DNA of 64,000 bases from an uncultured Gammaproteobacteria bacterium (GTDB lineage: Bacteria; Patescibacteriota; Patescibacteriia; S139-126). Below the pieces are notes generated by a model. It made no database searches. It was not told where the DNA came from and was given only the letters and a program-made list of their open reading frames with translations. Positions 1 to 64,000 of the stretch are shown here, one piece after another. The DNA is taken from positions 25,496-89,495 of the forward strand of contig CAZUKA010000002.1 in NCBI GenBank assembly GCA_964620905.1, written 5' to 3'. How positions within the stretch are numbered: the first letter of the stretch is position 1; every line of letters starts with the position of its first letter. The position numbers and the translations under genes are program-made.

Positions 1-995
1 TAGCAGGTATGAATTGGGTTCGAGGAATTGAATTAAAGGATGAGGTTTTAAATTTACCACCCTTACCCAACATAAAAAGTGGCCAAGTGCGTCAAGTCGA
101 TATTTTGCCAGACTATATTAAACATATTTTATCTTTTATTGATGTTAAACAGATTAAACCGTTTAAAGTTGTAGTTGATGCTGGTAATGGTATGGCTGGT
201 AAAATTGTGCCGTTGTTGGCAAAACATCTACCAATTGAGATTGTACCATTGAATTTTGATCTGGATGGCAGTTTTCCGGCTCATCCTTCAAATCCGCTTT
301 TACCGGAAAGTCAAAAGGAGATAAGCAAAAAAACAGTTGCCACCGAAGCGGATTTTGGTGTTATTTTTGATGGCGATACTGATCGACTGTTTTTTGTTGA
401 TGAGCAAGGAAAATTTATTAGAGCCGATGTCACTTTATTATTATTGGCTAAAATGTTTTTAACTAGAGAACCAGGGGCAGGTATAGTTTATAATGTAATA
501 TGTTCAAAAATAGTACCAGAGAAAATTTTAGAATGGGGGGGGCGACCTATAAAATCACCAGCAGGGTACATTAATATTGCCAATAACATGCGTTCCCAAC
601 AAGGAATAATGGGAGGAGAGCTGTCTGCTCATTATTCTTTTCGAGATAATGCTTATAGTGATTCCGGTTTTATTGCTTGGTTAATTTTATTGCAACTTTT
701 ATCTGAATATAATCAGCCTTTATCGGAAATTGTTAAACCTTTTTATAAGTATGCTAAAAACGCAGAAATTAATTTGGCTGTTAGTGATAGTGAGGAAAAA
801 ATTGAAGCCATAAAAAAATATTTTGTTGATGGTCGTCAAGATTTTACTGACGGTGTAACAGTAGAATATGCTGATTGGTGGGTTAATGTTCGACCGTCAA
901 ATACCGAACCGCTTTTACGGGTAACCGTGGAAGCAAACAATGAAGATTTACTGCGGAGAAAATCAGATTTAGTTTTAAAGATAATTGCCGGTTAA
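1..995 (+). CDS. phosphohexomutase family protein (GlmM/ManB-like), 5'-truncated by window edge
   Basis: Reading frame is open to window start. The translated region begins in domain II (KVVVDAGNGMAG) and the catalytic domain I is missing, so the N-terminus lies upstream. Domain II-IV motifs (FGVIFDGDTDR, C-terminal TEPLLRV) are present. Confidence 0.7.
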   Translation, partial: AGMNWVRGIELKDEVLNLPPLPNIKSGQVRQVDILPDYIKHILSFIDVKQIKPFKVVVDAGNGMAGKIVPLLAKHLPIEIVPLNFDLDGSFPAHPSNPLLPESQKEISKKTVATEADFGVIFDGDTDRLFFVDEQGKFIRADVTLLLLAKMFLTREPGAGIVYNVICSKIVPEKILEWGGRPIKSPAGYINIANNMRSQQGIMGGELSAHYSFRDNAYSDSGFIAWLILLQLLSEYNQPLSEIVKPFYKYAKNAEINLAVSDSEEKIEAIKKYFVDGRQDFTDGVTVEYADWWVNVRPSNTEPLLRVTVEANNEDLLRRKSDLVLKIIAG

Positions 996-1052
996 AAAAA
1001 TTAAGATGATAGATATAATAGCCCAATAAGATTTATTTTATATTTTTTAATT

Positions 1053-1925
1053 ATGATTGGAGTTTTTGATTCAGGAATTGGCGGTTTGACCGTGGTCAAA
1101 CAAATAAAAAGAATTTTACCCCAGTATGATCTGATTTATTTTGGTGATACGGCGCGCGTGCCTTATGGTAATAAATCAGAAGCCTTGATTAAACAATACG
1201 CCTTGCAGGATGCAAAATTTTTGATCAAGCATGGCGCCAAAGTGATTGTGGTTGCTTGCAATACTGTTTCAGCTGTAGCTTTAGAAAAATTACGTTCTGA
1301 TCTAGCGGTACCATTTTTTGGGGTGATTGAACCGGCTTGGCAGGCAGCAGTCGCAGCGACTGTTTCGGGGCGGATTGGTGTGATTGGTACAAGGGCTACT
1401 ATCAACTCCAATGTTTTTTTAAAACAGTTGAAAGCTATGAAGAACGATTCGCCAATTGAAGTTAATTCGGCATTAAACGAACCAGCCTTTTTGAGAAAAA
1501 ACAGAGCACTGCCCAAAAAATTAAAATTCAAGCTCAAACTGTTTTCTCAAACCGCGCCTTTGCTAGTACCATTGATTGAAGAAAACTATTTCGATAAACC
1601 AGAGACTGTAAAGATATTGAAGCAGTATCTTTATCCTTTAAAGCAAGCACAAATTGATACTTTGATTTTAGGTTGTACCCATTATCCCATTATTTATGAT
1701 TTGATTGCTAAAAAAATGAAACAGGTCAGAATTATTGATTCGGCCGCCAGTGTAGCTAGACAATTGAGTGATTATTTAGACACCAATCAAGATTTAGCTC
1801 GGAGTCTTTCGCGGCGCGGTCAAACCAGGTTTTTTGTGTCTGATTTAACTCCGCATCTGAATATTGTCGCCCGTAATTTTATGGGTAAAAGTATCAATTT
1901 AGAATCAACCGAGACAGAGTTTTGA
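1053..1925 (+). CDS. murI: glutamate racemase
   Basis: MIGVFDSGIGGLTV N-terminus, VVACNTVSAV and LGCTHYP catalytic cysteine motifs, 290 aa. Confidence 0.9.
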   Translation: MIGVFDSGIGGLTVVKQIKRILPQYDLIYFGDTARVPYGNKSEALIKQYALQDAKFLIKHGAKVIVVACNTVSAVALEKLRSDLAVPFFGVIEPAWQAAVAATVSGRIGVIGTRATINSNVFLKQLKAMKNDSPIEVNSALNEPAFLRKNRALPKKLKFKLKLFSQTAPLLVPLIEENYFDKPETVKILKQYLYPLKQAQIDTLILGCTHYPIIYDLIAKKMKQVRIIDSAASVARQLSDYLDTNQDLARSLSRRGQTRFFVSDLTPHLNIVARNFMGKSINLESTETEF

Positions 1926-2004
1926 TCCGAACAAAAAATTTATCCAACTATCTTTTTTTTCTGCGCCAGATTTGATATACTTGTCAGGTGATATTGACTG
2001 CTTT

Positions 2005-4224
2005 ATGAAAAAAAGAAAATATAATATCAATCAAAAATTAAACGCCTGGAAAGAAAGTTTTCATTTGACCGCGGAAACAAAAAAATCCATTGGCGTAGTT
2101 TTGTTGTTATTGTTGGCGTTACTTTTAATTTTAAGTTTATTTGCCAAAGCCGGACCGCTAGGGATATATTTGTTGAAGTTTTTACAATTTTCATTTGGGA
2201 AAATTTATTTTTTGATGCCTTTTTTATTTTTATTTTTTGGACTGGTGGCTATTGGTGGCCAACGTTTTGGTGTCAAAGCCAATCATTATTTTGGGTTAGT
2301 CTTGTTGTTTTTATCATTACTGGGTTTGTTGCATCTCCGTCGCGATATTTCCGCTATGTCATTTTTCAGTCTTACTGTTGCTGATGGTGGTGGATTTTTT
2401 GGCTGGTTGGTGGTTTTGCCACTTTTTAAGTTGATAGGTTTTTGGGGTAGCGGCGTGATGCTTTCGGCTCTACTTCTTATTTCTCTATTTTTGACTTTTA
2501 ACACTTCTTTCCAATCAATTTTAAATAAGTTTGATAGTTTATTTTTAGGTTGGCAAAAAATAACTTCTTGGTGGCAGCATTTTAGGCATTCTGACCGACA
2601 AGTAGTAACGACTTGGGAGAATGAGGATGATATAAATATTGAGAAGGATACAGAGACAGAAGAACCATTGTCCGAGACCGTAGATTTTTCTCGTCGTGAA
2701 TTAGAGGAGAAAAATGGCCAGCAAGCCGAACTATTATCAGTACCCAAAGCAGTGGTAAAAATAGAATTGCCCATTCAATTGTTAAATCCAACCAGAAGTA
2801 AACCAACCAGTGGTGATATTCAAGCAAATAAAGAAAAAATCAGAAAAGCCTTGCAAAATTTTGGTATTGAAGTCGAAATGGGAGAAGTGAGCGTTGGTCC
2901 AACCGTAACCCAATACACCCTGCGACCGATTGAAGGAGTAAAACTTGCTAGTATCACGGCGTTGCACAATGATTTAGCTTTGGCCTTGGCCGCTCATCCC
3001 ATCAGAATTGAGGCGCCGATTCCTGGCAAAGCTTTGGTTGGGATTGAAGTTCCCAACCAATCAATTGCTACTGTGGCTTTACGGGAGGTAGTTGACTCTC
3101 AAGAATTTAGAAACCGATCAAACAATCTAACTATTGGTTTAGGTAAAGACGTAGCTGGTAAGGTTTGGTTGGCCAGTTTGGAAAAAATGCCCCATTTATT
3201 GATTGCTGGTGCAACGGGTAGCGGTAAATCAGTTTGCATCAATACTATTATTGTCAGTTTACTGTATCAAAATAATCCGGAAGATCTACGTTTTATTTTA
3301 GTTGATCCAAAACGAGTGGAATTATCAGCTTATAATGACTTACCGTATTTGTATACACCAGTGATTACTGATGTTCAAAAAACTATCAATGCTCTGAAAT
3401 GGGCTGTGGGTGAGATGGATCAGCGTTATATCAAACTGTCACAAACTCGCCACAAAAACATTGCTGGTTACAATTTAGATTTTCCCAAGGAAAAAATGCC
3501 TTATATTATCATTATTATTGATGAGTTGGCAGACTTGATGTCAATTGCCGCTCAAGAAGTGGAGGCAGCTATTATCAGACTGGCTCAAATGGCCAGAGCC
3601 GTGGGCATTCATTTGGTACTAGCAACTCAGCGCCCGTCGGTAAATGTGATTACTGGTTTGATCAAGGCAAATATAACCACTAGAATCGCTTTTGCCGTAG
3701 CTTCACAAACTGACTCGCGAACTATTTTAGATAGCGCGGGAGCAGAGAAATTATTAGGTAAAGGCGATATGCTTTATATTTCTGCTGATATTTCCAAACC
3801 CAAACGTTTACAATCAGCTTTTGTTTCTGATGAAGAAATTGGTAGAATTACCGATTATATCAAAAAACAGACTGGTACTAGCGTTGACTATGATGAGTCA
3901 ATCACAGAAAAGAAAACAAAAAATATAAATGGTGTCGACTATGGCGGTGGCGGAGAAGATGATATGTTGGATGAGGCTAGGCATTTAGTGATTAGCACCC
4001 AAAAAGCCTCAGCGTCCTATTTGCAACGGCGTTTGCGGGTTGGTTATGCTCGGGCAGCGAGACTACTTGATTTATTGGAAGAAGAAGGAGTGATTGGACC
4101 GGGCGACGGTGCTAAACCGCGAGAGGTCTTGATTGCTCGTGACGAGTATGATTCTATCGGTCAGACTGATTTTGCCAGTGATGATTATGATCAAAATTCA
4201 GAATCAGAAGCGGAAGATAAATAA
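2005..4224 (+). CDS. ftsK: DNA translocase FtsK/SpoIIIE
   Basis: N-terminal multi-TM region, Walker A GATGSGKSVCIN, FtsK motor and C-terminal gamma-domain-like region (YLQRRLRVGYARAARLLDLLEEEGVIGP). Start chosen at MKKRKYN; the ORF track extends to 1972. Confidence 0.85.
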   Translation: MKKRKYNINQKLNAWKESFHLTAETKKSIGVVLLLLLALLLILSLFAKAGPLGIYLLKFLQFSFGKIYFLMPFLFLFFGLVAIGGQRFGVKANHYFGLVLLFLSLLGLLHLRRDISAMSFFSLTVADGGGFFGWLVVLPLFKLIGFWGSGVMLSALLLISLFLTFNTSFQSILNKFDSLFLGWQKITSWWQHFRHSDRQVVTTWENEDDINIEKDTETEEPLSETVDFSRRELEEKNGQQAELLSVPKAVVKIELPIQLLNPTRSKPTSGDIQANKEKIRKALQNFGIEVEMGEVSVGPTVTQYTLRPIEGVKLASITALHNDLALALAAHPIRIEAPIPGKALVGIEVPNQSIATVALREVVDSQEFRNRSNNLTIGLGKDVAGKVWLASLEKMPHLLIAGATGSGKSVCINTIIVSLLYQNNPEDLRFILVDPKRVELSAYNDLPYLYTPVITDVQKTINALKWAVGEMDQRYIKLSQTRHKNIAGYNLDFPKEKMPYIIIIIDELADLMSIAAQEVEAAIIRLAQMARAVGIHLVLATQRPSVNVITGLIKANITTRIAFAVASQTDSRTILDSAGAEKLLGKGDMLYISADISKPKRLQSAFVSDEEIGRITDYIKKQTGTSVDYDESITEKKTKNINGVDYGGGGEDDMLDEARHLVISTQKASASYLQRRLRVGYARAARLLDLLEEEGVIGPGDGAKPREVLIARDEYDSIGQTDFASDDYDQNSESEAEDK

Positions 4225-4225
4225 T

Positions 4226-4912
4226 ATGGTTTCATTCACAGTTCGAAAAATAAATACCCCCATCGGTGAGTTAGGAGAACTTTTGGCCAAAAAAAGACAA
4301 ATTGCTGGTTGGAGTTTGTCACAATTGAGCCGACGCTTGTCTATTGCCGAAAGATATCTAGCAGCTATAGAAGCGGAAGATTGGCAGCGTTTACCCGGTG
4401 AGGTTTATATTTTGAATTTTTTACGTCGTTATGCTTTGGCAGTCGGTTTGGATCCAGTGCGGGTAGAAAAAAAATTTCAGCAACAAAAACCAAACTTAAA
4501 TTCAAGTAGTATTCATAGTTTACAAAAAACATTACCACTGCCAGCTAGACAATTTATAAATTTACCTAAATTTGTCAGGAATTTTTTTATTTTTTCTTTA
4601 CTGTTAGTACTTTTTGGTTATATTAGCTGGCAGACTAAAGCTTATTTTACGCCTCCCCAGTTGAGGATTTTTTACCCAACTGATAACCTAATTGTAGCAG
4701 AGCCTAATATTGTTTTATCCGGGCAGACTGATTCTGAAGCAGAAGTGATGATCAATGACATTTTAACAGCAGTAAATAATGGGCAGTTTGCTGAGGAAAT
4801 AGATTTACAACCCGGCATAAACATTTTAAAAATTACTGCCACCAAAAAAAATGGACCAGCTCAAGAAGTTTTTATACGAGTTTGGTGGCGTTCAGCTAAT
4901 GAAAATAATTAA
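4226..4912 (+). CDS. RodZ-like cytoskeleton protein (N-terminal XRE-type HTH, single TM, C-terminal domain)
   Basis: HTH ([60 protein letters not shown]) matches the RodZ N-terminal pattern, followed by a TM helix. ATG lies immediately after the ftsK stop. Confidence 0.6.
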
Positions 4913-4929
4913 TAATTTATAAAAAATAT

Positions 4930-5952
4930 ATGGTAAAAAACGAAACAACTAACGATCAAAAGCACCAAGCTACCGCCAGCGCAATAGAACAAATAAAAAG
5001 CAAATTTGGTGAGGGTTCAATCATGAAATTTGGACAAGCAAAAACCATGGTGGTAGATGCAGTTTCTACTGGTTGTTTATCTTTGGATATAGCTTTAGGT
5101 GTTGGTGGTGTGCCACGGGGACGGATAATAGAAATATTTGGTCCCGAAGCTTCTGGTAAAACAACCTTAGCTCAACACATTGTTGCTGAAGTACAAAAGT
5201 TAGGTGGTACAGCTGCTTTTGTGGATGCGGAACATGCTTTAGATCCCGAATACGCACAAAAGATAGGGGTAAATGTAAATGAATTACTAATCTCACAGCC
5301 CGATACTGGTGAACAGGCTTTAGAAATTGTCGAAACCTTAGTACGTTCCAACGGAGTTGATGTTATTGTTATTGATTCAGTTGCAGCTTTAGTGCCACGA
5401 GCAGAAATCGAAGGTGAGATGGGCGATTCGCATATGGGATTGCAAGCTAGATTAATGTCGCAAGCTTTGCGCAAATTGACTGGAATCGTATCAAAGACTA
5501 AAACCGTAGTTGTTTTTATCAATCAGACTAGACAGAAAATCGGCGTTTTTTTTGGTAATCCAGAAACAACTACCGGCGGTACGGCTTTGAAGTTTTATTG
5601 TTCGGTACGAATTGAAGTTAGACGTAGTGCCCAGATCAAACAAGGTGATAAGATTATTGGTAATCGAGTCAAAGCTAAGGTAGTGAAAAATAAAGTCTCA
5701 GCTCCTTTTCGAGCTACGGAATTTGACATCATGTACAATGAAGGAATTTCCCGCGCTGGTGATATGATAGATACCGGGGTAGAGTGGGGAGTGATAAAAA
5801 AAAGTGGCAATACTTATGCTTTTGCTGAGGAAAAATTGGGAGTAGGTAGAGAAAATGCCAAGGTTTATTTACGCCAAAATACAAAATTGATGGATAAAAT
5901 ATATAGGGCAGTTTGGGATGCGGTTAAGGAAAAACGTAAAACAGAAAATTAA
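4930..5952 (+). CDS. recA: recombinase RecA
   Basis: [23 protein letters not shown] Walker A and full-length RecA similarity, 340 aa. Confidence 0.95.
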
Positions 5953-5963
5953 TTTTTTAAATA

Positions 5964-5995
5964 AAAAAATCGTTCCTATTGAGAACGGTTTTTTT
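5964..5995. terminator. bidirectional rho-independent terminator between recA and efp
   Basis: Hairpin cgttcctattgagaacg flanked by an A-run and a T-run. Confidence 0.7.
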
Positions 5996-6002
5996 ATTTA
6001 AT

Positions 6003-6560
6003 TTATACCCTTTCGACGTATTCGCCAGTTTCCGTATTAACTCGAATCTTGTCGCCCGAATTGATAAACATTGGTGCTTGGATTGTCAGACCATTTTCCA
6101 AAGTGATTTGTTTGGTCACTGATCCAGCTGAATCACCTCGGACACCAGGTGGCGCTTCGGTAACAGTATACTCTACTTTGGTTGGCAAAGAAATTGTGAC
6201 TGGTTTATTGTTATATAAAAGTACATCAACTTCCAGACCTTCTTTTAGGAATTTAATCATTTCCGAAATTTCATTTTTAGTTAAAGAAAATTGTTCGTAG
6301 GTTGTACCATCCATAAAATGATAACCATCACCATCAGCATATAAAAAAGCCGCTCGCCGTCTTTGAATATCCGCTTCATCGACTTTATCACCGCCGTTAA
6401 ATGATTTTTCTATCACTTGTCCAGTGATAAGATTTTTTAATTTAGTGCGCAAAGTAGCACCGCTTCGGGCTACTTTGATATGTTGAGTGAATTGTACCAC
6501 ATAAGGTGCTCCGTCTATTTCCAGTACACGCCCAAGCTTAATTTCTGACATTTCTAACAT
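6003..6560 (-). CDS. efp: elongation factor P
   Basis: 185 aa, EF-P KOW/OB domains (KLGRVLEIDGAPYVV...KPVTISLPTKVEYTVTEAPPGVRGDSA). Confidence 0.9.
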   Translation of the reverse strand: MLEMSEIKLGRVLEIDGAPYVVQFTQHIKVARSGATLRTKLKNLITGQVIEKSFNGGDKVDEADIQRRRAAFLYADGDGYHFMDGTTYEQFSLTKNEISEMIKFLKEGLEVDVLLYNNKPVTISLPTKVEYTVTEAPPGVRGDSAGSVTKQITLENGLTIQAPMFINSGDKIRVNTETGEYVERV

Positions 6561-6646
6561 AAATATAAAATCTAGAATTAAGAAAAATTAAAAAGAAAAT
6601 TAATAAATAATTTTAAGCTAAAAGTTGTAAGCTAATTACCCTAATA

Positions 6647-6874
6647 TTATCTGGTAGTGTAGGGCAGCAATGCCATGAAGCGAGCCCGTTTGATGGCTTG
6701 GGCTAGTTTTCTTTGGTGACCGGTACAAACTCCAGATTTGCGCCGCGGTACAATTTTCCCATACGAGGAAGTAAAGCGTCGGATTGACTCGGCGTGTTTG
6801 TAATCAATCACCTGAATATTGTGTAAACAAAAATAACAATTTTTTGGTTTTTCAACTGTAGTTTTTTTATTCAT
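6647..6874 (-). CDS. rpsR: 30S ribosomal protein S18
   Basis: 75 aa, CYFCLHN...SGVCTGHQRKLAQAIKRARFMALLPY. Confidence 0.9.
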   Translation of the reverse strand: MNKKTTVEKPKNCYFCLHNIQVIDYKHAESIRRFTSSYGKIVPRRKSGVCTGHQRKLAQAIKRARFMALLPYTTR

Positions 6875-6880
6875 ATGGTT

Positions 6881-7321
6881 TTAAAAAGGAATTTCATCAA
6901 CATTTATTTCTTCTTCCGCAGGATTAGTTGGGGCTGGTTGTTCGTAGTTATCGGTTTGATTGTTTCTCGTTGGTGGTTGATTTTGTCCGCCACCAATTCT
7001 ATCCAACATAATCATATTTTCGGCGACAATTTCCGTACGATACCTTTTGTTGCCTTGTTGGTCATCCCAACTGCGGGTTTGTAATCGGCCCTCGATATAA
7101 ACTTTACTACCTTTGGTTAGATACTGGGCACAAATTTCACCCAGTTTTCGCCAAGCCACGATGTTATGATATTCTACTTTTTCTTGGCGATTGCCATTGG
7201 CATCATTCCAAACCAGATTGGTGGCAACACTGAAAGTAGTAACATTGGTACCTTGGGGGGTGGTTCTTGTTTCAGGATCACGGGTTAAGTTACCTATGAT
7301 CATCGCTTTGTTGAGGTTCAT
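6881..7321 (-). CDS. ssb: single-stranded DNA-binding protein
   Basis: OB fold (MNLNKAMIIGNLTRDPETRTTPQGTNVTTFSVATN), acidic C-terminal tail DEIPF. Confidence 0.9.
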   Translation of the reverse strand: MNLNKAMIIGNLTRDPETRTTPQGTNVTTFSVATNLVWNDANGNRQEKVEYHNIVAWRKLGEICAQYLTKGSKVYIEGRLQTRSWDDQQGNKRYRTEIVAENMIMLDRIGGGQNQPPTRNNQTDNYEQPAPTNPAEEEINVDEIPF

Positions 7322-7341
7322 ATATTTAGAAAGATAAATTT

Positions 7342-7797
7342 TTAAATTTTTTCGTCAGCTAAAATTTCATCTAATTTTTTATCTAATTCTTCCAAAGAAA
7401 TTTTGTTTTGCGTATTTTCAATTTTGTTGTATTCTTTCTTTTCCCGTTTGTCCTTATCCGGTGGAGTTTGCATACGGGTTTTTTCTTTCTCTCGTTCTTC
7501 TCTACTTTTTGGTTTAGTTTTAATTATTAAAAAACGCAATAAATTTTCTTCCAATCTTAATTTTTTTTCTGTACTCACCAATTTTTCTGGAGCTAAAATA
7601 AGTTCCAAGAGAAAATAGTAACCATAACGAAGGTGTTTGACCGGGTAAGCCATCCTTTTGCGGCCAAAATTATCTTGGTAAGAAATTTCACCGTCTTGGG
7701 CAATAAAAAAATCTGTAATTTTTTTAATTACAGCTGGTACTTCATTCTCAGCTAGGGTGCCGGGAATAATACCTAAAAATTCGTAATATTGTTTCAT
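7342..7797 (-). CDS. rpsF: 30S ribosomal protein S6 with ~50-aa lysine/glutamate-rich C-terminal extension
   Basis: S6 core (MKQYYEFLGII...GRKRMAYPVKH) in the conserved rpsF-ssb-rpsR arrangement. Confidence 0.85.
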   Translation of the reverse strand: MKQYYEFLGIIPGTLAENEVPAVIKKITDFFIAQDGEISYQDNFGRKRMAYPVKHLRYGYYFLLELILAPEKLVSTEKKLRLEENLLRFLIIKTKPKSREEREKEKTRMQTPPDKDKREKKEYNKIENTQNKISLEELDKKLDEILADEKI

Positions 7798-7923
7798 AAA
7801 TTTTCCTTTGGTTCCTACCTGTGACCAATGGTCAAAGGTTGGACTGCCTGTTATTGGGCAGAGGTTGGTTAATTATTAATATTTTGGGTACAATTTAGGT
7901 ATTGATAAATTATCATAAAACCC

Positions 7924-9132
7924 ATGAAACAGTCAAGTATCAATAAATATTTTTTTATTTTAGGTAGCCATCCAGCTTTATCCGTAGCAGAAATTTTAGC
8001 TTATTTAAATACAAAAAAATGCCAATTTTCTGTTACTCAGGCTGTAAAGGACTGTCTAACAATAACTAGCAACAATATTTTATCCTCTGATATTTTACAG
8101 TTTATTGGTGGCAGTATAAAATTTGGGCAAATAGAAAAAAGTATATTTAACCAACCAACCGAAAACGATTTGATTGATTTATTGCCGCTTACCGATAAGA
8201 TATTTTTTGGACTATCATATTATTCAGATAAGTTAGATAGAAAAAATTTACCTGATTTATTGCGTCTGGGCTTGGGAGTGAAAAGAATGTTGAAAAACAA
8301 AGGTAAAAATTGCCGATTGGTTACTAGTCGACAGACAAATCTTTCGGCAGTGGTAATTAGTAAAAATAAATTGTTGAGTACTTCTGGAGTAGAAATAGTA
8401 ATTGTGGTTGCTAAGCAAGGTTATTTATTGGGAAAAACTTTGGCCGTACAACCATTTGAACAATTAAGTCAGAGAGATTATGGTCGTCCCCAGCGAGATG
8501 ATCACAGCGGCCTGTTGCCACCCAAGTTAGCTCAAATCATGTTGAATTTAAGTCAAACAATTCCTGACGAACTAATTTTAGACCCTTTTTGTGGTTCTGG
8601 TACTATACTGCAAGAAGCTTTATGGCAAGGTCGGCGGCAGATTATTGGTTCTGATATCTCAACTAAGGCAGTGGCTGATAGTAAAAAAAATTTAGCTTGG
8701 TTGCAAAGTCAGTATGGTTTGTCATTAAATGAGGTAAAATTTTTTCAATCATCAGTTAAAGAATTAACCAAGACAATAAAGTTAGAGAGCATAGCGGCAA
8801 TTGTCACTGAGCCAGATTTGGGTCGGCCGGATATTAGTCAAAAAAATTTATTAACGGAAAAAGTCAGGTTGGAAAAATTATATTTAGAGGCTTATCAAGT
8901 TTTTTTTAAATTATTGAAAAAAAGCGGCCGAGTAGTAATGGTCTGGCCGGTTTTTTTCCAAGATAATTTTTTAGATATTGAGCAGCAAGTTGAAAAGATA
9001 GGTTTTAAAAAGATTAGGCTGTTGCCGACCGAATTATTAAATATTTATAAGTTAAATAAAAGAAATAATTTACAATATGCCAGAGCAGAACAAAAAGTGG
9101 CTAGAGAAATTACTAGTTGGCAAAAAATTTAA
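7924..9132 (+). CDS. putative SAM-dependent nucleic-acid methyltransferase (UPF0020/Trm11-like)
   Basis: DPFCGSGTILQEA motif-I-like SAM-binding signature; 402 aa. Family assignment is approximate. Confidence 0.5.
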   Translation: MKQSSINKYFFILGSHPALSVAEILAYLNTKKCQFSVTQAVKDCLTITSNNILSSDILQFIGGSIKFGQIEKSIFNQPTENDLIDLLPLTDKIFFGLSYYSDKLDRKNLPDLLRLGLGVKRMLKNKGKNCRLVTSRQTNLSAVVISKNKLLSTSGVEIVIVVAKQGYLLGKTLAVQPFEQLSQRDYGRPQRDDHSGLLPPKLAQIMLNLSQTIPDELILDPFCGSGTILQEALWQGRRQIIGSDISTKAVADSKKNLAWLQSQYGLSLNEVKFFQSSVKELTKTIKLESIAAIVTEPDLGRPDISQKNLLTEKVRLEKLYLEAYQVFFKLLKKSGRVVMVWPVFFQDNFLDIEQQVEKIGFKKIRLLPTELLNIYKLNKRNNLQYARAEQKVAREITSWQKI

Positions 9133-10213
9133 ATTTTTATTAATTTTTTTATTATTGAATACATTGGGGCTGTGTGTTTATACGGTATTTTATTTTTTAC
9201 AGGTTAAAAGCCATTCCTTTTTTTATCCTGGAGTTTTGACTAGCTACAACCAATTAAAATCAGCCCAAACTATTGACAGGCAAGAAGTAGTAAATAGTCG
9301 GGAACTTATTTTTGGCGGTGATGTGATGTTATCCCGCCATGTACAAACTTTACAAGAAAAACAAGGTTCTTATTTGTCAGCTTGGGAAAATATTTATAAA
9401 AAATTTAATCAAGCTGATTTAGCAATTATCAACCTTGAATCTCCTTTTGCTAATATTGGTCCTTATCCTACCGAAGGTATGACTTTTCGAGCTAAACCAG
9501 AAAACATGAAAGCTTTACTGCAGGCTGGGATTGATGTGGTACATCTGGCTAATAATCACTTTGGCAACGCAGGTCAAGAAGGCATGGAATATACTTTAAA
9601 ATTATTAGCTGAAAATAATATTTCATTTGTTGGTGCTGGTTTAAATAAGCAAGAAGCTTATCAAGGGAAAATTATTGAAATTGAAGATTGGCGAGTTGGG
9701 GTAGTTGGACAAAGTTATGATGTACCTTGGTATGCGGTTGGAGAAAATTCTCCTGGTATTGCGGTTTATGATTTAGAGAAATTGCGTTTCGCTATTGGAG
9801 AGCTGAAGGCCAACCAAGCTGATTTTATTGTAACTATGTTTCATGGTGGGATAGAGTATACCCATACTCCCAATCAAGAACAAATAAATTTTGCTCATAC
9901 AGCCATTGAGGCGGGGGCTGATGTGGTAATTGGTCATCATCCGCACTGGATTCAGGACGCAGAAGAATATCAGGGTAAATATATTTTTTATTCTTTGGGC
10001 AATCTGATTTTTGATCAAAACTGGTCTCAAGAGACCAGTCAAGGATTGGTAGTCAGTCTAGAGATTGTTGATAATAAAGTAACTAAGGTAATTTTAAGGC
10101 CGGTTATTATTGAAGAAAATTTTCGTCCGCGCTTTACCACTTTGACTGAAAGTGAAAATATTTTGCACAACGTCAAATTACCTTTTGCTTATGAACTATC
10201 AGTTGACAATTAA
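9077..10213 (+). CDS. CapA/PGA-capsule-synthesis family metallophosphatase, membrane anchored
   Basis: N-terminal TM, GGDVMLSRHV and GHHPHW metallophosphoesterase motifs. The start overlaps the upstream gene by ~56 nt, so the start is uncertain. Confidence 0.6.
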   Translation: MPEQNKKWLEKLLVGKKFKFLLIFLLLNTLGLCVYTVFYFLQVKSHSFFYPGVLTSYNQLKSAQTIDRQEVVNSRELIFGGDVMLSRHVQTLQEKQGSYLSAWENIYKKFNQADLAIINLESPFANIGPYPTEGMTFRAKPENMKALLQAGIDVVHLANNHFGNAGQEGMEYTLKLLAENNISFVGAGLNKQEAYQGKIIEIEDWRVGVVGQSYDVPWYAVGENSPGIAVYDLEKLRFAIGELKANQADFIVTMFHGGIEYTHTPNQEQINFAHTAIEAGADVVIGHHPHWIQDAEEYQGKYIFYSLGNLIFDQNWSQETSQGLVVSLEIVDNKVTKVILRPVIIEENFRPRFTTLTESENILHNVKLPFAYELSVDN

Positions 10214-10261
10214 TCCAATACTAAGTAAGATACTCTAATTAATAATTTACAGGAGGTAATT

Positions 10262-10804
10262 TTGAGTTCTTTTAAAAAAAATATTCCCAATTTATTGAGT
10301 TTATCTCGTATTTTTCCTTTTACACTATTACTAGTTTATGTTATCACTCTGGGTGATAAATGGTTATTTTCTTTGGTGGCAGTTTTTGCTTCGTTAACTG
10401 ATTGGCTTGATGGTTATTTGGCCAGACGTTGGCAAGTGGTTTCCCAATTAGGTATTATTTTAGATCCTATTGCCGATAAAGTTATTATTGGCGCTGGTGT
10501 TATTGCCTTATATGTTTTGGCTTATGTACCTTTGTGGTTGTTGCTAACCATTATTGTCAAAGATTTTTTTATATTGTTGGGAGGGTTGTTACTAACCTAT
10601 AAGTACACAATCGAAATTCCGCCGTCCAATTGGTCGGGAAAATCTGCAACCGTCATAATCACTATTACCTTGTTTTTACATTTTTATTTTTCTAGTGATG
10701 ATTTATTAGTTTTTCAGTTAATGACAGTTCTAAGTGTAGTAGTAGTTATATTCAATTATTCTCAAAGATTTTTCATTTTGAAGAATCATTTGTCAGGGGT
10801 CTAA
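10262..10804 (+). CDS. CDP-alcohol phosphatidyltransferase family protein
   Basis: DGYLARRW...LDPIADK signature and multiple TM helices. TTG start 7 nt after a GGAGG RBS. Confidence 0.75.
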   Translation: MSSFKKNIPNLLSLSRIFPFTLLLVYVITLGDKWLFSLVAVFASLTDWLDGYLARRWQVVSQLGIILDPIADKVIIGAGVIALYVLAYVPLWLLLTIIVKDFFILLGGLLLTYKYTIEIPPSNWSGKSATVIITITLFLHFYFSSDDLLVFQLMTVLSVVVVIFNYSQRFFILKNHLSGV

Positions 10805-10824
10805 ATTTAGACCTCTTTTTATTA

Positions 10825-10853
10825 TTGACAAATTGGCAAAAAAGGTGTATAAT
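10825..10853 (+). promoter_or_regulatory. consensus sigma70-type promoter (TTGACA-17 bp-TATAAT) driving the DGR target gene
   Basis: Perfect -35 TTGACA, 17-nt spacer and perfect -10 TATAAT. An 8-bp inverted repeat (ttggtaaa/tttaccaa) follows in the leader. Confidence 0.7.
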
Positions 10854-10924
10854 GAATGGTTGGTAAAATAAATAATTGTCTTTACCAACAAGTACTTTAT
10901 CAAAAATAAAGAAAGGAACTGCTC

Positions 10925-11638
10925 ATGAAAAAGCATGAGACATCGGTCCTGACCGCTGGTCAGATGAAAGAGCTTTCCAGTGCTATATTGGAAGCAATCC
11001 CTGCCAATTTACCAACCAGTACTGCCCAGTACTGGATAGGCAACAAAAAAAAGTTGCAAAAAATTTTACGTGAAGCACTTGGCGTTCAACCTTTTTTTGA
11101 TTATCTTGCCGACTGGCAAGATTTCTACCGGGATGTGTTTAACCTGGAGTTTGATTTTTCTGAAATCTCTATTCCTGATAAAAAATCAGGTTTTGACAGA
11201 TTAATAATTGTTGCTCCCGGCATGACACCCCAAGTCTTATTCAATAAATGTTCCGAGTTGTTTTCAACTTGGAAATACACTGATAAATCTTTGGATGAGG
11301 TAATAACCTCTGACCGCACTTCTGCAAACGGCGCTTATGCCGTCTGGTTCCGCGATAGAGTGGAAGCAGATGAGGAGATGAAAAACATCTACGCCAATCA
11401 GCTTAAAAAGCAAAAAGTAATCAGCATTACCTTAGAAGAACGTCTCTTAATGGAACTTAAGTTCTATCAAGAGACTGGGAAACATTTAGATGTTTCCAAT
11501 ATTACTTTATGTGCAGGTTCTCGCCATGACGGCGGCAACGTCCCGGGCGTCGACTGGCTCGATAGTGAGCTCGAGGTCAGCTGGTATGACCCTGACAATC
11601 AGCACGACGATCTGCGTTGTCGTGTAGCAGTGGTCTAA
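10925..11638 (+). CDS. DGR variable (target) protein, 237 aa, VR in the C-terminal 38 codons
   Basis: The last ~118 nt of the CDS are a GC-rich repeat of the TR. Variable positions fall in codons corresponding to TR AAC/AAT/AAG/GAC. C-terminus WYDPDNQHDDLRCRVAVV. Confidence 0.85.
   Translation: MKKHETSVLTAGQMKELSSAILEAIPANLPTSTAQYWIGNKKKLQKILREALGVQPFFDYLADWQDFYRDVFNLEFDFSEISIPDKKSGFDRLIIVAPGMTPQVLFNKCSELFSTWKYTDKSLDEVITSDRTSANGAYAVWFRDRVEADEEMKNIYANQLKKQKVISITLEERLLMELKFYQETGKHLDVSNITLCAGSRHDGGNVPGVDWLDSELEVSWYDPDNQHDDLRCRVAVV
11515..11632 (+). repeat. DGR variable repeat (VR)
   Basis: Aligned by eye to 11900-12017. It differs only where the TR has A. Confidence 0.85.
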
Positions 11639-11658
11639 CTCTTTTCTTTTCTCTCTTT

Positions 11659-11690
11659 AACCCTTTCATAAAAATGAAAGGGTTTTAATT
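11659..11690 (+). terminator. hairpin/terminator ~25 nt downstream of VR (aaccctttcat-aaaaa-tgaaagggtt + T-rich)
   Basis: 10-bp perfect stem. The position matches the stem-loop commonly found downstream of DGR VRs. Confidence 0.6.
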
Positions 11691-11899
11691 TATGTAAAAA
11701 TATTTTATATTGTTTAAGGCTGTAAAATCGATTTCGCAGATGCGGGATAACGATTTGCCGTTTTTTTTAGACACTGCTTGTCTGTTTTTGATAAAGATGT
11801 ATAAGATACTACTTTATAAAAAAAGTCCGAACTCGCGTCGGTTAACTCAGATAACTTTGTTAAAGGTTGTCGGTGTAAGGGATGAAAACAGGCAAAATA

Positions 11900-12017
11900 A
11901 GGTTCTCGCAATGACGACGACAACGTCCCGAACGTCAACTGGAACGATAGTAAGCTCAAGGTCAACTGGTATAACCCTGACAATCAGAACGACAATCTGC
12001 GTTGTCGTGTAGAAGTG
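11900..12017 (+). repeat. DGR template repeat (TR), non-coding, Asn-codon (AAC) rich
   Basis: Translated in the VR frame it reads RNDDDNVPNVNWNDSKLKVNWYNPDNQNDNLRCRV. 7 AAC codons, 6 of them diversified in the VR. Confidence 0.85.
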
Positions 12018-12023
12018 TCTTTT

Positions 12024-12050
12024 AAACCCGCTCTTTATTGGAGCGGGTTT
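12024..12050 (+). other. GC-rich hairpin immediately 3' of TR (aaacccgctc-tttattg-gagcgggttt)
   Basis: 10-bp stem. It overlaps the stop of the minus-strand Avd-like ORF. Confidence 0.5.
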
Positions 12051-12390
12051 ATTTATAAAGAGATTTTATCCAACCATTAGTCATTTTTGACATTTCTTGC
12101 AAAATGGAGATTAATTCTAGATATTGTTTTTGGGAAATAATTGTTAGTTCTTGGCAAATTCTTAGTAATCGTTTTGTAATTTCAATATTAATTCGTGATT
12201 TTTCTAAAATATTAATCTTGGTTGATTTGTTTGACAGAGCGGCTTCAATCAGTAGAGTAATAATGTTTAAACATATGTTTTCAATTTTAAGAAAAATTCC
12301 CAACTTATCTTTTTTTGCTAGTCTGGATGAAATTTGGTATATTTTTTTATATAATTCAAAACTTCTATGTACCAACGGCACATTTTGCAA
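12049..12390 (-). CDS. Avd-like accessory variability determinant (four-helix-bundle protein, 23S-rRNA-IVS protein family)
   Basis: 113 aa amphipathic helical protein. Pattern (HRSFELYKKIYQIS...IENICLNIITLLIEAALSNKS...LEKSRINIEITKRLLRICQEL...MTNGWIKSLYK) matches the PF05635/TIGR02436 family that includes DGR Avd. It is encoded antiparallel to TR and RT. The start is TTG or GTG; there is no ATG. Confidence 0.65.
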   Translation of the reverse strand: MQNVPLVHRSFELYKKIYQISSRLAKKDKLGIFLKIENICLNIITLLIEAALSNKSTKINILEKSRINIEITKRLLRICQELTIISQKQYLELISILQEMSKMTNGWIKSLYK

Positions 12391-13432
12391 AAACTCGTCG
12401 GGGGGGGGGATTAAAGGACATAATTTATTTGAGCAAATTATTAGTTTAGATAATTTGTTTTGCGCCTGGCGCGAGTTTCAGTGCGGAAAAATGAAAAAAC
12501 CCGATGTGCGTGAGTTTGCTTTTGCTTTGGAAGATAATATTTTTTCCTTGCACGACGAATTAAAAAATAAAACTTACCGACACTCTCATTATACTTCATT
12601 TTATGTATCTGACCCAAAGCTAAGGCATATTCATAAGGCCTGTGTCAGGGACAGGGTATTGCACCATGCGATATTTAGAGTTTTATATCCTGTGTTTGAT
12701 AAGTCATTTATTTTTGATTCTTATTCCTGTCGGTTAAAAAAAGGCACGCACAGGGCAGTTGATAGGTTAGAGAGATTTTGCCTTATGGTCAGTCAGAATA
12801 ATAATTACAACTTTTACTATCTAAAATGTGATATTAAGAAATTTTTTGTTTCGGTTGATCAGGAGATTTTAGTTTGTCTTATCAAGAAAAAAATTGTTGA
12901 TCCAGACGCACTCTGGTTGATACAAGAAATTACTAATAGTTTTCAGACTAGCAATAACAAAGGATTACCGTTGGGTAATGTCACTAGCCAGCTTTTAGCT
13001 AACATTTATTTAAACAAACTTGATCAGTTTATAAAACATCAGCTAAAGGCTAAATATTATCTCAGATATTGCGATGATTTTTTGCTATTATCACCTGATA
13101 AAAATTTATTGGTTGATTATGTCGGGTTGATTGATGATTTTTTACAGAACCATTTAAAACTCAATCTCCATCCTGACAAAATAATCATAAAAAAATACAA
13201 CCAGGGAATTGACTGGTTGGGCTATGTGGTTTTGCCGCATTACCGGCTACTGCGCACCAAAACCAGGCACAGGATTATTGAGCGGATTAAGAATAAACAA
13301 AGAGATTTTAAGTCAGGAGTTGTCAGTCAAGAGCATTTTTGCCAGTCAGTCCAGTCGTATCTGGGAGTGCTTGAGCATTGTTCCGGGTATAAAATAGAGC
13401 GAGAGATGCTGCGCCTTGTGAGTAATGATTAG
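12367..13432 (+). CDS. DGR-type reverse transcriptase (frame interrupted by the G10 tract at 12400-12409 in this assembly)
   Basis: RT motifs: CRLKKGTHRAV (motif 2), YYLKCDIKKFF (motif 3/A), GLPLGNVTSQLLANIY (motif 4 with DGR-specific SQ), RYCDDFLLL (motif 5/C, YxDD), LGYVV (motif 6). The co-linear frame is open from 12104 but its first ATG is at 12491, inside the conserved N-terminal region. The ATG at 12367 is in frame only if the G-run is 9 rather than 10. Confidence 0.85.
12400..12409. repeat. G10 homopolymer at the 5' end of the RT gene / 5' UTR of the Avd-like gene
   Basis: Ten consecutive G in a ~35 % GC genome. It sits 31 nt after the ATG at 12367 and 10 nt upstream of the minus-strand Avd-like start. 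Confidence 0.8.
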
Positions 13433-13503
13433 ATTTTATTGACAAGGTTGGTATTTTTTATTAAACTTGGAAAAATATTTGTACCTAAAAAAATGGAGAG
13501 AAA

Positions 13504-13806
13504 ATGAACAATTTAGAAAAATTGATTTTTAAGATCAATCAACAGCAGACGGTTTTTAAAATAGAGCATGAACAAATAACCAATAGTCTTATATTGACTA
13601 TTAGTGTTAATAAAACCGACAAAGAAGATTTAAAAAAATTACTCAAAAAAATAAGAAAGAATTACCAGTGTGAAAATCTCACCGGCACAAATGAGCCAAC
13701 CTCACCTGTTTTTGGTCAAAATACCAATCTAGCTATTTACAGTTTAATTTTTCATTCGCAAAAAGAAATAGAAAAAGTCATTAAATTTATCGGGACTCAT
13801 TGTTGA
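13504..13806 (+). CDS. hypothetical protein (100 aa)
   Basis: ORF with a GGAGAG RBS and an upstream TTGACA box, followed by the hairpin gggactcattgttgagtccc. Confidence 0.45.
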   Translation: MNNLEKLIFKINQQQTVFKIEHEQITNSLILTISVNKTDKEDLKKLLKKIRKNYQCENLTGTNEPTSPVFGQNTNLAIYSLIFHSQKEIEKVIKFIGTHC

Positions 13807-13825
13807 GTCCCGTTTCGATGTGTTG

Positions 13826-13860
13826 GAAATAAAATAAAAAAGACACTATATTACTGTCTT
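13826..13860 (-). terminator. rho-independent terminator for the ychF-yfiH minus-strand unit
   Basis: Hairpin agacactatattactgtct preceded on plus by an A-run (T-run on minus). Confidence 0.55.
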
Positions 13861-13897
13861 ACATAGTGTTGTTTTTTTTCCGACTTAGTTTTTTATT

Positions 13898-14653
13898 TTA
13901 TCTATCAAACCCAATAATAGAAGCAAATCTTCCTTGATCTTTTAAACCAGCTTTTTTATCACGATAGTGAGAAAAAAATTTTTTATCATGGCCGGTACAA
14001 ATATTACTTGTGAATAAATTCTGTGGTTGAATTCCGGATGCTAATAATTGTTTGGTAATATATTTTATATTATCAATATGATATAAACCTGATTGATCTT
14101 GCTTTAAATAAGGTTGCCAGTTTTCCTTTGTTAAAACTTCATGATCAGGGTAAGCATAACAACAATCATGTAGGGCCGGACCAATACCAATTAGTAGATT
14201 CATCGGATCAGAATGAAAATTATTTTTGAACGCATCAATAACTTTGATAGGTAAAGCAAGGTCGGTATTACGCCAACCGCAATGAGCTAAGCCCACTGCT
14301 TTATAAATTGGATCAAATATTAATAGCGAAGCACAGTCGGCAACGATATGAAATATAAATAAATTTGGTTGATTGGTAATTAGGGCGTCAGCTTTAAGTT
14401 TATAGTCATTATTTAAAATACTACCATCAGCTTCATTGGTAGTTACAATTAAAATTTTATCATTGTGTTCAAGTTGTGTTGTTACAACTTGCGAGGGTTT
14501 AATATTATACAATTTTAGAAAATTGATCCGATTATTCTGTACAGTCCTGGTCTTACCCCAGCGGAAAGACATATTACCTTCATTGACTGTTGAAAAGGCA
14601 TGAATAAATTTAGTCAGTTTATTCAATTCTTTTATTTGGTAAAGCATAATCAA
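13898..14653 (-). CDS. YfiH/PgeF family (laccase-domain, DUF152) protein
   Basis: Conserved HCGWRN motif and 251-aa length typical of the family. Confidence 0.75.
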   Translation of the reverse strand: MIMLYQIKELNKLTKFIHAFSTVNEGNMSFRWGKTRTVQNNRINFLKLYNIKPSQVVTTQLEHNDKILIVTTNEADGSILNNDYKLKADALITNQPNLFIFHIVADCASLLIFDPIYKAVGLAHCGWRNTDLALPIKVIDAFKNNFHSDPMNLLIGIGPALHDCCYAYPDHEVLTKENWQPYLKQDQSGLYHIDNIKYITKQLLASGIQPQNLFTSNICTGHDKKFFSHYRDKKAGLKDQGRFASIIGFDR

Positions 14654-15714
14654 ACACTAAATCGAAAATGCATCACATCCCCGTCTTGTACCACATAGTC
14701 CTTGCCTTCCAGTCGTAGTTTGCCAGCTTCACGTGCTCCCAATTCACCCTGGTAAACAACAAAATCATTATAAGAAATAGTTTCTGCTCTGATAAAACCG
14801 TGCTCAAAGTCTGTATGAATTACTCCCGCTGCTTGGGGGGCTTTGGTGCCAGCCGTTACTGTCCAAGCGCGGGATTCTTTGGGACCAGAGGTAAAATAAG
14901 TGATTAAGTTTAGAATTTGATAACTAGCATTAATCAATTTATCAAGTCCGGTTTCTTTAATACCACTGTCTGCTAAATATTTTCTCATTTCTTCATCAGT
15001 TAATTCAGTCAGATCAGCCTCCAGTTTGGCACAAATTTTTATGGTATTGGGTGGTAAGTTTATTTCCTTACTTATATCCTCTTCGGAAACATTGTAAACA
15101 TAAAGCAGGGGTTTATTGGTCAAGAGATTTAATGATTTAATCATTTTTTTTTCTTCTTCAGAAAATTCTAGGGAACTCACCCAGCGACCCTGTTCTAAAG
15201 ATAATTTTATTTTTTCAAGCAATATTTTTTCTTGATCAAGCAACTTATCGTGAGGCCCTTTCAATTGGGAAATAGTTTTATCTAGACGTTTGTTAACTGT
15301 TTCTAGATCAGCGAAGACCAGTTCCAAATTGATAGTCTCTTTGTCAGCTTCTGGATCAATTTTACCATTTACATGAATAATATTTGAGTCAGAAAAATTT
15401 CTCACTACTTCTACGATCGCATCAACTTCTCTGATATGAGATAAGAATTTATTGCCCAAACCCTCACCTTTGTGAGCGTCTTTAACTAAACCAGCAATAT
15501 CCACAAATTCAATTATGGTCGGTATGGTTTTTTGTGACTTAGAAATTTCAGTTAATTTGTTTAAACGTTGATCAGGAACTTCTACTACGCCGACATTGGG
15601 GTCAATTGTACAGAAAGGATAATTTTGCGCATCAGCTTGGTTTCTGGTCAAGGCGTTAAACAAGGTTGATTTGCCGACATTAGGTAGGCCGACAATTCCG
15701 ATTTGGAAGGACAT
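14650..15714 (-). CDS. ychF: ribosome-binding ATPase YchF
   Basis: GIVGLPNVGKSTLFNALT G1 motif, TGS-like C-terminus (DGDVMHFRF), 354 aa. Confidence 0.9.
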   Translation of the reverse strand: MSFQIGIVGLPNVGKSTLFNALTRNQADAQNYPFCTIDPNVGVVEVPDQRLNKLTEISKSQKTIPTIIEFVDIAGLVKDAHKGEGLGNKFLSHIREVDAIVEVVRNFSDSNIIHVNGKIDPEADKETINLELVFADLETVNKRLDKTISQLKGPHDKLLDQEKILLEKIKLSLEQGRWVSSLEFSEEEKKMIKSLNLLTNKPLLYVYNVSEEDISKEINLPPNTIKICAKLEADLTELTDEEMRKYLADSGIKETGLDKLINASYQILNLITYFTSGPKESRAWTVTAGTKAPQAAGVIHTDFEHGFIRAETISYNDFVVYQGELGAREAGKLRLEGKDYVVQDGDVMHFRFSV

Positions 15715-15850
15715 ATTGATGGGCTAATGAATTATAAATTTTAAATTTTAAATTATAAATCAATTTTTAAATTTTTAATTTTATAAATAAATCCAAATTT
15801 TTAAACGTTTAAAAATTATTTAAAAATTCAAAAATTACAAAATTAAAAAT
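15715..15850. repeat. AT-rich low-complexity tract with taaatttt-type microrepeats in a divergent promoter region
   Basis: aattataaattttaaattttaaattataaatcaatttttaaatttttaattttataaa. Similar tracts occur at 58590-58680 and 59920-59950. Confidence 0.6.
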
Positions 15851-15998
15851 TAATAACCGAGTCCAAGTAGGTAATTGTGTGGTTAGTATCGCCCGGTAGT
15901 CCCGGTAATTCATATTTCCATTCGGAGGTAATTGTAGCGGCAAATATATTATCAGTCAATTGGCTAGTAAATAATATTTACTATGCTAAAATTATTAT

Positions 15999-16334
15999 AT
16001 GTCAAAATATTTTTATATTTTTATAGTTGTATTGATGAGTGCGTTTGGTGTCTGGGGAGACTATTTTATAAAACTTTCCGGCAATACTCAGAAATATATT
16101 TTGGTCAAATGGTTTATTATAGGTTTGCTGATCTATTCATTTTCAGCATTTGGATGGTTTTTTGTCATGAAACATATCAAATTGTCTACCTTGGGAGTTT
16201 ACTACGCTTTAACCACAGTTATTTTGTTGGTAGGGGTTGGCGTGGTTGTATTTAAAGAAACGCTAAACGTATTTGAAGTTATTGGCGTATTGTTAGCGGT
16301 AGCTTCGTTGATACTTTTGGCTCGTTTTACCTGA
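15999..16334 (+). CDS. small 4-TM membrane protein, SMR/ArnE-like (DMT superfamily)
   Basis: 111 aa, four predicted TM helices, length and topology typical of SMR/ArnE proteins. Confidence 0.55.
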   Translation: MSKYFYIFIVVLMSAFGVWGDYFIKLSGNTQKYILVKWFIIGLLIYSFSAFGWFFVMKHIKLSTLGVYYALTTVILLVGVGVVVFKETLNVFEVIGVLLAVASLILLARFT

Positions 16335-16395
16335 GTAAGTTATTTGTTTATTGTTCAATAAATTGTTATAATTAATCTCGCTATTAATCAAATTT

Positions 16396-16644
16396 ATGAT
16401 CACCAAAGAATTTTTCAATCATCTGACCAAAACGATTGACGCGGTATTTTGGGGATTGTTTTTGCAAGGTGTTACTTTATTTTTACTGGCACTGCTTATA
16501 TTTATTTTTCCTAAAGCTTTGATAGTCTTGGCAGTAGTATTTTTCTTGTGGTTGTCATTTATATCATTGTTACTGGCATATCGGGTCTGGAGTTCAAAAA
16601 AGAAATATCATAAGTATTGGCGTTGGTTGGAAGACAAAAAATGA
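16396..16644 (+). CDS. small membrane protein (82 aa), hypothetical
   Basis: Two hydrophobic helices. It abuts the next gene. Confidence 0.45.
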   Translation: MITKEFFNHLTKTIDAVFWGLFLQGVTLFLLALLIFIFPKALIVLAVVFFLWLSFISLLLAYRVWSSKKKYHKYWRWLEDKK

Positions 16645-16645
16645 T

Positions 16646-17428
16646 ATGGGTAAAAAAATAGTTTTTGATTTGGAAACAAAAAAAACTTTTGAGGAAGTCG
16701 GTGGGCACCAAAATGCCCATCTTTTAGGTATGTCGGTCTGTGGAGTGTATGATTATGAGTCAGGCAAGTACCGGGCATATAGAGAATCAAATATTAAAGA
16801 ATTGGAAGATTTATTTAGACAAGCGGAGTTGTTGATCGGATTTAATTCCAAACATTTTGACAATACGGTTTTACAACCTTATTTTAATTTTGATTTAAAA
16901 ATTTTGCCGCATTTGGATATTTTGGAAGAAGTAGTCAAAAAATTGGGTTTTCGTATTCGTTTGGAAAGCTTAGCACAGAGTACTTTGCTGTCCGGTAAAT
17001 CTGGTAGTGGATTGGATGCTATCAATTATTATCGCAGCAACAATTGGGATAAGTTGATAAAATATTGTTTGGATGATGTACGGGTTACTAAAAATTTGTA
17101 CGAATACGGTCAAAGACACGGTCGGCTCTGGTATTCGTCCAGCGGTAAATTGGTACCGTTTGTTGCTTCCTGGGGAGAATCACCCACAATTGTTGATATA
17201 TTAAAAAACGCTCTTCGTAAACACGAGCAGGTGGAAGTTGAATATTTACATCCAGTTGAAAATAACGTCCATCAACTTACCAAGCAACTTGATTTACGAG
17301 AAGTTGATCAGGAAAAAATAAAAGCTTATGATATAACTGACAAAATAGAAAGAGTTTTTGTTGTTGCCAGAGTTTTGTCAGTAAAAGTTGTTGGGGAAAT
17401 GTCATCCTTTCAGCCCTCGCTGTTTTAA
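16646..17428 (+). CDS. 3'-5' exonuclease, DEDDy (DnaQ-like/RNase D-like) family
   Basis: IVFDLETKK (Exo I), FNSKHFD (Exo II-like), YCLDDV (Y-x3-D Exo III). Confidence 0.6.
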   Translation: MGKKIVFDLETKKTFEEVGGHQNAHLLGMSVCGVYDYESGKYRAYRESNIKELEDLFRQAELLIGFNSKHFDNTVLQPYFNFDLKILPHLDILEEVVKKLGFRIRLESLAQSTLLSGKSGSGLDAINYYRSNNWDKLIKYCLDDVRVTKNLYEYGQRHGRLWYSSSGKLVPFVASWGESPTIVDILKNALRKHEQVEVEYLHPVENNVHQLTKQLDLREVDQEKIKAYDITDKIERVFVVARVLSVKVVGEMSSFQPSLF

Positions 17429-17454
17429 TTTTATTTTTTTGTTATGATTAGAAT

Positions 17455-18534
17455 ATGAAAACTATTGGTATTATTTGTGGCGGTCGCAGCACTGAACACG
17501 AAATTTCTCTGCAATCAGCCAAAAACATATTGCAAGCACTTCCAGCTGATAAATATCAGGCGGTGCTTTTAGGTATAGATAAAATGGGCAATTGGCGACT
17601 TTATGATAGTCAGACCGCATTTATCAATACCGATGATCACAAAGCCATAGCTTTATCCGATCAAGGCATAAATATTGCTCTCAGTCAGGGTGGAGAGATA
17701 ATTGGTTTAGTTGATGGTCAAATAATAAATCAGTTGGATGTGGTTTTTCCGGTAGTCCATGGTACTGGCGGAGAAGATGGAACTCTACAAGGATTATTGC
17801 AAATGTTGGATATACCTTATGTTGGTCCAGGAGTTTTGTCATCAGCTGTTTGCATGGATAAAGATTTTGCCAAAAAAATTTTGGTAGGCAATAATTTGCC
17901 AGTAGTGCCCTATCGGGTGTATTTTACCACAGCAACTGCAATTGCTGATTTTGAAATATTGGTCAAAGATTTATCCTTACCTTTTTTTGTTAAACCTTCT
18001 GCTCAAGGATCATCTGTTGGTATTCATAAGGTTAGTGATTTTAAAGATTTTCAAACAGCTATCAAAGACGCTTTTCAGTTTGATAGCAAAATTTTGGTAG
18101 AGAAGTTTATTCGCGGACGAGAGGTAGAATGTTCTGTGTTGGGTAATGATCAACCCCGAGCATCACTTCCCGGGGAGATTATACCGCAACATGAGTTTTA
18201 TTCTTATGAAGCAAAATATCTTGATGATCAAGGCGCAGTTTTGGTTGCGCCGGCGCAACTGACCGATATTCAAGTTAAAAAAATTCAAGATTTGGCCGTA
18301 AAAACATTTTTGGCATTGGCGTGCGAGGGCATGGCGCGAGTTGATTTTTTCTTGACGGAAACTGAGATTTTTATCAACGAAATAAATACTATTCCGGGTT
18401 TTACTAAAATCAGTATGTATCCAAGATTGTGGCAGGTGAGCGGTCTGTCTTATAGCGATTTAATCCATGAGTTAATTCAGTTGGCAGTCCAGCGACAACA
18501 AGCTCAGAAAAAAATTAAAACTTCTTATGTTTAA
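17455..18534 (+). CDS. ddl: D-alanine--D-alanine ligase
   Basis: MKTIGIICGGRSTEHEISLQSA N-terminus and ATP-grasp motifs, 359 aa. Confidence 0.9.
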   Translation: MKTIGIICGGRSTEHEISLQSAKNILQALPADKYQAVLLGIDKMGNWRLYDSQTAFINTDDHKAIALSDQGINIALSQGGEIIGLVDGQIINQLDVVFPVVHGTGGEDGTLQGLLQMLDIPYVGPGVLSSAVCMDKDFAKKILVGNNLPVVPYRVYFTTATAIADFEILVKDLSLPFFVKPSAQGSSVGIHKVSDFKDFQTAIKDAFQFDSKILVEKFIRGREVECSVLGNDQPRASLPGEIIPQHEFYSYEAKYLDDQGAVLVAPAQLTDIQVKKIQDLAVKTFLALACEGMARVDFFLTETEIFINEINTIPGFTKISMYPRLWQVSGLSYSDLIHELIQLAVQRQQAQKKIKTSYV

Positions 18535-19027
18535 TCACGCTTTCAATAAACAACAAAAATTTTTTTTGTTTTTTTTGCGAATATTTTTAGGTTTTATTTT
18601 TTTGTGGGCTTTTTTGGATAAAACTTTTGGCCTGGGTTTATCTACGCCAAAAAATCGTGCCTGGATTAGTGGCGGTTCTCCGACCGCCGGGTATCTGGGC
18701 AATTTACAAGGCTCACTAGCTAATGTTTTTAGTAATATGTCAGAAAGTTCAGTGGTTGCTTGGCTGTTTATGCTCGGGCTTTTGGGGGTGGGACTGGCTT
18801 TGCTGTTGGGCATTGGTATGAAAATAGCAGCTGCCGCGGGCAGTCTGATGATGTTTTTTATTTATTTATCGCAACTACCACTCAAAACCAACCCCTTTAT
18901 TGATCAACATTTGATTTATATTTTAGTTTTATGGATCTTGTTATTTTTTCAGGCCGGTGATTGTTTTGGTTTGGCTAAATGGTGGTCAGAATTGAAATTT
19001 ATAAAGAAGAATAATTGGTTAAAATAA
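18527..19027 (+). CDS. DoxX family membrane protein
   Basis: LRIFLGFIFLWAFLDK motif, 4 TM helices. Confidence 0.6.
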   Translation: MFNHAFNKQQKFFLFFLRIFLGFIFLWAFLDKTFGLGLSTPKNRAWISGGSPTAGYLGNLQGSLANVFSNMSESSVVAWLFMLGLLGVGLALLLGIGMKIAAAAGSLMMFFIYLSQLPLKTNPFIDQHLIYILVLWILLFFQAGDCFGLAKWWSELKFIKKNNWLK

Positions 19028-19028
19028 T

Positions 19029-19622
19029 ATGGATCAATTGGAAAAAGATTTAATGTTTATTTATGAGATTGGTACTTTGCGACATATTAAAAGAGCTTGG
19101 GAACAATTTTTAGCCCCTGGCTTTGCTAATATCACTGAGCATATTTTTCGTGTCACTTGGTTAGCTTTGTTGATAGCTAAACACGAACAAACGGGCGATG
19201 AAAACAAAATTATAAAAATGAGTTTAGTACATGATTTGCCAGAAGTACGTTGTGGTGATAGTCATCATATTTCTCGTCGTTACACTAAACGTGATGAACA
19301 AAAAGCAGCTAATGATTTATTTAGTAGTTTATCCGGGGGTGACCAATGGCAGAAATTATATGATGAATATGAACTTAGACAATGTATTGAAGCAAAAATA
19401 GTTAAAGATGCTGATAATTTGGACGTTGATTTAGAAATTGCTGAGCAGGATGCTAAGGGCAATAGTTTTAGAGAATTATATAAAGATAATCGTGAAACTG
19501 TGGCGCGTGATTACTTTACTGATACAGCAAAAAATTTATATCGTTTGATTATTTCCTCCAACCCTCACCAATGGCAAAAATTTTCTCGTAGTCGTTTTAA
19601 TGATGGTGATTGGAAACAGTAA
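19029..19622 (+). CDS. HD-domain phosphohydrolase (YfbR-like)
   Basis: H...HDLPE...D metal-binding pattern (VHDLPEVRCGD). Confidence 0.7.
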   Translation: MDQLEKDLMFIYEIGTLRHIKRAWEQFLAPGFANITEHIFRVTWLALLIAKHEQTGDENKIIKMSLVHDLPEVRCGDSHHISRRYTKRDEQKAANDLFSSLSGGDQWQKLYDEYELRQCIEAKIVKDADNLDVDLEIAEQDAKGNSFRELYKDNRETVARDYFTDTAKNLYRLIISSNPHQWQKFSRSRFNDGDWKQ

Positions 19623-19664
19623 AAGCAAAAGACAATTTTTAACTTATCAGACTGTTTTTTAGTT

Positions 19665-20936
19665 TTATAATTCTTGATAAAGAGGAAATTTAGTCGTTAA
19701 ATCAGTGACGATTTTTTTGACTTTGTTTTTGGTAACTTCATCGCCAATATTTTTTATAACCTCTACTATCAATTCGCCCACTAGTTTTGTTTCCTCTTCT
19801 TTTAAACCGCGGGTGGTGATTGCTGGAGTGCCCAGTCTTAAACCCGATGGGTCAGTTGGTTTTCTCTGTTCACCCGGGATACTATTTTTATTGGTATAAA
19901 TTCCCACTTCATCCAGAACAGTCTCTACCTCGCGACCGCTATGCCCGGTATTTGTTAGATCGATCAGTAATAAATGGTTGTCAGTTCCGCCACTGACTAA
20001 TTCCAAACCATTATCTTGTAAAGTTTGGGCCAATGTTTGGGCGTTGTTTATGACTTGTTGCTGATAGTTTTTGAATTCAGGCAACAGTACTTCTTTGAAA
20101 GCCACAGCTTTGGCAGCAATAATATGTTCTAGAGGGCCTCCTTGGGTGCCAGGAAAGACCGCACTGTCTACGCTCTGCGCCAAATCTTTTTTGGCCATTG
20201 GTTCTAAGCGATTTTTATTTTTACTTAAAATAATTGCCCCTCTAGGACCGCGTAAGGTTTTGTGAGTAGTAGCTGTTACTATATCAGCTAGGGGAATAGG
20301 ATCAGGATGAAGTCCAGTAGCAACAAGGCCAGCAATGTGAGCCATATCTACCATAAAATAAGCTCTGATTTCATCAGCAATTTCTTTGAAAGCAGAAAAA
20401 TTTATAGTTCGAGGATAGGCGGAAGCACCGGCTAAAATAAGTTTTGGTCGATGACGAAGAGCTAAATCTCTGACATCATCAAAGTCAATTAGTCCATTTT
20501 TAGTATTTACACCATAGTGAATAAAATGATAAAATTTTCCAGAAAAATTTACTTTATGTCCATGCGTCAAATGTCCCCCTTCAGATAAACTCATTGACAA
20601 TACCGTATCACCCACTTCAAGTAAAGCAAGATAAGCAGCCGCATTGGCTTGAGAGCCAGAGTGTGGCTGGACATTGACATGTTCAGCTTGAAAAATTTCT
20701 TGCGCTCGAGCAATAGCTAATTTTTCTATTTGGTCAATAAATTCATTGCCACCATAATATCTTTTGTCTGGATATCCTTCCGCATATTTATTGGTAAGTA
20801 TGCTACCGACTGCTTCCAATACTGCCTGGGAGACATAATTTTCCGAAGCAATCATTTCCAACCCCTTTCGTTGTCTAGATAACTCTTGGCTGATAATTTT
20901 GTATATTTCTGAGTCAAATTGTTGTAGGTGTTTCAT
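19665..20936 (-). CDS. glyA: serine hydroxymethyltransferase
   Basis: Full-length SHMT similarity including the PLP-lysine region ([12 protein letters not shown]). Start placed at MKHLQQFD; the ORF track extends to 20972. Confidence 0.9.
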
Positions 20937-20995
20937 GTAGGTAATTTTAATCATTGCCATCACATTTGGCAAATAAAAAACCCCCTTAGAGAGGG

Positions 20996-21337
20996 TTATA
21001 TTTTGATTCTGAGTCTTTTAAGACTTGGTTTTTTTATTGTTGGAAATTTTTCCAATAATTTCTTTATTTTTATATAGTCGCTAGGATTAATGTATATGAC
21101 ACTATAAAAACATTCGTCTTGATATCTGAACTCATTTTTCATGTAGCAGTTTGGGTTATCGGGAATTTTTTGTTTGCTATTTTTACTCCAGCCATTTTTT
21201 TTAAAGTCTTCATGCTTGACTGTTCTATCGCGATATTTTTTATTGATGTTTTGTTCAAATAAAGATTCAAACTCTGAAAAAAATTTTCTTGGTATGATTA
21301 GAGGTATTTGCAAAAAAGCAATAATTCTTAGTTCCAT
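20996..21337 (-). CDS. hypothetical protein (113 aa)
   Basis: ORF only; no recognisable motif. Confidence 0.4.
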
Positions 21338-21430
21338 TTTATTTCCCTTTTTAATGAATGAATGTCTTAGTGTAGATTATTTTTGTTTAATTGTCAACTC
21401 AGTTTTTAGTTTAAGATCCAATTTAACTAT

Positions 21431-21454
21431 AAAACCGCCTTTGGAGCGGTTTTT
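21431..21454. terminator. bidirectional terminator (aaaaccgcctttggagcggttttt)
   Basis: Perfect 8-bp stem with a T-run, placed at the 3' end of the elp3-like gene. Confidence 0.7.
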
Positions 21455-23066
21455 ATAGTTTTTTTACCATATAGGTGCCTTGCAGATGATAACCCAATTT
21501 TTTACGATAGTATTCTCTGACTCCAATGCCGGCAATAACAGCCATTTTTTTAAAGCCATTTTTTTGAGCAATATTTTCCGCTTCTTGCATCAATCTTTTA
21601 CCTAAGCCTCGATGTTGAACTTTGTCAGAGTTATTACTATCATGACGAACCAATTCACCATAAACATGTAGTTCTCTGACTAGGGCAGCATTTTTTATTT
21701 CTGGAAACAAAACTTTGTTTTGTTTTGCATTTAGACGCAAACGCACAAAACCATAGATGGCAGTACGGTTTTTATTTTCCAAAGAAATAAAAAATTCTTT
21801 ACCCCCGCCAGCTTCATATTCATCAAGAAACAATTGGGCTTTATCCAAGTCATTACTTTGGTAGCGGGCTTCGCGACAACGAATACAGTGGCAGCGCAAG
21901 TTTCTTTTTTTTAGTTCCGCCTGTAGCATTTCGCGCAGATTGGTTATTTTATTACCAGCGCGGATACTTTGTTCAGGAAAATCACGAATCAGCCGATTGA
22001 TGCGACAGTAGAAAGGAACAATTTGTTTTAATTCTAGTAGTAGGTCAAATAGTTTTTTTTCAGGGTAAGGTTGGTATTTACCAGATTGATACCATTCATA
22101 AAGTGGGGCAAATTCACTGACAATGGTTGGATAAATTTTGATTTGGTCGGGACGAAAATTTGGGTCGGCGAAAATTTGCCATAAAGTTTTTTTGTCTTTT
22201 GCCAAAGTTGCACCCGGTAGGTTCTGCATAACATGATGATCAATTTTAAAACCATTTTCACGCAAGCGTCTGGTAGCAATAATTGAATCTTTGATCAAAT
22301 GTCCGCGAACTATTAAATCCAAAATTTTATCATCCAGTATTTGAATGCCAAGTTGTACTCTAGTGCAACCCAAAGTGCGTAGTCTTTTGGTTTCTTTTTC
22401 GGTCACCCAATCTGGCCTAGTTTCCAAAGTAATACCAATGATGCGGTAGGTTGCGGTTTCATTTATTTTTTGAGCTTGGGATAAACTGTAAGAACGGTAT
22501 TTTTTTGGAATGGATTTATTAGCAAAGACATAGGGGAAATAGTTGGCTGCTTCAAAACAACGTTTGATGAACCATTGTTGGTAAGACCAAGGATAAGCTG
22601 ACCAAGTGCCACCTAACACCAAAAGTTCTATTTTGTCTGGTTCATGACCATTGAGAAAAAGTGCTCGCATGCGATTGTGGACTTGCCAGTAAGGATCAAA
22701 TTTATTAGCAACAGCCCGCATCGCTCCTGGTTCAGTAGAGAGATAACTCTTGGGCATCCCAGGTTCCAACGGACAATAGATACATTTTCCTGGACAGGGA
22801 TAGGGTTTGGTAAGCACAGTAATAGGTGTTACCCCGGACAAGGTTCGGGTAGCCCTAACTTTTAGTAGTTCATTGATTTTTTGTTGCGGTTTTACTTTTT
22901 TATTTTTTATAAGCTTTTGATATACTAAACGTAGCTCGTTTTTTGGTTGAGGCGGTAGTTTATAATGAGTGGAAATTTTTCTGTTAATAGCTAAAAATTG
23001 CTCTTCGGTAGTAGTCGGATGAGCAAGTAGAGCATTGATAATTTCTTGTTGGGCAACTTGTTTCAT
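21453..23066 (-). CDS. Elp3-like radical-SAM/GNAT acetyltransferase (tRNA wobble-uridine modification)
   Basis: Radical-SAM cysteine cluster (CPGKCIYCP), Elp3 central region, C-terminal GNAT (QHRGLGKRLMQEAE). Start placed at MKQVAQQ. Confidence 0.8.
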   Translation of the reverse strand: MKQVAQQEIINALLAHPTTTEEQFLAINRKISTHYKLPPQPKNELRLVYQKLIKNKKVKPQQKINELLKVRATRTLSGVTPITVLTKPYPCPGKCIYCPLEPGMPKSYLSTEPGAMRAVANKFDPYWQVHNRMRALFLNGHEPDKIELLVLGGTWSAYPWSYQQWFIKRCFEAANYFPYVFANKSIPKKYRSYSLSQAQKINETATYRIIGITLETRPDWVTEKETKRLRTLGCTRVQLGIQILDDKILDLIVRGHLIKDSIIATRRLRENGFKIDHHVMQNLPGATLAKDKKTLWQIFADPNFRPDQIKIYPTIVSEFAPLYEWYQSGKYQPYPEKKLFDLLLELKQIVPFYCRINRLIRDFPEQSIRAGNKITNLREMLQAELKKRNLRCHCIRCREARYQSNDLDKAQLFLDEYEAGGGKEFFISLENKNRTAIYGFVRLRLNAKQNKVLFPEIKNAALVRELHVYGELVRHDSNNSDKVQHRGLGKRLMQEAENIAQKNGFKKMAVIAGIGVREYYRKKLGYHLQGTYMVKKL

Positions 23067-23069
23067 AAT

Positions 23070-23810
23070 ATGAAAAAAAACAAAGCGGAAAAAATAATTA
23101 AGCAACTAGCAGTTGGCTATGATCTCATTGCGGACGATTTTTCCGAATCAAGATACAAAATCTGGCCGGAAATGACTGTTTGGCAAAAGCATATTCTGGC
23201 GGGACAAAAAATTTTAGATATTGGCTGTGGTAATGGTCGGATGATGCAACTTTTGACTGATAAAAATATTGAATATGTTGGTTTTGATATTTCCGGTAAA
23301 CTCATCAATATCGCGCGCGACAAGTGTCAGCAGTATAGCTTTAAAACAGTTGATTTTCAAGTCGGTGATATGAGGAATCTGCCTTATCAGGAAAATATAT
23401 TTGATATCATATTGGCCGTAGCGGTACTACATCATTTACCTCATCCTGATAATCGTTGGCAAGCGTTACAGGAGATTTATCGGGTTTTAAAACCGGGTGG
23501 TTTGTTACTTATGAATAATTGGTATTTTTGGAACGCTTATGCCAATAAAAAATATCAAATAAAAAAACAGATCTTAGTCAATTGGTGGCGGGGATTGGAA
23601 AAGCAAGGGTTGTTTATCCCTTGGAAAAATACAAACGGACAACCAATAATGAATCGTTATTACTATGCTTACAAAAAAAAAGAATTAGCCCACCTTTTAA
23701 ATCAATCTGGATTTTTAGTTGTTAGCCACCAAGTAGTTGGACGTCAAATAATAGAAAATAAAACCGCCAAGTTTGAAAGTTTATTGACAGTAGCTCAAAA
23801 ACCCAACTGA
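23070..23810 (+). CDS. class I SAM-dependent methyltransferase
   Basis: ILDIGCGNGRMMQLL (motif I) and LKPGGLLL (post-I/II). Start placed at MKKNKAEK. Confidence 0.7.
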   Translation: MKKNKAEKIIKQLAVGYDLIADDFSESRYKIWPEMTVWQKHILAGQKILDIGCGNGRMMQLLTDKNIEYVGFDISGKLINIARDKCQQYSFKTVDFQVGDMRNLPYQENIFDIILAVAVLHHLPHPDNRWQALQEIYRVLKPGGLLLMNNWYFWNAYANKKYQIKKQILVNWWRGLEKQGLFIPWKNTNGQPIMNRYYYAYKKKELAHLLNQSGFLVVSHQVVGRQIIENKTAKFESLLTVAQKPN

Positions 23811-23855
23811 TTTATTTTTTTCTTTTAAAATGTTAAAATAAGAAAAACAACAACT

Positions 23856-25010
23856 ATGAAAAAAATATTATTATTTATTGTTATTGTAATATTTTTTGGG
23901 GGTAGTACAGCTAGTGCCCAAACTATCAATGATAACCATTTTGCCAGCGGTGAAAATTTAGTAATTGAGGGTAATTATCAAAAAGATTTATTTTTATTTG
24001 GTACCAATATAAATTTTGCCGGTACGGTTAGAGGTGATTTATTTTTATTTGGACAAAATATTAAAATCAGAGGAGATGTTGAAGGCAACGTTTTTTTCTT
24101 AGCTGGAAATATTGAATCTGATACTTATATCGGTGGATCACTTAGAGGGGTTGCGCAACAAGTGAGTTTGAAAAATAGGATAGGAAAAAATGTCACCTTG
24201 GTTGCCCAAACGATTGATTCTACTGCTCTGGTTGGTTGGCATGGCTATTTTACCGCCACCAATATGAATATTGGCGGTGAATTTGAACGTTTAGATGTTA
24301 AGGCAGTTAAGGCTGAGCTTGGACCAAGGGTATATTCGGCATTGGTTATTTCCAGCCCAACCCCTAATAGTCGAATAGTTATTAGTAAAACAGCCGAAAT
24401 TGATGGTAATCTTGACTATCAAGGACCAAATAAATTGCAGGTAGATGAGGGAGCGGTAATCCACGGTCAAGTAAGTGAAAATTTATTGACTGTAAAAAAA
24501 TATCAGCAATTTTCTTTTGACAAGATTTTTTGGTGGCTAGTGTTTTTGTTTGGCTTATTGGCGGTTGGTTTGGTTCTTATTAATTTTTTGGATGTAAAAA
24601 TTTTAACTTTCAATAACATTATCACCACGGAAAAATTTAGTTTGCTAACTTCGGGTCTGGCGATATTTTTTCTGGTGCCATTGTTGATAATAATATTATT
24701 TGTCAGTTTTATTGGCATCCCCTTGTCTTTGCTATTATTGTTTATTTATTTTGCCTTGTTTTACTTAGTACAGGTTTTATTGGCAATTTGGTTGGGTGAT
24801 TTATTATTGAGTAAAGTAAGCAATAAACCAAAATTGACTCCAATAAATAAAAAATATTTATTTTGGTGTCTAGTAGTAGGAGCAGTAATTTGGCGGCTAT
24901 TGCTGATTGTTCCGGTGTTTGGTAGTTTGTTGCATTTATTATTCTTTTTACTTTTATTGGGCGCCATTTGGCGAAAATATAAGTTGAGTCTTAAAGAAAC
25001 GAAAATATGA
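23856..25010 (+). CDS. secreted/membrane protein with bactofilin-like beta-helical repeats and C-terminal multi-TM region
   Basis: Signal peptide, repeated G-x-V/I-x-G-D/N-hydrophobic units (GTVRGDLFLFGQNIKIRGDVEGNVFFLAGNIESD), 4 C-terminal TM helices. Confidence 0.5.
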   Translation: MKKILLFIVIVIFFGGSTASAQTINDNHFASGENLVIEGNYQKDLFLFGTNINFAGTVRGDLFLFGQNIKIRGDVEGNVFFLAGNIESDTYIGGSLRGVAQQVSLKNRIGKNVTLVAQTIDSTALVGWHGYFTATNMNIGGEFERLDVKAVKAELGPRVYSALVISSPTPNSRIVISKTAEIDGNLDYQGPNKLQVDEGAVIHGQVSENLLTVKKYQQFSFDKIFWWLVFLFGLLAVGLVLINFLDVKILTFNNIITTEKFSLLTSGLAIFFLVPLLIIILFVSFIGIPLSLLLLFIYFALFYLVQVLLAIWLGDLLLSKVSNKPKLTPINKKYLFWCLVVGAVIWRLLLIVPVFGSLLHLLFFLLLLGAIWRKYKLSLKETKI

Positions 25011-25855
25011 GTTTAGATATTAAAGTCAGAAAAAAAACCAACCCTTCCAATTCAAAAAATATGGTGGCAAATCCCATCAAACCAGAAATTGTTAAATCAA
25101 ATAAAACTACCAATCAACCGCCTCCACCAGAAAAAAAATCCAAACAGAAAAAGTACAAGAATTTCTGGTGGTGGTTTTTGTTTTTGATTTTATTTTTTGT
25201 TTTTGTCATTATTTTATTTTTTATCTGGCAACAAAGTAAGGAAGGCATATTAAATACAGGACAGTCAAAACAGGCAACACCTGGTATTGTTTCAACTTTT
25301 ACTCCACCAGTGGTGTTAGATGATTCTACTTCCCCAAACAACCAGACAAGTGAAGATTTTGATTTTGATCTCTTGACTGGTAGAGTTGATGATTTTGATC
25401 AGGTATTTACGGAAGTAAGTTATAATTTATCTGCTACTAGTACTGGTTTCGCTACTGGTAGTGCTAAAGTTTTAGAAACTGAAGAAATCAATAAGCGTTT
25501 TGTTGATTTATTTAAACAAGCTAAAGAGTTATATATTTTTTTGGATAAACAAGTGATGCAATTGAAAGATAAACTTGAAGAAAATAACTTGAATGGTGAT
25601 AGTATTGATGATTATTTAAATAATAGTGATGATTTTTTATCGCGTATTTCCGGTGAATTGCAAGTGATGGAGGCATTTTTAGAACTTGATGAAAATCAAA
25701 ATTTTGCCAATGAAATTATGATATCTTTCAAAAATATGAATGATTATTTTAAACAAATCAGAAATATGACCAAATTAATCAATCAGCAGATTACAGAAAA
25801 TTTAAACATTGATTCCGATATTTCTACTAGTACAGCTACCTCTACTTTAAATTAG
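25007..25855 (+). CDS. hypothetical membrane-anchored protein (282 aa)
   Basis: Single TM after a Pro/Lys-rich N-terminus; acidic low-complexity C-terminal half. Confidence 0.45.
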   Translation: MSLDIKVRKKTNPSNSKNMVANPIKPEIVKSNKTTNQPPPPEKKSKQKKYKNFWWWFLFLILFFVFVIILFFIWQQSKEGILNTGQSKQATPGIVSTFTPPVVLDDSTSPNNQTSEDFDFDLLTGRVDDFDQVFTEVSYNLSATSTGFATGSAKVLETEEINKRFVDLFKQAKELYIFLDKQVMQLKDKLEENNLNGDSIDDYLNNSDDFLSRISGELQVMEAFLELDENQNFANEIMISFKNMNDYFKQIRNMTKLINQQITENLNIDSDISTSTATSTLN

Positions 25856-25957
25856 AAATTATATTTTACCAGTGATTGATGGTTATTTGTTATTTTGAGA
25901 GTAATAGATTATTTTTTAAATTTTGCTATAATTATATTATTAAATAATAAACATTTT

Positions 25958-26185
25958 ATGGCCGACAAAGTCAAAAAAATTGAGGTCGATCGTGAGTTAT
26001 GTATTGGTGCTGCTTCATGTGTTGGTATTGCGCCGGAGGCTTATGAGTTAGATGAAGAAAACATTGCTATTGTTAAGCAGGGCTGGGAATCATTATCAGA
26101 CGAAACGCTAATTGCTTCAGCAGAAAGTTGTCCGACTAAAGCTATTTTTGTTTACGGTGCCAACAACGAACAAATTTTTCCTTAA
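25958..26185 (+). CDS. 4Fe-4S single-cluster ferredoxin
   Basis: CIGAASCVGIAPEAY ... ESCPTKAI cysteine pattern. Start placed at MADKV. Confidence 0.7.
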   Translation: MADKVKKIEVDRELCIGAASCVGIAPEAYELDEENIAIVKQGWESLSDETLIASAESCPTKAIFVYGANNEQIFP

Positions 26186-26224
26186 GTTCGTAAGGTTAAA
26201 TTTCGTAAGGTTAAATATTTTTTT

Positions 26225-26566
26225 ATGAGATTTATTTTCCGTTGGTTAATTAATGCCTTATTACTTTTATTGGTGGCATATGTTTTTCCAGGTATAGAAG
26301 TGACTAGTTTTTATATTGCTCTAATTACCGCGGCTGTTTTGGGATTGGTAAATGCTTTGATTCGACCAATTATTATACTAATTACTTTACCTATAAATTT
26401 ACTTACCTTGGGGTTATTTATCTTAGTTATCAATGCCTTATTGTTTTTATTTGTTGCTTCTTTTATTGATGGTTTCACGATTACTGATTTTTGGTCGGCT
26501 TTTTGGGGAGCGCTATTTTTGAGTTTAGGTTCTTGGTTTTCCAATAAATTTATTGCCAAAAATTAA
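26225..26566 (+). CDS. YvlD/DUF360 (phage-holin-4-like) membrane protein
   Basis: LLVAYVFPGIEV...LGLVNALIRPIIILITLPINLLTLGLFILVINALLF pattern characteristic of DUF360. Confidence 0.6.
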   Translation: MRFIFRWLINALLLLLVAYVFPGIEVTSFYIALITAAVLGLVNALIRPIIILITLPINLLTLGLFILVINALLFLFVASFIDGFTITDFWSAFWGALFLSLGSWFSNKFIAKN

Positions 26567-26568
26567 TT

Positions 26569-27180
26569 ATGGGCAATTTTTTTAACAAATTAATTCCAAA
26601 ATTGAGACAAGAATTTATCCTGGTAATTTTTTTATTGGCCGGTTATGCCGTTGCCCAACTAGATCTAAATCAAATTCAGGTTTCAATGATTTACAGTGCT
26701 TTATTGTTTTTGTTGGTGGTATGGTTGATAAAGATTTTTATCAGAGAAGATTTTACTAGGTATTATAAAAGTTTTATTATTTTGGTGTCTGGCATAGCGA
26801 TGTTGGCAATAGGTTTATATTCTTTTATTAGTTATTATTTACAAATTATTGCCAATCAAACCTATTCAATCATTGAATATTTTTATCTTTTTTTTCCAGG
26901 GTGGGTAATGTTGGAAGGTGCGCTAATGTTATTTATATTAAATTTTGATAGTGCTATCAAAAGTTTTGATTTAGCTGGTAAGGTAGAAATTACCGAACCG
27001 TTATTAGGTGATTATTTGACGGTAGCCCTAGCTACCGTAGTATTGATTATTTTGGGAGATTTTATTCTTGATTTTCCTTGGCATTTGAATATCTGTTTAG
27101 TGCTCACGGTTAATTTGATAGTTATTAACCAATTTGCTGGACAAGTTGATCAACCCAAAAAAATTAAAGAAAAAAAATAA
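26569..27180 (+). CDS. hypothetical polytopic membrane protein (203 aa)
   Basis: Five hydrophobic segments. Confidence 0.4.
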   Translation: MGNFFNKLIPKLRQEFILVIFLLAGYAVAQLDLNQIQVSMIYSALLFLLVVWLIKIFIREDFTRYYKSFIILVSGIAMLAIGLYSFISYYLQIIANQTYSIIEYFYLFFPGWVMLEGALMLFILNFDSAIKSFDLAGKVEITEPLLGDYLTVALATVVLIILGDFILDFPWHLNICLVLTVNLIVINQFAGQVDQPKKIKEKK

Positions 27181-27242
27181 TGTGGCAGAATATTTTAAAT
27201 TTTATTTTAATGTTATTTGAGCAGATTATAGATCTTCGAAAG

Positions 27243-27270
27243 TAAAAATCCGCATGTTGTGCGGATTTTT
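27243..27270 (+). terminator. rho-independent terminator (aaaaatccgcatgttgtgcggatttttt)
   Basis: 8-bp stem with a T-run. Confidence 0.7.
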
Positions 27271-27353
27271 TAAAATTAAAAAAATTTAGTTAATAAAGTT
27301 TAAATTCTAACTTTTCCTAAATTATCTCATTTAAATCACTTCAACCCTAAATT

Positions 27354-28016
27354 TTAGGTTTTATTTATTTTGTGCCATAACCACCACGAATAGCCCATAG
27401 TAAAAAAAACAGTTAAAAAAATTGTTAGTCCAAAAATCCAAATATAAATTTTAGGATCAAATAAAATTCCTAAGATCATCAATAAGCCAGATAGAAAAAA
27501 TATTTTTCCACCTAGACGGTGAGTTTTATTCCAGATCTCTTCGTTGGCCAGAGTCCAAGGCGTACGAATACCTACAAACCAGTTTTTTTTCACTTTAGGT
27601 AGCAGATTCCCAATTACCATAAACAATAAACCAATACTCAAAGGAACAATTTTAGCGATTGGTACATTGTAACCGAGACAGTTGCAGGAGCTTGCTAAAT
27701 AAAGCAGAGTAAAAAGAGTTACTAAAGATAAGCGAATAGATTGGTAAGCCGTGGAAAATTCCTCATAACGTTTTTTAAAAGGATCAAATAAAGGTAAATA
27801 TAAAAGTAATAAATATAAAAATAGAATAAGCCCGGGGAAGAAAAAAGCAGCAAAAGTTTTATTTGACCAACCATCTGGTTGTCCGGCTAAATTCCAATGG
27901 ACTGGAACAGAATCGGGAAAATTAGAAAAAAAATAAATACTAGCCAGGAAGTTTATAATTATTAAAATTACTGCCCATTGTTCTTTTTGCCAATTGATCT
28001 GGTAAGGTAATTTCAT
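27354..28016 (-). CDS. SdpI/YhfL-family membrane protein (DUF1648)
   Basis: N-terminal DUF1648-like VPVHWNLAGQPDGWSNK motif and multiple TM helices. Located downstream of an ArsR-type regulator gene. Confidence 0.6.
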   Translation of the reverse strand: MKLPYQINWQKEQWAVILIIINFLASIYFFSNFPDSVPVHWNLAGQPDGWSNKTFAAFFFPGLILFLYLLLLYLPLFDPFKKRYEEFSTAYQSIRLSLVTLFTLLYLASSCNCLGYNVPIAKIVPLSIGLLFMVIGNLLPKVKKNWFVGIRTPWTLANEEIWNKTHRLGGKIFFLSGLLMILGILFDPKIYIWIFGLTIFLTVFFTMGYSWWLWHKINKT

Positions 28017-28024
28017 ATAGTAAG

Positions 28025-28291
28025 TTAATATTTAGTAAATATTTTTGTCAGTTGGCTGATAATTTCTTCTAGCACCGATAGGTTAAGACTATAAATAATA
28101 TTTTTTCCTTGACGTCGACGGGAAATAAGACCGACAGTATATAGAATATTTAGATGGTAAGAAAGTGAAGCTCCACTTATACTAAAATGAGATAACAGTT
28201 CGCTGACCGACAAATCCTTTTTTTTGAGCAAGTTTAGGATTTTTTGTCGATTGCTGTCGGCTAGAGCCCAAATGATATTTTTGGTGGACAT
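28025..28291 (-). CDS. ArsR/SmtB-family transcriptional repressor (SdpR-like)
   Basis: Winged HTH (LSVSELLSHFSISGASLSYHLNILYTVGLISRRRQGKNIIYSL). The ORF track start is 9 nt further upstream at 28300. Confidence 0.7.
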   Translation of the reverse strand: MSTKNIIWALADSNRQKILNLLKKKDLSVSELLSHFSISGASLSYHLNILYTVGLISRRRQGKNIIYSLNLSVLEEIISQLTKIFTKY

Positions 28292-28325
28292 AAATAACAT
28301 TTAGATATATATCTAAATGTTATTT
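28292..28325. promoter_or_regulatory. perfect 34-bp palindrome (17-bp arms) at the 5' end of the ArsR-family gene; putative autoregulatory operator
   Basis: aaataacatttagatat|atatctaaatgttattt. Confidence 0.55.
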
Positions 28326-28403
28326 TATTTAGACTTATTTGTCAATAGATGTTTTTTAAAGTAGTGTTTTTTGTGTTATAATAATTATGAATTTTAAAAC
28401 CCT

Positions 28404-31064
28404 ATGTCGTTTTCGGTAGACAAAAATAGTCAAGCCAAACAAAAAAATTTTTTTGTTTTTTTGTCCGTTTTTGGGTTAACATTTTTTTTATTATTATTAG
28501 GTTATAGTTTACGAGCCCAAAATATCGTTTACCCGATAGAAATTTTAAATTTGTTTGATGGTCAAACAATTTCTTCAACAACTTATAAATTTAAATTTGA
28601 AGCAAAAAATGAGATTGAATTTTTGGAATTGCGTTTTATCCCTTTAGGTAGTGCTGATGCAAAAGGACGTCAGGCTTATGCTAAAAGAGAGAGCGGGAGT
28701 AGCAATATTTGGATTTTTGATTTAGAGACTACTCAATTGGGCAGTGGTAATTTTCGTTTGGAAACCGTGGCAATTTATTCTGATCAAACAACAGTTGCTG
28801 GACAAACTAAAAATTTTACCATTGCTCAAAATCTGACCTTTGATACAAAAATAAAAATCGCTAGCCCTGTATCAGGACAAATAATAAATGAACCAATTTA
28901 TTTTACAGCTGAAACAAATATTCCTGTTGCGGAAATAGTTTTTTCAATTTTTGACAGCAATAAAATCTTGCAAGATCAACTAATAAGTAGCACTTCCACC
29001 CCGACTTTATATCATCAAGTCAAATTTTTACCATCAACAATATCCAGAGATGGGAAGTATCTACTACAAGCAGAGTATATTAGTCCAACTAGCACTTTCT
29101 CTTCCCTGGCAGTGGATTTTTATATAGCCAATTCTGTAGCTGATATTAATACTTCCACAACAAGCATTTTTCTAGTTTCTCCTGTTGAGCAGGCAACTAT
29201 TGTGGGTAATGTTTTATTGCAAGCAAAGGTTTCCACTTCGGTTGATGAAGTTTATTTTCGTTTGGATAGTGATTTTATTCCTGCCAGAAGGTTTGATCAG
29301 AATATTTGGCAAGAATATATTTTGACCAATAATTATACTACCGGTACCAAAGATTTATTGGCTGTAGCTCGTCTGAGTGAGAAGGAGTATTACAGTAACC
29401 GTGTGCAAGTAAAAATAGGTAATGATGATTCTATCAGACCAAATCAAGATTTACCAAAACAGCCCAGCTATATAATTACCACGCCGTTGGTTGATAATAG
29501 TAATACCAATTCCCTGAATTCCACGACAACAGTAAATATTTTAGATGAAAGTACCACCACCAGCCCAATAGAACCAACAAATTTATCAGAATCAGAGCAG
29601 AGATTAATTGAATGTCAAAATCAGGACATAAAAAATATCAGTTGTGGGGTTTATTTAAAAAATAAAGATAGTTTTACAGCTGAGTGTATCAATAAGGTTT
29701 TAAATGTGGATGAATGTTTGACCGGATTTTCTAAATGTCAAGTTGGCGGTATTGTTGATATTGATTTATGTCAAAAATATCTGACCGAACCGCGGGCAGC
29801 GCGCTGGTGTGATTTGGTTGAATTTAAAAATCAACCATTATGTCAAAATTATTTATTAGAGAAAAGAACGTCTGGTTTAATCAGACCAGAGGTTGATTTA
29901 ATTTGTTTACAACAATCAATTTTCAATTCCCAAGCTTGTCAGCGTTTTAAGGAATATATTAGCTTGTCTACTGAATGTCAACAAGCCGGTTTTAAACGAT
30001 TAGCTGATTGCCGTCAGTTTTTGCAAGCCAATATCTTACCCGCGGCTTGTAGACTTATTGGTCAAAGTGATTTAGCTCTGTGTCAGCAAAATATTTTACA
30101 AAAATATCAGACCGGCGGTTATTGCCAAGATGAAAACTGCCGTGAGGATTTAAAAAAATTTATTGGTGAATTGTCGGCTCGTGAAATTTCTTTGCATATT
30201 CTAAAAGAAGTACAGCAGAAAAAGACCAATGGTTTTCTAACGAATGATGATCTGGGTTGGTCGCCCGTTCAAGCTTTACAATCTCGTTTGGCAGTTTCTT
30301 TGCAGCCAAATTTTTCTTATCAGTTGCTACCGGCTGATGATCAAATCAAAATATCTCAAGGTTTTATTTCTCAACCGCTGCCAGCAATGGTAGTCAAAGA
30401 CTCTGATCAAGATGGCTTGCCTGATGATATGGAGCGGAGAATCGGTTCGGATCTTACCAGCTCAGATACTGACGATGATGGTTATAATGATTTAACTGAA
30501 GTTTTAAATGGTTATGATCCTTTACTTGCAGGAGCTAAGTGGTCAAGATTACTGTCGGCAGTAGAAAAAGCTATCATCAATAGGCAAACATTCCAACATC
30601 CTGTGGTTGGTGGTCAGGAGACAGACGAATTGCAAATTGAATCAATAACCAATTCACCAGCCGAAGTAAATGCCAACTTATTACTACGTGGTACAGGACC
30701 GGCTTACGGGGTTTTGAGTCTTTATTTTTATTCTGATTTACCATTGTTGGCTACCGTTCAGGTTGATGAATACGGTCGTTGGCAATATGATTTGTCAGAT
30801 AGTTTGACTGACGGATCACATCAAGTATATTTGGTAATCAATGATGAAACTGGTAAGGTGCAAAAAAAATCAACGCCACAAGTATTTTTTATCAATCAAG
30901 CCAAAGCCGCAGCCGTAGGTGAATTTATTGATTTGACTGTTTCCGAAGAAACTACTGCACTTGAGAAGTATTATATTTGGGGTGCGACAGTTCCGATACT
31001 TTTAGCTTTGGGTCTATTTTTATTTTTGCGTCGCCGCCATAAAGATGAAATTCAATTATCATGA
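28404..31064 (+). CDS. large cell-surface protein (886 aa) with signal peptide, Cys-rich central region, thrombospondin-3-like Ca-binding repeat, C-terminal TM anchor
   Basis: N-terminal hydrophobic signal. DSDQDGLPDDMERRIGSDLTSSDTDDDGYNDLTEVLNGYDPL motif. C-terminal hydrophobic helix followed by RRRHK. Confidence 0.55.
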   Translation: MSFSVDKNSQAKQKNFFVFLSVFGLTFFLLLLGYSLRAQNIVYPIEILNLFDGQTISSTTYKFKFEAKNEIEFLELRFIPLGSADAKGRQAYAKRESGSSNIWIFDLETTQLGSGNFRLETVAIYSDQTTVAGQTKNFTIAQNLTFDTKIKIASPVSGQIINEPIYFTAETNIPVAEIVFSIFDSNKILQDQLISSTSTPTLYHQVKFLPSTISRDGKYLLQAEYISPTSTFSSLAVDFYIANSVADINTSTTSIFLVSPVEQATIVGNVLLQAKVSTSVDEVYFRLDSDFIPARRFDQNIWQEYILTNNYTTGTKDLLAVARLSEKEYYSNRVQVKIGNDDSIRPNQDLPKQPSYIITTPLVDNSNTNSLNSTTTVNILDESTTTSPIEPTNLSESEQRLIECQNQDIKNISCGVYLKNKDSFTAECINKVLNVDECLTGFSKCQVGGIVDIDLCQKYLTEPRAARWCDLVEFKNQPLCQNYLLEKRTSGLIRPEVDLICLQQSIFNSQACQRFKEYISLSTECQQAGFKRLADCRQFLQANILPAACRLIGQSDLALCQQNILQKYQTGGYCQDENCREDLKKFIGELSAREISLHILKEVQQKKTNGFLTNDDLGWSPVQALQSRLAVSLQPNFSYQLLPADDQIKISQGFISQPLPAMVVKDSDQDGLPDDMERRIGSDLTSSDTDDDGYNDLTEVLNGYDPLLAGAKWSRLLSAVEKAIINRQTFQHPVVGGQETDELQIESITNSPAEVNANLLLRGTGPAYGVLSLYFYSDLPLLATVQVDEYGRWQYDLSDSLTDGSHQVYLVINDETGKVQKKSTPQVFFINQAKAAAVGEFIDLTVSEETTALEKYYIWGATVPILLALGLFLFLRRRHKDEIQLS

Positions 31065-32425
31065 AGAAATTATTTTTACATAAAAATTTTCAGCTTATTT
31101 ATGGATTGATTTTGGTAATTTTGGTACCGGTGGTAATAATTGTCAACACCCTTTCGCTCAATCGAAATTTTAGACACAATTTAGATATTCAATTACAACG
31201 ACAAGCTTTATCCTTTGGTCGATTATTTAATGTATCTTTGTATAATTCTACTTGGCAACCAAATGAAGTTCAGGCAGTAATTGATGCCACTCTAGACAAA
31301 CAAAAAGATATTAGATTGATATCGGTTTTAACTGCTGATAATGATAATTTTCGCGTGGTTGCTAGTTCAGTTGTTGGTCAGGTAAATCAACAAGTTTTTT
31401 CCACCCATTATTTTTTTTCTTGGCAGCGCAGTGAAGCCATTGCCAGTTTAGTAAGCAAGGAGAGTTTATTTGAGTTATTTCCTCAATCTGATCAAATTAT
31501 CAGTTCTGATAGTCGTTTTTGGTTGGTAGTAATGCCATTGGTTGACCAGGAAAATCAAAAAAAATTATTACTCACCATGGTCGTGTCTTTAGATGTCATG
31601 GATCAACTTATCACTTCAACCTTGTTAAGAAGCTATATATTTTTGACCATTACTGTATTAATCCTCATTTTATTATTGTCAGCCAATACTAGATTGTTTA
31701 CCTATGCTTCACTTTATCGTAAAATTAAAGAAGTTGATGAGATGAAAGATGAATTTATATCCATCGCTTCACATGAATTACGTACACCTCTGACAGTGAT
31801 CAAGGGATACATTTCTATGTTGATAGCCGATGGCAAGAATATATTGACTGCCGAACTGCGTGGTTATTTAGACACTATCAATAATTCCGCTGACCGTTTG
31901 TCAGCTTTGGTTGAAGATTTATTGAATGTTTCTCGGATTGAACAGGGACGCTTGCAAATGGAAATACAGTCATTGGATCCCTTACCGGTGATTAAAGAAG
32001 TATTAGCTGAATTGCAAGTTGAGGCGGAACGGAAAAGTATAATGTTGTCCTGTGAATGTAGCAGTAATTATTTAATAAAAGTTGATCCAGCTAGATTGAA
32101 GCAAGTGTTGATCAATATAGTTGGTAACGCGATTAAATATACAATTACTGGTACGGTCAAAGTCAAACTGACAGTAAAAAATGGACAGTTGGAAATCAGA
32201 ACAATTGATTCCGGTATTGGTATGTCAGCAGTAGAGCGGGAACGACTCTTTCAAAAATTTTATCGCATCAAAAATGATAAAACAAAAAACATTGTTGGTA
32301 CTGGTCTAGGCTTGTGGATTACCAAGGCGGTTGTGGAGTTGATGGGCGGACAGATATATATTGATAGTATCGAAGGGGTGGGTACACAAGTGAGTATTAA
32401 TTTTCCTCTAATAAAAAACAATTAA
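31061..32425 (+). CDS. sensor histidine kinase
   Basis: Two N-terminal TM segments, H-box SHELRTPLTVIKGY, N/G1/G2 boxes (GTGLGLWI). Confidence 0.8.
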   Translation: MKKLFLHKNFQLIYGLILVILVPVVIIVNTLSLNRNFRHNLDIQLQRQALSFGRLFNVSLYNSTWQPNEVQAVIDATLDKQKDIRLISVLTADNDNFRVVASSVVGQVNQQVFSTHYFFSWQRSEAIASLVSKESLFELFPQSDQIISSDSRFWLVVMPLVDQENQKKLLLTMVVSLDVMDQLITSTLLRSYIFLTITVLILILLLSANTRLFTYASLYRKIKEVDEMKDEFISIASHELRTPLTVIKGYISMLIADGKNILTAELRGYLDTINNSADRLSALVEDLLNVSRIEQGRLQMEIQSLDPLPVIKEVLAELQVEAERKSIMLSCECSSNYLIKVDPARLKQVLINIVGNAIKYTITGTVKVKLTVKNGQLEIRTIDSGIGMSAVERERLFQKFYRIKNDKTKNIVGTGLGLWITKAVVELMGGQIYIDSIEGVGTQVSINFPLIKNN

Positions 32426-32434
32426 TTTTAATTT

Positions 32435-32797
32435 ATGATAAAAAAAATATTGATAGCAGAAGATGAGCCGGACATACTGAAAATGTTGCAAGATATGTTG
32501 CAAACAGCCGGTTGGCAGGTAACCGCTGCTGCTGACGGTGAAGAAGCTTTGCAAAAGTTGTCAGCGGATAATTTTGATCTACTATTGCTTGATATGCAGA
32601 TGCCCAATAAAGATGGTTTTGCAGTTTTGGAGATTCTGCAAAGCGAGGGCAAATTACCCAAACAAAAAGTGGTAATCTTATCCAATATTGACAATGAGAA
32701 ATGGGTTAAGCGTGCCAAAGAATTGGGAGCGATCGATTATTGGTTGAAAGTCGAAGTCCACCTCACAGAATTGATAGAAAAAATAAAAAAATTATAA
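32435..32797 (+). CDS. single-domain response regulator (CheY-like receiver)
   Basis: ILIAEDEPD...LLLDMQMP...K motif, 120 aa, no output domain. Confidence 0.8.
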   Translation: MIKKILIAEDEPDILKMLQDMLQTAGWQVTAAADGEEALQKLSADNFDLLLLDMQMPNKDGFAVLEILQSEGKLPKQKVVILSNIDNEKWVKRAKELGAIDYWLKVEVHLTELIEKIKKL

Positions 32798-34549
32798 ACT
32801 CTTAGTAAAGTTTTTTTCGCTCTGTTGTTGCCACAGCAGCGCATAAAGCTGGCTATGCTTGAGTAATTCTGCGTGACTACCTTGGGCAGAAATTTTGCCA
32901 TTTTGTAAAACATAAATTATATCAGCATGCTGGATAGTGGCTAGTCGATGGGCTACTAAAATCCTTATTAAGTTGGGATTTGTTTTTTCAATATCTTTGA
33001 TAGTTTTGGTAATTGCTTGTTCAGTAATCGAGTCAAGACTACTAGTAGCTTCATCAAAAATTATTATTTCTGGTTGTCGTAGCAAAGCACGAGCTATTGC
33101 TAAACGTTGTTTTTCTCCACCCGAAAGTTTAAGCCCTCCTTCACCAATTTTTGTATTCAAGCCATACTGACTTCGGTTGATGATACTGTCGGCCGCAGCG
33201 GCTTGCAATGCTTCTAGACACTGCTGGTCGGTCGCCTGAGGATTTATAAAATTCAGATTATCTTTGATTGTGCCAGCAAAAAGTTGAGTATCTTGGGAAA
33301 CCAAACCGATTTTTTTTCGTAAATGACTAAAATCAATCTCGTCGTGCTTTATTTGATTATAAAAAATTTCACCGCTGGTTGGTTTGTAAAGTCCGACTAA
33401 TAGTTTGATCAATGTAGTTTTACCCGAGCCACTAGGTCCAACCAAAGCCACAGTCTGACCAGCAGTGATTTTTATATTTATATTTTTTACTGACGGATCC
33501 TGACTGGATTGATAAATAAAATCAACTTGGTTGAAAGTGATAGTTGTCAGACGTTTGATATCTTTGGGATTTAGTGGTTTGATTTCGGCTGGCAATTCCA
33601 ATATTTTTTTTAATTGTTCACCGCTAGCTTCTGCTTCTCGGTATTCTGTCACCAACTGACCCAAGTCAGTCAAAGGAGTAAAGATTAAAAAAGAATAAAA
33701 TAGCAAAGTAAAAAATTCACCCAAAGTGATGATTTGTATATAAATCAACCACAACATTAAAAGCAACATACCTGACCGCAAAAAATTTATGAGGGTACCT
33801 TGAATGAAACTCATCGTTCTTACCAACTTTATTTTTTTTAGTTCCAACTGCAAAATTTGTTCATTGACTAAATTCAGCCGATCAATTTCTTGTTTTTCCA
33901 ATCCTAGGCTTTTGACCAGTTCTACATTTCTAATGGTTTCTGTGGTTGAACCGGCCAAGTCGGCTTTTTGTTTGATAATTTCCGTTTGGGCTTGTTTGAT
34001 TTTACGACTAATATAAAAAGTTACACCAGCCAAAGAGGGAATAATCGTCAGGAAAGTGAGCCCCAAAGACCAGTGCACAAAAAAAGCGTAAATCAAAACA
34101 AACAGAATACCAATTAGTGAGAAAAATAAAATATCAATAAGGCTACGGATCAATTTTTCTGCGTCTTGCCGAGCTTTATTTAAATTTTGTAGCAGTTCGC
34201 CACTGCGTTGATCTTCAAAATTTACATAAGGCAGGGAAAATGAATGCTTGATACTGTCAGCGTAAAGACTGGTGCCAAGTTTTTGAGCAATCATACTGAC
34301 ATAATAATCCTGGAAATTTTTAGCAAGGCGTGAAATCAAAGCTACCGCAATCGCCAAAAGCAAAAGCGTTAGAACGCCAAATAAAAATTCGTGACTAGCT
34401 AGTCCATTGAATTTAGTGGCATAGCGATCAATAATCAAGCGAAAAATTTGTGGATCCAACAGTGAAAAAACACGGTTAATAAGCGCTAAAAAAAGAGATA
34501 AAATAAATATCCCCTTATAATTTTTTAAATACTGCCAAAATAATTTCAT
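32792..34549 (-). CDS. ABC exporter, fused permease/ATPase (MsbA-like)
   Basis: Six TM helices, Walker A GPSGSGKTT, signature LSGGEKQRLAIARA, Walker B IIFDEATS. Confidence 0.85.
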   Translation of the reverse strand: MKLFWQYLKNYKGIFILSLFLALINRVFSLLDPQIFRLIIDRYATKFNGLASHEFLFGVLTLLLLAIAVALISRLAKNFQDYYVSMIAQKLGTSLYADSIKHSFSLPYVNFEDQRSGELLQNLNKARQDAEKLIRSLIDILFFSLIGILFVLIYAFFVHWSLGLTFLTIIPSLAGVTFYISRKIKQAQTEIIKQKADLAGSTTETIRNVELVKSLGLEKQEIDRLNLVNEQILQLELKKIKLVRTMSFIQGTLINFLRSGMLLLMLWLIYIQIITLGEFFTLLFYSFLIFTPLTDLGQLVTEYREAEASGEQLKKILELPAEIKPLNPKDIKRLTTITFNQVDFIYQSSQDPSVKNINIKITAGQTVALVGPSGSGKTTLIKLLVGLYKPTSGEIFYNQIKHDEIDFSHLRKKIGLVSQDTQLFAGTIKDNLNFINPQATDQQCLEALQAAAADSIINRSQYGLNTKIGEGGLKLSGGEKQRLAIARALLRQPEIIIFDEATSSLDSITEQAITKTIKDIEKTNPNLIRILVAHRLATIQHADIIYVLQNGKISAQGSHAELLKHSQLYALLWQQQSEKNFTKSL

Positions 34550-34614
34550 AAATTTAGTCTAGCCAATAGTGTAGCATAAAAAACAATAATATAAAATTAA
34601 TTGAATTTGAAATC

Positions 34615-35052
34615 TTAAGATTTATCTTTCATATTTTTCAATTTATTGATGGTTTTTTTAATTTGTTGAACGCTAAGTATTTTTCTTGGTTGACCTCGGT
34701 GATTGAGATTGCCAATGTGAGTATTGGGTATGATATGGTAGTGTAAATGTAAAATACTTTTGCCCGAACCTGCTAGACTACCATCTCTGACTAAAACACT
34801 TATATTTTTTATTTTCAATTGATGTAATTTACTTATACCTTGGCGAATCAATTTATCAATATTCTCTCGTTCCTTGGTTTTTAAATGCAAAAAAGATACA
34901 ATATGTCTTTTGGGTATAACTAGTAAATGATAAGGATGATAGGGAGCTAAAGCAAAAGTCAGAAAAGCAGTTTTATTTTGATAAATTATTTCTTGTTGGC
35001 AATGACAAAAAGGACATTTTCTGATTTTTTTTATAAAGTTACTATAAAGCAT
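34615..35052 (-). CDS. HIT-family hydrolase
   Basis: HLHYHIIP histidine triad, CxxC at the N-terminus. Confidence 0.7.
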   Translation of the reverse strand: MLYSNFIKKIRKCPFCHCQQEIIYQNKTAFLTFALAPYHPYHLLVIPKRHIVSFLHLKTKERENIDKLIRQGISKLHQLKIKNISVLVRDGSLAGSGKSILHLHYHIIPNTHIGNLNHRGQPRKILSVQQIKKTINKLKNMKDKS

Positions 35053-35149
35053 AAAAATTATTAAAATATTATAATATTATAACATTTTTTAAGTTTTTCT
35101 GGTTTATCCACAGGTTATTAAATTAAGGCACTTGACCATAAAATATTGG

Positions 35150-35462
35150 TAGTGTAAGTTAATCAGTACCGAAACTTAAATTTTGAATCTTGCTCTTTAA
35201 ACTCCCTATTAGGGAAACACAAACTCCCAATAAGGGAAAATTAATTCGCGGTGCGGAAATAGATGTAAGTGATCATATGATCAAAAAATAAAACGAAATG
35301 TTATGCGCAAGCAAAACGTCTTCCGAAGAAGAAACACTATACATCAAGCTAAAAGCAAACATTTTCCGCAAGGAGACTCCAAAGACAAGATTCACCCTAA
35401 CCCGTCCCATTGGACATTTTCTATACCCTAATTTAGAAAACTGTCTACGGACGGGTTTTTTT
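35150..35462 (+). other. structured non-coding region upstream of plsY: two tandem 16-nt hairpin units plus a long terminator-like stem-loop (candidate sRNA/attenuator)
   Basis: ctccctattagggaaa (35202-35217) and ctcccaataagggaaaa (35224-35240). Long stem cccgtcc...ggacggg + T7 at 35401-35462. A GNRA hairpin ttttccGCAAggagac is also present. Confidence 0.35.
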
Positions 35463-35534
35463 CTTGCCAAAAAAACAAATTGGATATAAAATAATTTAAT
35501 TCATTTTCTTTAATAATTTAAAAGGAGTAGTAAA

Positions 35535-36215
35535 ATGATCTTATATAGTTTATATTGGTTACCCAGATTAAATTTTGAATTACCAATTAGTTTGCCGTCA
35601 GAAACAGTAAATTTTGTTTGCCTAATCATTTTGTCTTATCTTTTAGGTTCAATTCCTTTTGGCTATCTGATTGCTAAGCGCAAACATATTAACATCCAAA
35701 AAGTTGGTAGTGGCAACATTGGCGCTACCAATGTATTTAGAACTATGGGTGCTAAATGGGGTGCTCTGACATTGATTTTGGATATGGCCAAAGGTTTTTT
35801 GGCTATCAGCTTAGCAAATATTTTTTTTGACCAGCCCCAAGATGGTCATTATATATTAGCTGGGAGTCTGGCTATCATTGGCCACTTTAAACCAATCTGG
35901 TTGAACTTCAAAGGCGGCAAAGTTGTTGCCACCTCACTGGGGGTATTGTTGGGACTTAGTCCGGCTTGGTTTATTGTTACTATTGTGTTGGTTTTTACCG
36001 CCACAATACTATTTGCCAAAAAGTTTGGCTCAAAAAAAATTGCTTCCCAGAAAGTGGCTTTGGGATCTATGTTTGGAGCTATTTCAGCAGTCTTAGTAAA
36101 AATAATTTTTGGTGGTGGTTTTAATCAACAAAATTTTGAGATTACCTTATTTATAATTGGTATTACTATCATTATTTTACTTGCTCATAAAGACAACATC
36201 AAAAAAATAATCTGA
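35535..36215 (+). CDS. plsY: glycerol-3-phosphate acyltransferase PlsY
   Basis: LLGSIPFGYLIAK...GSGNIGATNVFR motifs. The N-terminal extension relative to typical PlsY makes the start uncertain. Confidence 0.8.
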   Translation: MILYSLYWLPRLNFELPISLPSETVNFVCLIILSYLLGSIPFGYLIAKRKHINIQKVGSGNIGATNVFRTMGAKWGALTLILDMAKGFLAISLANIFFDQPQDGHYILAGSLAIIGHFKPIWLNFKGGKVVATSLGVLLGLSPAWFIVTIVLVFTATILFAKKFGSKKIASQKVALGSMFGAISAVLVKIIFGGGFNQQNFEITLFIIGITIIILLAHKDNIKKII

Positions 36216-36217
36216 CT

Positions 36218-36245
36218 TTGCCCTCTATTTAGAGGGCTTTTTTTA
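36218..36245 (+). terminator. rho-independent terminator after plsY
   Basis: gccctctatttagagggc + T8. Confidence 0.75.
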
Positions 36246-36288
36246 TTGAAGGCGGTATGATAAGCTGGGTAAGATAAAAGGAGGATTT

Positions 36289-36579
36289 ATGTTCGTTTTA
36301 AAAATTGATTTAGCTTATTTGCATATTCATGCCGGTATGTATACCGATAAAAAATCTCTCCACAGCTCAATGTATTGGCGCTGTCTGTATACAGAAGAAA
36401 TTATTGAATGGTTAGATGTTGAGATATTGATAGTTGATAAAAATAAAATATATCAGGAAATAATCAGTCGGCCGTTTTGTCCAAAATGTAAACCAAAGGC
36501 AGTAAAATATTCTCATCTAAATTTTCCTGACATTAAAGAGCCAATACCAAAACACCAACTAATTGAAGTACTGTGGTAA
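36289..36579 (+). CDS. hypothetical protein (96 aa) with CxxC pair
   Basis: ORF with RBS AAAGGAGG 6 nt upstream, CPKCKPK motif. Confidence 0.45.
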   Translation: MFVLKIDLAYLHIHAGMYTDKKSLHSSMYWRCLYTEEIIEWLDVEILIVDKNKIYQEIISRPFCPKCKPKAVKYSHLNFPDIKEPIPKHQLIEVLW

Positions 36580-36582
36580 TAT

Positions 36583-36610
36583 AAAAACCCGCCCTAGAGA
36601 GCGGGTTTTT
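36583..36610. terminator. bidirectional terminator between convergent genes
   Basis: aaaaacccgccctagagagcgggttttt. Confidence 0.75.
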
Positions 36611-36629
36611 AATTTTAGCAAAATTTTGC

Positions 36630-36971
36630 TTAGTTCCAGTTTCGTTGACGATTGCCACCGCCGCCACCACCAAAACCGCGTCCGCGACTACCAAAATCTC
36701 GGCGAGGACGATCAGTCATTGGGCGAGCTTCGCTAACTCTGATAGTGCGACCATCAAGTTCTTTGCCGTCAAACATCTCAATGGCTTTTTGCGCTTCGTC
36801 TTCAGTAGCCATTTCCACAAAACCAAAACCCTTGGACCGGCCTGACATTTTGTCAGTGATCACTGTGGCAGATTCTACAGTACCGGCTTGAGCGAAAGCT
36901 TCTTGTAGGCTTTCCTGGGTAGTATCATAAGATAAGCTACCGATGTAAAGTTTTTTGTTCATAATATACAC
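36630..36971 (-). CDS. RRM-type RNA-binding protein with Gly/Arg-rich C-terminal tail
   Basis: RNP-2 KLYIGSLSY and RNP-1 KGFGFVEM; RGRGFGGGGGG tail. Confidence 0.85.
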   Translation of the reverse strand: MYIMNKKLYIGSLSYDTTQESLQEAFAQAGTVESATVITDKMSGRSKGFGFVEMATEDEAQKAIEMFDGKELDGRTIRVSEARPMTDRPRRDFGSRGRGFGGGGGGNRQRNWN

Positions 36972-37192
36972 TTACACAAATAAAATTCGCAAGAGCGACC
37001 TAACTATTTTTTTGGGACTTACACTCCTTTAAATTTGTGTAAGCAAATATAAAATAGAAACACTTGCTGAAAATAAGTATTTCATATTTTGCTGTTTTTG
37101 TCAACAGCTGTCTTGACAGTTGAGCAAAAATAAGATAATTTAATATATTCGTTTATTAAAATAAATTTTTCAACAAACAAAAGGAGACAAAA

Positions 37193-37531
37193 ATGAGCAC
37201 ACCCCAGGAATTAAAAGACCAAGAAGAATTAGAACAAACCGGAAAAATTGCTGGCCAAAGACCAGTTGATATTATCAGACAAATGAATCCAAAAATTCAC
37301 ATTCCTACCGGTGCGGAATTGGCTGGTATGATAAAAAAACAAACCGAAGAAGATCTGGATAAATCGGTTGGTTTAGACCGACAACAAGTTTTTGAGTATG
37401 CCCAAGGTTTGGGCTATACCGGTTCTGATGATTTTAATAAAATTTCAGAATTTATGGTGGCCGCCCAAGGTTTGCAGCCGATCTATGACGATCGGGAAAA
37501 GAAGTATTTTATTGAAGCTATAAGTTTTTAA
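37193..37531 (+). CDS. hypothetical protein (112 aa)
   Basis: AGGAG RBS, upstream TTGACA-17-TAATTT promoter, terminator at 37548-37573. Confidence 0.5.
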   Translation: MSTPQELKDQEELEQTGKIAGQRPVDIIRQMNPKIHIPTGAELAGMIKKQTEEDLDKSVGLDRQQVFEYAQGLGYTGSDDFNKISEFMVAAQGLQPIYDDREKKYFIEAISF

Positions 37532-37547
37532 TTTCAAATAAAAACAT

Positions 37548-37573
37548 TAAACCGCATCAAGAGTATGCGGTTT
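37548..37573 (+). terminator. rho-independent terminator
   Basis: aaaccgcatcaagagtatgcggtttt. Confidence 0.7.
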
Positions 37574-37674
37574 TACTATTGATTTTTTGTAAAAATTATG
37601 CTATAATTAAATATATAGGTTAAAAATCCTCAATATTTTGAGGTAAAAATAAAAATAAAAATTAAAAAAATTCT

Positions 37675-40626
37675 ATGAAAAAAACAATTTTTACACTTTT
37701 GATTTTTGCTTTGGGATTTGGATTAATTCCAAATTATTTTATTTTTAACAAAGTCAGCGTTAATGTAGCTAATGCAGAAGCAAGCTGTCCTACAGTTACT
37801 ATTGACAATTCAACCTATCGCCTAGAACCATGTAACATGAATTTTGAAATGGTTGATGGTGAAGGTAATAAAGATTTCCAAGTAAAAATAGTTCAAGGCG
37901 GTCAATCAACTTTGTATGGTTTTCAGAGATATGGGTATGGCGTAGGATTTCCAACCTATGCGATTTTAGGCGATAGTAGTGGAGGAGTAAACGGAACTGA
38001 TAAAATTTTGTCATTTAGTTTACAAGATAGTGTATTGAACAGTGATGGTAATCAAAATAAAGTATATTCAGGTTATCTACCCATACAAATTTTTCATGGA
38101 TCATGGAATGGGGTATATGAGGAGTTAAAATTAAATTTAACTGTTACAGTCAAACCAGAATCATTTGTTGAACCTTTTGTTTACAATGTGGGTCCGGAGT
38201 GGAAATTTATTTCACCAGTCACCAATTTAATGATAGGCCAACCGATTTTAAACTTTTTTCCAAATTTGGAAAATGTTTATTATTATGATAACGGTTATAA
38301 ACAAGCAAATAATTTTGAAATGGGCAAGGGTTATTGGTTGAAAAATAAAACCAGTCAGACAATTTATGCTACTGGTACACCAATTACTTCCGTAACTTAC
38401 AATCTACCTGCTCAAGGTCAACATCTGATTGGCGCGCCGTTTCTAATGAATTTATCAGATGTACCTTGTGTGATTGATGTGTTGCATTACAACAGTCAAA
38501 CCAATACTTATGATTCAAATTTTGAAATAGCCAAAGGTTCAGCTGCGTTTGTCAAAACAAATGGAAGCTGTAGTTTTACCAAATTAATTGATCGGGTAAA
38601 GGTGGTTATATCAGCACCAACCGTCACTGATATTACTTCAAGTTCTGCTAAAGTTTCCTATAGTATCAGTGGTACCAATAGTACCAATCCGACAATGTGT
38701 TTTGGTACCATTGACTCATCAGTCAATAATTGTTCTGGTATGTCGGTAGTGGCCAAACCAGATGGAACTTTCGAAACTAGTTATAATTTTAGTGGTTTAC
38801 AACCCAATACCAAATATTTTTATCAATTGATTTTGGATAAAAGTACCGGTTTTGAAATCAAAGATAAGGTTTATTCATTTGTTACATCCAATAATTCATC
38901 TTACAATTTGTTTGTAACTTCACCAGTTAAGGGTATAAAGTGGTATTTGGGTGAAAAATATTCAATAAATTGGAAGGCAACTGATGTTCCAGCTGATTAC
39001 ATGGTTGGTATAATGCTCTCAAACAACGGATTGGATAAGGAAATAATAAATTGTTTTGCAAAAATTCCTGTTTCACAAAATTCTTTTGAATGGGTAGTGC
39101 CAAAAGATCAATTGATAGGTGAAAAATATACTATCAAGCTTGGTATTTATAAAGTTGATTCACCTCAAAATGCCTGTGTTGGTCAAGTCCCAATGGTAGA
39201 AAGTGATTATTTTAGTATTTTAAAAGAAAAACCAGTTGTGGGTGATAATAATATTACCTCCCCCTACCTTTTTGCTTTAAATGGCCAAGAAGACAAAGAA
39301 GGAAAAGTAAATTCTGATATTTATGCTAGTTTCAATCGGATGATATTAGGTGGTAGGGTCGGTAAGGGCGTGGAAAAAGTTAAGATCAATTTGATATTAC
39401 CAACAATGGGACCCACCGAAGTCAGTGATGATTGTGAATTGGATTTAATAAAGAATAGTAATACTTGCCAAAGTTTGGAAGCAGTCGGCTTGGTGAATAA
39501 TCAAGCCAACAATCAGGCCGTGTTGAAGATTGATATGAGTAAAAATAATTACGAAAGCCTAAGGTTTGATGTAACTTATAGTTCAGCTGCCAATCCTACT
39601 GACTATACGGTAGATATTGGTGATTCAATTAGTAATGATGGTTGGGGTGGAGATGCTGGTCATCAAACTAACGATGCCGAAGTCCAAATTTACAATACCC
39701 ATCTATCAATTTTTGGTAATGACAATACTGTTGGTGAAAGAAGATTATACAATCTGGGTTATTATGTATCAGCTGGTGATACTGTGAGTATTACAGTTAG
39801 AAATAATTCCGTGCAATGGTCAAAAGTGAAATCGGCTATTGCTGATGTAGTTGTTCCAGATTCTGTATCAGTTGAAAAACCAATCGCCGAGATAAAAGAA
39901 AAAGCCACTTTGCTTTATGAAGGAGAAATTTCTAGCATTTTATCCGAACTCAACACTGTCAGAGACACAGTAAGAGAGCAAGAGATTGAAATCAAATATT
40001 TGAGAGCTTTGATTCAAAACCTTGCTCAGGTAAATGAAAGTATGAAAGAGATGATAAATCATTTTATTACCTACGGTGTTGATACCAATAGTATGAAATT
40101 GGGTGAAGGGGAAAGAGCAGCAGTGGTATATTCCTTTAAGGAAGCCTTTGGCAAATTGCCAGAAAGTGAAGTTGATTTTGAAGATGTGATCAAAATTGCC
40201 AATGGTCGGTGGCCGGAAAAGAAAAGTGATCAAGCTTTAGCTTCTGCCCGAGCAGAATTTGCCAAAATTTATCAGCGTGCCGACAATGCCAACAACCCCA
40301 ATGACCAAGCAGCTGTTACTATCATGGCTTATGGTTTAAGGCAAAAAGCTGAAAATAGAAATTTGTTGAGTGAACAGAACGGTTTGAAAATCTTTGCTGA
40401 ACTTTATGACAAAAATCCACAAACAACCACTGACTGGAATATATTGCAAGCCATCACTTATTCTGGTGCAACTAGAGAAGTGATAGATACTGATAAGGAT
40501 GGTTTGTCAGATGAAATGGAGAAGCGACTAGGTACTGATCCAAAAAATTCTGACACTGACGGCGATAGTTATTTGGATGGGCAAGAAGTAGTCCATGGTT
40601 ATAACCCCCTGCAAAAAGCTCAATAA
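37675..40626 (+). CDS. large secreted surface protein (983 aa) with FN3-like segment and C-terminal thrombospondin-3-like Ca-binding repeat
   Basis: Signal peptide. DTDKDGLSDEMEKRLGTDPKNSDTDGDSYLDGQEVVHGYNPL at the C-terminus. FN3-like ITSSSAKVSYSISG region. Confidence 0.55.
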   Translation: MKKTIFTLLIFALGFGLIPNYFIFNKVSVNVANAEASCPTVTIDNSTYRLEPCNMNFEMVDGEGNKDFQVKIVQGGQSTLYGFQRYGYGVGFPTYAILGDSSGGVNGTDKILSFSLQDSVLNSDGNQNKVYSGYLPIQIFHGSWNGVYEELKLNLTVTVKPESFVEPFVYNVGPEWKFISPVTNLMIGQPILNFFPNLENVYYYDNGYKQANNFEMGKGYWLKNKTSQTIYATGTPITSVTYNLPAQGQHLIGAPFLMNLSDVPCVIDVLHYNSQTNTYDSNFEIAKGSAAFVKTNGSCSFTKLIDRVKVVISAPTVTDITSSSAKVSYSISGTNSTNPTMCFGTIDSSVNNCSGMSVVAKPDGTFETSYNFSGLQPNTKYFYQLILDKSTGFEIKDKVYSFVTSNNSSYNLFVTSPVKGIKWYLGEKYSINWKATDVPADYMVGIMLSNNGLDKEIINCFAKIPVSQNSFEWVVPKDQLIGEKYTIKLGIYKVDSPQNACVGQVPMVESDYFSILKEKPVVGDNNITSPYLFALNGQEDKEGKVNSDIYASFNRMILGGRVGKGVEKVKINLILPTMGPTEVSDDCELDLIKNSNTCQSLEAVGLVNNQANNQAVLKIDMSKNNYESLRFDVTYSSAANPTDYTVDIGDSISNDGWGGDAGHQTNDAEVQIYNTHLSIFGNDNTVGERRLYNLGYYVSAGDTVSITVRNNSVQWSKVKSAIADVVVPDSVSVEKPIAEIKEKATLLYEGEISSILSELNTVRDTVREQEIEIKYLRALIQNLAQVNESMKEMINHFITYGVDTNSMKLGEGERAAVVYSFKEAFGKLPESEVDFEDVIKIANGRWPEKKSDQALASARAEFAKIYQRADNANNPNDQAAVTIMAYGLRQKAENRNLLSEQNGLKIFAELYDKNPQTTTDWNILQAITYSGATREVIDTDKDGLSDEMEKRLGTDPKNSDTDGDSYLDGQEVVHGYNPLQKAQ

Positions 40627-40636
40627 ATATTTTATT

Positions 40637-40666
40637 ACCACCCTGGCAATTAGGCCAGGGTGGTTT
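40637..40666 (+). terminator. rho-independent terminator
   Basis: accaccctggcaattaggccagggtggttttt. Confidence 0.75.
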
Positions 40667-40752
40667 TTGATCAAAAATAAATTGCTTCATTTTTTTAAAA
40701 TAAAGAGTAAAATTAGTATAGATAGTATCTAAATTAAATAATATATTTAATT

Positions 40753-41793
40753 ATGTTTTTACCACTTTTGCTTTTAGTCGTTGGTTTGGGGGTTTTATTA
40801 CTGGGGGCTGAAATTTTGGTCAAAGGCGCTTCGTCAATCTCTAAAAAACTTGGCATTCCTTCAATAGTGATAGGACTGACGATTGTGTCTTTTGGTACCT
40901 CTGCCCCGGAACTAATCGTCAATTTTCTATCTGCCTTCAAAGGCAGTACTGATTTGGCCTTGGGAAATATTATTGGTAGTAACATTGCCAATATTTTACT
41001 TATTTTGGGAGCATCGGCTTTACTTATAGATTTACGGGTGCAAAAAAATACTACTTGGAAAGAGATTCCCTTTGCCGCGCTAGCGGTATTGGCTGTGTTT
41101 GTGATGGCCAATGACCGGTTGTTTGATCACGAGGCGGCGGATGTAATTACCCGTGCTGACGGTTGGGTGTTGTTGATGTTTTTTGCTATTTTTATGTACT
41201 ATACTTTTGAGTTGACTCGTTCGGGTGGAGGGAACAGAGAAATAGAAAAAACTATTGGTTCAGTTTCGGTACAAAAATATACTTTGAAGCTTTCTCGCAA
41301 AGGTACTGGCAATGCTGGTGAAGGTGAGATTAAAATCTATCCAGTATATATTTCTTCTCTGATGGTATTGGGAGGTATTTTGGCATTATTTTTGGGAGGT
41401 AAATTGTTGGTGGATAATGCTATTAGTCTTGCTCAGTCAGCCGGTTGGTCAGAAATGCTGATTGGTTTGACGATCGTAGCGGTTGGCACTTCTTTGCCGG
41501 AACTAGCTACTTCGGTATTAGCTGCACGTAAAGGCCAGTCAGACATTGCAATTGGCAACGTAGTGGGATCAAATATTTTCAATATTTTTTGGATTCTTGG
41601 TGTCACCAGTGTAATCAGTCCGATACCAGTTAGTTTGTCGGCAAATTTTGATATTATTTTTTGTTTGATAGCTACAATAGTTTTGTTTATCACGATGTTT
41701 ATTGGTAAGCGGCATTTATTGCAAAGATGGCAAGGCGGAGTTTTTTTGCTAGTTTATGTATTGTATATAGTATATTTGATTATCCGAGGGTAA
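40753..41793 (+). CDS. Ca2+/cation antiporter (CaCA family, YrbG-like)
   Basis: Two alpha-repeat signatures (GNIIGSNIANILLILG and GNVVGSNIFNIFWILG) and 10 TM helices. Confidence 0.8.
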   Translation: MFLPLLLLVVGLGVLLLGAEILVKGASSISKKLGIPSIVIGLTIVSFGTSAPELIVNFLSAFKGSTDLALGNIIGSNIANILLILGASALLIDLRVQKNTTWKEIPFAALAVLAVFVMANDRLFDHEAADVITRADGWVLLMFFAIFMYYTFELTRSGGGNREIEKTIGSVSVQKYTLKLSRKGTGNAGEGEIKIYPVYISSLMVLGGILALFLGGKLLVDNAISLAQSAGWSEMLIGLTIVAVGTSLPELATSVLAARKGQSDIAIGNVVGSNIFNIFWILGVTSVISPIPVSLSANFDIIFCLIATIVLFITMFIGKRHLLQRWQGGVFLLVYVLYIVYLIIRG

Positions 41794-41818
41794 AAATTAT
41801 TTTCTGATTGATATAATT

Positions 41819-42547
41819 TTGCTAGATAAAAATTCAAACATCATGAATTTAAAAAGTGATTTACCAAAAAAACCCAGTGTCTTTAATAAGATAGATTTTA
41901 AAAAAATTGGCACCGGCGCACATTTTACTGAAGGAAAGTTTAATTCCACCAGAGGTCTCGGTCTCAAGGGACAATTGGGAAATCTTAAACGCAGCGCCAG
42001 ATTTACTGCCACCGCAAATTTGTCAAAGAAAAATTTGCAAACCATGTATGATCTAATCAATGAAAGATTGAAAAATAAAGCGGTAAATTCCAAGGTAGGT
42101 ATTTCCGCTAGAGATAAAAAGATGATAATGTCAGCTGCTTATAAGCTCACCAAGCAACATGAATCAAATTTTTCTCGAGAAGACATGGAGGATTTAAGGA
42201 AGGTAGTAGATGAGTTGAAAATTGCAAGTGAAGAAAATATTTTATCAAAAAAAGAAAATAGTAGTCAAAGTGTTATTTCGCAAATAGATAAAAACAATTT
42301 TACAATTGAAAATAAAAAAAATCTTGCCACTGGCCAAGGTGCTATTCCCAATAGATCAGTTGAACTTAGCACCAATTTATCTGCGGAATTTTTATCCAAA
42401 GCAAACACTGATCAGCCTGCTTTGAAAGAAAATCCAAAAAATATTACTGATGAGCCAATAGTTTTTGAAAATATCAATCGTAAAAAGATTGATCAAGATC
42501 AGGATAAAATTCCCAGTCCGTCAGAAGCAAAAGATTTGCCAATTTAA
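41819..42547 (+). CDS. hypothetical low-complexity protein (242 aa)
   Basis: ORF only; the start could be the internal Met at 41843. Confidence 0.4.
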   Translation: MLDKNSNIMNLKSDLPKKPSVFNKIDFKKIGTGAHFTEGKFNSTRGLGLKGQLGNLKRSARFTATANLSKKNLQTMYDLINERLKNKAVNSKVGISARDKKMIMSAAYKLTKQHESNFSREDMEDLRKVVDELKIASEENILSKKENSSQSVISQIDKNNFTIENKKNLATGQGAIPNRSVELSTNLSAEFLSKANTDQPALKENPKNITDEPIVFENINRKKIDQDQDKIPSPSEAKDLPI

Positions 42548-42553
42548 TTTTTT

Positions 42554-43300
42554 ATGAGTTTAGATTATATCAAGTATAAATGGGAAGAGTTGGGTCGGAG
42601 AGACCCTTTGTGGTCGGTTTTGACTTGGGAGGATAAAAAAGATATGCAGTGGGATAGAAACTTTTTTTATCACACCGGAGAAGTGGAAATAGATAAACTT
42701 TTTTTGGATATTGAAAATTTGCCTAGCAAATTGCAATATGATGAAGCTTTGGATTTTGGTTGTGGAGTAGGGAGACTGACCTTTCCTTTGACCAAAAAAT
42801 TTAATCGGGTAATTGGCGTAGATATTGCTTCTGCCATGATCGATTATGCCAAAGCAGCCAATAATCAGCGGGCATCCTTTTTGGTAAATAACCGTGCTGA
42901 TCTAAAAATTTTTGCTGACAATAAATTTGATTTTGTTTTATCATTGATTACTCTGCAACATCTACCCACAAGTTTAGTGAAGAAATATATAAAAGAATTT
43001 ATTAGAGTTGTCAAACCCGGAGGACTAGTAGTTTTTGAAATGCCTGATCACCCGCTGGAGATTGAAAAAAATTTTAGCAAGAAAATTAAATATCAATTCA
43101 AACAATTTTTGCCTTATTCCTGGTTGTCTCAATACGAAGCCAAACAAGAAAACAACGCTTTATATATAGATATGCATGGGTTGAGCCAAAAAAGAGTTAA
43201 AAAGATTATAAAAAATAGTCATGGTGAATTGCTGGATTGTAAGATCAGTGCTAATGCCGGAAAAGAGTGGGTTTGTTTTAAATATTTTGTAACCAAGTGA
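42554..43300 (+). CDS. class I SAM-dependent methyltransferase
   Basis: LDFGCGVGRLTFPL (motif I), VKPGGLVVF. Confidence 0.7.
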   Translation: MSLDYIKYKWEELGRRDPLWSVLTWEDKKDMQWDRNFFYHTGEVEIDKLFLDIENLPSKLQYDEALDFGCGVGRLTFPLTKKFNRVIGVDIASAMIDYAKAANNQRASFLVNNRADLKIFADNKFDFVLSLITLQHLPTSLVKKYIKEFIRVVKPGGLVVFEMPDHPLEIEKNFSKKIKYQFKQFLPYSWLSQYEAKQENNALYIDMHGLSQKRVKKIIKNSHGELLDCKISANAGKEWVCFKYFVTK

Positions 43301-43310
43301 TTTTTAGATT

Positions 43311-43925
43311 ATGAAAAGCAGAGAAAGAATTGAATCAAGAAAAAATATTAAAGAAGTCAATGAGAAAAAAGTATTAGCTTTTGCTAAATTGTGGCAAGAG
43401 ACGATTGGGCCCAATGCGACCGACCAGACATTAAATATTAAATACAATTTACCATATCCCAAGGAAGATTTTTTGGACTATTTATTGAAAAAAAATCAAG
43501 TTTTATTACACGGTTCTTGTAGAACAGATATTGAAACTTTAGAACCTCATCAGGCCAATGATAGAGAAAAGGAGTTTGGCAATAAAAATGGAGTGTATGC
43601 GGTAAAAGATCCTCTTTTACCGATTTTTTATGCTATCCAGAATAGAGAAAAAATTGATGGTTTGATTGTCAGTGGTGTAAAAACTGATCCCGAAACAGAA
43701 GAAAATAAATATGAATTTAAAATGTCAAAAAATATTCTTGCTGCTCAACCTTGGACCAATGGTATGGTTTATATTTTGGATAAAAAAAGTTTTTTGCAAG
43801 GCCAAGATGATGATGGGGAGTTTGGTCGTGAGTGGGTATCGGAAAAACCTGTTAAACCACTAGCTAAACTTGAGGTTGGACCAAAAGACTTTCGATTTTT
43901 AAAAGAGATAGAATCCTTAGAATAA
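43311..43925 (+). CDS. hypothetical protein (204 aa)
   Basis: ORF only. Confidence 0.4.
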   Translation: MKSRERIESRKNIKEVNEKKVLAFAKLWQETIGPNATDQTLNIKYNLPYPKEDFLDYLLKKNQVLLHGSCRTDIETLEPHQANDREKEFGNKNGVYAVKDPLLPIFYAIQNREKIDGLIVSGVKTDPETEENKYEFKMSKNILAAQPWTNGMVYILDKKSFLQGQDDDGEFGREWVSEKPVKPLAKLEVGPKDFRFLKEIESLE

Positions 43926-43932
43926 AATATTT

Positions 43933-44382
43933 ATGAAGTTCACAACTAAAATTAATATCAATTGGCCAGTGACAAAAACTTTTACTGCTCTCAATAGTCC
44001 CGCAATGATGCAGCGGGTTGCTTGGCCAGTGGTGATATTTAAACCAGTTAAACTTAGTATTTTTCCCGAACAATGGGAACAGGGAATTGTTTATCGTATG
44101 AATATGTATTTATTCGGATTTTTACCCATGGGTTGGCAAGAGCTAAAAATTTCATCACAGACAGATGAAATAAATAAAATATATATTTTAAAAGATGTTG
44201 GTCCAGGTTGGGCAGTTAAATGGTGGGACCATAAAGTTATACTCAAACCAGTTACAGAAAATATTACTAGTTATGATGAAATTTTAGAACTTAAAACTGG
44301 ATTCTTAGGACCGATTATATGGCTTGGGATGAAGTTACTTTTTGTTTGGCGTAAGTATAGATGGTTGAAATTGACTGAATAA
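43933..44382 (+). CDS. hypothetical protein (149 aa)
   Basis: ORF only. Confidence 0.4.
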   Translation: MKFTTKININWPVTKTFTALNSPAMMQRVAWPVVIFKPVKLSIFPEQWEQGIVYRMNMYLFGFLPMGWQELKISSQTDEINKIYILKDVGPGWAVKWWDHKVILKPVTENITSYDEILELKTGFLGPIIWLGMKLLFVWRKYRWLKLTE

Positions 44383-44552
44383 AACATACCATTATCAGTG
44401 AGGTTTATATATCTAATAAATCAAAAAAATAATATAATCTTAATAATTCTAAGTCTAACAAATTGTATTATTGTGATTAGAGCCAAGGTGATAATTGGTT
44501 TAGTTGTAGAAACACTTGTTTTGTATAAAAATTATTATATATAAATACTTTT

Positions 44553-45713
44553 ATGTTAATCAAACATTTTAAAACTATTATCCCAGTAGCTATTTTAATT
44601 ATGATACTTCTGTTGAGTTATATTTTTTGGCAAAGTAGCCAAGAAAGTAAACAAATACAAATCTTACCACCAAAACCTCCTTCACAGCCGAGTGTAGCTA
44701 TTGATCAAGGTATTGAAACCACATTCAGTCAATCTGAATATTCAAACGATGGAGCTACCAGCGAGACGGTTAAATTGACCATAAGAAATACAACCGAGGA
44801 AACTTATTATTTATATACCCCCGCTTGTGCCGCAGGTTGGCCGCAAGTACAGTATTTTTTTGAATCTGATAAAGGTGAACCAGAACCGCAATTTGTTAAA
44901 CAAACTATTGCTATATCACCACCTTGTAACATGGTTCCATACTTAGATGAGTTTAAATCGGGCGCAATACATACTTTTGAGTGGGACCAAGTCAATTATT
45001 CAGAATCAGAAGATGATCATGATGATTGGAGGCCAAAATTTGTTCCCGCAGGAGATTACCGTATGATTATTAGTTTATTTAAGAATAAAGAAGGTGATGA
45101 TAGGTATGCTCAAGGGGTTGAATCGTTTGTAGTTTTTACTCAACCATTTAAAATAAAATATAATAAACCAAGTGAACGAATAAGTATAATATCTCCTGAC
45201 AAAGGTGATTTCTTAAAGAGTGGCGAAACCTACACTATCCAGTGGCAAGGTGCTAAGAGTGATAAGGTTAATTTATATTATGGGGTTGATTGGCGGATGG
45301 ATTTAAATCCTCAACAAAAGCAAGAACTTGTCTTAAACGTTGCTAACACAGGAAGTTATGATTGGCAAGTGCCAAACCTTTTCGACACTTATTCTTATGG
45401 CAATGATTATGTTATAAAAATAGAAGAAGTTGGCGGAGATGGCATTGGGTACAGTGAGGTATTTAAATTTAGAGCTGTTGCCAAACCAGCAATAATAGAT
45501 TATCGGGGTCCTAGAGAAGACAGACACAATTTTAGTCCAGCAGAAACTGGATGTAATGAGCTTATGGCTAAGTATACTTCTAGTCAAGCTTTTAGTAATA
45601 ACGGATTTAGTAGTTGTGAGTTGATTGAATTTAGTATTGGTACAACACTTAAAGAGTGTGATGCTTTTAATACTCCCTTAGGATGTAATATCTGTAAGTT
45701 TGATTGTAAATAA
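44553..45713 (+). CDS. secreted protein with N-terminal signal-anchor (paralogous family) and Cys-rich C-terminus
   Basis: N-terminus MLIKHFKTIIPVAILIMILLLSYIFWQS, related to the next three genes. C-terminal CNELMAKY...CELIEF...CDAFNTPLGCNICKFDCK. Confidence 0.5.
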   Translation: MLIKHFKTIIPVAILIMILLLSYIFWQSSQESKQIQILPPKPPSQPSVAIDQGIETTFSQSEYSNDGATSETVKLTIRNTTEETYYLYTPACAAGWPQVQYFFESDKGEPEPQFVKQTIAISPPCNMVPYLDEFKSGAIHTFEWDQVNYSESEDDHDDWRPKFVPAGDYRMIISLFKNKEGDDRYAQGVESFVVFTQPFKIKYNKPSERISIISPDKGDFLKSGETYTIQWQGAKSDKVNLYYGVDWRMDLNPQQKQELVLNVANTGSYDWQVPNLFDTYSYGNDYVIKIEEVGGDGIGYSEVFKFRAVAKPAIIDYRGPREDRHNFSPAETGCNELMAKYTSSQAFSNNGFSSCELIEFSIGTTLKECDAFNTPLGCNICKFDCK

Positions 45714-45726
45714 AATTCAAATTTAT

Positions 45727-46092
45727 ATGAACAAATCATTGAAAGTTACATTCTTAGTGATAGTAATATTAATAGCGGGTGGTGTTTTTTTATTTGGTTA
45801 TTTAAATAATTTTTTTGTAAGTTTTGGTATATGTAGACCCGGCAATATTTTAGTCAGCAATAATCAATTTAGTGGTGCACCTGATTATTGCTATAAGCCA
45901 AGTGGTTGGGAAGGTAAATTTTGTGATAAAAAATCTGACTGTGGTAGCCATCCATTATCAGAATGTGTGTTAAATAATAAAGATGCGATAAATAACAAAG
46001 GGGTTTGTAAAGATATGGTCAAACAAGGTTGTTATGTTTTGATAGATGAAGGTGGTAATTTTGGTGAGGAGACCACAGTTTGTTATGATTGA
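45727..46092 (+). CDS. small secreted Cys-rich protein (paralogous family)
   Basis: MNKSLKVTFLVIVILIAGGVFLFGYLNNFF, then 8 Cys. Confidence 0.5.
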   Translation: MNKSLKVTFLVIVILIAGGVFLFGYLNNFFVSFGICRPGNILVSNNQFSGAPDYCYKPSGWEGKFCDKKSDCGSHPLSECVLNNKDAINNKGVCKDMVKQGCYVLIDEGGNFGEETTVCYD

Positions 46093-46128
46093 TCAATTTA
46101 ATACATAGATTTTTATTTGATTTGTTAT

Positions 46129-46419
46129 ATGAAGAGAAGAAATATAATTATTTTAGTAGTTATTATTTTAGTAAGCGTTGTATTGATTTTATGGTTTTTA
46201 TATAATCCAAGAACTAGGCCACAAACAAACAAAGATTATGGTTGTTTTTTGCGATGTAAACAATCCGGATACAATAGAGGTATTTGTTTAAATGGGGGAA
46301 GTGGAATAGGAAGCGGTTGTGAGCAAGCCGGAGGCACGCAAGTTTTTGACCGTGATAACCCAATTCCTGGATGTGATTTTGAATCTATTGGTTCTTGGGA
46401 AGAATGTTGTTGTTTCTAA
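46129..46419 (+). CDS. small secreted Cys-rich protein (paralogous family)
   Basis: MKRRNIIILVVIILVSVVLILWFLYNP, then 8 Cys ending EECCCF. Confidence 0.5.
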   Translation: MKRRNIIILVVIILVSVVLILWFLYNPRTRPQTNKDYGCFLRCKQSGYNRGICLNGGSGIGSGCEQAGGTQVFDRDNPIPGCDFESIGSWEECCCF

Positions 46420-46462
46420 TATAAATATCGGCACTGGTAATAATAAATAAAATATAAAATCT

Positions 46463-46888
46463 ATGAATAAGTCATTAAAAAATATTATCCCAATTGTATT
46501 AGTATTAATTGCAGGTGTTGTTAGTATAGGTTATTTTATTTGGCAGAGTAGAATTGATAATAAATTACCTATTTCTAATGGAAGAAATTGTTTTAATGAA
46601 AATGTGTCAAAAAGTTATGACGGTGTTGGTTGTGTAGAGAAATATGAAATGTTTGATGGAATAAATTTTAAAGATGCCGTTTGCTGTGAGGGATTAGTAG
46701 AAATAAAACCAGACCTTGAACCAAAATCTTGTCTTCCATATAAGGTCGAAACTAAAGGCAGTGATGGGTTAGGAGAAGATTGTTATTTTGGAGCGATGCA
46801 TCCCTTGGGCTTATGCATGCCTTGTGGCGACGGAGTCTGTGAGCCATTAGAGAATTGGTGCAATTGCCCAGCAGACTGTAATAAATGA
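46463..46888 (+). CDS. small secreted Cys-rich protein (paralogous family)
   Basis: MNKSLKNIIPIVLVLIAGVVSIGYFIWQS, then 12 Cys. Confidence 0.5.
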   Translation: MNKSLKNIIPIVLVLIAGVVSIGYFIWQSRIDNKLPISNGRNCFNENVSKSYDGVGCVEKYEMFDGINFKDAVCCEGLVEIKPDLEPKSCLPYKVETKGSDGLGEDCYFGAMHPLGLCMPCGDGVCEPLENWCNCPADCNK

Positions 46889-47099
46889 TTTTTATGAGAG
46901 ATTTTATTAAAAAGCATCCTTTCGTATTTTATATTGTGGTATTCTTTATAGTAGTTGTTTAATTATTTGTCTTAGACTATATAATAAAAATAAAACCGGA
47001 TATTATATAAATTGATTAAGTAGATTTATTAAGTATAAATACAAAAATCGCTCCTTAGCAGAGCGATTTTTTTATTAAATAAGATATAAATTATATTTT

Positions 47100-48080
47100 T
47101 TATATTTTTGTTCTGACAATTATACTAATAGCAATTAAAACAACAATAGCCCCTACCCATTGTTCGATTGAAAATATATTATCATGAAAAATAAATTCCA
47201 ATACCACCGCACTCACCGGGAACGTCATTTCATAAATTGTGGATTGGGAAGCAAGGATTTTTTTTAAACCCCAATAATATAGCAAAATAGAGGTACCACC
47301 AGTAGTTAGAGCCACTACTATAAAAGCTCCGATCAAACTCCAATTGATAGCATCAAAACCATTAATTCCTTGATAGTTGGTATTAACACCTACTGAATTT
47401 AGAATTGAGATTACAATTATTATTATAGCCATGATCCCAGTTGTCAGATAAAATCGTAAGGCAGTACCTAAGCTATGACTAATTTTAGTGACTGCCTTTT
47501 TGGAGAAAACTGTGGAAGATCCAAAAGAAAATGCTGCTAAAATGGCTAGCATAGCTGGGATAAACATACTAGTCGTATCAAAGTCTGGTTGACTGAATCC
47601 AAAGGTTAGGATATAACTGCCAATCAAGGCTACAAAAGCCCAAAAGTAGAACATTTTTTTTGGTCGTTCTTTTAACCACAGAAGTGCTAACAGAATAGCA
47701 AAAATAGGCTGCAGTTTTTGTAATAGAAGAACAACGGAAATATTTAGATGCCCAGTATGGACAATTACGATAGCAGCGATGATTGCCATAGTACCAATTG
47801 CACCGCCAAATAAACTAGTTAAAATCAAGGCCAACCAATCTTTTTTGTCTAAATTTTTAAGCTGACTTCTTTTTTTGAAAAAGAAATATGATAGAAAAAT
47901 GGAGGCTACGGCGTGTAACATAAAAACAAAAGTAGGCACATCTGATAGTCCCAAATCAACAATCCAAGGTGTTAGTACCACTCCATCAAAGGCCCATAAA
48001 AATGCCGCCAACATAACGGCCAATACAGAAAAAATTTCAATATGTTTTTTCATATAAGAAATTATAACAGAAATAAACAT
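47100..48080 (-). CDS. EamA/DMT-family transporter
   Basis: 10 TM helices in two EamA-like halves. Confidence 0.7.
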   Translation of the reverse strand: MFISVIISYMKKHIEIFSVLAVMLAAFLWAFDGVVLTPWIVDLGLSDVPTFVFMLHAVASIFLSYFFFKKRSQLKNLDKKDWLALILTSLFGGAIGTMAIIAAIVIVHTGHLNISVVLLLQKLQPIFAILLALLWLKERPKKMFYFWAFVALIGSYILTFGFSQPDFDTTSMFIPAMLAILAAFSFGSSTVFSKKAVTKISHSLGTALRFYLTTGIMAIIIIVISILNSVGVNTNYQGINGFDAINWSLIGAFIVVALTTGGTSILLYYWGLKKILASQSTIYEMTFPVSAVVLEFIFHDNIFSIEQWVGAIVVLIAISIIVRTKI

Positions 48081-48390
48081 ATTATTCTATTTATATTAAA
48101 TATACAAAATATCTTTGGAATATTAAGATTGTTTGAAAAAAATTTATAGGTAAGACATAAATTTAAAATATAAACTACTCCATATTCGGAGCGTTTTTTT
48201 CTTATCTAAACAAACTGTCAAATTTTGTAAAATAATGAGGTGCTTAAGTGAATTACATTAAAACTAAGGTGATTTTTGGCTTTGTTAATGAAGTTGAATT
48301 ATAACCAATTAGTATTGACTTTTTCCTAAAAATTTGCTATTATTTAATGTTTAGTAATAATTAACAATCAAAAAATTACTGGAGAAAAAA

Positions 48391-48606
48391 ATGAAAAAGG
48401 ATGTTGGTCCCACTATCTTATTAATTGTTGGATTTTGTATATGTATTATGTCAGTTTTGAGCTGGCAGATGACTTGGTACATTAATCCATGGATTGGAAC
48501 AATTGGTTTATTATTTGGTTTAGTTCTAATTTTTTTATCTTTAATTTTTTCATTTATTATAAAAATAATAAATGGTATATTGAAAACAATAATCAATTTT
48601 TTTTAA
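48391..48606 (+). CDS. small 2-TM membrane protein (71 aa)
   Basis: GGAG RBS at -8, two hydrophobic helices, terminator hairpin downstream. Confidence 0.45.
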   Translation: MKKDVGPTILLIVGFCICIMSVLSWQMTWYINPWIGTIGLLFGLVLIFLSLIFSFIIKIINGILKTIINFF

Positions 48607-48745
48607 CCTAAAAAATATAAATTTTTTATAACTGCTCTCTTATAGAGCGGTTTTTTATTAACTAAGGTGTCTGGATTTTTGAGGAGAAGGTAGTATTTCA
48701 GGTGAAATTTTGATAAAATAAAAGTAATATAATTTACTAAAATAT

Positions 48746-48928
48746 ATGTATAAAATAAACAAACATATGTATAAGGAAATTGATAAGTACAATTATAAAG
48801 GTTGGTTAAACTCTGATAGCTTTATAAAAAGAGTAATCGCCGTCAATGGTTATTTTTTAACAGGGCAATTACTCCTTTTATTTATTGCTAGTATTGTCAC
48901 TTTCATTTTAGTTTCTAATTTTATTTAG
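48746..48928 (+). CDS. small membrane protein (60 aa)
   Basis: Short ORF with a C-terminal TM, located between repeat modules. Confidence 0.3.
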   Translation: MYKINKHMYKEIDKYNYKGWLNSDSFIKRVIAVNGYFLTGQLLLLFIASIVTFILVSNFI

Positions 48929-48963
48929 TTACTAAATTTATTTTATTTTAAGTTGTTAGTTTT

Positions 48964-49100
48964 AAAACCACTCCTCTCGGAGCGGTTTTTTCTATGTCAA
49001 AATATGTAAAATGGGGTCCCACCAGGTGCGATTTTGGAACCCCTTGATTGAGGAGTTGAAGTTGTGGATGGAGGGGTTGGAGATGGTGGTTTAGATTAGA
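48964..49100 (+). repeat. terminator + conserved block module, copy (tRNA-His-proximal repeat family)
   Basis: aaaaccactcctctcggagcggttttttctatgtcaaaatatgtaaaatggggtcccaccaggtgcgattttggaaccccttgattgaggagttgaagttgtgg... Confidence 0.8.
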
Positions 49101-49157
49101 TAGCAAATAAAAAAGGTCTACTAAAATTAGCAGACCTAAATTTTTTAAAAATTTTAA

Positions 49158-49400
49158 CTAATCTGTATCAGCTTTTATGCATCCACCAATAACTATACCG
49201 ATTCCAGCAATTGCCGCTACAATAAAAAGAGGTGATTGATGCCCCTCTAATGGCAAAAATACTTGTACAATTGATGCAAATCCACAAACACTTATTATTG
49301 CCCCAGTAAACCTAGGAAGAATTTTTGCTAATATGATAAGTACCAGACCAATTATTTGTAGACCCGCACAGATGATTGATAAAGTTTCCAAGTTAAACAT
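49158..49400 (-). CDS. small 3-TM membrane protein (80 aa)
   Basis: ORF on the minus strand inside the repeat-delimited array. Confidence 0.4.
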   Translation of the reverse strand: MFNLETLSIICAGLQIIGLVLIILAKILPRFTGAIISVCGFASIVQVFLPLEGHQSPLFIVAAIAGIGIVIGGCIKADTD

Positions 49401-49477
49401 TTTAACCCCACTATTTATTTGTATTGTTAATGTGAATTAATGGAGTATAATAGCATAAGTATATTGAATTGTCAATA

Positions 49478-49630
49478 TAAAACCGCTCCTTTCGGAGCGG
49501 TTTTTTCTATGTAAAAATATGTAAAATGGGGTGGCACCAGGTGCGATTTTGGAATCCCTTGATTGAGGAGTTGAAGTTGTGGGTAAGTGGTATTAGAGAT
49601 TGCTGTTTAGGTAGGATTTTGGTAGAATTA
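49478..49630 (+). repeat. terminator + conserved block + extended -10 (TGGTAGAAT) module, copy
   Basis: Near-identical to the 48964-49100 and 56382-56532 copies. ATG of the downstream gene is 6 nt after TAGAAT. Confidence 0.8.
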
Positions 49631-49634
49631 AAGT

Positions 49635-50003
49635 ATGAATGAATATATAATGCCATCAGAATTTTCTAATTTTTTTAAGCCAACTAAACGTAAAGTACTA
49701 GTATCTTTACTAATACCGTTTATAATATTAGGACTGCCTTTATTATTTTTAGTAATCAGAGCCTTTTTGTGTTTTAACTGGAATGGTTATAATTGTTCAG
49801 GTGCCACAGATGCAATATTTGAGATTCTTTCATATCCTTTCTTATTATTATTTATTGTACCATTAGAAAAACTAGAATTATTTTTTTCACCAAAAACATT
49901 TAGTGGCGAAGTTATATTATTTATAAGTTTAATTATTTTTTATTTATTTTTGAGTTATCTTTTTGTTTCATTTTATTATCATAAAAGGAATAAAAATATT
50001 TAA
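49635..50003 (+). CDS. membrane protein (122 aa)
   Basis: ORF immediately downstream of a module promoter; 3 TM helices. Confidence 0.45.
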   Translation: MNEYIMPSEFSNFFKPTKRKVLVSLLIPFIILGLPLLFLVIRAFLCFNWNGYNCSGATDAIFEILSYPFLLLFIVPLEKLELFFSPKTFSGEVILFISLIIFYLFLSYLFVSFYYHKRNKNI

Positions 50004-50025
50004 ATTTTTATATAATAAATAAAAA

Positions 50026-50170
50026 TTGCCCCCTCTCGGAGCGGTTTTTTCTTATCTAAATCTACTGTCAAATTATGTAAAATGGGGTGCCTTCGTAGAC
50101 GCTATTAGAACTAAGATTATTTATAGTTTTGAGGAAGAGATGGCTCAATAGGTAAGTTTTTGGTAGAATT
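50026..50170 (+). repeat. repeat module, variant copy
   Basis: ccccctctcggagcggttttttcttatctaaatctactgtcaaattatgtaaaatggggtgcc ... tttttggtagaatt. Confidence 0.75.
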
Positions 50171-50175
50171 AGTAT

Positions 50176-50802
50176 ATGATTAGATTTTTCAGTAAAATAT
50201 TTTTACCATTTAAAGTGGCTGGCGGATATGCAATAGTATTAACATTATTTGTTGTTGGAGTTTCAGCATTTGTTTATTCTGGTGGATTTCTAGATTTGCC
50301 CTTAATTTTTATTTTTTTACCACCATTTCCGGCAATAATTACACTTCCAATTACAATTGTAATATGTTGGTTTATTGCATCATTATTAATTAAATTACAA
50401 AGAAAAATATTACCAAATAAAGAACGTTTATTTACCTATTCAATTATCATAATTCTAGTTTTAATTATATTTATATTTTCTGTTCCTGTTTATGCAACAC
50501 GTATAATTAAAATAATTCCAACCTCTCAGATTTGTTGGATTGCGGATAACTGGGATAATTGGGCGCCTAGTAATAAATACGAAGGTACTAAATGTTATAC
50601 TGCGTTAGCAATTAAAAAAAACGATTTAGATCTATGTGGTGATCTTAATTATGAATTCTTGAGAGAGGGATGTTATGTACAGATGGCAATTTTTAATAAT
50701 GATATCACTATTTGTGAAAAGTATATTCATAAAGTTCCTAATTATATATATCCCGATACTAATATTAATGATTGTAAAAAAAGAGTTCAACGAGGAAAAT
50801 AA
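50176..50802 (+). CDS. membrane protein with Cys-rich C-terminal domain (208 aa)
   Basis: Multi-TM N-terminal half; C-terminus with 8 Cys (CWIADNW...CYTALA...CGDLNYEFLREGCYVQ...CEKY...CKK). Confidence 0.45.
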   Translation: MIRFFSKIFLPFKVAGGYAIVLTLFVVGVSAFVYSGGFLDLPLIFIFLPPFPAIITLPITIVICWFIASLLIKLQRKILPNKERLFTYSIIIILVLIIFIFSVPVYATRIIKIIPTSQICWIADNWDNWAPSNKYEGTKCYTALAIKKNDLDLCGDLNYEFLREGCYVQMAIFNNDITICEKYIHKVPNYIYPDTNINDCKKRVQRGK

Positions 50803-50819
50803 TTTTAATTTAATAATTA

Positions 50820-50900
50820 CAAACCGCCCCCTCTCGGAGCGGTTTTTTCTTATCTAAATCTACTGTCAAATTTTGTAAAATGGGGTCGCTTGGGAACTTA
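50820..50900 (+). repeat. repeat module, partial copy (terminator + proximal block)
   Basis: aaaccgccccctctcggagcggttttttcttatctaaatctactgtcaaattttgtaaaatggggtcgc. Confidence 0.75.
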
Positions 50901-51048
50901 AGTTATAACTTTAAAATGATTAGTGATATATCACACCCCTAATGAATTTAAAATGGTTAAAATAAATTTTTGTATAAATACTATGCCAGGCAAGAATATA
51001 AATTACCGATCTAAGATTGTTTGATGCCCCTATATTTTTTATTTGCAA

Positions 51049-54000
51049 TTATTTTTTAAACCAAGGGGAATGGGTATAACCTTCTTTACCCGACCAGAGG
51101 TAGAGAGTGGGAATATCGGAATAAAGTTCTTGATGAATATCGCTTGAATAAGTCCAAAAAATAATATTTTTAAATTCTTTTTTAAGAGCTTCGGATTCAA
51201 TTTTTCTCATCACATAATATCTCTTGGCTTCATTTTTATAATCCTTAAATCCTCTATGTTTGGCTGATTTTTCTAGCTCGGCACTGTTTTTTAAATCTCG
51301 CCACTCTCTTTCTGTTAATAATTTAAGATTATTTTTTATTATAATGTCAGATAATTTTTGTCTTTTCCATAGTTCACTTAAATATTTACTGGTATATCCA
51401 GCTTTTTTAATAAGTTTTTTTATTTCTTTTAGATATTGTTCATAAGTATTTTTATTATACTTATTCAACCTTGCATGTTCGTTAGCTAAAATAAAAATAA
51501 AATTAAGACCCGGCTTATAAATGTTTTTAATTTGATTATTTAACTGTTGAAATTTTTTTAATGCCGCTAAGTCTTTTTCGTCTATTTTTAATTTATCAGA
51601 TGCTCCCCAGAAACCAACTAAATCAATCGGTTTATTTTTTAAAACAAACTGATTGATTGCAAAGGCGATCTCGTCCTCCTTATAGGGGACATCTCTTGAA
51701 ATATTTCTTTGATTGAATAATTTTAAAATTTCATCAGCTATAGATGGTTTAATAAATTGTGGCAAACTCGCCCTCATTAACCAAGGATAGATTTTATACC
51801 ACGCTTGTCTAGCATTTTCTATACCCGCACTATTGATTTTTAATTTTTTATCCCAAAATTTTATTAATTCATTAAACATAACATCATGATTTAGCATAGT
51901 TGGAAATTCATTTGTAAAATATTTCAAAGCCTTAATTTTGTTTTTCTTTATAAAATTTATTGTTTCTTTTAAAGCCGAAACAAAAGATATGATTGCGGGT
52001 TGAAATTTTGGATCAAGATTATCGCAGATTGTAATACCTGTAAATAAATAATCTCTAAAATAATCTTCAAAAGAATAAACAATATGTCCCCCGCGACCAA
52101 CTAAGTCTAATGCATAATCTACAGTCATAATACCAATATCCACCTTTCTTTCTTTTAATGCCTTAACTAAGGCATTAGATTTAATAGGAATAAATTTTTT
52201 ATTGGGTAATATTTTTTTAGCAAGTGTATTGGTTGTTGAAAATTCTTGATAGGTACCAATTTTGTAATTATAAAAATCATCTAATTTTTTAATTTTTATA
52301 TTTGGGTCTAATGTAACTGCGACCACGGGAACACGACCGATTAATTGTCCAACAATTTTTCCTTTGGTTTTAAAATTTGAAGCAAAAGAAAAAACTGGAT
52401 CAGCGATACCTATTTGAGCAGAGCCTGACATTAAGGAATTATAAGTTAAATCATCGCCCCCCGAAGAAATAAAATCTATATCTAGTTTGTGTTTTTTATA
52501 ATAACCTAATTTGGCTGCTAAGTAGGCCGGAAAATAAAGGGGCATTCTTGAAAATTCAGCCACCAACATTCTGTATTCTCCCGGCTTATCATCGATAGTA
52601 CTTAATGTTTCTTTAGTGATTATTCGATGATAATTTTTATGTAGTTTATTAAATTTAAGATTTTTGTACTTGTTGAAATAAACTAATTCTTCTTCGGTTA
52701 AAAAACCATATCTCTGTTTAGTTGGATAATCTAGTTTACCTTTATTTTCTGATAATACTGCCTTGGCCACATCGCCATCTTGTGTTCTAAAATTAAAACC
52801 AACATTCATACCTGCACCATTGGAAAATGGAACTTTGTAACGCCAGGCAATATAATCGGGCAAGAATTCTTCGGCTACCTTTCTTAAAATATATTTAGTA
52901 GTAACTTGATGATTTTCTCTTTTAATTTTTAGACTACCATCAATTTGTAGGGCAAATTCTGCGACTTTGGTATCAAAAAATGGAGCTCGAGTTTCCAATG
53001 TATGTTTCATAGACATTCTATCCACGCGCATATTATGGCTTCGTTCCAAATCATTAGTGATTAGATAGCAACCCTTATTTACATGTTCATCACTTAATCT
53101 TGAAAACTCATTATAGCCCCCAAATAGTTCATCTGCTGCTTCACCAACTAATGCTATACGATAACCAGCTCGAACCACTTCTTTTGAAAGGATGTCTAGC
53201 GCAAAAGATTGTCTTATAACTTGAGCCTCATACATTTCTAGATGATAGATTAAGTTTTCAAATTCTTTTGCATAATCAACATTCGGATAAACAATATGAT
53301 ATTTATAATTATTGTCTTTGCATAACTTTAAAGAAGCTTCATAATCAGAAGAGCCTGGGAAGCCAAGTATAAAGGCAGTTACGTTTTTATGAAATCTTGT
53401 AGCTATCTCCATTATAAGACTACTGTCAACACCACCGCTTAATAAAACTGCGATTGGCAAATCAGTATCAACTCTTTTTTTTACTGCTTCGACCATTAAT
53501 TCAGTTAATTTTGTTTTTGCAAAATCTAAATCTTTAATTTTGTTGTTGTAATTTATTTTGTGATAAGCTTTTATTCTCCCATTATACATATAACATCCTT
53601 TGGGGAAAATTTTTACTTCTTTTATAAAATCGAATTGTACTAGCTGTTTTATTTCCGAACCAAAATAAAAGTTTTTATTTTTATCTCTAGCATAAAATAA
53701 AGGTTTTACACCAAAACGATCTCTAGCTACAAAAAAATTATTTTTCTTAGTATCATAAATTACAAAGGCATACATTTCCGAATCAATTTTTTCGATCATT
53801 TTTTCTCCGTACTCCTCATACAAATGTGCTAATACTTCCGTGTCACAATCCGTTTTGAATTTATGCTTCTTTTTTTCTAATTGAGATCGTAATTCTTTAT
53901 AATTAAATATTTCACCGTTTTGGGCAGCAAAAATAGTACCATCTTCATTAGATAGCGGTTGATGACCAGTATCACGACCAACAATTGGTAAGCGATTGGC

Positions 54001-54132
54001 TCCTAAGGCACCTTTCTCAAAAACTCTTAATTCATAAAAATTAGTACCTCGATGTTTAATCTTACTTAAAGAATCTCTCATGAATAATTCTTTTTTTTGG
54101 TAATTGCCGAAAACAGCTGTAATTCCACACAT
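51049..54132 (-). CDS. asparagine-synthetase (glutamine-hydrolysing) homologue fused to an NMT1/SsuA-like periplasmic-binding-fold domain and a ~280-aa C-terminal domain of unknown function (1027 aa)
   Basis: Ntn amidotransferase MCGITAVFG, PP-loop SGGVDSS, AsnB C-domain. Residues ~520-760 resemble NMT1/THI5/SsuA binding proteins. The C-terminal third has no recognisable family. Confidence 0.75.
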   Translation of the reverse strand: MCGITAVFGNYQKKELFMRDSLSKIKHRGTNFYELRVFEKGALGANRLPIVGRDTGHQPLSNEDGTIFAAQNGEIFNYKELRSQLEKKKHKFKTDCDTEVLAHLYEEYGEKMIEKIDSEMYAFVIYDTKKNNFFVARDRFGVKPLFYARDKNKNFYFGSEIKQLVQFDFIKEVKIFPKGCYMYNGRIKAYHKINYNNKIKDLDFAKTKLTELMVEAVKKRVDTDLPIAVLLSGGVDSSLIMEIATRFHKNVTAFILGFPGSSDYEASLKLCKDNNYKYHIVYPNVDYAKEFENLIYHLEMYEAQVIRQSFALDILSKEVVRAGYRIALVGEAADELFGGYNEFSRLSDEHVNKGCYLITNDLERSHNMRVDRMSMKHTLETRAPFFDTKVAEFALQIDGSLKIKRENHQVTTKYILRKVAEEFLPDYIAWRYKVPFSNGAGMNVGFNFRTQDGDVAKAVLSENKGKLDYPTKQRYGFLTEEELVYFNKYKNLKFNKLHKNYHRIITKETLSTIDDKPGEYRMLVAEFSRMPLYFPAYLAAKLGYYKKHKLDIDFISSGGDDLTYNSLMSGSAQIGIADPVFSFASNFKTKGKIVGQLIGRVPVVAVTLDPNIKIKKLDDFYNYKIGTYQEFSTTNTLAKKILPNKKFIPIKSNALVKALKERKVDIGIMTVDYALDLVGRGGHIVYSFEDYFRDYLFTGITICDNLDPKFQPAIISFVSALKETINFIKKNKIKALKYFTNEFPTMLNHDVMFNELIKFWDKKLKINSAGIENARQAWYKIYPWLMRASLPQFIKPSIADEILKLFNQRNISRDVPYKEDEIAFAINQFVLKNKPIDLVGFWGASDKLKIDEKDLAALKKFQQLNNQIKNIYKPGLNFIFILANEHARLNKYNKNTYEQYLKEIKKLIKKAGYTSKYLSELWKRQKLSDIIIKNNLKLLTEREWRDLKNSAELEKSAKHRGFKDYKNEAKRYYVMRKIESEALKKEFKNIIFWTYSSDIHQELYSDIPTLYLWSGKEGYTHSPWFKK

Positions 54133-54222
54133 AAATTATGATTTTAATAAATAATTTATTTTGTAAAAAATAAAATTTTAAAAGAGTTATATAAATATTT
54201 TTTAATAGTCTAATTATATCAC

Positions 54223-54375
54223 AAAACCGCCCCATCTCGGAGCGGTTTTTTTAATGTTATAAATCGGCCTGAATGGCTGTGCCATCTGAAGCTTTAGCGT
54301 AGGATGGGGTGGCACCAGGTGCTATTTTTGAACCCCTTGATTGAGGAGTTAAAGTTGTGGGTGGAGTCAATGGTA
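54223..54375 (+). repeat. repeat module copy (upstream of the AsnB-fusion start)
   Basis: aaaaccgccccatctcggagcggttttttt ... ggatggggtggcaccaggtgctatttttgaaccccttgattgaggagttaaagttgtgggtggag. Confidence 0.75.
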
Positions 54376-54518
54376 ACGTGTTAATATTGACTTTTTCGTA
54401 AAAATATGCTACAATTCAATATTCTAAATCGTACATACACAATAAAAAATAAGCCATCGAGAGGATGGCGATGTTCAAAAAACATTGACACGAGAAGTGT
54501 CAGAAAGGATTCAACATC

Positions 54519-54920
54519 GTGAAGGCAAAACAAATTATAACAGCTTTACAGTTCGCAGCCAGCGAACTTGTCATCGAACTCTGTTCAGATTTACGCCTCG
54601 TATTCCGAGAGAATGCACCATTACCAAGGCAGGGTTTAAATTTGAAAATATTATACAGAGCAAACGCTAGTGTACTAAAAGATGGATTTCCTGAATTAGG
54701 ACTTACTCACTACTCTAACGCATATCTGTTCCAAGTCGAAATAGAAGTTGTAGGATGGGAAAAGAAAAATAAACTACGTTGTTGGTTTGCTAAAAGCCAA
54801 ACGCAAGAGCATCCAGGCTGGTGGCCTCTTAAAGGGGAATTGAATTATAATCGTACAAAAATTGAATTTCATTGCCGTGCCAAAGAAAATAATGCAATAG
54901 AAATTTTTGAACATCGATAG
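54519..54920 (+). CDS. hypothetical protein (133 aa), locally GC-elevated
   Basis: ORF preceded by the palindrome TGACAC-N5-GTGTCA (54485-54501), which overlaps a TTGACA box. Confidence 0.4.
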   Translation: MKAKQIITALQFAASELVIELCSDLRLVFRENAPLPRQGLNLKILYRANASVLKDGFPELGLTHYSNAYLFQVEIEVVGWEKKNKLRCWFAKSQTQEHPGWWPLKGELNYNRTKIEFHCRAKENNAIEIFEHR

Positions 54921-54952
54921 CCCAAAGAACAAACGTTAATTTCGTTTCCTAT

Positions 54953-54980
54953 AAAACCGCTCCTCATCTGAGCGGTTTTT
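54953..54980 (+). terminator. family terminator hairpin (aaaaccgctcctcatctgagcggttttt)
   Basis: Same hairpin family as the module terminators. Confidence 0.7.
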
Positions 54981-55063
54981 AAATTTATATTTTTTAATTC
55001 AATTGGGGTCAATTCAAAATCACCAAACCTGGCAAACCAAGTTTTTTAGCTTATATAAAACAA

Positions 55064-55196
55064 AAGCACCTCCTCGGTAGAGGAGATGTTCTTATGGGGT
55101 GGCACCAGGTGCGATTTTGGAACTCTTTGATTGAGGAATTGAAAAAGTGGGTGGAGGGGTTAGAGATGGTTGTTTAGGTAGGATTTTGGTAGAATT
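55064..55196 (+). repeat. repeat module conserved block + extended -10, copy
   Basis: ttatggggtggcaccaggtgcgattttggaactctttgattgaggaattgaaaaagtgggtggaggggttagagatggttgtttaggtaggattttggtagaatt. Confidence 0.8.
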
Positions 55197-55212
55197 AAAT
55201 TGAATTTATCAT

Positions 55213-55917
55213 TTGACTATGTCTAAAAGGTATTATCCAAATATTAAGTTTAGTGTTAGTTTAGCGAGAGAAAAAAAGATTTTTTTAGAGAGAAAAAGAA
55301 ATTTGCAAAAGTTTTTGCCCGCAGAAATAAGTTTTGTTACAAATAGAAAATACGCAAGTTATAGAAATGAATTATTATCCTCTTATTTGGATGTTTATTA
55401 TTCAGATAAGAAAAAGTTTTTAATAGAAAGTGTTAGAAATACAAAAAGTAAATGGCAGAAAGTAGAGAAAAAATTTTTTATAAAAGTTGATAAGATTTTT
55501 AATAATTGGCCTTGGCCTAAAGGTAATTATAGGGGGTATGTTTCTATTGCCCATTCTTTTCCTCGCAACATAAAGGATAAGACTTTTTCTTTTCCAGTAA
55601 AAGATTATATACCAGGACGAGAGAACAATGATATACGTGTGATAGCACACGAGATGCTTCATTTTATAGAATATGATTATTTACAGAAAAAATTTGGATT
55701 GAAAGCAAGTGAACACGATTCATTTGATAATACCTTTTGGCAATTTACCGAAAATTTAAATGTATTAATTCAAAATACTAGTTTTTGGAAAGAATTTAGT
55801 ACAGGTGTTAAATCAAAGCCATATGACGATTGTAAAAAAATGTATAATAAGATGAAAAGCATATGGGATAGAGATAAGAGTATTGATAGACTAGTTGATA
55901 AAATTTTTTATAGTTAA
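55213..55917 (+). CDS. hypothetical protein with HExxH zinc-metallopeptidase-like motif (234 aa)
   Basis: VIAHEMLHFIEYDY. No signal peptide. Driven by a module promoter. Confidence 0.45.
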   Translation: MTMSKRYYPNIKFSVSLAREKKIFLERKRNLQKFLPAEISFVTNRKYASYRNELLSSYLDVYYSDKKKFLIESVRNTKSKWQKVEKKFFIKVDKIFNNWPWPKGNYRGYVSIAHSFPRNIKDKTFSFPVKDYIPGRENNDIRVIAHEMLHFIEYDYLQKKFGLKASEHDSFDNTFWQFTENLNVLIQNTSFWKEFSTGVKSKPYDDCKKMYNKMKSIWDRDKSIDRLVDKIFYS

Positions 55918-55926
55918 TCAATTACA

Positions 55927-55955
55927 AAAGTCGCCCCATCTTGGAGCGGTTTTTC
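55927..55955 (+). terminator. family terminator hairpin (tcgccccatcttggagcggttttt)
   Basis: Same hairpin family. Confidence 0.65.
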
Positions 55956-56079
55956 TAACTTGACTATTCTATATAAGGGTTATAGGATAGTATGTTAGTT
56001 CATTAAAAAAATGTAAATAAAACCATCAAAAAATAAATAATTATTATAAACAAATTCAAAGAAAGATTAGGGTATTTAT

Positions 56080-56367
56080 ATGTCAGAACTTCATAATATT
56101 CAAGTCAAAATGGTTAAAGAAAACAAACCAGATTTAACTTTAGATGATTTGGAAATTTTTCACGCAGATTGTGGAGGAGGTAAAATTTCAAATAAAAATC
56201 TTCTAGGTGGTAAAAATTTAAAATGCACGAGATGTCTTGAAGAAGTGTATTTTTCATACAGTGAAATAGGAACAATATATAAAACCGCCCTTACGGGTGA
56301 AAAGCTGGAACTTGTGTGTTACAGAATAAATGGTAATAGATCCCATTTTATAGAAGTTCTTAATTAA
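56080..56367 (+). CDS. small zinc-ribbon protein (95 aa)
   Basis: CGGG...CTRC and a second C pair. Confidence 0.4.
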   Translation: MSELHNIQVKMVKENKPDLTLDDLEIFHADCGGGKISNKNLLGGKNLKCTRCLEEVYFSYSEIGTIYKTALTGEKLELVCYRINGNRSHFIEVLN

Positions 56368-56381
56368 TAAATTGTTTAATT

Positions 56382-56532
56382 AAACCGCCCCATCTCGGAG
56401 CGGTTTTTTCTTTGTCAAAATATGTAAAAATGGGGTGGCACCAGGTGCGATTTTGGAACCCCTTGATTGAGGAGCTAAAGTTGTGGGTGGAGGGGTTAGA
56501 GGTGGTTGTTTAGGTGAGCATTTGGTAGAATA
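56382..56532 (+). repeat. repeat module copy (terminator + conserved block + TGGTAGAAT)
   Basis: ttaaaccgccccatctcggagcggttttttctttgtcaaaatatgtaaaaatggggtggcaccaggtgcgattttggaaccccttgattgaggagctaaagttgtgggtggaggggttagaggtggttgtttaggtgagcatttggtagaat. Confidence 0.8.
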
Positions 56533-56556
56533 TAGGTAATATTAAACATAAATTCT

Positions 56557-57396
56557 ATGAGTAAGTCATTAAAAATTATTGTCCCTGTAATATTGGTATT
56601 AGTAGTAGGTGGTGCTGTGGCAGGATATTTGTATTGGCAAAATATAAACCCTGATGTTATAGAGGAACCACTGCCCCAACAACAAGTTAAAAGTGATGAT
56701 AAACAAGTACAAAATAATGAGACTGACAGTACAACCAATACAAATATAGACCGAATTAATTATTTAAAAGAAAATGTTCCTACTGAGATTTTAAATTATA
56801 ATTCTGATAAAGATAATAATGATTCAGATTTAGATGGTTTACCAGACAATCTCGAAGATATCTTAGGGACCAACCATAATAAATCAGATTCTGATGATGA
56901 TGGTTTTAATGATATAGATGAATTAAAAGCCGGCTATAATCCGCTTGGTAATGGAACGATTTTTGATTCAACAGATGATAAAATTAAGAGTAATGGATTG
57001 TGGTATTTTATTAGATATCAGCAATCAAATGATGCACAGCGTTTTAGTAATATTAGTACAATACGTACAGCTCTAGATTTATATTATAAAGATTATGGTG
57101 TTTACCCATCTGCAGAAGGTGAAATTATTCTTGGAAAAGATGTAAAAAGTTTAACAAAGTCAGGTTGGGGTAATGAGGTAGGTAGCGGAATGAATTATAT
57201 GAACTTAGTGTATGATAATACTTCTCCTGGTGGTATTCCTTTTACATATTGCACCACTGATAATAATGATATAGAGAAGTGTTCTAAATCCATTTCTTCT
57301 TATATAATAAAATTTAAACTTGAGATTGGAGTTCAAACAGATTTTGGAGTTTTAGGTCCAGGATTGCACATCGCTACACCAAATGGTTTTCAATAA
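56557..57396 (+). CDS. membrane-anchored protein with thrombospondin-3-like Ca-binding segment and C-terminal pseudopilin/type-IV-pilin-like globular domain
   Basis: N-terminus MSKSLKIIVPVILVLVVGGAVAGYLYWQ (family signal-anchor). DSDLDGLPDNLEDILGTNHNKSDSDDDGFNDIDELKAGYNPL. The segment QRFSNISTIRTALDLYYKDYGVYPS matches the GspG/pilin alpha-beta loop motif. No canonical G-FTLIE prepilin N-terminus. Confidence 0.5.
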   Translation: MSKSLKIIVPVILVLVVGGAVAGYLYWQNINPDVIEEPLPQQQVKSDDKQVQNNETDSTTNTNIDRINYLKENVPTEILNYNSDKDNNDSDLDGLPDNLEDILGTNHNKSDSDDDGFNDIDELKAGYNPLGNGTIFDSTDDKIKSNGLWYFIRYQQSNDAQRFSNISTIRTALDLYYKDYGVYPSAEGEIILGKDVKSLTKSGWGNEVGSGMNYMNLVYDNTSPGGIPFTYCTTDNNDIEKCSKSISSYIIKFKLEIGVQTDFGVLGPGLHIATPNGFQ

Positions 57397-57426
57397 ATAT
57401 ATTTTAATAGTGTTTATTCTATTTAC

Positions 57427-57475
57427 AAAACCGCCCCCTCTCGGAGCGGTTTTTTCTATGTCAAAATATGTAAAA
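57427..57475 (+). repeat. terminal repeat-module copy (terminator + proximal block) abutting the tRNA-His 3' end
   Basis: ccgccccctctcggagcggttttttctatgtcaaaatatgtaaaa, followed directly by tggggtggc, which is the 3' end of tRNA-His. Confidence 0.8.
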
Positions 57476-57550
57476 TGGGGTGGCTAGAGGGAGTCGAACC
57501 CTCGCCAGCGGGACCACAACCCGCTGTTCTACCGTTAAACTATAGCCACC
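57476..57550 (-). tRNA. tRNA-His (anticodon GTG), encoded CCA, G-1:C73
   Basis: Reverse complement folds as G(-1)GTGGCTA acceptor, anticodon stem GCGGG/CCCGC with loop TTGTGGT, T-arm GGGTTCGACTCCC, 3' TAGCCAC-C-CCA. Confidence 0.85.
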
Positions 57551-57585
57551 ATGATAGGTTAGTATAAAGTAAAAAGTCGCAAGTA

Positions 57586-57885
57586 TCAAGCAGAGGGAGA
57601 ATTTTTTTGTTTTGATTTTTTATTTGTTAGTTTACCAATTAGCAGAATTAGTAAATATATAGTTGTTGTCCCTATTAAGCCTGCTAGTGAAGCTGATAGA
57701 TATTTATTGTTTATTCCCATGATTTGGTAATCAGGCATCAAGGAAACATAGTTTGTTTGTGGCCATGACAGACCAATAAATTCAGCACTTACTTCCAAAC
57801 CATCAGGATTGCCGGAAGCAAAAAGTGATAAACCACCAGCTATCAGTAGAGCAACTACAAAAAGAATTGTCCATTTATTTTTCAT
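57586..57885 (-). CDS. PDGLE-domain membrane protein (CbiN-like partner of CbiM)
   Basis: GNPDGLE motif, N- and C-terminal TM helices, overlaps the cbiM-like gene by 11 nt. Confidence 0.65.
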   Translation of the reverse strand: MKNKWTILFVVALLIAGGLSLFASGNPDGLEVSAEFIGLSWPQTNYVSLMPDYQIMGINNKYLSASLAGLIGTTTIYLLILLIGKLTNKKSKQKNSPSA

Positions 57886-58585
57886 TGTTTTTGATCCACA
57901 AGTTATATTTGTATTTTGCTAGTAAGAATATAATTAGCAGTGTAATTAAACCTTCACTCAAACCAATTAGTGTGTGATATTTCAACATAACCGGCACAAC
58001 TAGACCAAATTTTGTAGTTCCCGAAATTACCATGACCAAAGAAGTGCCCAGAGCTGCCAGTAAAACTGATGTTAAGGAGCTGATAAAAATTTTTCCATAA
58101 AAGAATTTTTTATTTTTTAAAATTAAATTTATACCATAAGTGGTCAAAACTGTAAGGAGACTCATATTGAAAATATTTGCTCCCAAGGCGAGCAATCCAC
58201 CGTCAGCAAAAAATATTGCTTGGATCGCGATTACTAAAGACATCGCAATAATGGCCAGCCAAGGACCTAAAATAAAAAAAGCCAGTGCTCCACCCACAAA
58301 ATGTCCGCTAGTCCCGTCAGCAATGGGAAAGTTTACCATTTGTAAGGCAAAAATTAGAGCTGCTACCGAGGCAGCGGAATAAATTTTTTCTTTGCCAGTA
58401 TCTGTGAGTTGTACTGTTTCTTGACTAGAAGTTTGTGGCTCAGTGGCAAGTTGACCAGAAAAAATTTTTACTTTTTTTAGTATCCCAGTTTTTACTTTAG
58501 CTAAAGCTAGTGAAAATGCACCAATCGCTGCACCAAACAGTGCCGAAGCTGTACCTGGGTTTAAAAAATCATTGGGAAGATGCAT
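57875..58585 (-). CDS. cbiM: CbiM/NikM-family ECF-type metal (Co/Ni) transporter substrate-capture component
   Basis: N-terminal MHLPNDFL (CbiM MHIPDG-type motif) and 6-7 TM helices. Confidence 0.7.
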   Translation of the reverse strand: MHLPNDFLNPGTASALFGAAIGAFSLALAKVKTGILKKVKIFSGQLATEPQTSSQETVQLTDTGKEKIYSAASVAALIFALQMVNFPIADGTSGHFVGGALAFFILGPWLAIIAMSLVIAIQAIFFADGGLLALGANIFNMSLLTVLTTYGINLILKNKKFFYGKIFISSLTSVLLAALGTSLVMVISGTTKFGLVVPVMLKYHTLIGLSEGLITLLIIFLLAKYKYNLWIKNNEK

Positions 58586-58725
58586 TAATTTAAATTATTA
58601 ATTACTAAATTTAAATTACTAATCAATTACAAATTATAAATTTTTAAATTTTATTTTTAGATAAAAATTAGTTATTAGTACTTTAATTTTATAATTTCAC
58701 TTCTTAATTCGTAATTCTAATTATC

Positions 58726-58800
58726 TGGTGCCCCGACCAGGACTCGAACCTGGATCTAGAGCTTAGAAGGCTCCTATTCTATCCCTTGAACTATCGGGGC
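58726..58800 (-). tRNA. tRNA-Arg (anticodon TCT), encoded CCA
   Basis: Reverse complement: GCCCCGA acceptor, anticodon arm GGAGC-CTTCTAA-GCTCT, T-arm CCAGGTTCGAGTCCTGG, 3' TCGGGGC-A-CCA. Confidence 0.85.
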
Positions 58801-58850
58801 TAAACTTTATAAAAATATCTAATAATTGAAGAAAGGTCAATAATGAATCA

Positions 58851-58880
58851 GAATTAGGAATTAAGAATTAGGAATTAAGG
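58851..58880. repeat. 4 tandem copies of an 8-mer (gaattagg/gaattaag); an inverted partial copy lies at 58703-58722 on the other side of tRNA-Arg
   Basis: gaattaggaattaagaattaggaattaagg vs cttaattcgtaattctaatta. Confidence 0.6.
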
Positions 58881-59852
58881 TTTTTTTCTATGATGGAAAT
58901 TTTTGTGAATTTCTTTGAGTTGGCGATTGGTAATGTGCGTATAAATTTGGGTAGTAGTGATAGAAGCGTGTCCGAGCATAGCCTGCACTGATCTGATATC
59001 AGCCCCGTTTTGCAAAAGATCAGTGGCAAAGGAATGTCGGAGTGTATGAGGGGTGACTTTTTTGGTGATACCAGCAGCTTTACTATAAAATTTAATAAGT
59101 CTTTCCACGCTTCTTGGTGTCAGAGCGTGGACAACTTTATTATCCTTTTTCAATCTTTTATTTTTGGCTCGATCGTGTCCGACAAAAAGCGATGGATCAA
59201 CATCTTGTCTCTTGTCCAGGTAAGTTCGCAGGGAATTTTTGGCATTGTCAGACAAAAAGACCAAACGATTTTTACCGCCTTTACCTGTTACGGTAAATTC
59301 GTCTTTTTTTAAATTGATTTGTTCACGGGTTAGATTGGTGAGTTCAGACACGCGCAGTCCGGTTGAAAAAAGCATTTCCAAAATCGCTTTATCGCGATAA
59401 CGAATGATTTCATTTTGTTCCAATTTTATTGGCGCATTGAGTAGTCTCTCCAAATCATCACCTTCGAGGAAGTCAACTTCTCTTTCTGGTTGTTTTGCCA
59501 GTTCAATCTTTTCTGACGCTAGTGTCTTAATGTCTTGCTTGGCTAGATATTTTAAAAAAGTTCGCAATGCGATAAGATGATAGTTTTGAGTTGATTTTTT
59601 CAACGGTTTTCCTTGTTTGTCGGTTTGACGATTGAGCCAAAGACGAAACTGTTTTATTTTGTGTAAAGTTATATCAGCTGGTTTAAGGTTTTTTTTACCC
59701 AACCAGGAAAAAAATCTCAATAAATAAAAACTATAATTTCTAATTGTGCGTAATGACCGTCCCTTTTCAATTTCCAAATAGTTTAAAAAATCTTTGGCCC
59801 ACCGACCCAAAGAATTAAAACTGTCCAGTTTTTTGATAGCGTTGTCTGACAT
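58875..59852 (-). CDS. tyrosine site-specific recombinase, XerC/XerD-like
   Basis: N-terminal SAM-like core-binding domain; catalytic R...HTLRHSFAT...LGHASITTTQIYTH with Tyr. Confidence 0.8.
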   Translation of the reverse strand: MSDNAIKKLDSFNSLGRWAKDFLNYLEIEKGRSLRTIRNYSFYLLRFFSWLGKKNLKPADITLHKIKQFRLWLNRQTDKQGKPLKKSTQNYHLIALRTFLKYLAKQDIKTLASEKIELAKQPEREVDFLEGDDLERLLNAPIKLEQNEIIRYRDKAILEMLFSTGLRVSELTNLTREQINLKKDEFTVTGKGGKNRLVFLSDNAKNSLRTYLDKRQDVDPSLFVGHDRAKNKRLKKDNKVVHALTPRSVERLIKFYSKAAGITKKVTPHTLRHSFATDLLQNGADIRSVQAMLGHASITTTQIYTHITNRQLKEIHKNFHHRKKP

Positions 59853-60094
59853 AAGGTAAATTTATTTTACGACACCAAAGTAAATAATGCAAATTAATTA
59901 GAATATAAAATATTGAATCTCAAATTTAAAATTTTAAATTTTAAATTTATAATTATCTTTTGACGCTTGTCAAAAAATAATATTTATGTTAGAATAAGCC
60001 TGCTCTATTATTTTAAGGAGCAGATTAATAAGTAATTACGATTTTCTTGGTTTGAGGTTTTTCCTTTTACTATGAAAATCGCGAAAGGATTTAT

Positions 60095-60451
60095 ATGTTG
60101 GATAAGAAAAAAAAGGAGGAGATAATAAAGAAATATCGTACTCACAAAAGTGATACTGGTTCTAGTGAGGTACAGATAGCTATTTTGACAGCCGAAATTG
60201 AAGATCTTACTAAACATTTAAAAAAACACAAGAAAGATCATTCTTCCCGTCGAGGTTTAATCAAAAAAGTCATCCAACGCAAGCGTTTGTTGCGTTATTT
60301 GGAAAAGGAAAATCAGGAAAGTTTCAGCAAGCTGTGCAAGAAATTGGGTATCAAAATGACACCATTAACCACAGCTGAAGAAGAGGAAGACTTTTTGAAA
60401 ACCGTGGAAGAAGAGGAGACAGAAACAGAGCCAGTTAATGAAGAAGAATAA
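60095..60451 (+). CDS. rpsO: 30S ribosomal protein S15 with ~30-aa acidic C-terminal extension
   Basis: KSDTGSSEVQIAILTAEIEDLTKHLKKHKKDHSSRRGLIKKVIQRKRLLRYL. Confidence 0.85.
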   Translation: MLDKKKKEEIIKKYRTHKSDTGSSEVQIAILTAEIEDLTKHLKKHKKDHSSRRGLIKKVIQRKRLLRYLEKENQESFSKLCKKLGIKMTPLTTAEEEEDFLKTVEEEETETEPVNEEE

Positions 60452-60462
60452 ATTTTAGTTTT

Positions 60463-60969
60463 ATGAAAAACACAGAGCAACGAGTGGCGATTTTAGTGGA
60501 TGTGGCCAATATGTATCATTCGGCTAAAAGTTTGTATCACAGCCGGGTGAATTTTCAAGAAATATTGAAAGCCGCTGTGGCTGAGCGTAAATTGGTGCGA
60601 GCGATCGCCTATGTAGTGCAATCATATAGTCCAGAAGAAAAAAATTTTTTTGAAGCTTTGGATAAACAGGGTTTTGCCATCAAGATAAAAGATTTACAGG
60701 TTTTTCCAGGGGGAATGAAAAAAGGTGATTGGGATGTAGGATTGACTATTGATGCGGTAAAATTTGCTTCCCGAGTCGATGTGATAGTTTTGGTAACTGG
60801 TGATGGCGATTATGAACCATTGGTTGAGTATTTACAAAATCAGGGTGTGCAAGTGGAAGTAGTGGCTTTTGGTCAAAGCGCTTCGCAACGATTGATTGAT
60901 CGGGCTGATATTTTTTTGGATATCTCTTCTCAAGTTAAGAAGTATCTGATCTTGAGAAAAGGAAAATAA
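60463..60969 (+). CDS. NYN-domain (LabA-like, PIN-fold) protein
   Basis: VAILVDVANMYHS...VLVTGDGDYEPLVEYLQNQGVQVEVVAF. Confidence 0.75.
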   Translation: MKNTEQRVAILVDVANMYHSAKSLYHSRVNFQEILKAAVAERKLVRAIAYVVQSYSPEEKNFFEALDKQGFAIKIKDLQVFPGGMKKGDWDVGLTIDAVKFASRVDVIVLVTGDGDYEPLVEYLQNQGVQVEVVAFGQSASQRLIDRADIFLDISSQVKKYLILRKGK

Positions 60970-61111
60970 TTTAATAAATTAATATTTGATCGAAAGATAG
61001 TTAGGCAGTCAGAGGTTATTTGAAGCATTTTGAAAATCACCATTTTTCAGAATAGTTCAAATAACTCAAGTAATTTGCCTAATATTTTTGGTCAATAAGA
61101 AAGGCAAAAAT

Positions 61112-63319
61112 ATGCGACAAAATTTTGAGACCGAATGGGCCGGTCGCAATTTGTATGTGGAAGTCGGCAAGTTAGCCGGACAAGCACATGGTGCTTGCAC
61201 AGTACGATATGGTGACACAGTGGTTTTAGCCACTGTGGTGCGCGGTGCCCAACCGCGAGAGGGAGTGGATTATTTCCCCTTGATGGTTGATTACGAAGAG
61301 AAAATGTATGCCGCGGGCAAGATAAAAGGATCACGTTTTATCAAACGTGAAGGCCGTGCGTCTGACGAAGCGGTACTAACTGCGCGTTTGATTGATCGCT
61401 CAATCAGACCTTTATTTAAGGAAACTGAACGTAAAGATGTTCAGGTAGTTTTGACCATATTATCAGTGGACAATGAAAATGATCCTGATGTACCTTCGTT
61501 GTTGGCAGCGGCTATTGCTTTACATATTTCTAGTGTACCTTGGAGCGGCCCGGTTGCTGGATTACGGATTGGACGTATTAACAATGAGTGGGTTCTGAAT
61601 CCAACTTATCAAGCACGGGAAAAATCCGAATTGGATTTGGTTTTAGTTGGTACCAATGAGGAAGTGGTGATGATCGAAGCTGGGGCTAAACAGGTGTCGG
61701 AAGAAGTGATGATTGAAGCACTGGAATTTGGTCATAAACATATAAAAAAGATTTTTCCTTTTTTTGATCAAATTAGAACAGCAGTGGGACGACCAAAAGA
61801 CGAAGAAGCACCAGTGAGCGAAGAAGTACAAAAAGAAAATAAGTTGATTGAGGACAAGGTAAATAAATTTTTACAGGCAGCCGATCTTAATAAGCTTTTT
61901 CCTTATCAATCAAAAATTGAGTATGCACAAAAAGTGCAGAGTTTAGAAGAAAAGTTAAACGAAGTTTTAAAAGCTGACAATGAAGTTTCCAAAGAAATGC
62001 GCAGTCGAGGGTTGGCTAAATTTTTATTGTATTTGGAAGCAGCGGCTAGAGATTTTGTTTTACAAAATAATCAGCGAGTTGACGGACGGGCGCTTGATGA
62101 AGTGAGAAAATTGGACGTGGAAGTTGGTTTGCTACCCCGTACCCATGGTAGCGGTTTGTTTACGCGCGGTGAGACCCAAGTCTTATCAGTCGTGACTTTA
62201 GGCGCACCGGGTGATGAGCAACTACTTGATACTATGGAGATGGAGGGTAAAAAACGCTATATGCATCATTATAATTTTCCACCTTTTAGTGTTGGTGAAA
62301 TATCCCCAATGCGTGGTCCCGGACGACGAGAGATTGGTCATGGGGCTTTAGCGGAAAAGGCACTGGAACCAGTTATTCCCAATAAAGAAGTTTTTCCTTA
62401 TACTATCAGGGTTGTTTCTGAGGTTTTATCTTCCAATGGCTCTTCTTCCCAGGCTTCAGTTTGTGGTTCAACTTTGGCTTTGATGGATGCGGGTGTACCA
62501 ATTATTGCGCCAGTTGCGGGTATTGCCATTGGGATGATGTCAAATCCAAAGGACAAAAATGATTATCGGATTTTGACTGATATACAAGGGGTAGAAGACC
62601 ATGCTGGTGATATGGATTTTAAAGTATCGGGTACCACTCAGGGCATAACTGCCATTCAACTAGATATTAAATTAGGTGGTATTAGTTATCAGGTCTGTCG
62701 CGAAGCAATTAGCCAAGCAAGATCAGCTCGTTTGCAGATACTTTCAAAAATGGCAGAAGTCATCCCAGTTCACCGTAGTGAATTATCACCTTATGCACCG
62801 CGGATAGTTACAATTAAAATTAGCCCTGACAAGATAAGAGAAGTGATCGGCACCGGTGGCAAAGTTATCAATGAAATTATTGATCAGACCGGTACCACGA
62901 TTGATATTGAACAGGATGGCACAGTGCTGGTGACTGGCAATGATCCAGTCCAAGTAAAAAAAGCAGTGGAATGGATACAAAATATTGTGCGTGAAGTAGA
63001 AGTGGGTGAAATTTTTGAAGGAACAGTTACTAGACTTATGGATTTTGGCGCTTTTGTTCAAATTTTACCTGGTAAAGAGGGAATGGTGCACATTAGTGAG
63101 TTAGAATGGCATCGGGTCAATACGGTTGAAGATGTTCTCCAGGTTGGAGATCAGGTCAAGGTAAAAGTAATTGAAATAGATGACCTAGGTAGAATAAATC
63201 TGTCGCGCAAGGTGTTGTTACCAAAACCGGAAGGATTTGTTGAATTGCCGCCGCGTACTTCTAGACCAGCTCGTCCACCCCAAAGATCAAACCGACATAA
63301 TAATAATTATCGTCGTTAA
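61112..63319 (+). CDS. pnp: polynucleotide phosphorylase (polyribonucleotide nucleotidyltransferase)
   Basis: Two RNase PH domains, KH and S1 domains (GEIFEGTVTRLMDFGAFVQILPGKEGMVHISEL). Start placed at MRQNFETEW. Confidence 0.9.
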   Translation: MRQNFETEWAGRNLYVEVGKLAGQAHGACTVRYGDTVVLATVVRGAQPREGVDYFPLMVDYEEKMYAAGKIKGSRFIKREGRASDEAVLTARLIDRSIRPLFKETERKDVQVVLTILSVDNENDPDVPSLLAAAIALHISSVPWSGPVAGLRIGRINNEWVLNPTYQAREKSELDLVLVGTNEEVVMIEAGAKQVSEEVMIEALEFGHKHIKKIFPFFDQIRTAVGRPKDEEAPVSEEVQKENKLIEDKVNKFLQAADLNKLFPYQSKIEYAQKVQSLEEKLNEVLKADNEVSKEMRSRGLAKFLLYLEAAARDFVLQNNQRVDGRALDEVRKLDVEVGLLPRTHGSGLFTRGETQVLSVVTLGAPGDEQLLDTMEMEGKKRYMHHYNFPPFSVGEISPMRGPGRREIGHGALAEKALEPVIPNKEVFPYTIRVVSEVLSSNGSSSQASVCGSTLALMDAGVPIIAPVAGIAIGMMSNPKDKNDYRILTDIQGVEDHAGDMDFKVSGTTQGITAIQLDIKLGGISYQVCREAISQARSARLQILSKMAEVIPVHRSELSPYAPRIVTIKISPDKIREVIGTGGKVINEIIDQTGTTIDIEQDGTVLVTGNDPVQVKKAVEWIQNIVREVEVGEIFEGTVTRLMDFGAFVQILPGKEGMVHISELEWHRVNTVEDVLQVGDQVKVKVIEIDDLGRINLSRKVLLPKPEGFVELPPRTSRPARPPQRSNRHNNNYRR

Positions 63320-63325
63320 CACTAC

Positions 63326-63359
63326 AAAAACTGCCCAGAGAAAAAGATGGGCAGTTTTT
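63326..63359 (+). terminator. rho-independent terminator after pnp
   Basis: ctgcccagagaaaaagatgggcag + T5. Confidence 0.7.
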
Positions 63360-63373
63360 GCTATAATACATAT

Positions 63374-64000
63374 ATGTTGAGTAGTGAAAAAAACAAAAAT
63401 TGGCAGAGATGGTTGTTGGCAATTTTGGTTGGTTTACTGGTGGTGTTTGGTTTAGTAACTATTGTATTTGAGGAGTGGACAATCAATCTTGATAATATCG
63501 TCAATATCTTGCCTGCTGAACCGGTGGTATTTTACATGCATTTTGATCAACGAATAGATGAAGAAAAAAATTGGTCGTCAGCGCCAGCAGTTTTAAAAGA
63601 TTATTTTAGCCAACAGTTGTCAGCCGATCTTATGCCGATTGAACTGGTAAATAAAATAGCCACTCCAGAATATGCTCTGGCGGTTTTTGCGGAAAATGAT
63701 CAGTTACTTTCAGCCTGGATTATGTTTTGGCCAAAAACAGATATTCCAGCCAGTTTGTTTGATTACCAGTTTGCTACTAGTGGTCCGTGGTTAATAGTCA
63801 GTCCAGCTGCCAGTAAAATTAAGCAAAATTATTTTCAAACCAACTGGCCGGATAATAAATTATCCACAAAAGTATGGCCAAAATTTACACGTCCCACCAC
63901 CCCGATTTATTTATATGCTGATACTGATCGTTTGCCAAGAATTAACCAAACGTTCAATTTAACAGGTGCTTGGCGTTTGGAAGTATTTCCTGGCCAGATG
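63374..64000 (+). CDS. hypothetical membrane-anchored protein, 3'-truncated by window end
   Basis: ATG at 63374, N-terminal TM (WQRWLLAILVGLLVVFGLVTIVF), frame open to the window end. Confidence 0.45.
   Translation, partial: MLSSEKNKNWQRWLLAILVGLLVVFGLVTIVFEEWTINLDNIVNILPAEPVVFYMHFDQRIDEEKNWSSAPAVLKDYFSQQLSADLMPIELVNKIATPEYALAVFAENDQLLSAWIMFWPKTDIPASLFDYQFATSGPWLIVSPAASKIKQNYFQTNWPDNKLSTKVWPKFTRPTTPIYLYADTDRLPRINQTFNLTGAWRLEVFPGQM

Follow-up and report, generated by a model that had tools for sequence, protein, structure and literature searches.

The locus described here lies in a 64-kb stretch of DNA (the window) and comprises two co-directional genes on the minus strand, an sdpR-like regulator gene and an sdpI-like membrane protein gene, with an 8-nt gap between the stop of the former and the start of the latter. 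A perfect palindrome lies at the 5′ end of the regulator gene and overlaps a predicted promoter, and a terminator-like hairpin stands between the sdpI-like gene and a convergent operon. The coordinates of these features are collected in Table 1, together with those of a divergent promoter and of a weak second site.

Table 1. Genes and regulatory features of the sdpR-sdpI-type locus (positions in the window)
Feature	Position	Strand	Basis or remark
sdpR-like repressor gene, 88 aa	28025..28291	-	HTH_5 and NCBIfam SdpR-family match
sdpI-like gene, 220 aa, six predicted transmembrane helices	27354..28016	-	Pfam DUF1648 and SdpI
Perfect palindrome, 34 bp, 17-bp arms	28292..28325	.	Inverted-repeat search, 100% complementary
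Conserved operator core ATTTAGATATATATCTAAAT (ATTTAGA-N6-TCTAAAT), 20 bp	28299..28318	.	Comparative footprint
Putative weak second site ATTTAGACTTATTTGTCAAT	28327..28346	.	Left half perfect, right half with 2 mismatches; low confidence
Predicted -35 hexamer TTGACA	28340..28345	-	Promoter consensus scan
Predicted -10 hexamer TAACAT, within promoter-proximal palindrome arm	28317..28322	-	Promoter consensus scan
Predicted extended -10 promoter TTTAAA-16-TGTTATAAT	28355-28382	+	Would drive divergent 886-aa gene
Terminator-like hairpin between convergent genes, common to sdpI and the convergent operon	27244..27270	.	Folding energy versus shuffles

The first gene had been assigned to an ArsR/SmtB-family repressor in a preliminary description of this DNA, and the assignment held in profile searches. 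Its product matched Pfam HTH_5 (7.6e-11) and passed the NCBIfam model of the metalloregulator ArsR/SmtB subfamily (NF033788; 71.7 bits, cut-off 55). The best model by far was that of the NCBIfam autorepressor SdpR family (NF033789; 91.8 bits, E 1.9e-26), although this score fell below the curated cut-off of 100. We consider this small shortfall a matter of a borderline annotation threshold and not of exclusion from the family; close relatives (P0004) were named SdpR family by NCBI. The open reading frame (28025-28300, minus strand) contains in-frame ATGs at 28300 and 28291, the former of which would add MLF, and both starts were found in public gene calls (88 aa in P0001, 91 aa in P0010). The start at 28291 agrees in the alignment with the N termini of homologues of 86-93 aa. 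Reading the window sequence, we found no Shine-Dalgarno sequence ahead of the sdpR-like or the sdpI-like gene, unlike in the SdpR-SdpI pairs of Firmicutes, which have one.

The similarity of the downstream membrane protein to DUF1648/SdpI, on which the preliminary description had staked its reading, was evident from two Pfam domains scoring far above their gathering cut-offs: DUF1648 (PF07853) at residues 17-65 (2.1e-17; 62.9 bits, cut-off 28.7) and SdpI (PF13630) at residues 141-209 (3.8e-21; 75.4 bits, cut-off 28.2). By inspection of the hydrophobic runs and of the K/R distribution, the protein has six hydrophobic runs with a positive-inside pattern, which predicts an N-in/C-in topology. This topology would place the motif PxxVPxHWNxxGxxDG in outside loop 1 and the motif GNxxPKxKxNxFxGIRTPWTLxxEExWxKTHRxxGK in cytoplasmic loop 4, which covers approximately residues 141-171, and these two motifs are the best-conserved parts of SdpI among 70 homologues. 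Their placement agrees with the SdpI topology model of Povolotsky 2010 (PMC2910880). A structure search returned no solved structure for the SdpI family and none similar to the membrane protein by sequence.

The pairing of an ArsR-type regulator with an SdpI-type gene was corroborated both by these family matches and by gene order: in 81 of 85 related loci, the ORF behind the regulator is SdpI-like. Within approximately 3 kb, the 85 loci have no conserved gene families in common other than those of the regulator and SdpI; the next commonest families were antisense shadow ORFs, or lineage-specific neighbours (SpoU methyltransferase and ABC ATPase). In the window, one flank encodes a serine hydroxymethyltransferase (SHMT), a radical-SAM enzyme, a methyltransferase, a bactofilin-like protein, a ferredoxin, a PF04020 four-helix protein, and a 203-aa membrane protein, and the other an 886-aa Ig-like surface protein, a histidine kinase, a response regulator, an ABC exporter, a HIT-domain protein, and PlsY. 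According to Pfam scans, these neighbours are housekeeping genes or unrelated to the pair. Profile searches with SdpA, SdpB, and SdpC models gave no match at E <= 1e-5 among the window ORFs of at least 120 aa, which for these ORFs confirmed the earlier remark that no sdpC-like toxin gene is nearby. The label of an orphan module, on the other hand, lost its distinguishing value: since no third gene is conserved in the 85 loci, this family normally occurs as a pair with no toxin gene linked to it.

The pair is widespread. A single Bacillaceae homologue used as a query returned more than 4,166 protein clusters at E <= 1e-10, which are routinely named by NCBI, and the pair is also carried on plasmids of Bacillus, Clostridium, Staphylococcus, and haloarchaea. 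B. subtilis did not figure among the 120 matches listed for that query. The matches in the plasmid collection included a Bacillus sp. chromosome and B. cereus/thuringiensis plasmids, and none from B. subtilis. The base composition of the locus in the window gave no sign of recent acquisition. In phage records, we found a single weak SdpI-like match. Viral contigs contained at least 120 matches to the 20-nt core (14 specified bases), none with an adjacent sdpR-like gene, and we read these matches as chance occurrences in AT-rich DNA; the viral contigs and phage records thus gave no evidence that the pair is carried by phages.

The palindrome was as perfect as had been described. Its arms, AAATAACATTTAGATAT (28292-28308) and ATATCTAAATGTTATTT (28309-28325), are each 17 nt long, show 100% complementarity, and have no spacer between them. 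No other perfect palindrome in the window is as long, the runner-up having arms of 11 bp, and the longest arms in Markov shuffles (2 x 100, orders 1 and 3) were 8-12 bp, which puts it far above chance even at 34% G+C. The sequence was unchanged in two further samples of the same species. Further copies of the 17-mer arm or of the core were sought across the window, and only the promoter site and weak matches at chance level were found, the site at 28299-28318 being the sole one with 0-1 mismatches to the core. The regulator start had been described as embedded in the palindrome. This is true of the alternative ATG (28298-28300), which falls inside it and mirrors the CAT of the -10 box TAACAT, but the probable start codon (28289-28291) merely adjoins it, given that the homologues align with the 28291 start.

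A promoter scan identified a minus-strand TTGACA-17-TAACAT (28345-28317) with 10 of 12 consensus matches. Because the -10 hexamer lies inside a palindrome arm, transcription is predicted to start near 28310, at the distance customary for -10 boxes, and thus at the centre of the palindrome. A mirror-image promoter on the plus strand was considered and rejected, as its best candidate (ATGATA-17-TAACAT, 8 of 12 matches by inspection) was under the scan threshold. The putative second site overlaps the -35 box; it is absent from two of the closest relatives (L003 and L005) and may therefore be a chance occurrence. At the other end of the unit, the hairpin has an 11-bp stem, AAAAAAUCCGC...GCGGAUUUUU, with a folding energy of -13.2 kcal/mol (z -4.7), and none of 200 shuffles was equally stable.

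A comparison with related loci narrowed the conserved part of the palindrome to a 20-bp core. The regulators of the nearest relatives are 45-59% identical to that of the window in our alignment (A1), or 48-62% by local BLASTP, and all of these relatives, including every one with a regulator of 52-59% identity, retain ATTTAGA-N6-TCTAAAT 7-16 nt before the ATG and downstream of TTGACA, in intergenic DNA that has otherwise diverged around the core. The flanking genes of the window are also present in the closest clade (L003-L008), but not in L009 or L010. Farther afield, when 185,579 species genomes were searched with the alignment of regulators, 80 loci were obtained, which belong to Patescibacteria (Falkowbacteria, Buchananbacteria, Parcubacteria, and others), Clostridia, Bacilli, and metagenome-assembled genomes labelled Gammaproteobacteria. 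The core was exact in 33 of the 80 and had at most two mismatches in 48, always with a 6-nt spacer. Exact cores occurred at 38 sites in 470 kb of loci, and every one of the 38 was within 240 nt upstream of a regulator. TTGACA was found at about equal distance in most related loci, and in the 48 related loci a -10 box, TAwTAT, runs into the operator by two bases, in the same register. The core also stands upstream of SdpR genes named as such by NCBI in Neobacillus cucumis (P0014, locus L058), Terrilactibacillus (L071), and Bacillus sp. N5-665 (L091), the last of which likewise has the equally spaced TTGACA. In a Bacillus chromosome filed among plasmids, TTGACA-17-TAATAT is fused to ATTTAGATAAATATCTAAAT-GTCTAA ahead of sdpR-sdpI.

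The reverse test gave a matching picture. When metagenomes were scanned with the 26-nt DNA motif alone, 120 loci were obtained, and an sdpR-like gene starts within 200 nt of the motif in 102 of them; the extension of the motif was on the gene side in 86 of these and on the far side in 16, and contig ends cut 7 more loci. A position matrix built from the 48 sites showed conservation of TA and TT in the spacer, positions that lay outside the search selection. In addition, 33-40 of the 48 have a third half-site, ATCTAA, towards the gene. This third half-site is absent from the window and from its closest relatives L003 and L005. The earlier proposal that the palindrome is an ArsR-type operator is thus supported by a core conserved across phyla, by its fixed position in the promoter, and by the confinement of exact cores to regulator-upstream DNA in the 470 kb of loci, and the palindrome appears to be a genuine conserved operator that overlaps the promoter and is predicted to be bound by the protein. 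The notion of 17-bp arms as an ideal operator was sustained in part: the inner 10 bp of each arm are conserved family-wide, but the outer 7 bp are lineage-specific. In the window, the spacer and 7 more bp per side are perfectly symmetric; a fully symmetric spacer was found in only 6 of the 48 operators, and an extension of at least 5 bp past the core also in only 6, the window being one of them. Possible consequences of this extra symmetry are tighter or more symmetric binding, or the binding of a second dimer.

The operator core co-varied with one residue of the predicted DNA-reading helix. In all 51 loci with an AGA-type core, the helix motif SxS-[H/Y]-HL carries H or Y, with Y in the window, at residue 45, and in L009, and H in the remaining regulators. 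At the same position, 28 loci, mostly of Lachnospiraceae type and including L064, have ATTTAAC-N6-GTTAAAT, and all 28 of their regulators have SxS-R-HL. A third small clade shows a symmetric double change, ATATAGA-N6-TCTATAT. As the classes follow clades, the co-variation represents few independent events. Nevertheless, symmetric operator changes tied to a residue of the reading helix are what would be predicted for a dimeric repressor and its operator. We found no published operator for an SdpI-linked SdpR in the open-access literature searched, and no published H/Y-versus-R operator code for the SdpR family in the searchable literature.

Taken together, the locus is quite probably a two-gene, self-repressed sdpR-sdpI-type operon that works as follows. 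The predicted sigma-70-type promoter would drive sdpR and, after the short gap, sdpI, and the transcription unit would end at the hairpin. A dimer of the winged-helix SdpR-like protein is then presumed to bind the core, and the bound repressor would block RNA polymerase, since its site reaches from the end of the -10 box over the predicted transcription start. On the model of Bacillus subtilis, the six-helix SdpI-like protein would capture the repressor on its conserved cytoplasmic loop and thereby relieve repression, perhaps when a ligand or a membrane perturbation is sensed at its outside loop; the level of SdpI would then rise, and SdpI would protect the membrane. The parts of this scheme differ in strength. 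Autorepression of the sdpR-like gene is well supported at the level of DNA sequence, because the operator overlaps both the -10 box and the predicted start of the regulator's own promoter. Derepression by membrane sequestration we infer from B. subtilis only; the conservation of the SdpI cytoplasmic loop and the near-obligate linkage of the two genes fit sequestration and do not prove it.

Three other readings were weighed against this scheme. The palindrome might be no protein operator at all, but have arisen by chance or play a structural part, e.g., as a cruciform, as a terminator, as an RNA hairpin that hides the start codon, or as the end of a mobile element. Its unusual perfection and the lack of conservation of the outer 7 bp of each arm in relatives could suggest this. 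We consider this reading extremely improbable in view of the core kept across phyla at a fixed promoter position. Moreover, the palindrome has neither a G+C-rich stem nor a T-run, no second copy is present in the window, and the Rfam matches in the window are two tRNAs only. The RNA hairpin and terminator versions were ruled out, because with the predicted -10 box inside one arm only half of the palindrome would be transcribed. Another reading takes the regulator as a conventional ArsR/SmtB sensor, released from DNA by binding a metal, a metalloid, or a reactive sulfur or oxygen species, with the membrane protein as a resistance effector, e.g., an exporter, and no sequestration. The match to the metalloregulator model would suit it, and so would the nearest solved structures of the regulator, which are SrnR, SmtB, CzrA, and CadC. 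However, the 88-aa regulator contains no cysteine, and the SmtB alpha5 ligands D104, H106, H117, and E120 align to L, V, I, and K, respectively, by inspection of the SmtB alignment register; with no cysteines and none of these ligands conserved, it does not look like a metal sensor. Its best family match is SdpR, its almost invariably linked partner is an SdpI/DUF1648 protein and no known metal transporter, and we regard such a sensor as very improbable here.

More weight is due to the reading that the operon works at the DNA level as proposed, but that the SdpI-like protein senses membrane-active compounds or envelope stress in general and protects against them, instead of providing dedicated toxin immunity. 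This would account for the isolation of the pair in most genomes: no conserved third gene accompanies it in the 85 loci, no Sdp toxin gene was found among the window ORFs of at least 120 aa, and the pair is spread over many phyla and plasmids. An ABC ATPase gene directly follows sdpI in 8 loci, and a few loci have this operator ahead of a gene for an ABC ATPase or of a 551-aa gene without family assignment, which hints at a broader role against membrane-active compounds. Conversely, the immunity conferred by B. subtilis SdpI is limited to SDP and does not extend to the paralogous YIT toxin (PMC6818787), and toxin genes could sit elsewhere in the genome of the window host. We thus treat a general protector as a tenable possibility with somewhat less than an even chance. 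As for the signal, stand-alone pairs being the rule argues that the usual signal of the family is not SdpC.

The closest functional model for the sdpR-sdpI-type operon proposed here is sdpRI of B. subtilis, in which SdpI captures SdpR at the membrane on sensing its ligand, leading to derepression and more SdpI (PMC2910880; PMC6818787). The pairing was described in 2010 along with a six-segment topology model of SdpI (PMC2910880), so the present locus is another such pair, and a 2025 paper refers to B. subtilis SdpI as the sole characterised member of its family (PMC11995493). The two loci share an ArsR-type gene just upstream of a six-helix DUF1648/SdpI gene of approximately 210-220 aa in one operon, SdpR as the family of the regulator (the best match in the case of the window), and the SdpI motifs in outside loop 1 and cytoplasmic loop 4 (PMC2910880). 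They differ in that the window, in all its 64 kb, has no sdpABC-like gene among its ORFs of at least 120 aa, and in that its host is a probable Patescibacteria/CPR bacterium and not a sporulating Firmicute, so that control by Spo0A/AbrB cannot apply.

Among NCBI-annotated SdpR-SdpI pairs, those of N. cucumis and Bacillus sp. N5-665 agree with the window in gene order, promoter architecture, and core, and the pair on Clostridium estertheticum plasmid pCF007-A (L092) has the same order and promoter architecture with a core two mismatches off. Most of the annotated pairs carry the gene-side ATCTAA, whereas the window instead has its 34-bp perfect symmetry. With the classical ArsR/SmtB sensors, the regulator shares the winged-helix fold family. 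SmtB, CzrA, and CadC autorepress through an AT-rich inverted repeat that overlaps the promoter, with operators of the 12-2-12 type. The window differs from these sensors in that its regulator lacks metal ligands and in that the membrane protein paired with it would serve as an anti-repressor, not as a ligand-regulated transporter. The ArsR-type protein called SdpR in the brasilicardin cluster of Nocardia terpenica binds its own promoter at two sites (PMC12185567). Its 14-nt box is a different one, it regulates biosynthetic genes, and SdpI is not mentioned (PMC12185567); we rejected this box as a match for the window operator, the context being unrelated and the name alone held in common (PMC12185567).

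For the annotation of the window, these results settle the matter: the locus is an intact sdpRI-type module that is predicted to regulate itself, and its promoter, operator, and terminator are defined by prediction from the sequence. As a modest by-product, they provide a family-wide operator consensus and point to one residue as a candidate for specificity in a family that numbers more than 4,000 protein clusters and has a single experimentally studied member. A wider reading, which we put forward as speculation and think unlikely to hold in full, would join three elements. One is a portable SdpR operator code that crosses phyla, consisting of ATTTAGA-N6-TCTAAAT and usually the third half-site, in which the change from H/Y to R may switch AGA to AAC. 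Another is a self-contained, horizontally mobile cassette that would sense and protect against membrane-active agents and be kept even by genome-reduced CPR bacteria. The last and more speculative element concerns a conserved hydrophobic peptide of 18-21 aa that is encoded in this lineage in the convergent operon (27180-27245 in the window). This peptide could be the cognate membrane-active ligand of the pair, in an arrangement mirroring the convergent sdpABC and sdpRI operons of B. subtilis.

The operator core was found to vary in sequence at a constant location, with the variants ATTTAAC-N6-GTTAAAT and ATATAGA-N6-TCTATAT keeping the promoter position unchanged (L023-L088, 28 loci; L017; L040; each among the distant loci). 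The first of these variants was invariably paired with Arg, not His/Tyr, in the recognition helix of the regulator. The 26-nt form of the operator also precedes genes other than sdpR in a few metagenome loci (L119, approximately 6203-6234; L204, 5219-5244; L166, 791-816), where the genes behind it encode an ABC ATPase-like protein (called from its N-terminal sequence), a 551-aa protein, or SdpI itself. An ABC ATPase gene lies immediately 3′ of sdpI in 8 Lachnospiraceae-type loci.

The 20-nt core pattern alone gave at least 120 matches in IMG/VR contigs (L213-L332), giant-virus bins among them, and an sdpR-like gene adjoined the core in none of the matches listed. The 14 specified bases alone are therefore not diagnostic in very large AT-rich collections.

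Among the close relatives, population variants were found in which sdpI is disrupted and sdpR is intact (L003, 4270-4944; L005 and L006, 4269-4930). In L003, codon 89 of sdpI is changed from CGA to the stop codon TGA, and the sdpI gene of L004 is intact; those of L005 and L006 share a 1-nt deletion within an A8 run, while L007 and L008, whose regulator is identical to that of L005 and L006, have an intact sdpI. The disruptions in these three loci could reflect true loss or phase variation, or could be sequencing errors in homopolymers.

On the divergent side of sdpR, the 886-aa protein carries a signal or anchor at its N-terminus and a membrane anchor at its C-terminus, with a cysteine-rich region between them, and matched Big_13/TSP3 in a profile search. 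Its gene and that of the histidine kinase are followed by one encoding a stand-alone receiver domain, and the close clade retains the synteny of all three beside sdpR.

On the other side, the start codon of a small ORF convergent to sdpI overlaps the stop of a 203-aa membrane protein gene as TAATG, and the shared terminator lies directly at the 3′ end of this ORF. Relatives carry an 18-aa version with the overlap retained, MWQYLLNIIVSLFEIFDN in L003 and MWQYIINIILSLFEIFDN in L005 and L007, and both the membrane protein gene and the small ORF were found only in the close clade. A functional connection between this ORF and sdpRI is speculative.

Features of the window outside the sdpRI pair
Feature	Position	Strand	Description	Basis
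378-aa protein	9077-10213	+	weak match to lasso-peptide epimerase MslH	
Reverse transcriptase	12104-13432	+	442 aa	profile matches
Small ORF	27180-27245	+	21 aa, hydrophobic, MWQNILNFILMLFEQIIDLRK	
886-aa protein gene	28404-31064	+	divergent from sdpR	ORF listing, profile matches
A/T palindrome	28437-28458		11-bp arms, within 5′ end of 886-aa gene	
Histidine kinase gene	31061-32797	+	after 886-aa gene	
Asparagine-synthase-like protein	51049-54132	-	1027 aa, long C-terminal extension	profile match

Elsewhere in the window, the reverse transcriptase matched the group II intron RT/maturase model at 2.2e-38, its 132 bits falling short of the cut-off of 300, and also the Drt3a model (8.6e-22); Rfam at gathering thresholds found no intron RNA in the window. 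The asparagine-synthase-like protein additionally matched a lasso-peptide cyclase model (1.1e-34), its gene lying far from the MslH-matching one.

What the first reader, a model, noticed from the sequence alone, without database searches (positions are those of the whole stretch)
44553..46888. Four tandem paralogous genes for Cys-rich secreted proteins sharing a distinctive signal-anchor (M-N/K-K-S-L-K-x-I-I/V-P-I/V-x-L-V-L-I-A-G-G-V-x-x-G-Y-F/L-x-W-Q)
Consecutive ORFs of 386, 121, 96 and 141 aa share nearly the same N-terminal 28 residues. Their cysteine-rich ectodomains are otherwise unrelated (8-12 Cys each; motifs such as CGDGVCEPLENWCNCPADC and EECCCF). The same N-terminus recurs on the pilin-like protein at 56557 (MSKSLKIIVPVILVLVVGGAVAGYLYWQ). 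A conserved leader with divergent Cys-rich payloads is reminiscent of bacteriocin or effector families that share an export or sorting signal. Alternatively it could be a class of membrane-anchored adhesins specific to this lineage.
Basis: seen in the sequence. Interest (0 to 1): 0.6.

Follow-up and report, generated by a model that had tools for sequence, protein, structure and literature searches.

The report
Shared signal-anchor on small surface proteins
A small-genome bacterium has an operon of cysteine-rich, membrane-anchored surface proteins. Three of them, plus a few genes elsewhere, begin with the same inherited ~30-residue anchor segment joined to unrelated protein bodies; this is a family private to one lineage, not a widespread export signal.

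Summary
The four ORFs (386, 121, 96, 141 aa) are real. Their Cys counts are even (8, 8, 8, 12), every Cys is conserved between strains, and dN/dS is 0.15-0.46. The "same N-terminus" holds for orf1, orf2, orf4 and the distant orf5, but not for orf3, which has only a generic hydrophobic anchor. For orf2/4/5 the similarity is true homology of a 5' module (about -16/-39 to +60/+91 nt; blastn E 2e-18 to 4e-6), after which the genes are unrelated. A leader profile searched against 1.84 billion representative proteins found only these proteins plus one further payload (P0005, 454 aa) from a sister strain. DNA-pattern scans of genome and metagenome collections gave only chance hits. The leader is therefore lineage-private, not a CPR-wide sorting signal. 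It is a 19-21-residue uncharged hydrophobic run after two Lys. It lacks a lipobox, a prepilin motif and a double-glycine cleavage context, and the window holds no C39 transporter. It is most likely a Sec signal-anchor. Strain comparison shows mosaicism: one variant (L003) carries an orf1-type promoter and start fused within the I-I-P codons to the orf4 body. The closest analogy is the Mycoplasma vsp/vpma families, but I found no evidence of switching. Payload functions remain unknown. Interest is modest.

The parts
44496..44552 (+). Upstream region of orf1 (promoter-like/translation-initiation region). It travels with the first ~14 codons of orf1 as one module.
   Evidence: L003 2003-2099 = window 44496-44594 at 88%, retained between two segments that L003 lacks. 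Promoter function is inferred.
44553..45713 (+). orf1, 386 aa. It has an orf1-type leader (MLIKHFKTIIPVAILIMILLLSYIFWQ), a Kre9/KNH Ig-like domain at aa 214-305, and a Cys-rich C-terminal tail.
   Evidence: PF10342 31.8 bits, above the 24.6 cut-off; leader profile 52 bits; dN/dS 0.22; 8/8 Cys conserved.
45687..45786 (+). 5' leader module of orf2, from -39 to +60 relative to the ATG at 45727.
   Evidence: blastn to the orf4 module: 100 nt, 68%, E 2e-9.
45727..46092 (+). orf2, 121 aa, MNKSLK leader, 8-Cys ectodomain. It has a faint EGF-like CxxxxGWEGxxC stretch that is not significant.
   Evidence: (dN/dS 0.15).
46129..46419 (+). orf3, 96 aa, 8 Cys. It has a generic N-terminal TM anchor only and is not a member of the leader family.
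   Evidence: E 0.19; dN/dS 0.46; Defensin-like E 0.049, not significant.
46447..46553 (+). 5' leader module of orf4, from -16 to +91.
   Evidence: 107 nt, 74% identical to 56541-56647, E 2e-18 (family D8, 36).
46463..46888 (+). orf4, 141 aa, MNKSLKNIIPIVLVLIAGVVSIGYFIWQ leader, 12-Cys ectodomain ending CGDGVCEPLENWCNCPADCNK.
   Evidence: one homologue cluster only; 12/12 Cys conserved across alleles 76-79% identical; dN/dS 0.25, dS 0.50.
47043..47071 (.). Hairpin terminator between orf4 and the convergent EamA gene. It is the only terminator-like site in 43900-47200, so orf1-4 are probably one operon (intergenic gaps 13, 36 and 43 nt).
   Evidence: The operon reading is inferred.
56541..56647 (+). 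5' leader module of orf5, from -16 to +91. Against P0005 the homology runs from -20 to +134.
56557..57396 (+). orf5, 279 aa. Same leader, then a linker, TSP3-type Asp-rich repeats and a C-terminal domain with a weak pseudopilin (T2SSG) resemblance. It is the last cassette before tRNA-His.
   Evidence: database hits cover only the TSP3 part.
48153..57485 (.). Context: an array of about 8 small cassettes. They are separated by a repeated module made of a terminator, a spacer, the last ~10 nt of tRNA-His and a ~100-nt promoter-like segment. orf5 sits in the last cassette.
   Evidence: Content differs between the window, L017 and L003.
57476..57549 (-). tRNA-His gene. Its 3' end and downstream terminator are the sequence repeated through the array.

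Best explanation
orf1-orf4 form a probable operon of small to medium, disulfide-rich extracytoplasmic proteins. Each is held in the cytoplasmic membrane by an uncleaved N-terminal Sec signal-anchor (N-in, C-out).

Three of the four (orf1, orf2, orf4), together with orf5 and at least two genes in sister strains (P0005 and L003 5273-5701), carry one homologous 5' module. The module runs from about 16-57 nt of upstream sequence through the first 12-45 codons: M-x-K-S-L-K-x-I-I-P, a hydrophobic stretch, G-G, then G-Y-x-x-W-Q. It is private to this species-level lineage. It has been joined to unrelated bodies by recombination at different points within or just after the leader, and it is kept under purifying selection because it supplies translation start, membrane targeting and anchoring.

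Shown: homology of the module, its narrow distribution, its mosaic breakpoints, and purifying selection on the genes and the leader. Inferred: Sec targeting, uncleaved topology, disulfide bonding, and a surface role such as adhesion or host contact.
For: Homology rather than generic hydrophobicity:
- blastn E 2e-18, 2e-9 and 4e-6 between the orf4, orf5 and orf2 modules.
- The exact 19-nt start motif occurs only at these three genes.
- A leader HMM run on all six-frame ORFs of the window and loci hits only these genes, their alleles, P0005 and L003_5273.

Unrelated bodies:
- Ectodomain blastp gives E>=0.6.
- P0005 shares only residues 1-~45 with orf5.

Different breakpoints:
- orf4~orf5 homology ends at +91, orf2~orf4 at +60, orf5~P0005 at +134 and orf5~L003_5273 at +35.
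- The L003 allele is orf1-like up to ATTATCCCA and orf4-like from there on. L003 and a contig of the four-gene type (L022, which carries orf1 and the start of orf2) come from the same metagenome.

Narrow distribution:
- Six hits at E<=1e-3 in 1.84 billion representative proteins: three are self, one is P0005, and two are marginal and unrelated.
- Genome and metagenome DNA scans returned only chance hits without a TM segment.

Real, constrained genes:
- dN/dS is 0.15-0.46 against strain L017.
- All Cys are conserved, including 12/12 in orf4 despite 30 substitutions.
- For the orf5 vs P0005 leader, pS is 0.51 and pN 0.08.

Anchor character:
- There are two Lys, then a 19-21-residue run free of charged and amide residues, with Kyte-Doolittle mean 2.2-3.6.
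- AlphaFold models a helix over residues 2-28 and 3-34.
- There is no Cys in the first 32 residues, so no lipobox.
- Even Cys counts fit disulfide formation outside the cell.
Against: - Topology and cleavage were not predicted with a dedicated tool. In orf4, orf5, P0005 and L003 the sequence [SVAG]-x-G just before the conserved Tyr would satisfy the -3/-1 rule, so cleavage that releases soluble Cys-rich proteins cannot be excluded.
- The direction of the L003 event (deletion or insertion) is unresolved. Its orf1-like segment is only 88% identical, against 97% in the flanks, so the event is not recent.
- The four-gene cluster is stable in two strain types across at least 8 sequencing runs, so recombination at the leader is rare.
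- No function is demonstrated for any ectodomain. Structure models failed (pLDDT 44.5 and 37.6).
- The taxon (CPR/Patescibacteria) was not verified here.
Confidence: 0.6

Rival explanations
1. The leader is a dedicated export, sorting or processing signal, like a bacteriocin double-glycine leader or an effector signal. A specific transporter or peptidase would recognise it and release the Cys-rich payloads.
For: - The leader is conserved beyond hydrophobicity: MxKSLK, P10, GG and GYxxWQ, with pN well below pS.
- The payloads are small, Cys-rich and unrelated.
- orf3 and orf2 have faint defensin-like and EGF-like patterns (neither is significant).
Against: - The GG is embedded in a 19-21-residue hydrophobic run, unlike soluble double-glycine leaders.
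- The window's ABC exporter (32792-34549) has only ABC_membrane and ABC_tran domains, with no C39.
- No peptidase or transporter is adjacent, and none is gained or lost with the genes in L003 or L017.
- The leader is restricted to about 4 genes per genome in one lineage.
- orf1 (386 aa, Ig-like domain) and P0005 (454 aa) are not peptide-like.
Confidence: 0.08
2. The N-termini are cleavable Sec signal peptides, so the products are secreted soluble Cys-rich proteins rather than anchored ones.
For: - The n-region, h-region, GG and small-x-small (S-I-G, V-A-G, G-A-G, S-T-G) before the Tyr fit the -3/-1 rule in orf4, orf5, P0005 and the L003 allele (read from the sequences).
- The total length to that point is 23 residues.
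Against: - The uncharged hydrophobic run continues through the putative site to W27, giving 19-21 residues, which is TM length.
- orf1 has no helix breaker and no small-x-small site.
- The putative mature N-terminus (YFIWQ) would be strongly hydrophobic.
- AlphaFold models one continuous helix.
Confidence: 0.15
3. The shared 5' module is the handle of a surface-variation system. Payload genes would be exchanged, deleted or switched by recombination at the conserved leader/5' UTR, as in Mycoplasma vsp/vpma, possibly coupled to the tRNA-His cassette array and the nearby Xer-like recombinase.
For: - A mosaic allele has its crossover in the leader.
- The orf4 allele has dS 0.50 against 0.05-0.21 for its neighbours.
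- Leader-bearing genes with three different bodies occupy cassettes of the hypervariable array in three strains.
- A Xer-like tyrosine recombinase lies at 58875-59852.
- The vpma/vsp precedent has a conserved 5' UTR and signal peptide with unrelated mature parts (PMC2268961).
Against: - All copies are in direct orientation, and no inverted copy exists, so inversion switching is impossible.
- The four-gene cluster is identical in organisation in all contigs but one.
- There are no phase-variable tracts.
- Leaders differ by 18-32% at DNA level, which makes them poor substrates for frequent homologous recombination.
- The recombinase looks like the housekeeping Xer, and a dif-arm-like 11-mer in the module occurs at chance frequency.
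Confidence: 0.12
4. The similarity is only that of generic Sec signal sequences, that is compositional convergence.
For: - This is true for orf3 (E 0.19).
- Unrelated proteins from other organisms also end their TM segment with GY..Y/WQ-like aromatic belts (P0007, P0015, P0016).
Against: - DNA-level homology includes 16-39 nt upstream of the ATG, with E down to 2e-18.
- No other TM protein in the window scores better than E 0.07.
- The exact start motif is unique to these genes.
Confidence: 0.03

Closest known systems
Mycoplasma agalactiae vpma and M. bovis vsp variable surface lipoprotein families
   Same: Both are clustered genes in a reduced-genome, host-dependent bacterium. The 5' untranslated region and signal-peptide-coding region are conserved within the family, while the mature parts share no significant homology. 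A tRNA gene and a Xer-type tyrosine recombinase lie nearby (PMC2268961).
   Different: Vsp/Vpma are lipoproteins with an AAKC lipobox, whereas here there is no Cys in the leader. In vpma a single promoter is moved by Xer1-mediated inversions between oppositely oriented genes. Here all copies are direct, are probably co-transcribed, and show no evidence of switching. Vsp/Vpma bodies are repeat-rich, whereas these are Cys-rich and non-repetitive.
YSIRK-G/S and KxYKxGKxW signal peptides of Gram-positive surface proteins (comparison from my own knowledge)
   Same: Both have a recognisable conserved motif inside the N-terminal signal of otherwise unrelated surface proteins.
   Different: Those motifs are spread across many genera, lie in cleaved signal peptides and usually pair with LPXTG sorting. 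This leader gave no Pfam or NCBIfam hit to them. It is confined to one lineage and looks uncleaved.
Cysteine-rich extracellular proteins of CPR Peribacteria (Anantharaman et al. 2016, PMC4736985)
   Same: Both are CPR-type organisms encoding clustered, Cys-rich, signal-bearing extracellular proteins. Those were proposed to act in attachment, with strain variation concentrated in them.
   Different: The Peribacteria proteins are very large (about 1,655 aa on average), and no shared leader module was reported. Here the proteins are 96-386 aa and there is no sequence relationship.
Double-glycine leader peptides of class II bacteriocins (comparison from my own knowledge)
   Same: Both have a conserved N-terminal leader containing GG ahead of divergent small Cys-containing payloads in tandem genes.
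   Different: Bacteriocin leaders are hydrophilic or amphipathic, are cleaved right after GG, and need a C39-peptidase ABC transporter. Here the GG sits mid-membrane-helix and no C39 domain is present in the window.

Membership tests
Sec signal-anchor (type II membrane topology) | Positively charged N-terminus followed by an uncharged hydrophobic segment of about 18-22 residues. | tested here: met
   K3 and K6, then a 19-21-residue run without K/R/D/E/H/Q/N, with KD mean 2.2-3.6, in orf1-5, P0005 and L003_5273. A helix is modelled over residues 2-28 and 3-34.
Sec signal-anchor (type II membrane topology) | No signal-peptidase I cleavage. | not testable with these tools
   No SignalP or DeepTMHMM was available. 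A small-x-small site before the Tyr exists in some members but not in orf1.
Bacterial lipoprotein signal (as in Vsp/Vpma) | Lipobox with an invariant Cys at the end of the h-region. | tested here: not met
   No Cys in the first 32 residues of any member.
vsp/vpma-type variable surface gene family | Conserved 5' UTR plus signal-coding region, with unrelated mature regions. | tested here: met
   Module homology runs from -16/-39 to +60/+134. The bodies are unrelated.
vsp/vpma-type variable surface gene family | Oppositely oriented genes, or an invertible promoter, with recombination sites allowing site-specific inversion. | tested here: not met
   All module copies are on the + strand, and there is no significant inverted copy.
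Double-glycine leader bacteriocin/peptide | Soluble 15-30-aa leader cleaved after GG/GA/GS. | tested here: not met
   The GG lies inside the hydrophobic run, with hydrophobic residues continuing for 7-9 positions after it.
Double-glycine leader bacteriocin/peptide | Partner ABC transporter with an N-terminal C39 peptidase domain. | tested here: not met
   The only ABC exporter in the window (585 aa) has ABC_membrane and ABC_tran domains only. The rest of the genome was not available.
Type IV pilin / T2SS pseudopilin (orf5) | Class III signal: G|F/M-T-L-x-E with Glu at +5. | tested here: not met
   The orf5 N-terminus is MSKSLKIIVPVILVLVVGG..., with no G-F-T-L-I-E motif.
Type IV pilin / T2SS pseudopilin (orf5) | Pilin or pseudopilin globular domain. 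| tested here: inconclusive
   PF08334 T2SSG scored E 0.041 and 14.4 bits, below the 21-bit cut-off, at aa 156-188. There was no PDB sequence hit.
YSIRK / KxYKxGKxW signal peptides | The motif is present in the signal peptide. | tested here: not met
   No such family appears among Pfam or NCBIfam hits at E<=1, and the motif is not visible in the sequences.
Kre9/KNH-like Ig-like domain (orf1 only) | Match to PF10342 above the gathering score. | tested here: met
   31.8 bits against a 24.6 cut-off, aa 214-305, full model length.
Integron (for the neighbouring cassette array) | IntI-type integrase and attC sites. | tested here: not met
   The recombinase at 58875-59852 scores 133.8 bits against the 265 cut-off for TIGR02249 and is Xer-like. 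The repeats are terminator hairpins plus a tRNA-His 3' fragment, not attC-like.

The most novel reading that the evidence does not exclude
The leader is one element of a modular gene-building system in a CPR-type symbiont. In this reading, a portable module (translation start plus signal-anchor) is recombined onto newly acquired coding sequences, turning them into surface proteins. The tRNA-His-linked array of single-gene cassettes supplies the raw material. Each cassette is bounded by a terminator, a tRNA-3'-end fragment and a promoter module, and cassette content differs completely between sister strains. Functionally this would resemble an integron, but it would be built on a tRNA att-like site and a Xer-like recombinase.
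Probability: 0.12. Interest if true: 0.7.

Novelty: new member of a known kind. Interest (0 to 1): 0.35.

Why it matters
CPR/Patescibacteria-type bacteria are thought to live attached to host cells, so their surface proteins are the likely determinants of host range, yet almost all are unannotated. This locus gives a small, well-defined set of genuine genes under purifying selection that encode disulfide-rich surface proteins. They are recognisable by a lineage-private leader, which makes a usable tag for picking out the organism's surface proteins. The locus also gives a concrete example of new membrane-anchored proteins arising by fusion of an existing start and anchor module to unrelated bodies. 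It does not reveal a new general secretion or sorting signal. The adjacent tRNA-His cassette array may be the more interesting object for follow-up.

Tried and rejected
- **Word-indexed profile search.** The aligned leaders were searched against the 5.8-billion-protein collection. This was uninformative and cost one search.
- **DNA pattern for the leader start.** Scans of genome contigs and metagenome contigs gave 5 and 7 hits. All are chance matches without a TM segment.
- **IIP...GY..WQ pattern.** No hit in viral contigs.
- **Full-length searches.** orf4 found one homologue cluster only. orf5 found only TSP3-repeat proteins.
- **AlphaFold2.** orf1 as a single sequence gave pLDDT 44.5, and orf4 with a 2-row alignment gave 37.6. 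Both were too poor for fold search, so none was run.
- **PDB sequence searches.** orf3, orf4 and orf5 returned nothing. orf2 gave only an EGF-like stretch at E 0.5.
- **Family libraries.** PHROGs gave nothing relevant. NCBIfam gave nothing above its cut-offs. PADLOC was not run.
- **Rfam.** The region holds only the tRNA-His gene; the weak sRNA-family matches were far below their gathering scores and I treated them as chance.
- **Missing Shine-Dalgarno as a special feature.** Rejected, because most genes in the window lack one.
- **dif/XerD-arm resemblance.** The ATTAAACATAA 11-mer upstream of orf5 occurs at chance frequency, 10 found against 18 expected.
- **Array repeat in viral contigs.** No hit.
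- **Source samples in the literature.** No paper found.
Full report
**1. What is there**

The window is 34% GC. Between a methyltransferase gene (42554-43300) and a convergent EamA transporter gene (47100-48080) lie two orphan genes (204 and 149 aa). After them come four same-strand ORFs:
- orf1, 44553-45713 (386 aa)
- orf2, 45727-46092 (121 aa)
- orf3, 46129-46419 (96 aa)
- orf4, 46463-46888 (141 aa)

The intergenic gaps are 13, 36 and 43 nt. The only terminator-like hairpin is at 47043-47071, so a single operon is likely; this is an inference.

The proteins have 8, 8, 8 and 12 Cys, none within the first 32 residues. Only orf1 has a recognisable domain, a Kre9/KNH Ig-like domain above the Pfam cut-off. 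NCBIfam, PHROGs and PDB sequence searches add nothing significant.

The genes are real. Against a sister strain (L017, 96% nt identity over 11 kb), dN/dS is 0.22, 0.15, 0.46 and 0.25. Every Cys is conserved, including 12 of 12 in orf4 despite 30 amino-acid substitutions.

**2. Is the shared N-terminus real?**

It is real for orf2, orf4 and orf5 (56557-57396):
- The 19-nt string TATGARYAARTCATTRAAA occurs exactly at these three start codons and nowhere else in 64 kb.
- blastn of the -60..+110 regions against the whole window gives orf4~orf5 107 nt at 74% (E 2e-18, from -16 to +91), orf4~orf2 100 nt at 68% (E 2e-9, from -39 to +60) and orf2~orf5 E 4e-6.

orf1 (MLIKHFKTIIPVAILIMILLLSYIFWQ) is a more distant member. 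Its DNA matches are not significant alone, but it scores 52 bits against the leader profile. An allele in another strain bridges it to orf4, as described in section 4.

orf3 is not a member. It scores E 0.19 against the profile, no better than an unrelated membrane protein at 57870 (E 0.07), and has no DNA match.

After the leader the proteins are unrelated (blastp E>=0.6).

**3. How widely does the leader occur?**

A profile of the four window leaders was searched exhaustively against 1.84 billion representative proteins. It found six proteins at E<=1e-3:
- orf4, orf5 and orf1 themselves.
- One new protein, P0005 (454 aa, MSKSLKIIIPVLLVLVVGGAGAGYYYWQ...EPLPQQQV...).
- Two marginal hits, one an evidently chimeric sequence and one a 42-aa fragment.

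P0005 shares only its first ~45 residues with orf5. It lies in contigs of the sister strain (L016-L019).

DNA-pattern scans for the leader start in 185,579 species-representative genomes and in the JGI metagenome collection returned 5 and 7 loci. All are chance matches with no hydrophobic segment after MxKSLK.

Full-length searches found one homologue cluster for orf4 (76% identity) and only TSP3-repeat matches for orf5.

The leader is thus private to one species-level lineage and is present on about four genes per genome. This argues against a CPR-wide sorting signal.

**4. Mosaic structure**

Homology between pairs of leader-bearing genes stops at different positions:
- +35 for orf5 vs L003 5273-5701, a 142-aa protein with another body
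- +60 for orf2 vs orf4
- +91 for orf4 vs orf5
- +134 for orf5 vs P0005

Contig L003 (JGI 3300009868) lacks window 43324-44495 and 44595-46474. Its single gene is orf1-like from -57 to the codons for I-I-P (ATTATCCCA). From there on it is orf4-like, 97.6% identical to the L017 allele.

A contig of the four-gene type (L022, 2.9 kb, covering the 204-aa and 149-aa genes, orf1 and the start of orf2) comes from the same metagenome, so both arrangements coexist there. An assembly chimera is unlikely. The shared exact stretch is only ~9-12 nt, and the orf1-like part of L003 is 88% identical to the co-occurring orf1, not 100%.

The direction of the event, two deletions or two insertions, is unresolved.

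The orf4 allele also differs far more between strains (dS 0.50) than its neighbours do (0.05-0.21), which suggests allelic replacement. Otherwise the four-gene cluster is organised identically in every other contig that reaches it, from at least eight sequencing runs. Rearrangement at the leader is therefore rare.

**5. What the leader is**

It has two Lys (K3 and K6). A run of 19-21 residues without charged or amide side chains follows, with Kyte-Doolittle mean 2.2-3.6. The run contains Pro10 and a central GG, and it ends in an aromatic belt (G-Y-x-x-W-Q). AlphaFold models it as one helix, the only confident part of otherwise failed models.

Several alternatives are ruled out:
- There is no lipobox Cys.
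- There is no prepilin G-F-T-L-x-E motif.
- There is no YSIRK or KxYKxGKxW match.
- The GG is mid-helix rather than at a cleavage junction.
- The only ABC exporter in the window lacks a C39 peptidase domain, and no peptidase or transporter is gained or lost together with the genes in the strain variants.

Between orf5 and P0005 the 28 leader codons differ by 10 synonymous and 5 non-synonymous changes (pS 0.51, pN 0.08). The peptide sequence is therefore under selection, not merely recently copied.

The first six codons and about 16 nt upstream are also nearly invariant at synonymous sites. Most genes in this genome have no Shine-Dalgarno sequence. Selection on the translation-initiation region is a plausible extra constraint, but this is an inference.

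The best reading is an uncleaved Sec signal-anchor that places disulfide-rich domains on the outer face of the membrane. Cleavage at [S/V/G]-x-G|Y cannot be excluded without SignalP-type tools.

**6. Comparison with known systems**

The nearest analogue in organisation is the Mycoplasma vpma/vsp families. In those, the 5' UTR and signal-peptide-coding region are conserved, the mature parts share no homology, and a Xer-type recombinase and a tRNA gene flank the locus (PMC2268961).

Membership fails on defining features:
- These proteins are not lipoproteins.
- All copies are in direct orientation.
- There is no invertible arrangement.

Cys-rich, strain-variable extracellular proteins have been described in CPR Peribacteria (PMC4736985). 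Those are much larger, and no shared leader was reported. The present case is a new, lineage-private example of a familiar kind: a paralogous surface-protein family with a conserved signal module.

**7. Context worth noting**

orf5 is the last unit of an array (48153-57485) of about eight small cassettes. They are separated by a repeated module with four parts:
- a bidirectional terminator
- a 17-30-nt spacer
- the last ~10 nt of tRNA-His (TGGGGTGGC; the real gene is at 57476-57549 on the minus strand)
- in most copies, about 100 nt ending in TGGTAGAAT just upstream of the next gene

Only the first cassette is shared by the window, L017 and L003. Everything else differs between these closely related strains. 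Leader-bearing genes with three different bodies (orf5, P0005 and L003_5273) occupy cassettes in the three variants.

The array is lower in GC, 24-31%. The nearby tyrosine recombinase is Xer-like, not IntI-like. The repeat was not found in viral contigs.

I did not establish whether this array is an active site-specific integration platform.

**8. Verdict**

The finding is a lineage-specific family of signal-anchored, disulfide-rich surface proteins. Their common leader is a homologous, selected 5' module that has been recombined onto unrelated bodies. It is not a bacteriocin-type leader or a general CPR sorting signal.

The functions of the ectodomains remain unknown. Adhesion or host contact is the most likely role by analogy, but this is an inference.

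Interest is modest at 0.35. The modular, cassette-based reading is possible but unproven, at roughly 0.12.

Noticed in passing
window 48153-57485 (repeat cores near 48216, 48995, 49510, 50066, 50864, 54300, 55090, 56413, 57459): An array of about 8 small cassettes separated by a 70-190-nt repeat. The repeat consists of a bidirectional terminator, a spacer, the last ~10 nt of tRNA-His and a ~100-nt segment ending in TGGTAGAAT before the next gene. Cassette content differs completely between three closely related strains (window, L017, L003) apart from the first cassette. Short-read contigs of the window strain break at these repeats.
   Followed up: partly
window 46463-46888 vs L017 9479-9904: The orf4 allele is far more diverged between strains (dS 0.50, 79% aa identity) than all neighbouring genes (dS 0.01-0.21, 93-100% aa identity). 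This suggests allelic replacement by recombination. All 12 Cys are kept.
   Followed up: partly
window 43311-44382; L003 1-2100: The two orphan genes upstream of orf1 (204 aa with a weak DUF6886 match, and 149 aa) are absent from strain variant L003 together with orf1-3. In L003 the adjacent methyltransferase gene is split by a frameshift into 207-aa and 63-aa ORFs.
   Followed up: no
whole window (start-codon contexts): Most genes, including housekeeping ones, have A/T-rich upstream regions without a Shine-Dalgarno motif. In several array cassettes an extended -10-like TGGTAGAAT lies only 5-8 nt before the ATG, which would give leaderless mRNAs.
   Followed up: partly
window 56557-57396 (orf5): An unusual architecture: a signal-anchor, a linker, TSP3-type Asp-rich (Ca-binding-like) repeats, then a C-terminal segment (RFSNISTIRTALDLYYKDYGVYPS) resembling the start of a pilin or pseudopilin globular domain. 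It has no prepilin signal.
   Followed up: partly
window 46129-46419 (orf3) and 45727-46092 (orf2): orf3 has a CxxxC...GxC...CCC pattern (CFLRCKQSGYNRGIC) with a sub-threshold Pfam Defensin-like hit (E 0.049). orf2 has an EGF-like C-x4-G-W-E-G-x2-C stretch (PDB hit E 0.5). Neither is significant.
   Followed up: partly
window 45678-45713 and 46853-46888: orf1 and orf4 end in similar Cys motifs (GCNICKFDCK* and WCNCPADCNK*), although their ectodomains are otherwise unrelated.
   Followed up: no
window 58875-59852 (-): A tyrosine recombinase next to tRNA-Arg and 1.3 kb from the tRNA-His end of the array. It passes the NCBIfam XerA_Arch cut-off (229.7 against 220) but falls below the XerC, XerD and integron-integrase cut-offs.
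   Followed up: partly
proteins P0007, P0015, P0016 (other organisms): Unrelated proteins also end their single TM segment with G-Y/F-x-x-Y/W-Q-like aromatic belts (VLGYLYYESRQ, GIIFYVWQSAK, VVAGYLLYQRY). The C-terminal part of the leader motif is therefore probably a generic membrane-interface feature rather than a specific signal.
   Followed up: no
window 51049-54132 (-): One array cassette encodes a 1027-aa fusion of an asparagine-synthase-like region (GATase plus Asn_synthase domains) with an NMT1/THI5-like domain. This is an unusual architecture inside the low-GC variable region.
   Followed up: no

What the first reader, a model, noticed from the sequence alone, without database searches (positions are those of the whole stretch)
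48150..57480. Array of ~11 near-identical terminator + G-rich block + extended -10 promoter modules delimiting accessory gene cassettes
A composite module recurs between 48.1 and 57.5 kb. It consists of the hairpin aaaccgcccc(c/a)tctcggagcggtttttt, then ctatgtcaaaatatgtaaaatggggtggcaccaggtgcgattttggaaccccttgattgaggagttgaagttgtgggtggaggggttagagatggttgtttaggtaggatttTGGTAGAATt, and 6-25 nt later an ATG. Full copies are at 48964, 49478, 50026, 54223, 55064 and 56382. Partial copies are at 48176, 50820 and 57427. Terminator-only copies are at 48631, 54953 and 55927. All are in the same orientation. Each copy precedes a different small gene: 2-3-TM peptides, an HExxH protein, a zinc ribbon, a pilin-like protein and the AsnB fusion. 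The conserved block has ~9-bp periodic G-rich repeats (ttgaggagt/tgaagttgt/gggtggagg/ggttagaga/tggttgttt/aggtaggat) suggestive of stacked activator sites. The organisation resembles an integron-like or hotspot cassette system, but each cassette carries its own identical promoter. No integrase gene lies inside the array.
Basis: seen in the sequence. Interest (0 to 1): 0.8.

Follow-up and report, generated by a model that had tools for sequence, protein, structure and literature searches.

The report
Gene-cassette array anchored at tRNA-His
A 9.3-kb stretch of a Patescibacteria (CPR) chromosome holds about ten small single-gene units, each ending in a copy of the last 9-10 bases of the neighbouring tRNA-His gene plus its terminator, which marks it as a site where foreign genes are inserted one after another at the tRNA end by an enzyme not yet identified.

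Summary
The repeats are real, lie at the stated coordinates and are confined to 48.1-57.5 kb of the window. The motif ATGGGGTGGC in every module is the antisense of that tRNA's 3' end. The hairpin and spacer are its downstream terminator.

Each unit has four parts: a variable left end that often carries a promoter, one gene, a terminator hairpin with spacer, and the tRNA-end core. Related metagenome contigs carry the same modules next to their own tRNA-His but with entirely different genes. Modules are 90-98% identical between genomes whose core genes are about 70-77% identical.

Four combinations of flank families (R2 or R4 on the left, A or C on the right) are joined through only the 11-nt ATGGGGTGGCA. 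This implies recombination inside the core, which is too short for RecA.

My best reading is serial site-specific insertion of integrase-less cassettes at the tRNA-His 3' end. It resembles a tRNA-anchored island made of CIME-like units, with some integron-like traits.

No recombinase lies in the array. The Xer-type gene 1.4 kb away keeps the same position in relatives that lack arrays. The G-rich block belongs to the junction, not to the promoter, and has no 9-bp periodicity. I rate this a new variant of a known kind, of moderate to high interest.

The parts
57476..57549 (-). tRNA-His(gtg), the anchor of the array. Its 3' end GCCACCCCA is the 'core' copied at every cassette junction.
   Evidence: ARAGORN; Rfam tRNA 67 bits.
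57427..57484 (+). tRNA-proximal R1 unit: hairpin AAAACCGCCCC/GGAGCGGTTTT, spacer CTATGTCAAAATATGTAAA and core ATGGGGTGGC, which is the tRNA 3' end. It serves as terminator both for tRNA-His (minus strand) and for the last cassette gene (plus strand).
56382..56439 (+). R1 unit (hairpin, spacer, core) ending cassette 8.
56440..56532 (+). A-type left end (G block 56440-56492) followed by the promoter-like TGGTAGAAT at 56523-56531.
56557..57396 (+). Cassette 9 gene: 279 aa with an N-terminal membrane anchor and a weak TSP3 repeat hit, pilin-like. An independent Logan contig (L108) carries this gene with module parts at both ends.
55064..55103 (+). R2-type unit: a different hairpin CACCTCCTCGGTAGAGGAG, then GATGTTCTT and the core. 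The same family occurs in L109 and resembles the native tRNA-His flank of L116.
55104..55196 (+). A-type left end (G block 55104-55156) followed by TGGTAGAAT at 55187-55195.
55219..55917 (+). Cassette 8 gene: HExxH protein, 232 aa. It belongs to a family found in many Patescibacteria. The closest homologues sit just downstream of tRNA-Asp.
55927..55955 (+). R1-like hairpin without a core. It is either an internal terminator or a decayed junction.
56080..56367 (+). Cassette 8b gene: 95 aa with a CxxC...CxxC zinc-ribbon-like motif.
54223..54313 (+). R4-type unit: the R1 hairpin, a spacer carrying a roughly 31-nt insert (..GCCATCTGAAGCTTTAGCGTAGG) and the core. The same family occurs in L105 and L106.
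54314..54415 (+). A-type left end (first 53 nt only, 54314-54366) joined to the second promoter type, TTGACT-17-TACAAT with an upstream TG (54387-54415).
   Evidence: (D9).
54519..54920 (+). Cassette 7 gene: 133 aa, no family match.
54953..54981 (+). R1-like hairpin without a core, acting as terminator after the 133-aa gene.
51049..54132 (-). Cassette 6 gene, reversed: 1027-aa asparagine synthase B fused to an NMT1/THI5-like domain and a C-terminal extension.
50820..50889 (+). R1' unit: the same hairpin, the longer spacer CTTATCTAAATCTACTGTCAAATTTTGTAAA and the core variant ATGGGGTCGC. It is followed by the E-type left end TTGGGAACTTAAGT, also seen at L109:18399.
   Evidence: (D4).
50176..50802 (+). 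Cassette 5 gene: 208-aa membrane protein.
50026..50169 (+). R1' unit with core ATGGGGTGCC (50082-50091), then the B-type left end with TGGTAGAAT (50161-50169). The B type is also found in L104.
49635..50003 (+). Cassette 4 gene: 122-aa membrane protein.
49478..49628 (+). R1 unit with core 49526-49535, the A-type G block and TGGTAGAAT at 49620-49628.
49158..49400 (-). Cassette 3 gene, reversed: 80-aa membrane protein. It has its own promoter (TTGACA-17-TATTAT, 49475-49447) and its own terminator (49137-49114).
48964..49073 (+). R1 unit with core variant ATGGGGTCCC (49011-49020), then the A-type G block with no promoter part.
48746..48928 (+). Cassette 2 gene: 60 aa.
48630..48729 (+). Decayed module: a terminator hairpin and a degenerate promoter part (TGATAAAAT at 48711).
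   Evidence: (D5, D8).
48391..48606 (+). Cassette 1 gene: 71-aa membrane peptide, preceded by a TTGACT-17-TATTAT promoter at 48315-48343.
   Evidence: (D9).
48176..48243 (+). The outermost and most decayed R1' unit. It marks the distal edge of the array, next to the EamA transporter gene 47100-48080 on the minus strand.
   Evidence: (D4).
58875..59852 (-). Xer-type tyrosine recombinase, the only recombinase in the window. It is a candidate enzyme, but its position is conserved in relatives that have no array.
58726..58800 (-). tRNA-Arg(tct), part of the conserved Xer / tRNA-Arg / tRNA-His neighbourhood.

Best explanation
The region is an insertion hotspot anchored at the 3' end of tRNA-His. 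Small integrase-less cassettes have been inserted one after another by site-specific recombination inside the roughly 11-nt core ATGGGGTGGCA, which is the antisense of the tRNA's GCCACCCCA end.

Each cassette brings three things. First, a left end from one of a few conserved families (A, the G-rich block, plus B, C and E), usually followed by an outward promoter of the organism's normal TGnTAnAAT or TTGACT-17-TAnnAT type set close to the start codon. Second, one gene, occasionally two, in either orientation. Third, a right end of about 60-90 nt made of an intrinsic terminator hairpin, a spacer and the core.

Insertion therefore restores a terminator behind tRNA-His and a fresh core for the next insertion, and pushes older cassettes outward. 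The result is an array of separately transcribed, terminator-bounded accessory genes.

Shown here: the anatomy, the tRNA identity of the core, a cassette-level difference between near-identical contigs from one metagenome, recombination within the core, and module identity across genomes that far exceeds core-gene identity.

Inferred: the enzyme class (a tyrosine recombinase acting in trans, either the adjacent Xer-type enzyme or an integrase on an unseen element), the polarity of insertion, and the activity of the promoters and terminators.
For: 1. **The core is the tRNA-His 3' end.** The copy at 57427 continues directly into tRNA-His. ATGGGGTGGC with up to 1 mismatch gives 8 matches against 1.78 expected; 7 are in the array and all are on the + strand.

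2. **The architecture recurs next to tRNA-His in relatives.** It is found in L103, L105, L107 and L109. In L109 the array spans about 7.9 kb and carries cargo that looks foreign: a Por_Secre_tail/cohesin protein, a trpB-like gene, a GNAT and a dCMP deaminase.

3. **Gene content is unrelated between arrays.** Only the modules match. L103 has the same tRNA-His/PDGLE/CbiM flank as the window (77% identity) but a different tRNA-proximal cassette.

4. **One metagenome shows a cassette-level difference.** L105 and L106 are 99.4% identical up to the last base of the core and then diverge. They are 94% identical again in the last unit before the tRNA.

5. **Four-gamete pattern across the core.** R4-A is seen at window 54304 and L106:1223, R4-C at L105:156, R2-A at window 55094 and R2-C at L109:14641. 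The two sides share only ATGGGGTGGCA.

6. **Modules are far more conserved than the genomes.** They are 90-98% identical between genomes whose Xer and S15-PNPase DNA is 70-72% identical and whose tRNA-His is 79.5% identical. G-block identity is 88.5% within genomes and 91.5% between genomes, so there is no concerted evolution.

7. **A longer tRNA-His remnant marks an old L109 junction.** CTACTGGGATTTGAAC matches the T-arm region better than any of 500 shuffles. A duplicated 14-nt tRNA end brackets a 200-nt insert in L105, L106 and L107.

8. **The outermost copies are the most decayed**.

9. **Composition differs.** Array GC is 0.300 against 0.348 and 0.374 in the flanks, and individual cassettes range from 0.225 to 0.370.

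10. **Homologues of two cargo genes lie next to other tRNA genes in other Patescibacteria.** For the HExxH protein the segments are bracketed by repeats of the tRNA end plus terminator. AsnB-fusion homologues lie next to tRNA-Ala(ggc).

11. **The promoter type is the organism's usual one.** 21 of 47 TGNTANAAT sites fall in the 14% of the window that is intergenic, and many lie 1-25 nt from a start codon.
Against: - No integrase, excisionase or transposase lies in or beside any of the arrays seen.
- The adjacent Xer-type gene holds the same syntenic position in relatives without arrays (L110, L111, L112, L116). It is 65-70% identical across many Patescibacteria lineages, so it looks like the housekeeping enzyme.
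- Only 9-10 nt of the tRNA are duplicated, and the identity extends downstream of the tRNA rather than into it. This is unusual for tRNA-targeting integrases.
- No circular or excised form and no empty site was observed.
- No identical cassette was found at two different positions.
- The decay gradient along the array is weak.
- The order of cassettes inside a repeat-rich array depends on the assembly. The Logan assembly of the same run breaks at the modules.
Confidence: 0.62

Rival explanations
1. There is no site-specific enzyme. The modules act as portable homology. DNA taken up from relatives replaces or adds blocks by RecA-dependent double crossover in the 60-190-nt modules, and loop-out between direct repeats deletes blocks. 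The sharp boundaries at the core would then only mark where homology ends.
For: - RecA is encoded in the window.
- The modules are long enough for homologous recombination.
- The L105/L106 difference is bounded on both sides by long shared segments, so that case alone fits block replacement.
- No recombinase lies in the arrays.
Against: - All four combinations R2/R4 x A/C exist, although the two sides are linked only by 11 shared bases. That is too short for efficient RecA exchange.
- At least five unrelated left-end families start exactly after the core. Homologous recombination can shuffle junctions but cannot create them.
- This model does not explain why the shared motif is the tRNA-His 3' end, nor the duplicated 14-nt tRNA end around the 200-nt insert in L105.
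Confidence: 0.17
2. The recombination uses folded single-stranded DNA, as in integron attC sites or IS200/IS605 and REP-RAYT elements. The right-end hairpin would be the recognised structure, and cleavage would occur just 3' of GGTGGC. This would explain the absence of terminal inverted repeats and the strict single orientation.
For: - Every right-end family has a hairpin 25-40 nt before the core.
- All units have the same orientation.
- In some copies the left arm of the hairpin, CCGCCCCAT, is 89% complementary to the core ATGGGGTGG. This loosely recalls the R''/R' boxes of attC.
- Unit size (about 60-130 nt) is in the attC range.
Against: - No IntI-type recombinase is present: the integron-integrase model scores 133.8 against a cutoff of 265.
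- No family match to an HUH transposase was returned for the 50 window ORFs put through Pfam; the smaller ORFs were not scanned.
- The hairpin is an ordinary GC-rich stem followed by a T-run, as in a terminator.
- The arm-core complementarity is absent from other copies, such as 57427 and 50820.
- No nested R/L pairing is possible.
Confidence: 0.1
3. The module is itself a small mobile or regulatory repeat, comparable to a MITE or a Correia element: a terminator-plus-promoter unit that has spread into pre-existing intergenic regions of a gene cluster. The G block would be an operator for a shared regulator.
For: - The module carries both terminator-like and promoter-like elements.
- Several cassettes share an almost identical upstream region.
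Against: - The module is confined to one locus and always to one orientation.
- The genes between modules are not syntenic in relatives.
- The G block persists where there is no downstream promoter or gene in that orientation.
- There are no terminal inverted repeats and no target duplications other than the tRNA core.
- There is no 9-bp periodicity.
- The module is absent from phage, plasmid and viral collections.
Confidence: 0.05

Closest known systems
tRNA-anchored genomic islands built by repeated site-specific integration (Prochlorococcus islands and tycheposons; Hackl et al., bioRxiv 10.1101/2020.12.28.424599)
   Same: - Insertion occurs at the 3' end of a tRNA gene.
[quoted passage not shown]
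- Remnants and extra partial tRNAs are scattered through the island.
- Cargo varies between co-occurring cells.
   Different: - Tycheposons carry their own tyrosine or serine recombinase and often replication genes, and are several kb long. Here the units are 0.35-3.4 kb, usually hold one gene and have no recombinase.
- Only 9-10 nt of the tRNA are repeated here, and the identity continues into the downstream terminator.
- The units here share conserved left-end and promoter modules.
- The host is a Patescibacteria bacterium.
CIMEs (cis-mobilizable elements) and tandem accretion at att sites (Pavlovic 2004 and Bellanger 2011, as reviewed in PMC5704250)
   Same: [quoted passage not shown] They lack integration genes and are arranged in tandem by accretion at the att site next to the target gene.
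   Different: - CIMEs are described as decayed ICEs or IMEs of Firmicutes, usually one or two per site. Here there are about ten very small units, and nothing shows that they derive from decayed larger elements.
- The conserved ends are shared across genomes with about 70% core-gene DNA identity.
Chromosomal (sedentary) integrons, such as Vibrio arrays with highly similar attC repeats
   Same: - A long unidirectional array of mostly single-gene cassettes.
- Each cassette ends in a conserved, hairpin-containing 60-130-nt repeat.
- The crossover lies at the extreme right of the repeat, so the next cassette begins with arbitrary sequence.
- Cassette content differs between strains.
- A tyrosine recombinase gene lies beside the array.
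   Different: - There is no IntI: the integron-integrase model falls below its cutoff.
- No attI/Pc arrangement is present. The anchor is a tRNA end.
- Cassettes carry their own promoters and may be reversed.
- The repeat is a plain terminator hairpin, not an R''-L''/L'-R' structure.
Xer-dependent integrated elements and dif modules (IMEX; pdif modules of Acinetobacter plasmids) — comparison from my own knowledge
   Same: Small integrase-less modules bounded by short recombination sites and presumably moved by a host-encoded Xer recombinase. A single Xer-type gene lies 1.4 kb from the array.
   Different: - No 11-6-11 dif-like dyad was recognised in the module.
- GC skew does not change sign at the locus, so it is not at the terminus.
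- The site is a tRNA end.
- The same Xer/tRNA neighbourhood exists in relatives without arrays.

Membership tests
Integron | An IntI-type tyrosine recombinase that meets the integron-integrase model. | tested here: not met
   The only recombinase (58875-59852) scores 133.8 bits on TIGR02249 (cutoff 265) and 82.7 on NF011946 (cutoff 435). Its best matches are XerD, XerC and XerA.
Integron | attC sites: imperfect inverted repeats (R''-L''...L'-R') conserved in structure. | tested here: inconclusive
   The right-end units contain a simple hairpin. In some copies a 9-nt arm is 89% complementary to the core, but other copies lack this and no nested pairing exists. No attC model was available to run.
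Integron | Promoterless cassettes expressed from a common Pc beside attI. | tested here: not met
   At least six cassettes have their own promoter-like element 1-103 nt before the start codon, and two are reversed.
tRNA-anchored island formed by site-specific integration | The array abuts a tRNA gene, and its units are separated by direct repeats of that tRNA's 3' end. | tested here: met
   tRNA-His lies at 57476-57549. Cores are at 49011, 49526, 50082, 50880, 54304, 55094, 56430 and 57475. The same holds in L105, L107 and L109. L109 has a 15-nt T-arm remnant that matches better than any of 500 shuffles.
tRNA-anchored island formed by site-specific integration | Content varies between related genomes, with breakpoints at the att core. 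| tested here: met
   L105 against L106; L103 against the window; four-gamete pattern across the 11-nt core.
Tycheposon, or any autonomous integrative element (ICE, IME, prophage) | The element encodes its own integrase (and replication or transfer genes). | tested here: not met
   tblastn finds no second tyrosine recombinase in the window, L105, L109, L110 or L111. Cassette proteins have no recombinase domains.
CIME (cis-mobilizable element) | Bounded by attL/attR-type repeats while lacking integration and transfer genes. | tested here: met
   Each unit lies between two core copies and has no recombinase.
CIME (cis-mobilizable element) | Derived by decay of an ICE or IME, and mobilised in cis by a neighbouring functional element. 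| not testable with these tools
   No functional element was seen in any array. No excision data are available.
MITE- or REP-type dispersed repeat | Many copies dispersed around the genome, in both orientations, in otherwise syntenic intergenic regions. | tested here: not met
   All copies lie in one 9.3-kb locus and in one orientation. The flanking genes are not syntenic in relatives. Only 64 kb of the genome could be examined.
IMEX / dif module | A dif-like Xer site (two roughly 11-bp arms around a 6-8-bp centre) at the junctions, usually at the replication terminus. | tested here: inconclusive
   No convincing dyad surrounds the core. Cumulative GC skew rises through the locus without a turning point. 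The dif site of Patescibacteria is not known to me.
Known structured RNA family | A match to an Rfam covariance model, or covariation support for a fold. | tested here: not met
   Only the tRNAs pass Rfam thresholds. RNAalifold on 10 G blocks gives -9 kcal/mol with no compensatory pairs.

The most novel reading that the evidence does not exclude
A previously undescribed gene-capture platform in Patescibacteria that works like an integron without an integron integrase. The 3' end of tRNA-His serves as the fixed insertion site. A host recombinase acting in trans, possibly the single Xer-type enzyme encoded 1.4 kb away, inserts and excises integrase-less single-gene cassettes. The recombination site of each cassette is its 60-130-nt terminator-plus-core module. 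Each cassette brings its own promoter. The cassette pool is shared across genera of these reduced-genome bacteria, for which I know of few described routes of gene transfer.
Probability: 0.2. Interest if true: 0.85.

Novelty: new variant of a known kind. Interest (0 to 1): 0.6.

Why it matters
Patescibacteria (CPR) have genomes of about 1 Mb, depend on host cells, and to my knowledge have few documented plasmids, conjugative elements or prophages. How they gain and swap accessory genes is therefore largely unknown.

This locus shows a compact, ordered way of doing so. Membrane, surface and enzyme genes are slotted in at a tRNA end as separately transcribed units bounded by terminators. Their boundary sequences are shared between genomes that are otherwise only about 70-77% identical in core-gene DNA.

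If a host enzyme moves the cassettes, this would be a new integron-like capture system. Even if not, the conserved modules give a practical handle for mining the flexible gene pool of these organisms from metagenomes, through an nhmmer profile or PCR between modules. They also explain why assemblies break at this site.

Tried and rejected
1. **G block as a decayed tRNA-His fragment.** Beyond the 9-nt core, local alignment to the tRNA in either orientation scores no better than shuffles (135-489 of 500 shuffles score as high). Only the old L109 junction is significant.

2. **G block as a small protein gene (MGWHQVRFWNPLIEELKLWVEGLEMVV).** There is no ribosome-binding site. The frame is broken by 1-nt indels in 2 of 10 copies. 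Variable sites fall 4/4/8 over the three codon positions, which is not significant.

3. **G block as a structured RNA.** There is no Rfam match and no covariation.

4. **9-bp periodic repeats.** TRF finds none.

5. **Phage or plasmid origin of the module.** blastn against 50,697 phage records and 72,556 plasmid records finds nothing. Three pattern scans of viral contigs find nothing.

6. **A wasted scan.** The genome-contig scan with the 17-mer GGGGTGGCACCAGGTGC returned only chance hits in GC-rich genomes. None extends into the module. The module's distribution among reference genomes therefore remains untested.

7. **Concerted evolution within a genome.** Rejected: identity is 88.5% within genomes and 91.5% between them.

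8. **A clean decay gradient away from the tRNA.** Only the two outermost copies are clearly more decayed.

9. **Finding the same cassette elsewhere.** Exact-protein look-ups of window cassettes returned only fragments from the same sequencing run. Homologues of the HExxH and AsnB-fusion genes lie at other tRNA genes and are not flanked by this module.

10. **A second recombinase.** tblastn finds none, and Pfam returned no recombinase or transposase family for any of the 50 window ORFs scanned; the smaller ORFs were not scanned.

Full report
**1. Observation**

The hairpin core CTCGGAGCGGTTTTTT (up to 3 mismatches) gives 12 matches in the 64-kb window against 0.43 expected, and ten of them lie between 48.1 and 57.5 kb on the + strand. 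The first 45 nt of the G-rich block occur 5 times against 0 expected. TTTGGTAGAAT occurs exactly 4 times, only here. An alignment of the 12 copies and an nhmmer profile show that the module occurs nowhere else in the window.

The copies are less uniform than described:
- Only four carry TGGTAGAAT.
- Copy 54223 is joined to a different promoter, TTGACT-17-TACAAT.
- Copy 48964 has no promoter part.
- Copy 50026 has another left end.
- Copy 55064 has another hairpin.
- The AsnB-fusion gene lies on the opposite strand.

**2.

The last copy (57427) runs straight into tRNA-His(gtg) at 57476-57549 on the minus strand. The motif TGGGGTGGC shared by all modules is the reverse complement of the tRNA's 3' end, GCCAC-C-CCA. 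The hairpin and spacer are therefore the tRNA's own downstream terminator, read on the other strand. ATGGGGTGGC with up to 1 mismatch occurs 8 times against 1.78 expected; 7 of these are in the array and all 8 are on the + strand.

So each repeat is a copy of 'tRNA-His 3' end plus downstream flank'. This is the classical footprint of insertions at a tRNA end.

**3. Anatomy**

Cutting the array at the cores gives nine to ten units of 0.35-3.4 kb. Each unit has three parts.

- **Left end.** It starts immediately after the core and belongs to one of a few families:
  - A: ACCAGGTGCGATTTTGGAACCCC..., the 'G block'
  - B: TTCGTAGACG...
  - C: AATTCGTGGAATATGGCAAAC..., seen only in relatives
  - D: a 200-nt GC-rich piece, seen only in relatives
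  - E: TTGGGAACYYAAGT
- **Gene.** Usually one gene in either orientation, often preceded by TGGTAGAAT 6-25 nt before the start codon or by TTGACT-17-TAYWAT.
- **Right end.** A terminator hairpin, a spacer and the core. The families are R1, R1' (longer spacer), R2 (a different hairpin) and R4 (R1 with a 31-nt insert).

TGNTANAAT is this organism's ordinary promoter motif. Of 47 sites in the window, 21 fall in the 14% of sequence that is intergenic, and 15 lie within 150 nt upstream of a gene on the same strand, often 1-25 nt from the start codon. This makes the promoter reading plausible, but it is not shown.

The first 53 nt of the G block are retained even when the cassette gene is reversed and the promoter part is missing (window 49021-49073; L105:492). 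The block therefore goes with the junction, not with the promoter. TRF finds no 9-bp periodicity.

**4. Organism and neighbourhood**

The window is ordinary chromosome. It encodes FtsK, RecA, EF-P, SSB, S6, Ddl, SHMT and PNPase. It comes from a 266-kb NCBI contig of a Patescibacteria bacterium.

Beyond tRNA-His lie PDGLE, CbiM, tRNA-Arg(tct) and a Xer-type tyrosine recombinase, followed by S15, NYN and PNPase. The recombinase matches the XerD, XerC and XerA models and falls far below the integron-integrase cutoffs. It is 65-70% identical across many Patescibacteria lineages. No second tyrosine recombinase is found in the window or in the related loci.

**5. Relatives**

A metagenome scan with a degenerate G-block pattern returned five contigs. 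Every contig long enough has tRNA-His next to the modules.

- **L103** has the same tRNA-His/PDGLE/CbiM flank as the window (77% DNA identity) but a different cassette next to the tRNA.
- **L105 and L107** show modules, then tRNA-His, tRNA-Arg, Xer, S15, NYN and PNPase.
- **L109** was fetched through a Xer homologue of 80% identity. It has a 7.9-kb array with at least seven core copies. Its cargo includes a Por_Secre_tail/cohesin protein, a trpB-like enzyme, a GNAT and a dCMP deaminase.
- **L110, L111, L112 and L116** (Xer 73-77% identical) keep the Xer/tRNA-Arg/tRNA-His neighbourhood but have a plain terminator after tRNA-His and no array.

The nhmmer profile hits only the window, L001 and L103-L109. 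The array is therefore restricted to one clade, and the Xer gene's position predates it.

**6. Evidence for movement**

(a) No cassette gene is shared between the window and any related array. Only the modules match.

(b) L105 and L106 come from the same metagenome. They are 99.4% identical over 167 nt up to the last base of the core. They then carry different cassettes: two in L105 and one in L106. They are 94% identical again in the final unit before the tRNA.

(c) Modules are 90-98% identical between genomes whose Xer and S15-PNPase DNA is 70-72% identical and whose tRNA-His is only 79.5% identical. G-block identity is no higher within a genome (88.5%) than between genomes (91.5%). This excludes concerted evolution. 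It points to horizontal spread, or to extreme constraint on about 130 nt of non-coding DNA.

(d) All four combinations of two right-end families with two left-end families exist:
- R4-A at window 54304 and L106:1223
- R4-C at L105:156
- R2-A at window 55094
- R2-C at L109:14641

The two sides share only ATGGGGTGGCA. By the four-gamete argument, recombination has occurred inside these 11 bases. Such a short shared segment fits a site-specific enzyme and does not fit RecA.

(e) Some junctions keep more of the tRNA. A 14-nt duplicate (TGGGGTGGCTACTG) brackets the 200-nt insert in L105, L106 and L107. A 15-nt T-arm remnant lies at an old L109 junction and matches better than any of 500 shuffles.

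(f) The R2 flank resembles the native tRNA-His terminator of another lineage, L116. This suggests that units travel between lineages together with their flank.

(g) The array has lower and more uneven GC than its flanks.

**7. Mechanism**

The best-supported account is serial site-specific insertion at the tRNA-His 3' end of integrase-less units. Each unit restores a terminator and a core for the next event.

What is shown: the anatomy, the tRNA identity of the core, the population-level and between-genome variation, and recombination within the core.

What is inferred: the enzyme class, the polarity of insertion (supported only by the two outermost copies being the most decayed), and the activity of the promoters and terminators.

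The enzyme is unknown. The neighbouring Xer-type recombinase is the only candidate in view, but its position is ancestral. An integrase on an unseen element is equally possible.

Rival accounts:
- Exchange by homologous recombination alone explains block replacement. It does not explain how many different junctions arose at one base, nor the four-gamete pattern.
- A single-strand, hairpin-guided mechanism (integron-like or IS200/REP-like) is compatible with the strict orientation and the hairpins. It lacks an enzyme and a convincing attC-like fold.
- A dispersed regulatory repeat or MITE is contradicted by the single locus, the single orientation and the lack of synteny.

**8. Comparison with known systems**

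The closest described phenomenon is the tRNA-anchored island built by repeated integration. There, successive elements are separated by partial tRNA copies and older ones are pushed inward, as reported for Prochlorococcus tycheposons (bioRxiv 10.1101/2020.12.28.424599). Units bounded by att repeats but lacking integration genes correspond to CIMEs formed by tandem accretion (PMC5704250).

The array also resembles a sedentary integron: it is unidirectional, holds single-gene cassettes with a conserved 3' repeat, and the crossover lies at the repeat's right edge. It fails the defining tests, however. There is no IntI, no Pc/attI arrangement, and the cassettes carry promoters.

What sets this locus apart:
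- the very small size and high number of units
- the absence of any element-borne recombinase
- the fact that only 9-10 nt of the tRNA but the whole downstream terminator are copied
- the conserved left-end and promoter modules
- the sharing of these modules across genomes with about 70% core-gene DNA identity
- the host phylum

I found no paper describing such arrays in Patescibacteria, but the searchable library is incomplete.

**9. Broader hint**

The nearest homologues of two cargo genes also lie beside tRNA genes in other Patescibacteria.
- The HExxH protein (62-66% identity) lies 1-1.3 kb downstream of tRNA-Asp(gtc), in segments bracketed by direct repeats of the tRNA end plus terminator (L118 5070-5106 against 7474-7510; L117 8982-9043 against 9913-9974).
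- The AsnB fusion (68% identity) lies next to tRNA-Ala(ggc).

Insertion at a tRNA end with duplication of the terminator may therefore be a general route of gene gain in this phylum.

**10. Caveats**

- The order of cassettes in a repeat-rich array depends on the assembly. An independent Logan assembly of the same run breaks at the modules, although it does confirm cassette 9 with module parts at both ends.
- Only 64 kb of the genome and a handful of related contigs could be examined.
- No excised form, empty site or responsible enzyme was observed.

**Verdict**

This is a real and well-defined tRNA-His-anchored cassette array. It is a new variant of a known kind. Interest is 0.6. I give about a 0.2 chance that it is a true host-recombinase-driven, integron-like capture system, which would be of high interest.

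Noticed in passing
window 10925-13432: A diversity-generating retroelement. The reverse transcriptase (RVT_1) is at 12104-13432. The template repeat is at 11900-12017 and the variable repeat at 11515-11632, at the 3' end of ORF 10925-11638. Within the repeat, every mismatch falls at an adenine of the template repeat.
   Followed up: partly
L105 1441-1640 (also the end of L106, and L107 1286-1485): A roughly 200-nt GC-rich insert without a gene, in a genome of about 32% GC. It sits between a duplicated 14-nt tRNA-His end and the real tRNA-His. Its predicted fold is unusually stable: z = -5.3 on the tRNA strand and -4.7 on the other. It has no Rfam match. It may be a small structured RNA carried as cargo.
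   Followed up: partly
L118 5070-5106 and 7474-7510; L117 8982-9043 and 9913-9974: In other Patescibacteria, homologues of the HExxH cassette gene lie in segments downstream of tRNA-Asp(gtc). These segments are bracketed by direct repeats (78-84% identical) of the last 3-4 nt of the tRNA plus its terminator. The architecture is the same but at a different tRNA.
   Followed up: partly
L122 and L123 13340-13411; L123 8367-8438; L124 6669-6740: Homologues (68% identity) of the 1027-aa AsnB-NMT1 fusion lie next to tRNA-Ala(ggc) in a variable region. L123 has two inverted copies of that tRNA around the segment.
   Followed up: no
window 51049-54132 (minus strand): A 1027-aa protein that fuses asparagine synthase B (GATase and Asn_synthase domains), an NMT1/THI5-like substrate-binding domain and a long C-terminal extension. 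The full-length architecture is conserved in at least 120 Patescibacteria and DPANN proteins. Its function is unknown.
   Followed up: partly
window 54262-54303; L105 125-155; L106 (minus strand) about 1254-1224: A roughly 31-nt insert (GGCATTGCCATCCGAAGCTTTAGCGTAGG) lies in the spacer of some modules. Its first part (AAAATGGCWTTGCCATC) also occurs just upstream of the 5' end of tRNA-His in L105 (about 1725-1745). I have no explanation for this.
   Followed up: no
window 56385-56393 and 56430-56438: In some copies the left arm and loop of the terminator hairpin (CCGCCCCAT) are 89% complementary to the core (ATGGGGTGG) 36 nt downstream. This would allow a pairing that competes with the terminator stem. 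Other copies do not conserve it.
   Followed up: partly
window 46447-46553 and 56541-56647: The 5' end of the pilin-like cassette gene is 74% identical to the 5' end of the 141-aa gene at 46463, outside the array. The genes at 45700, 46117 and 46463 all begin with similar membrane-anchor sequences. This suggests a family of small secreted, cysteine-rich proteins just beyond the EamA gene that bounds the array.
   Followed up: no
window 49011-49020; L104 659-668; L109 about 14012-14003 (minus strand): The same core variant ATGGGGTCCC, always followed by the A-type left end, occurs in three different genomes. This particular junction is therefore either old or has been transferred between them.
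   Followed up: no
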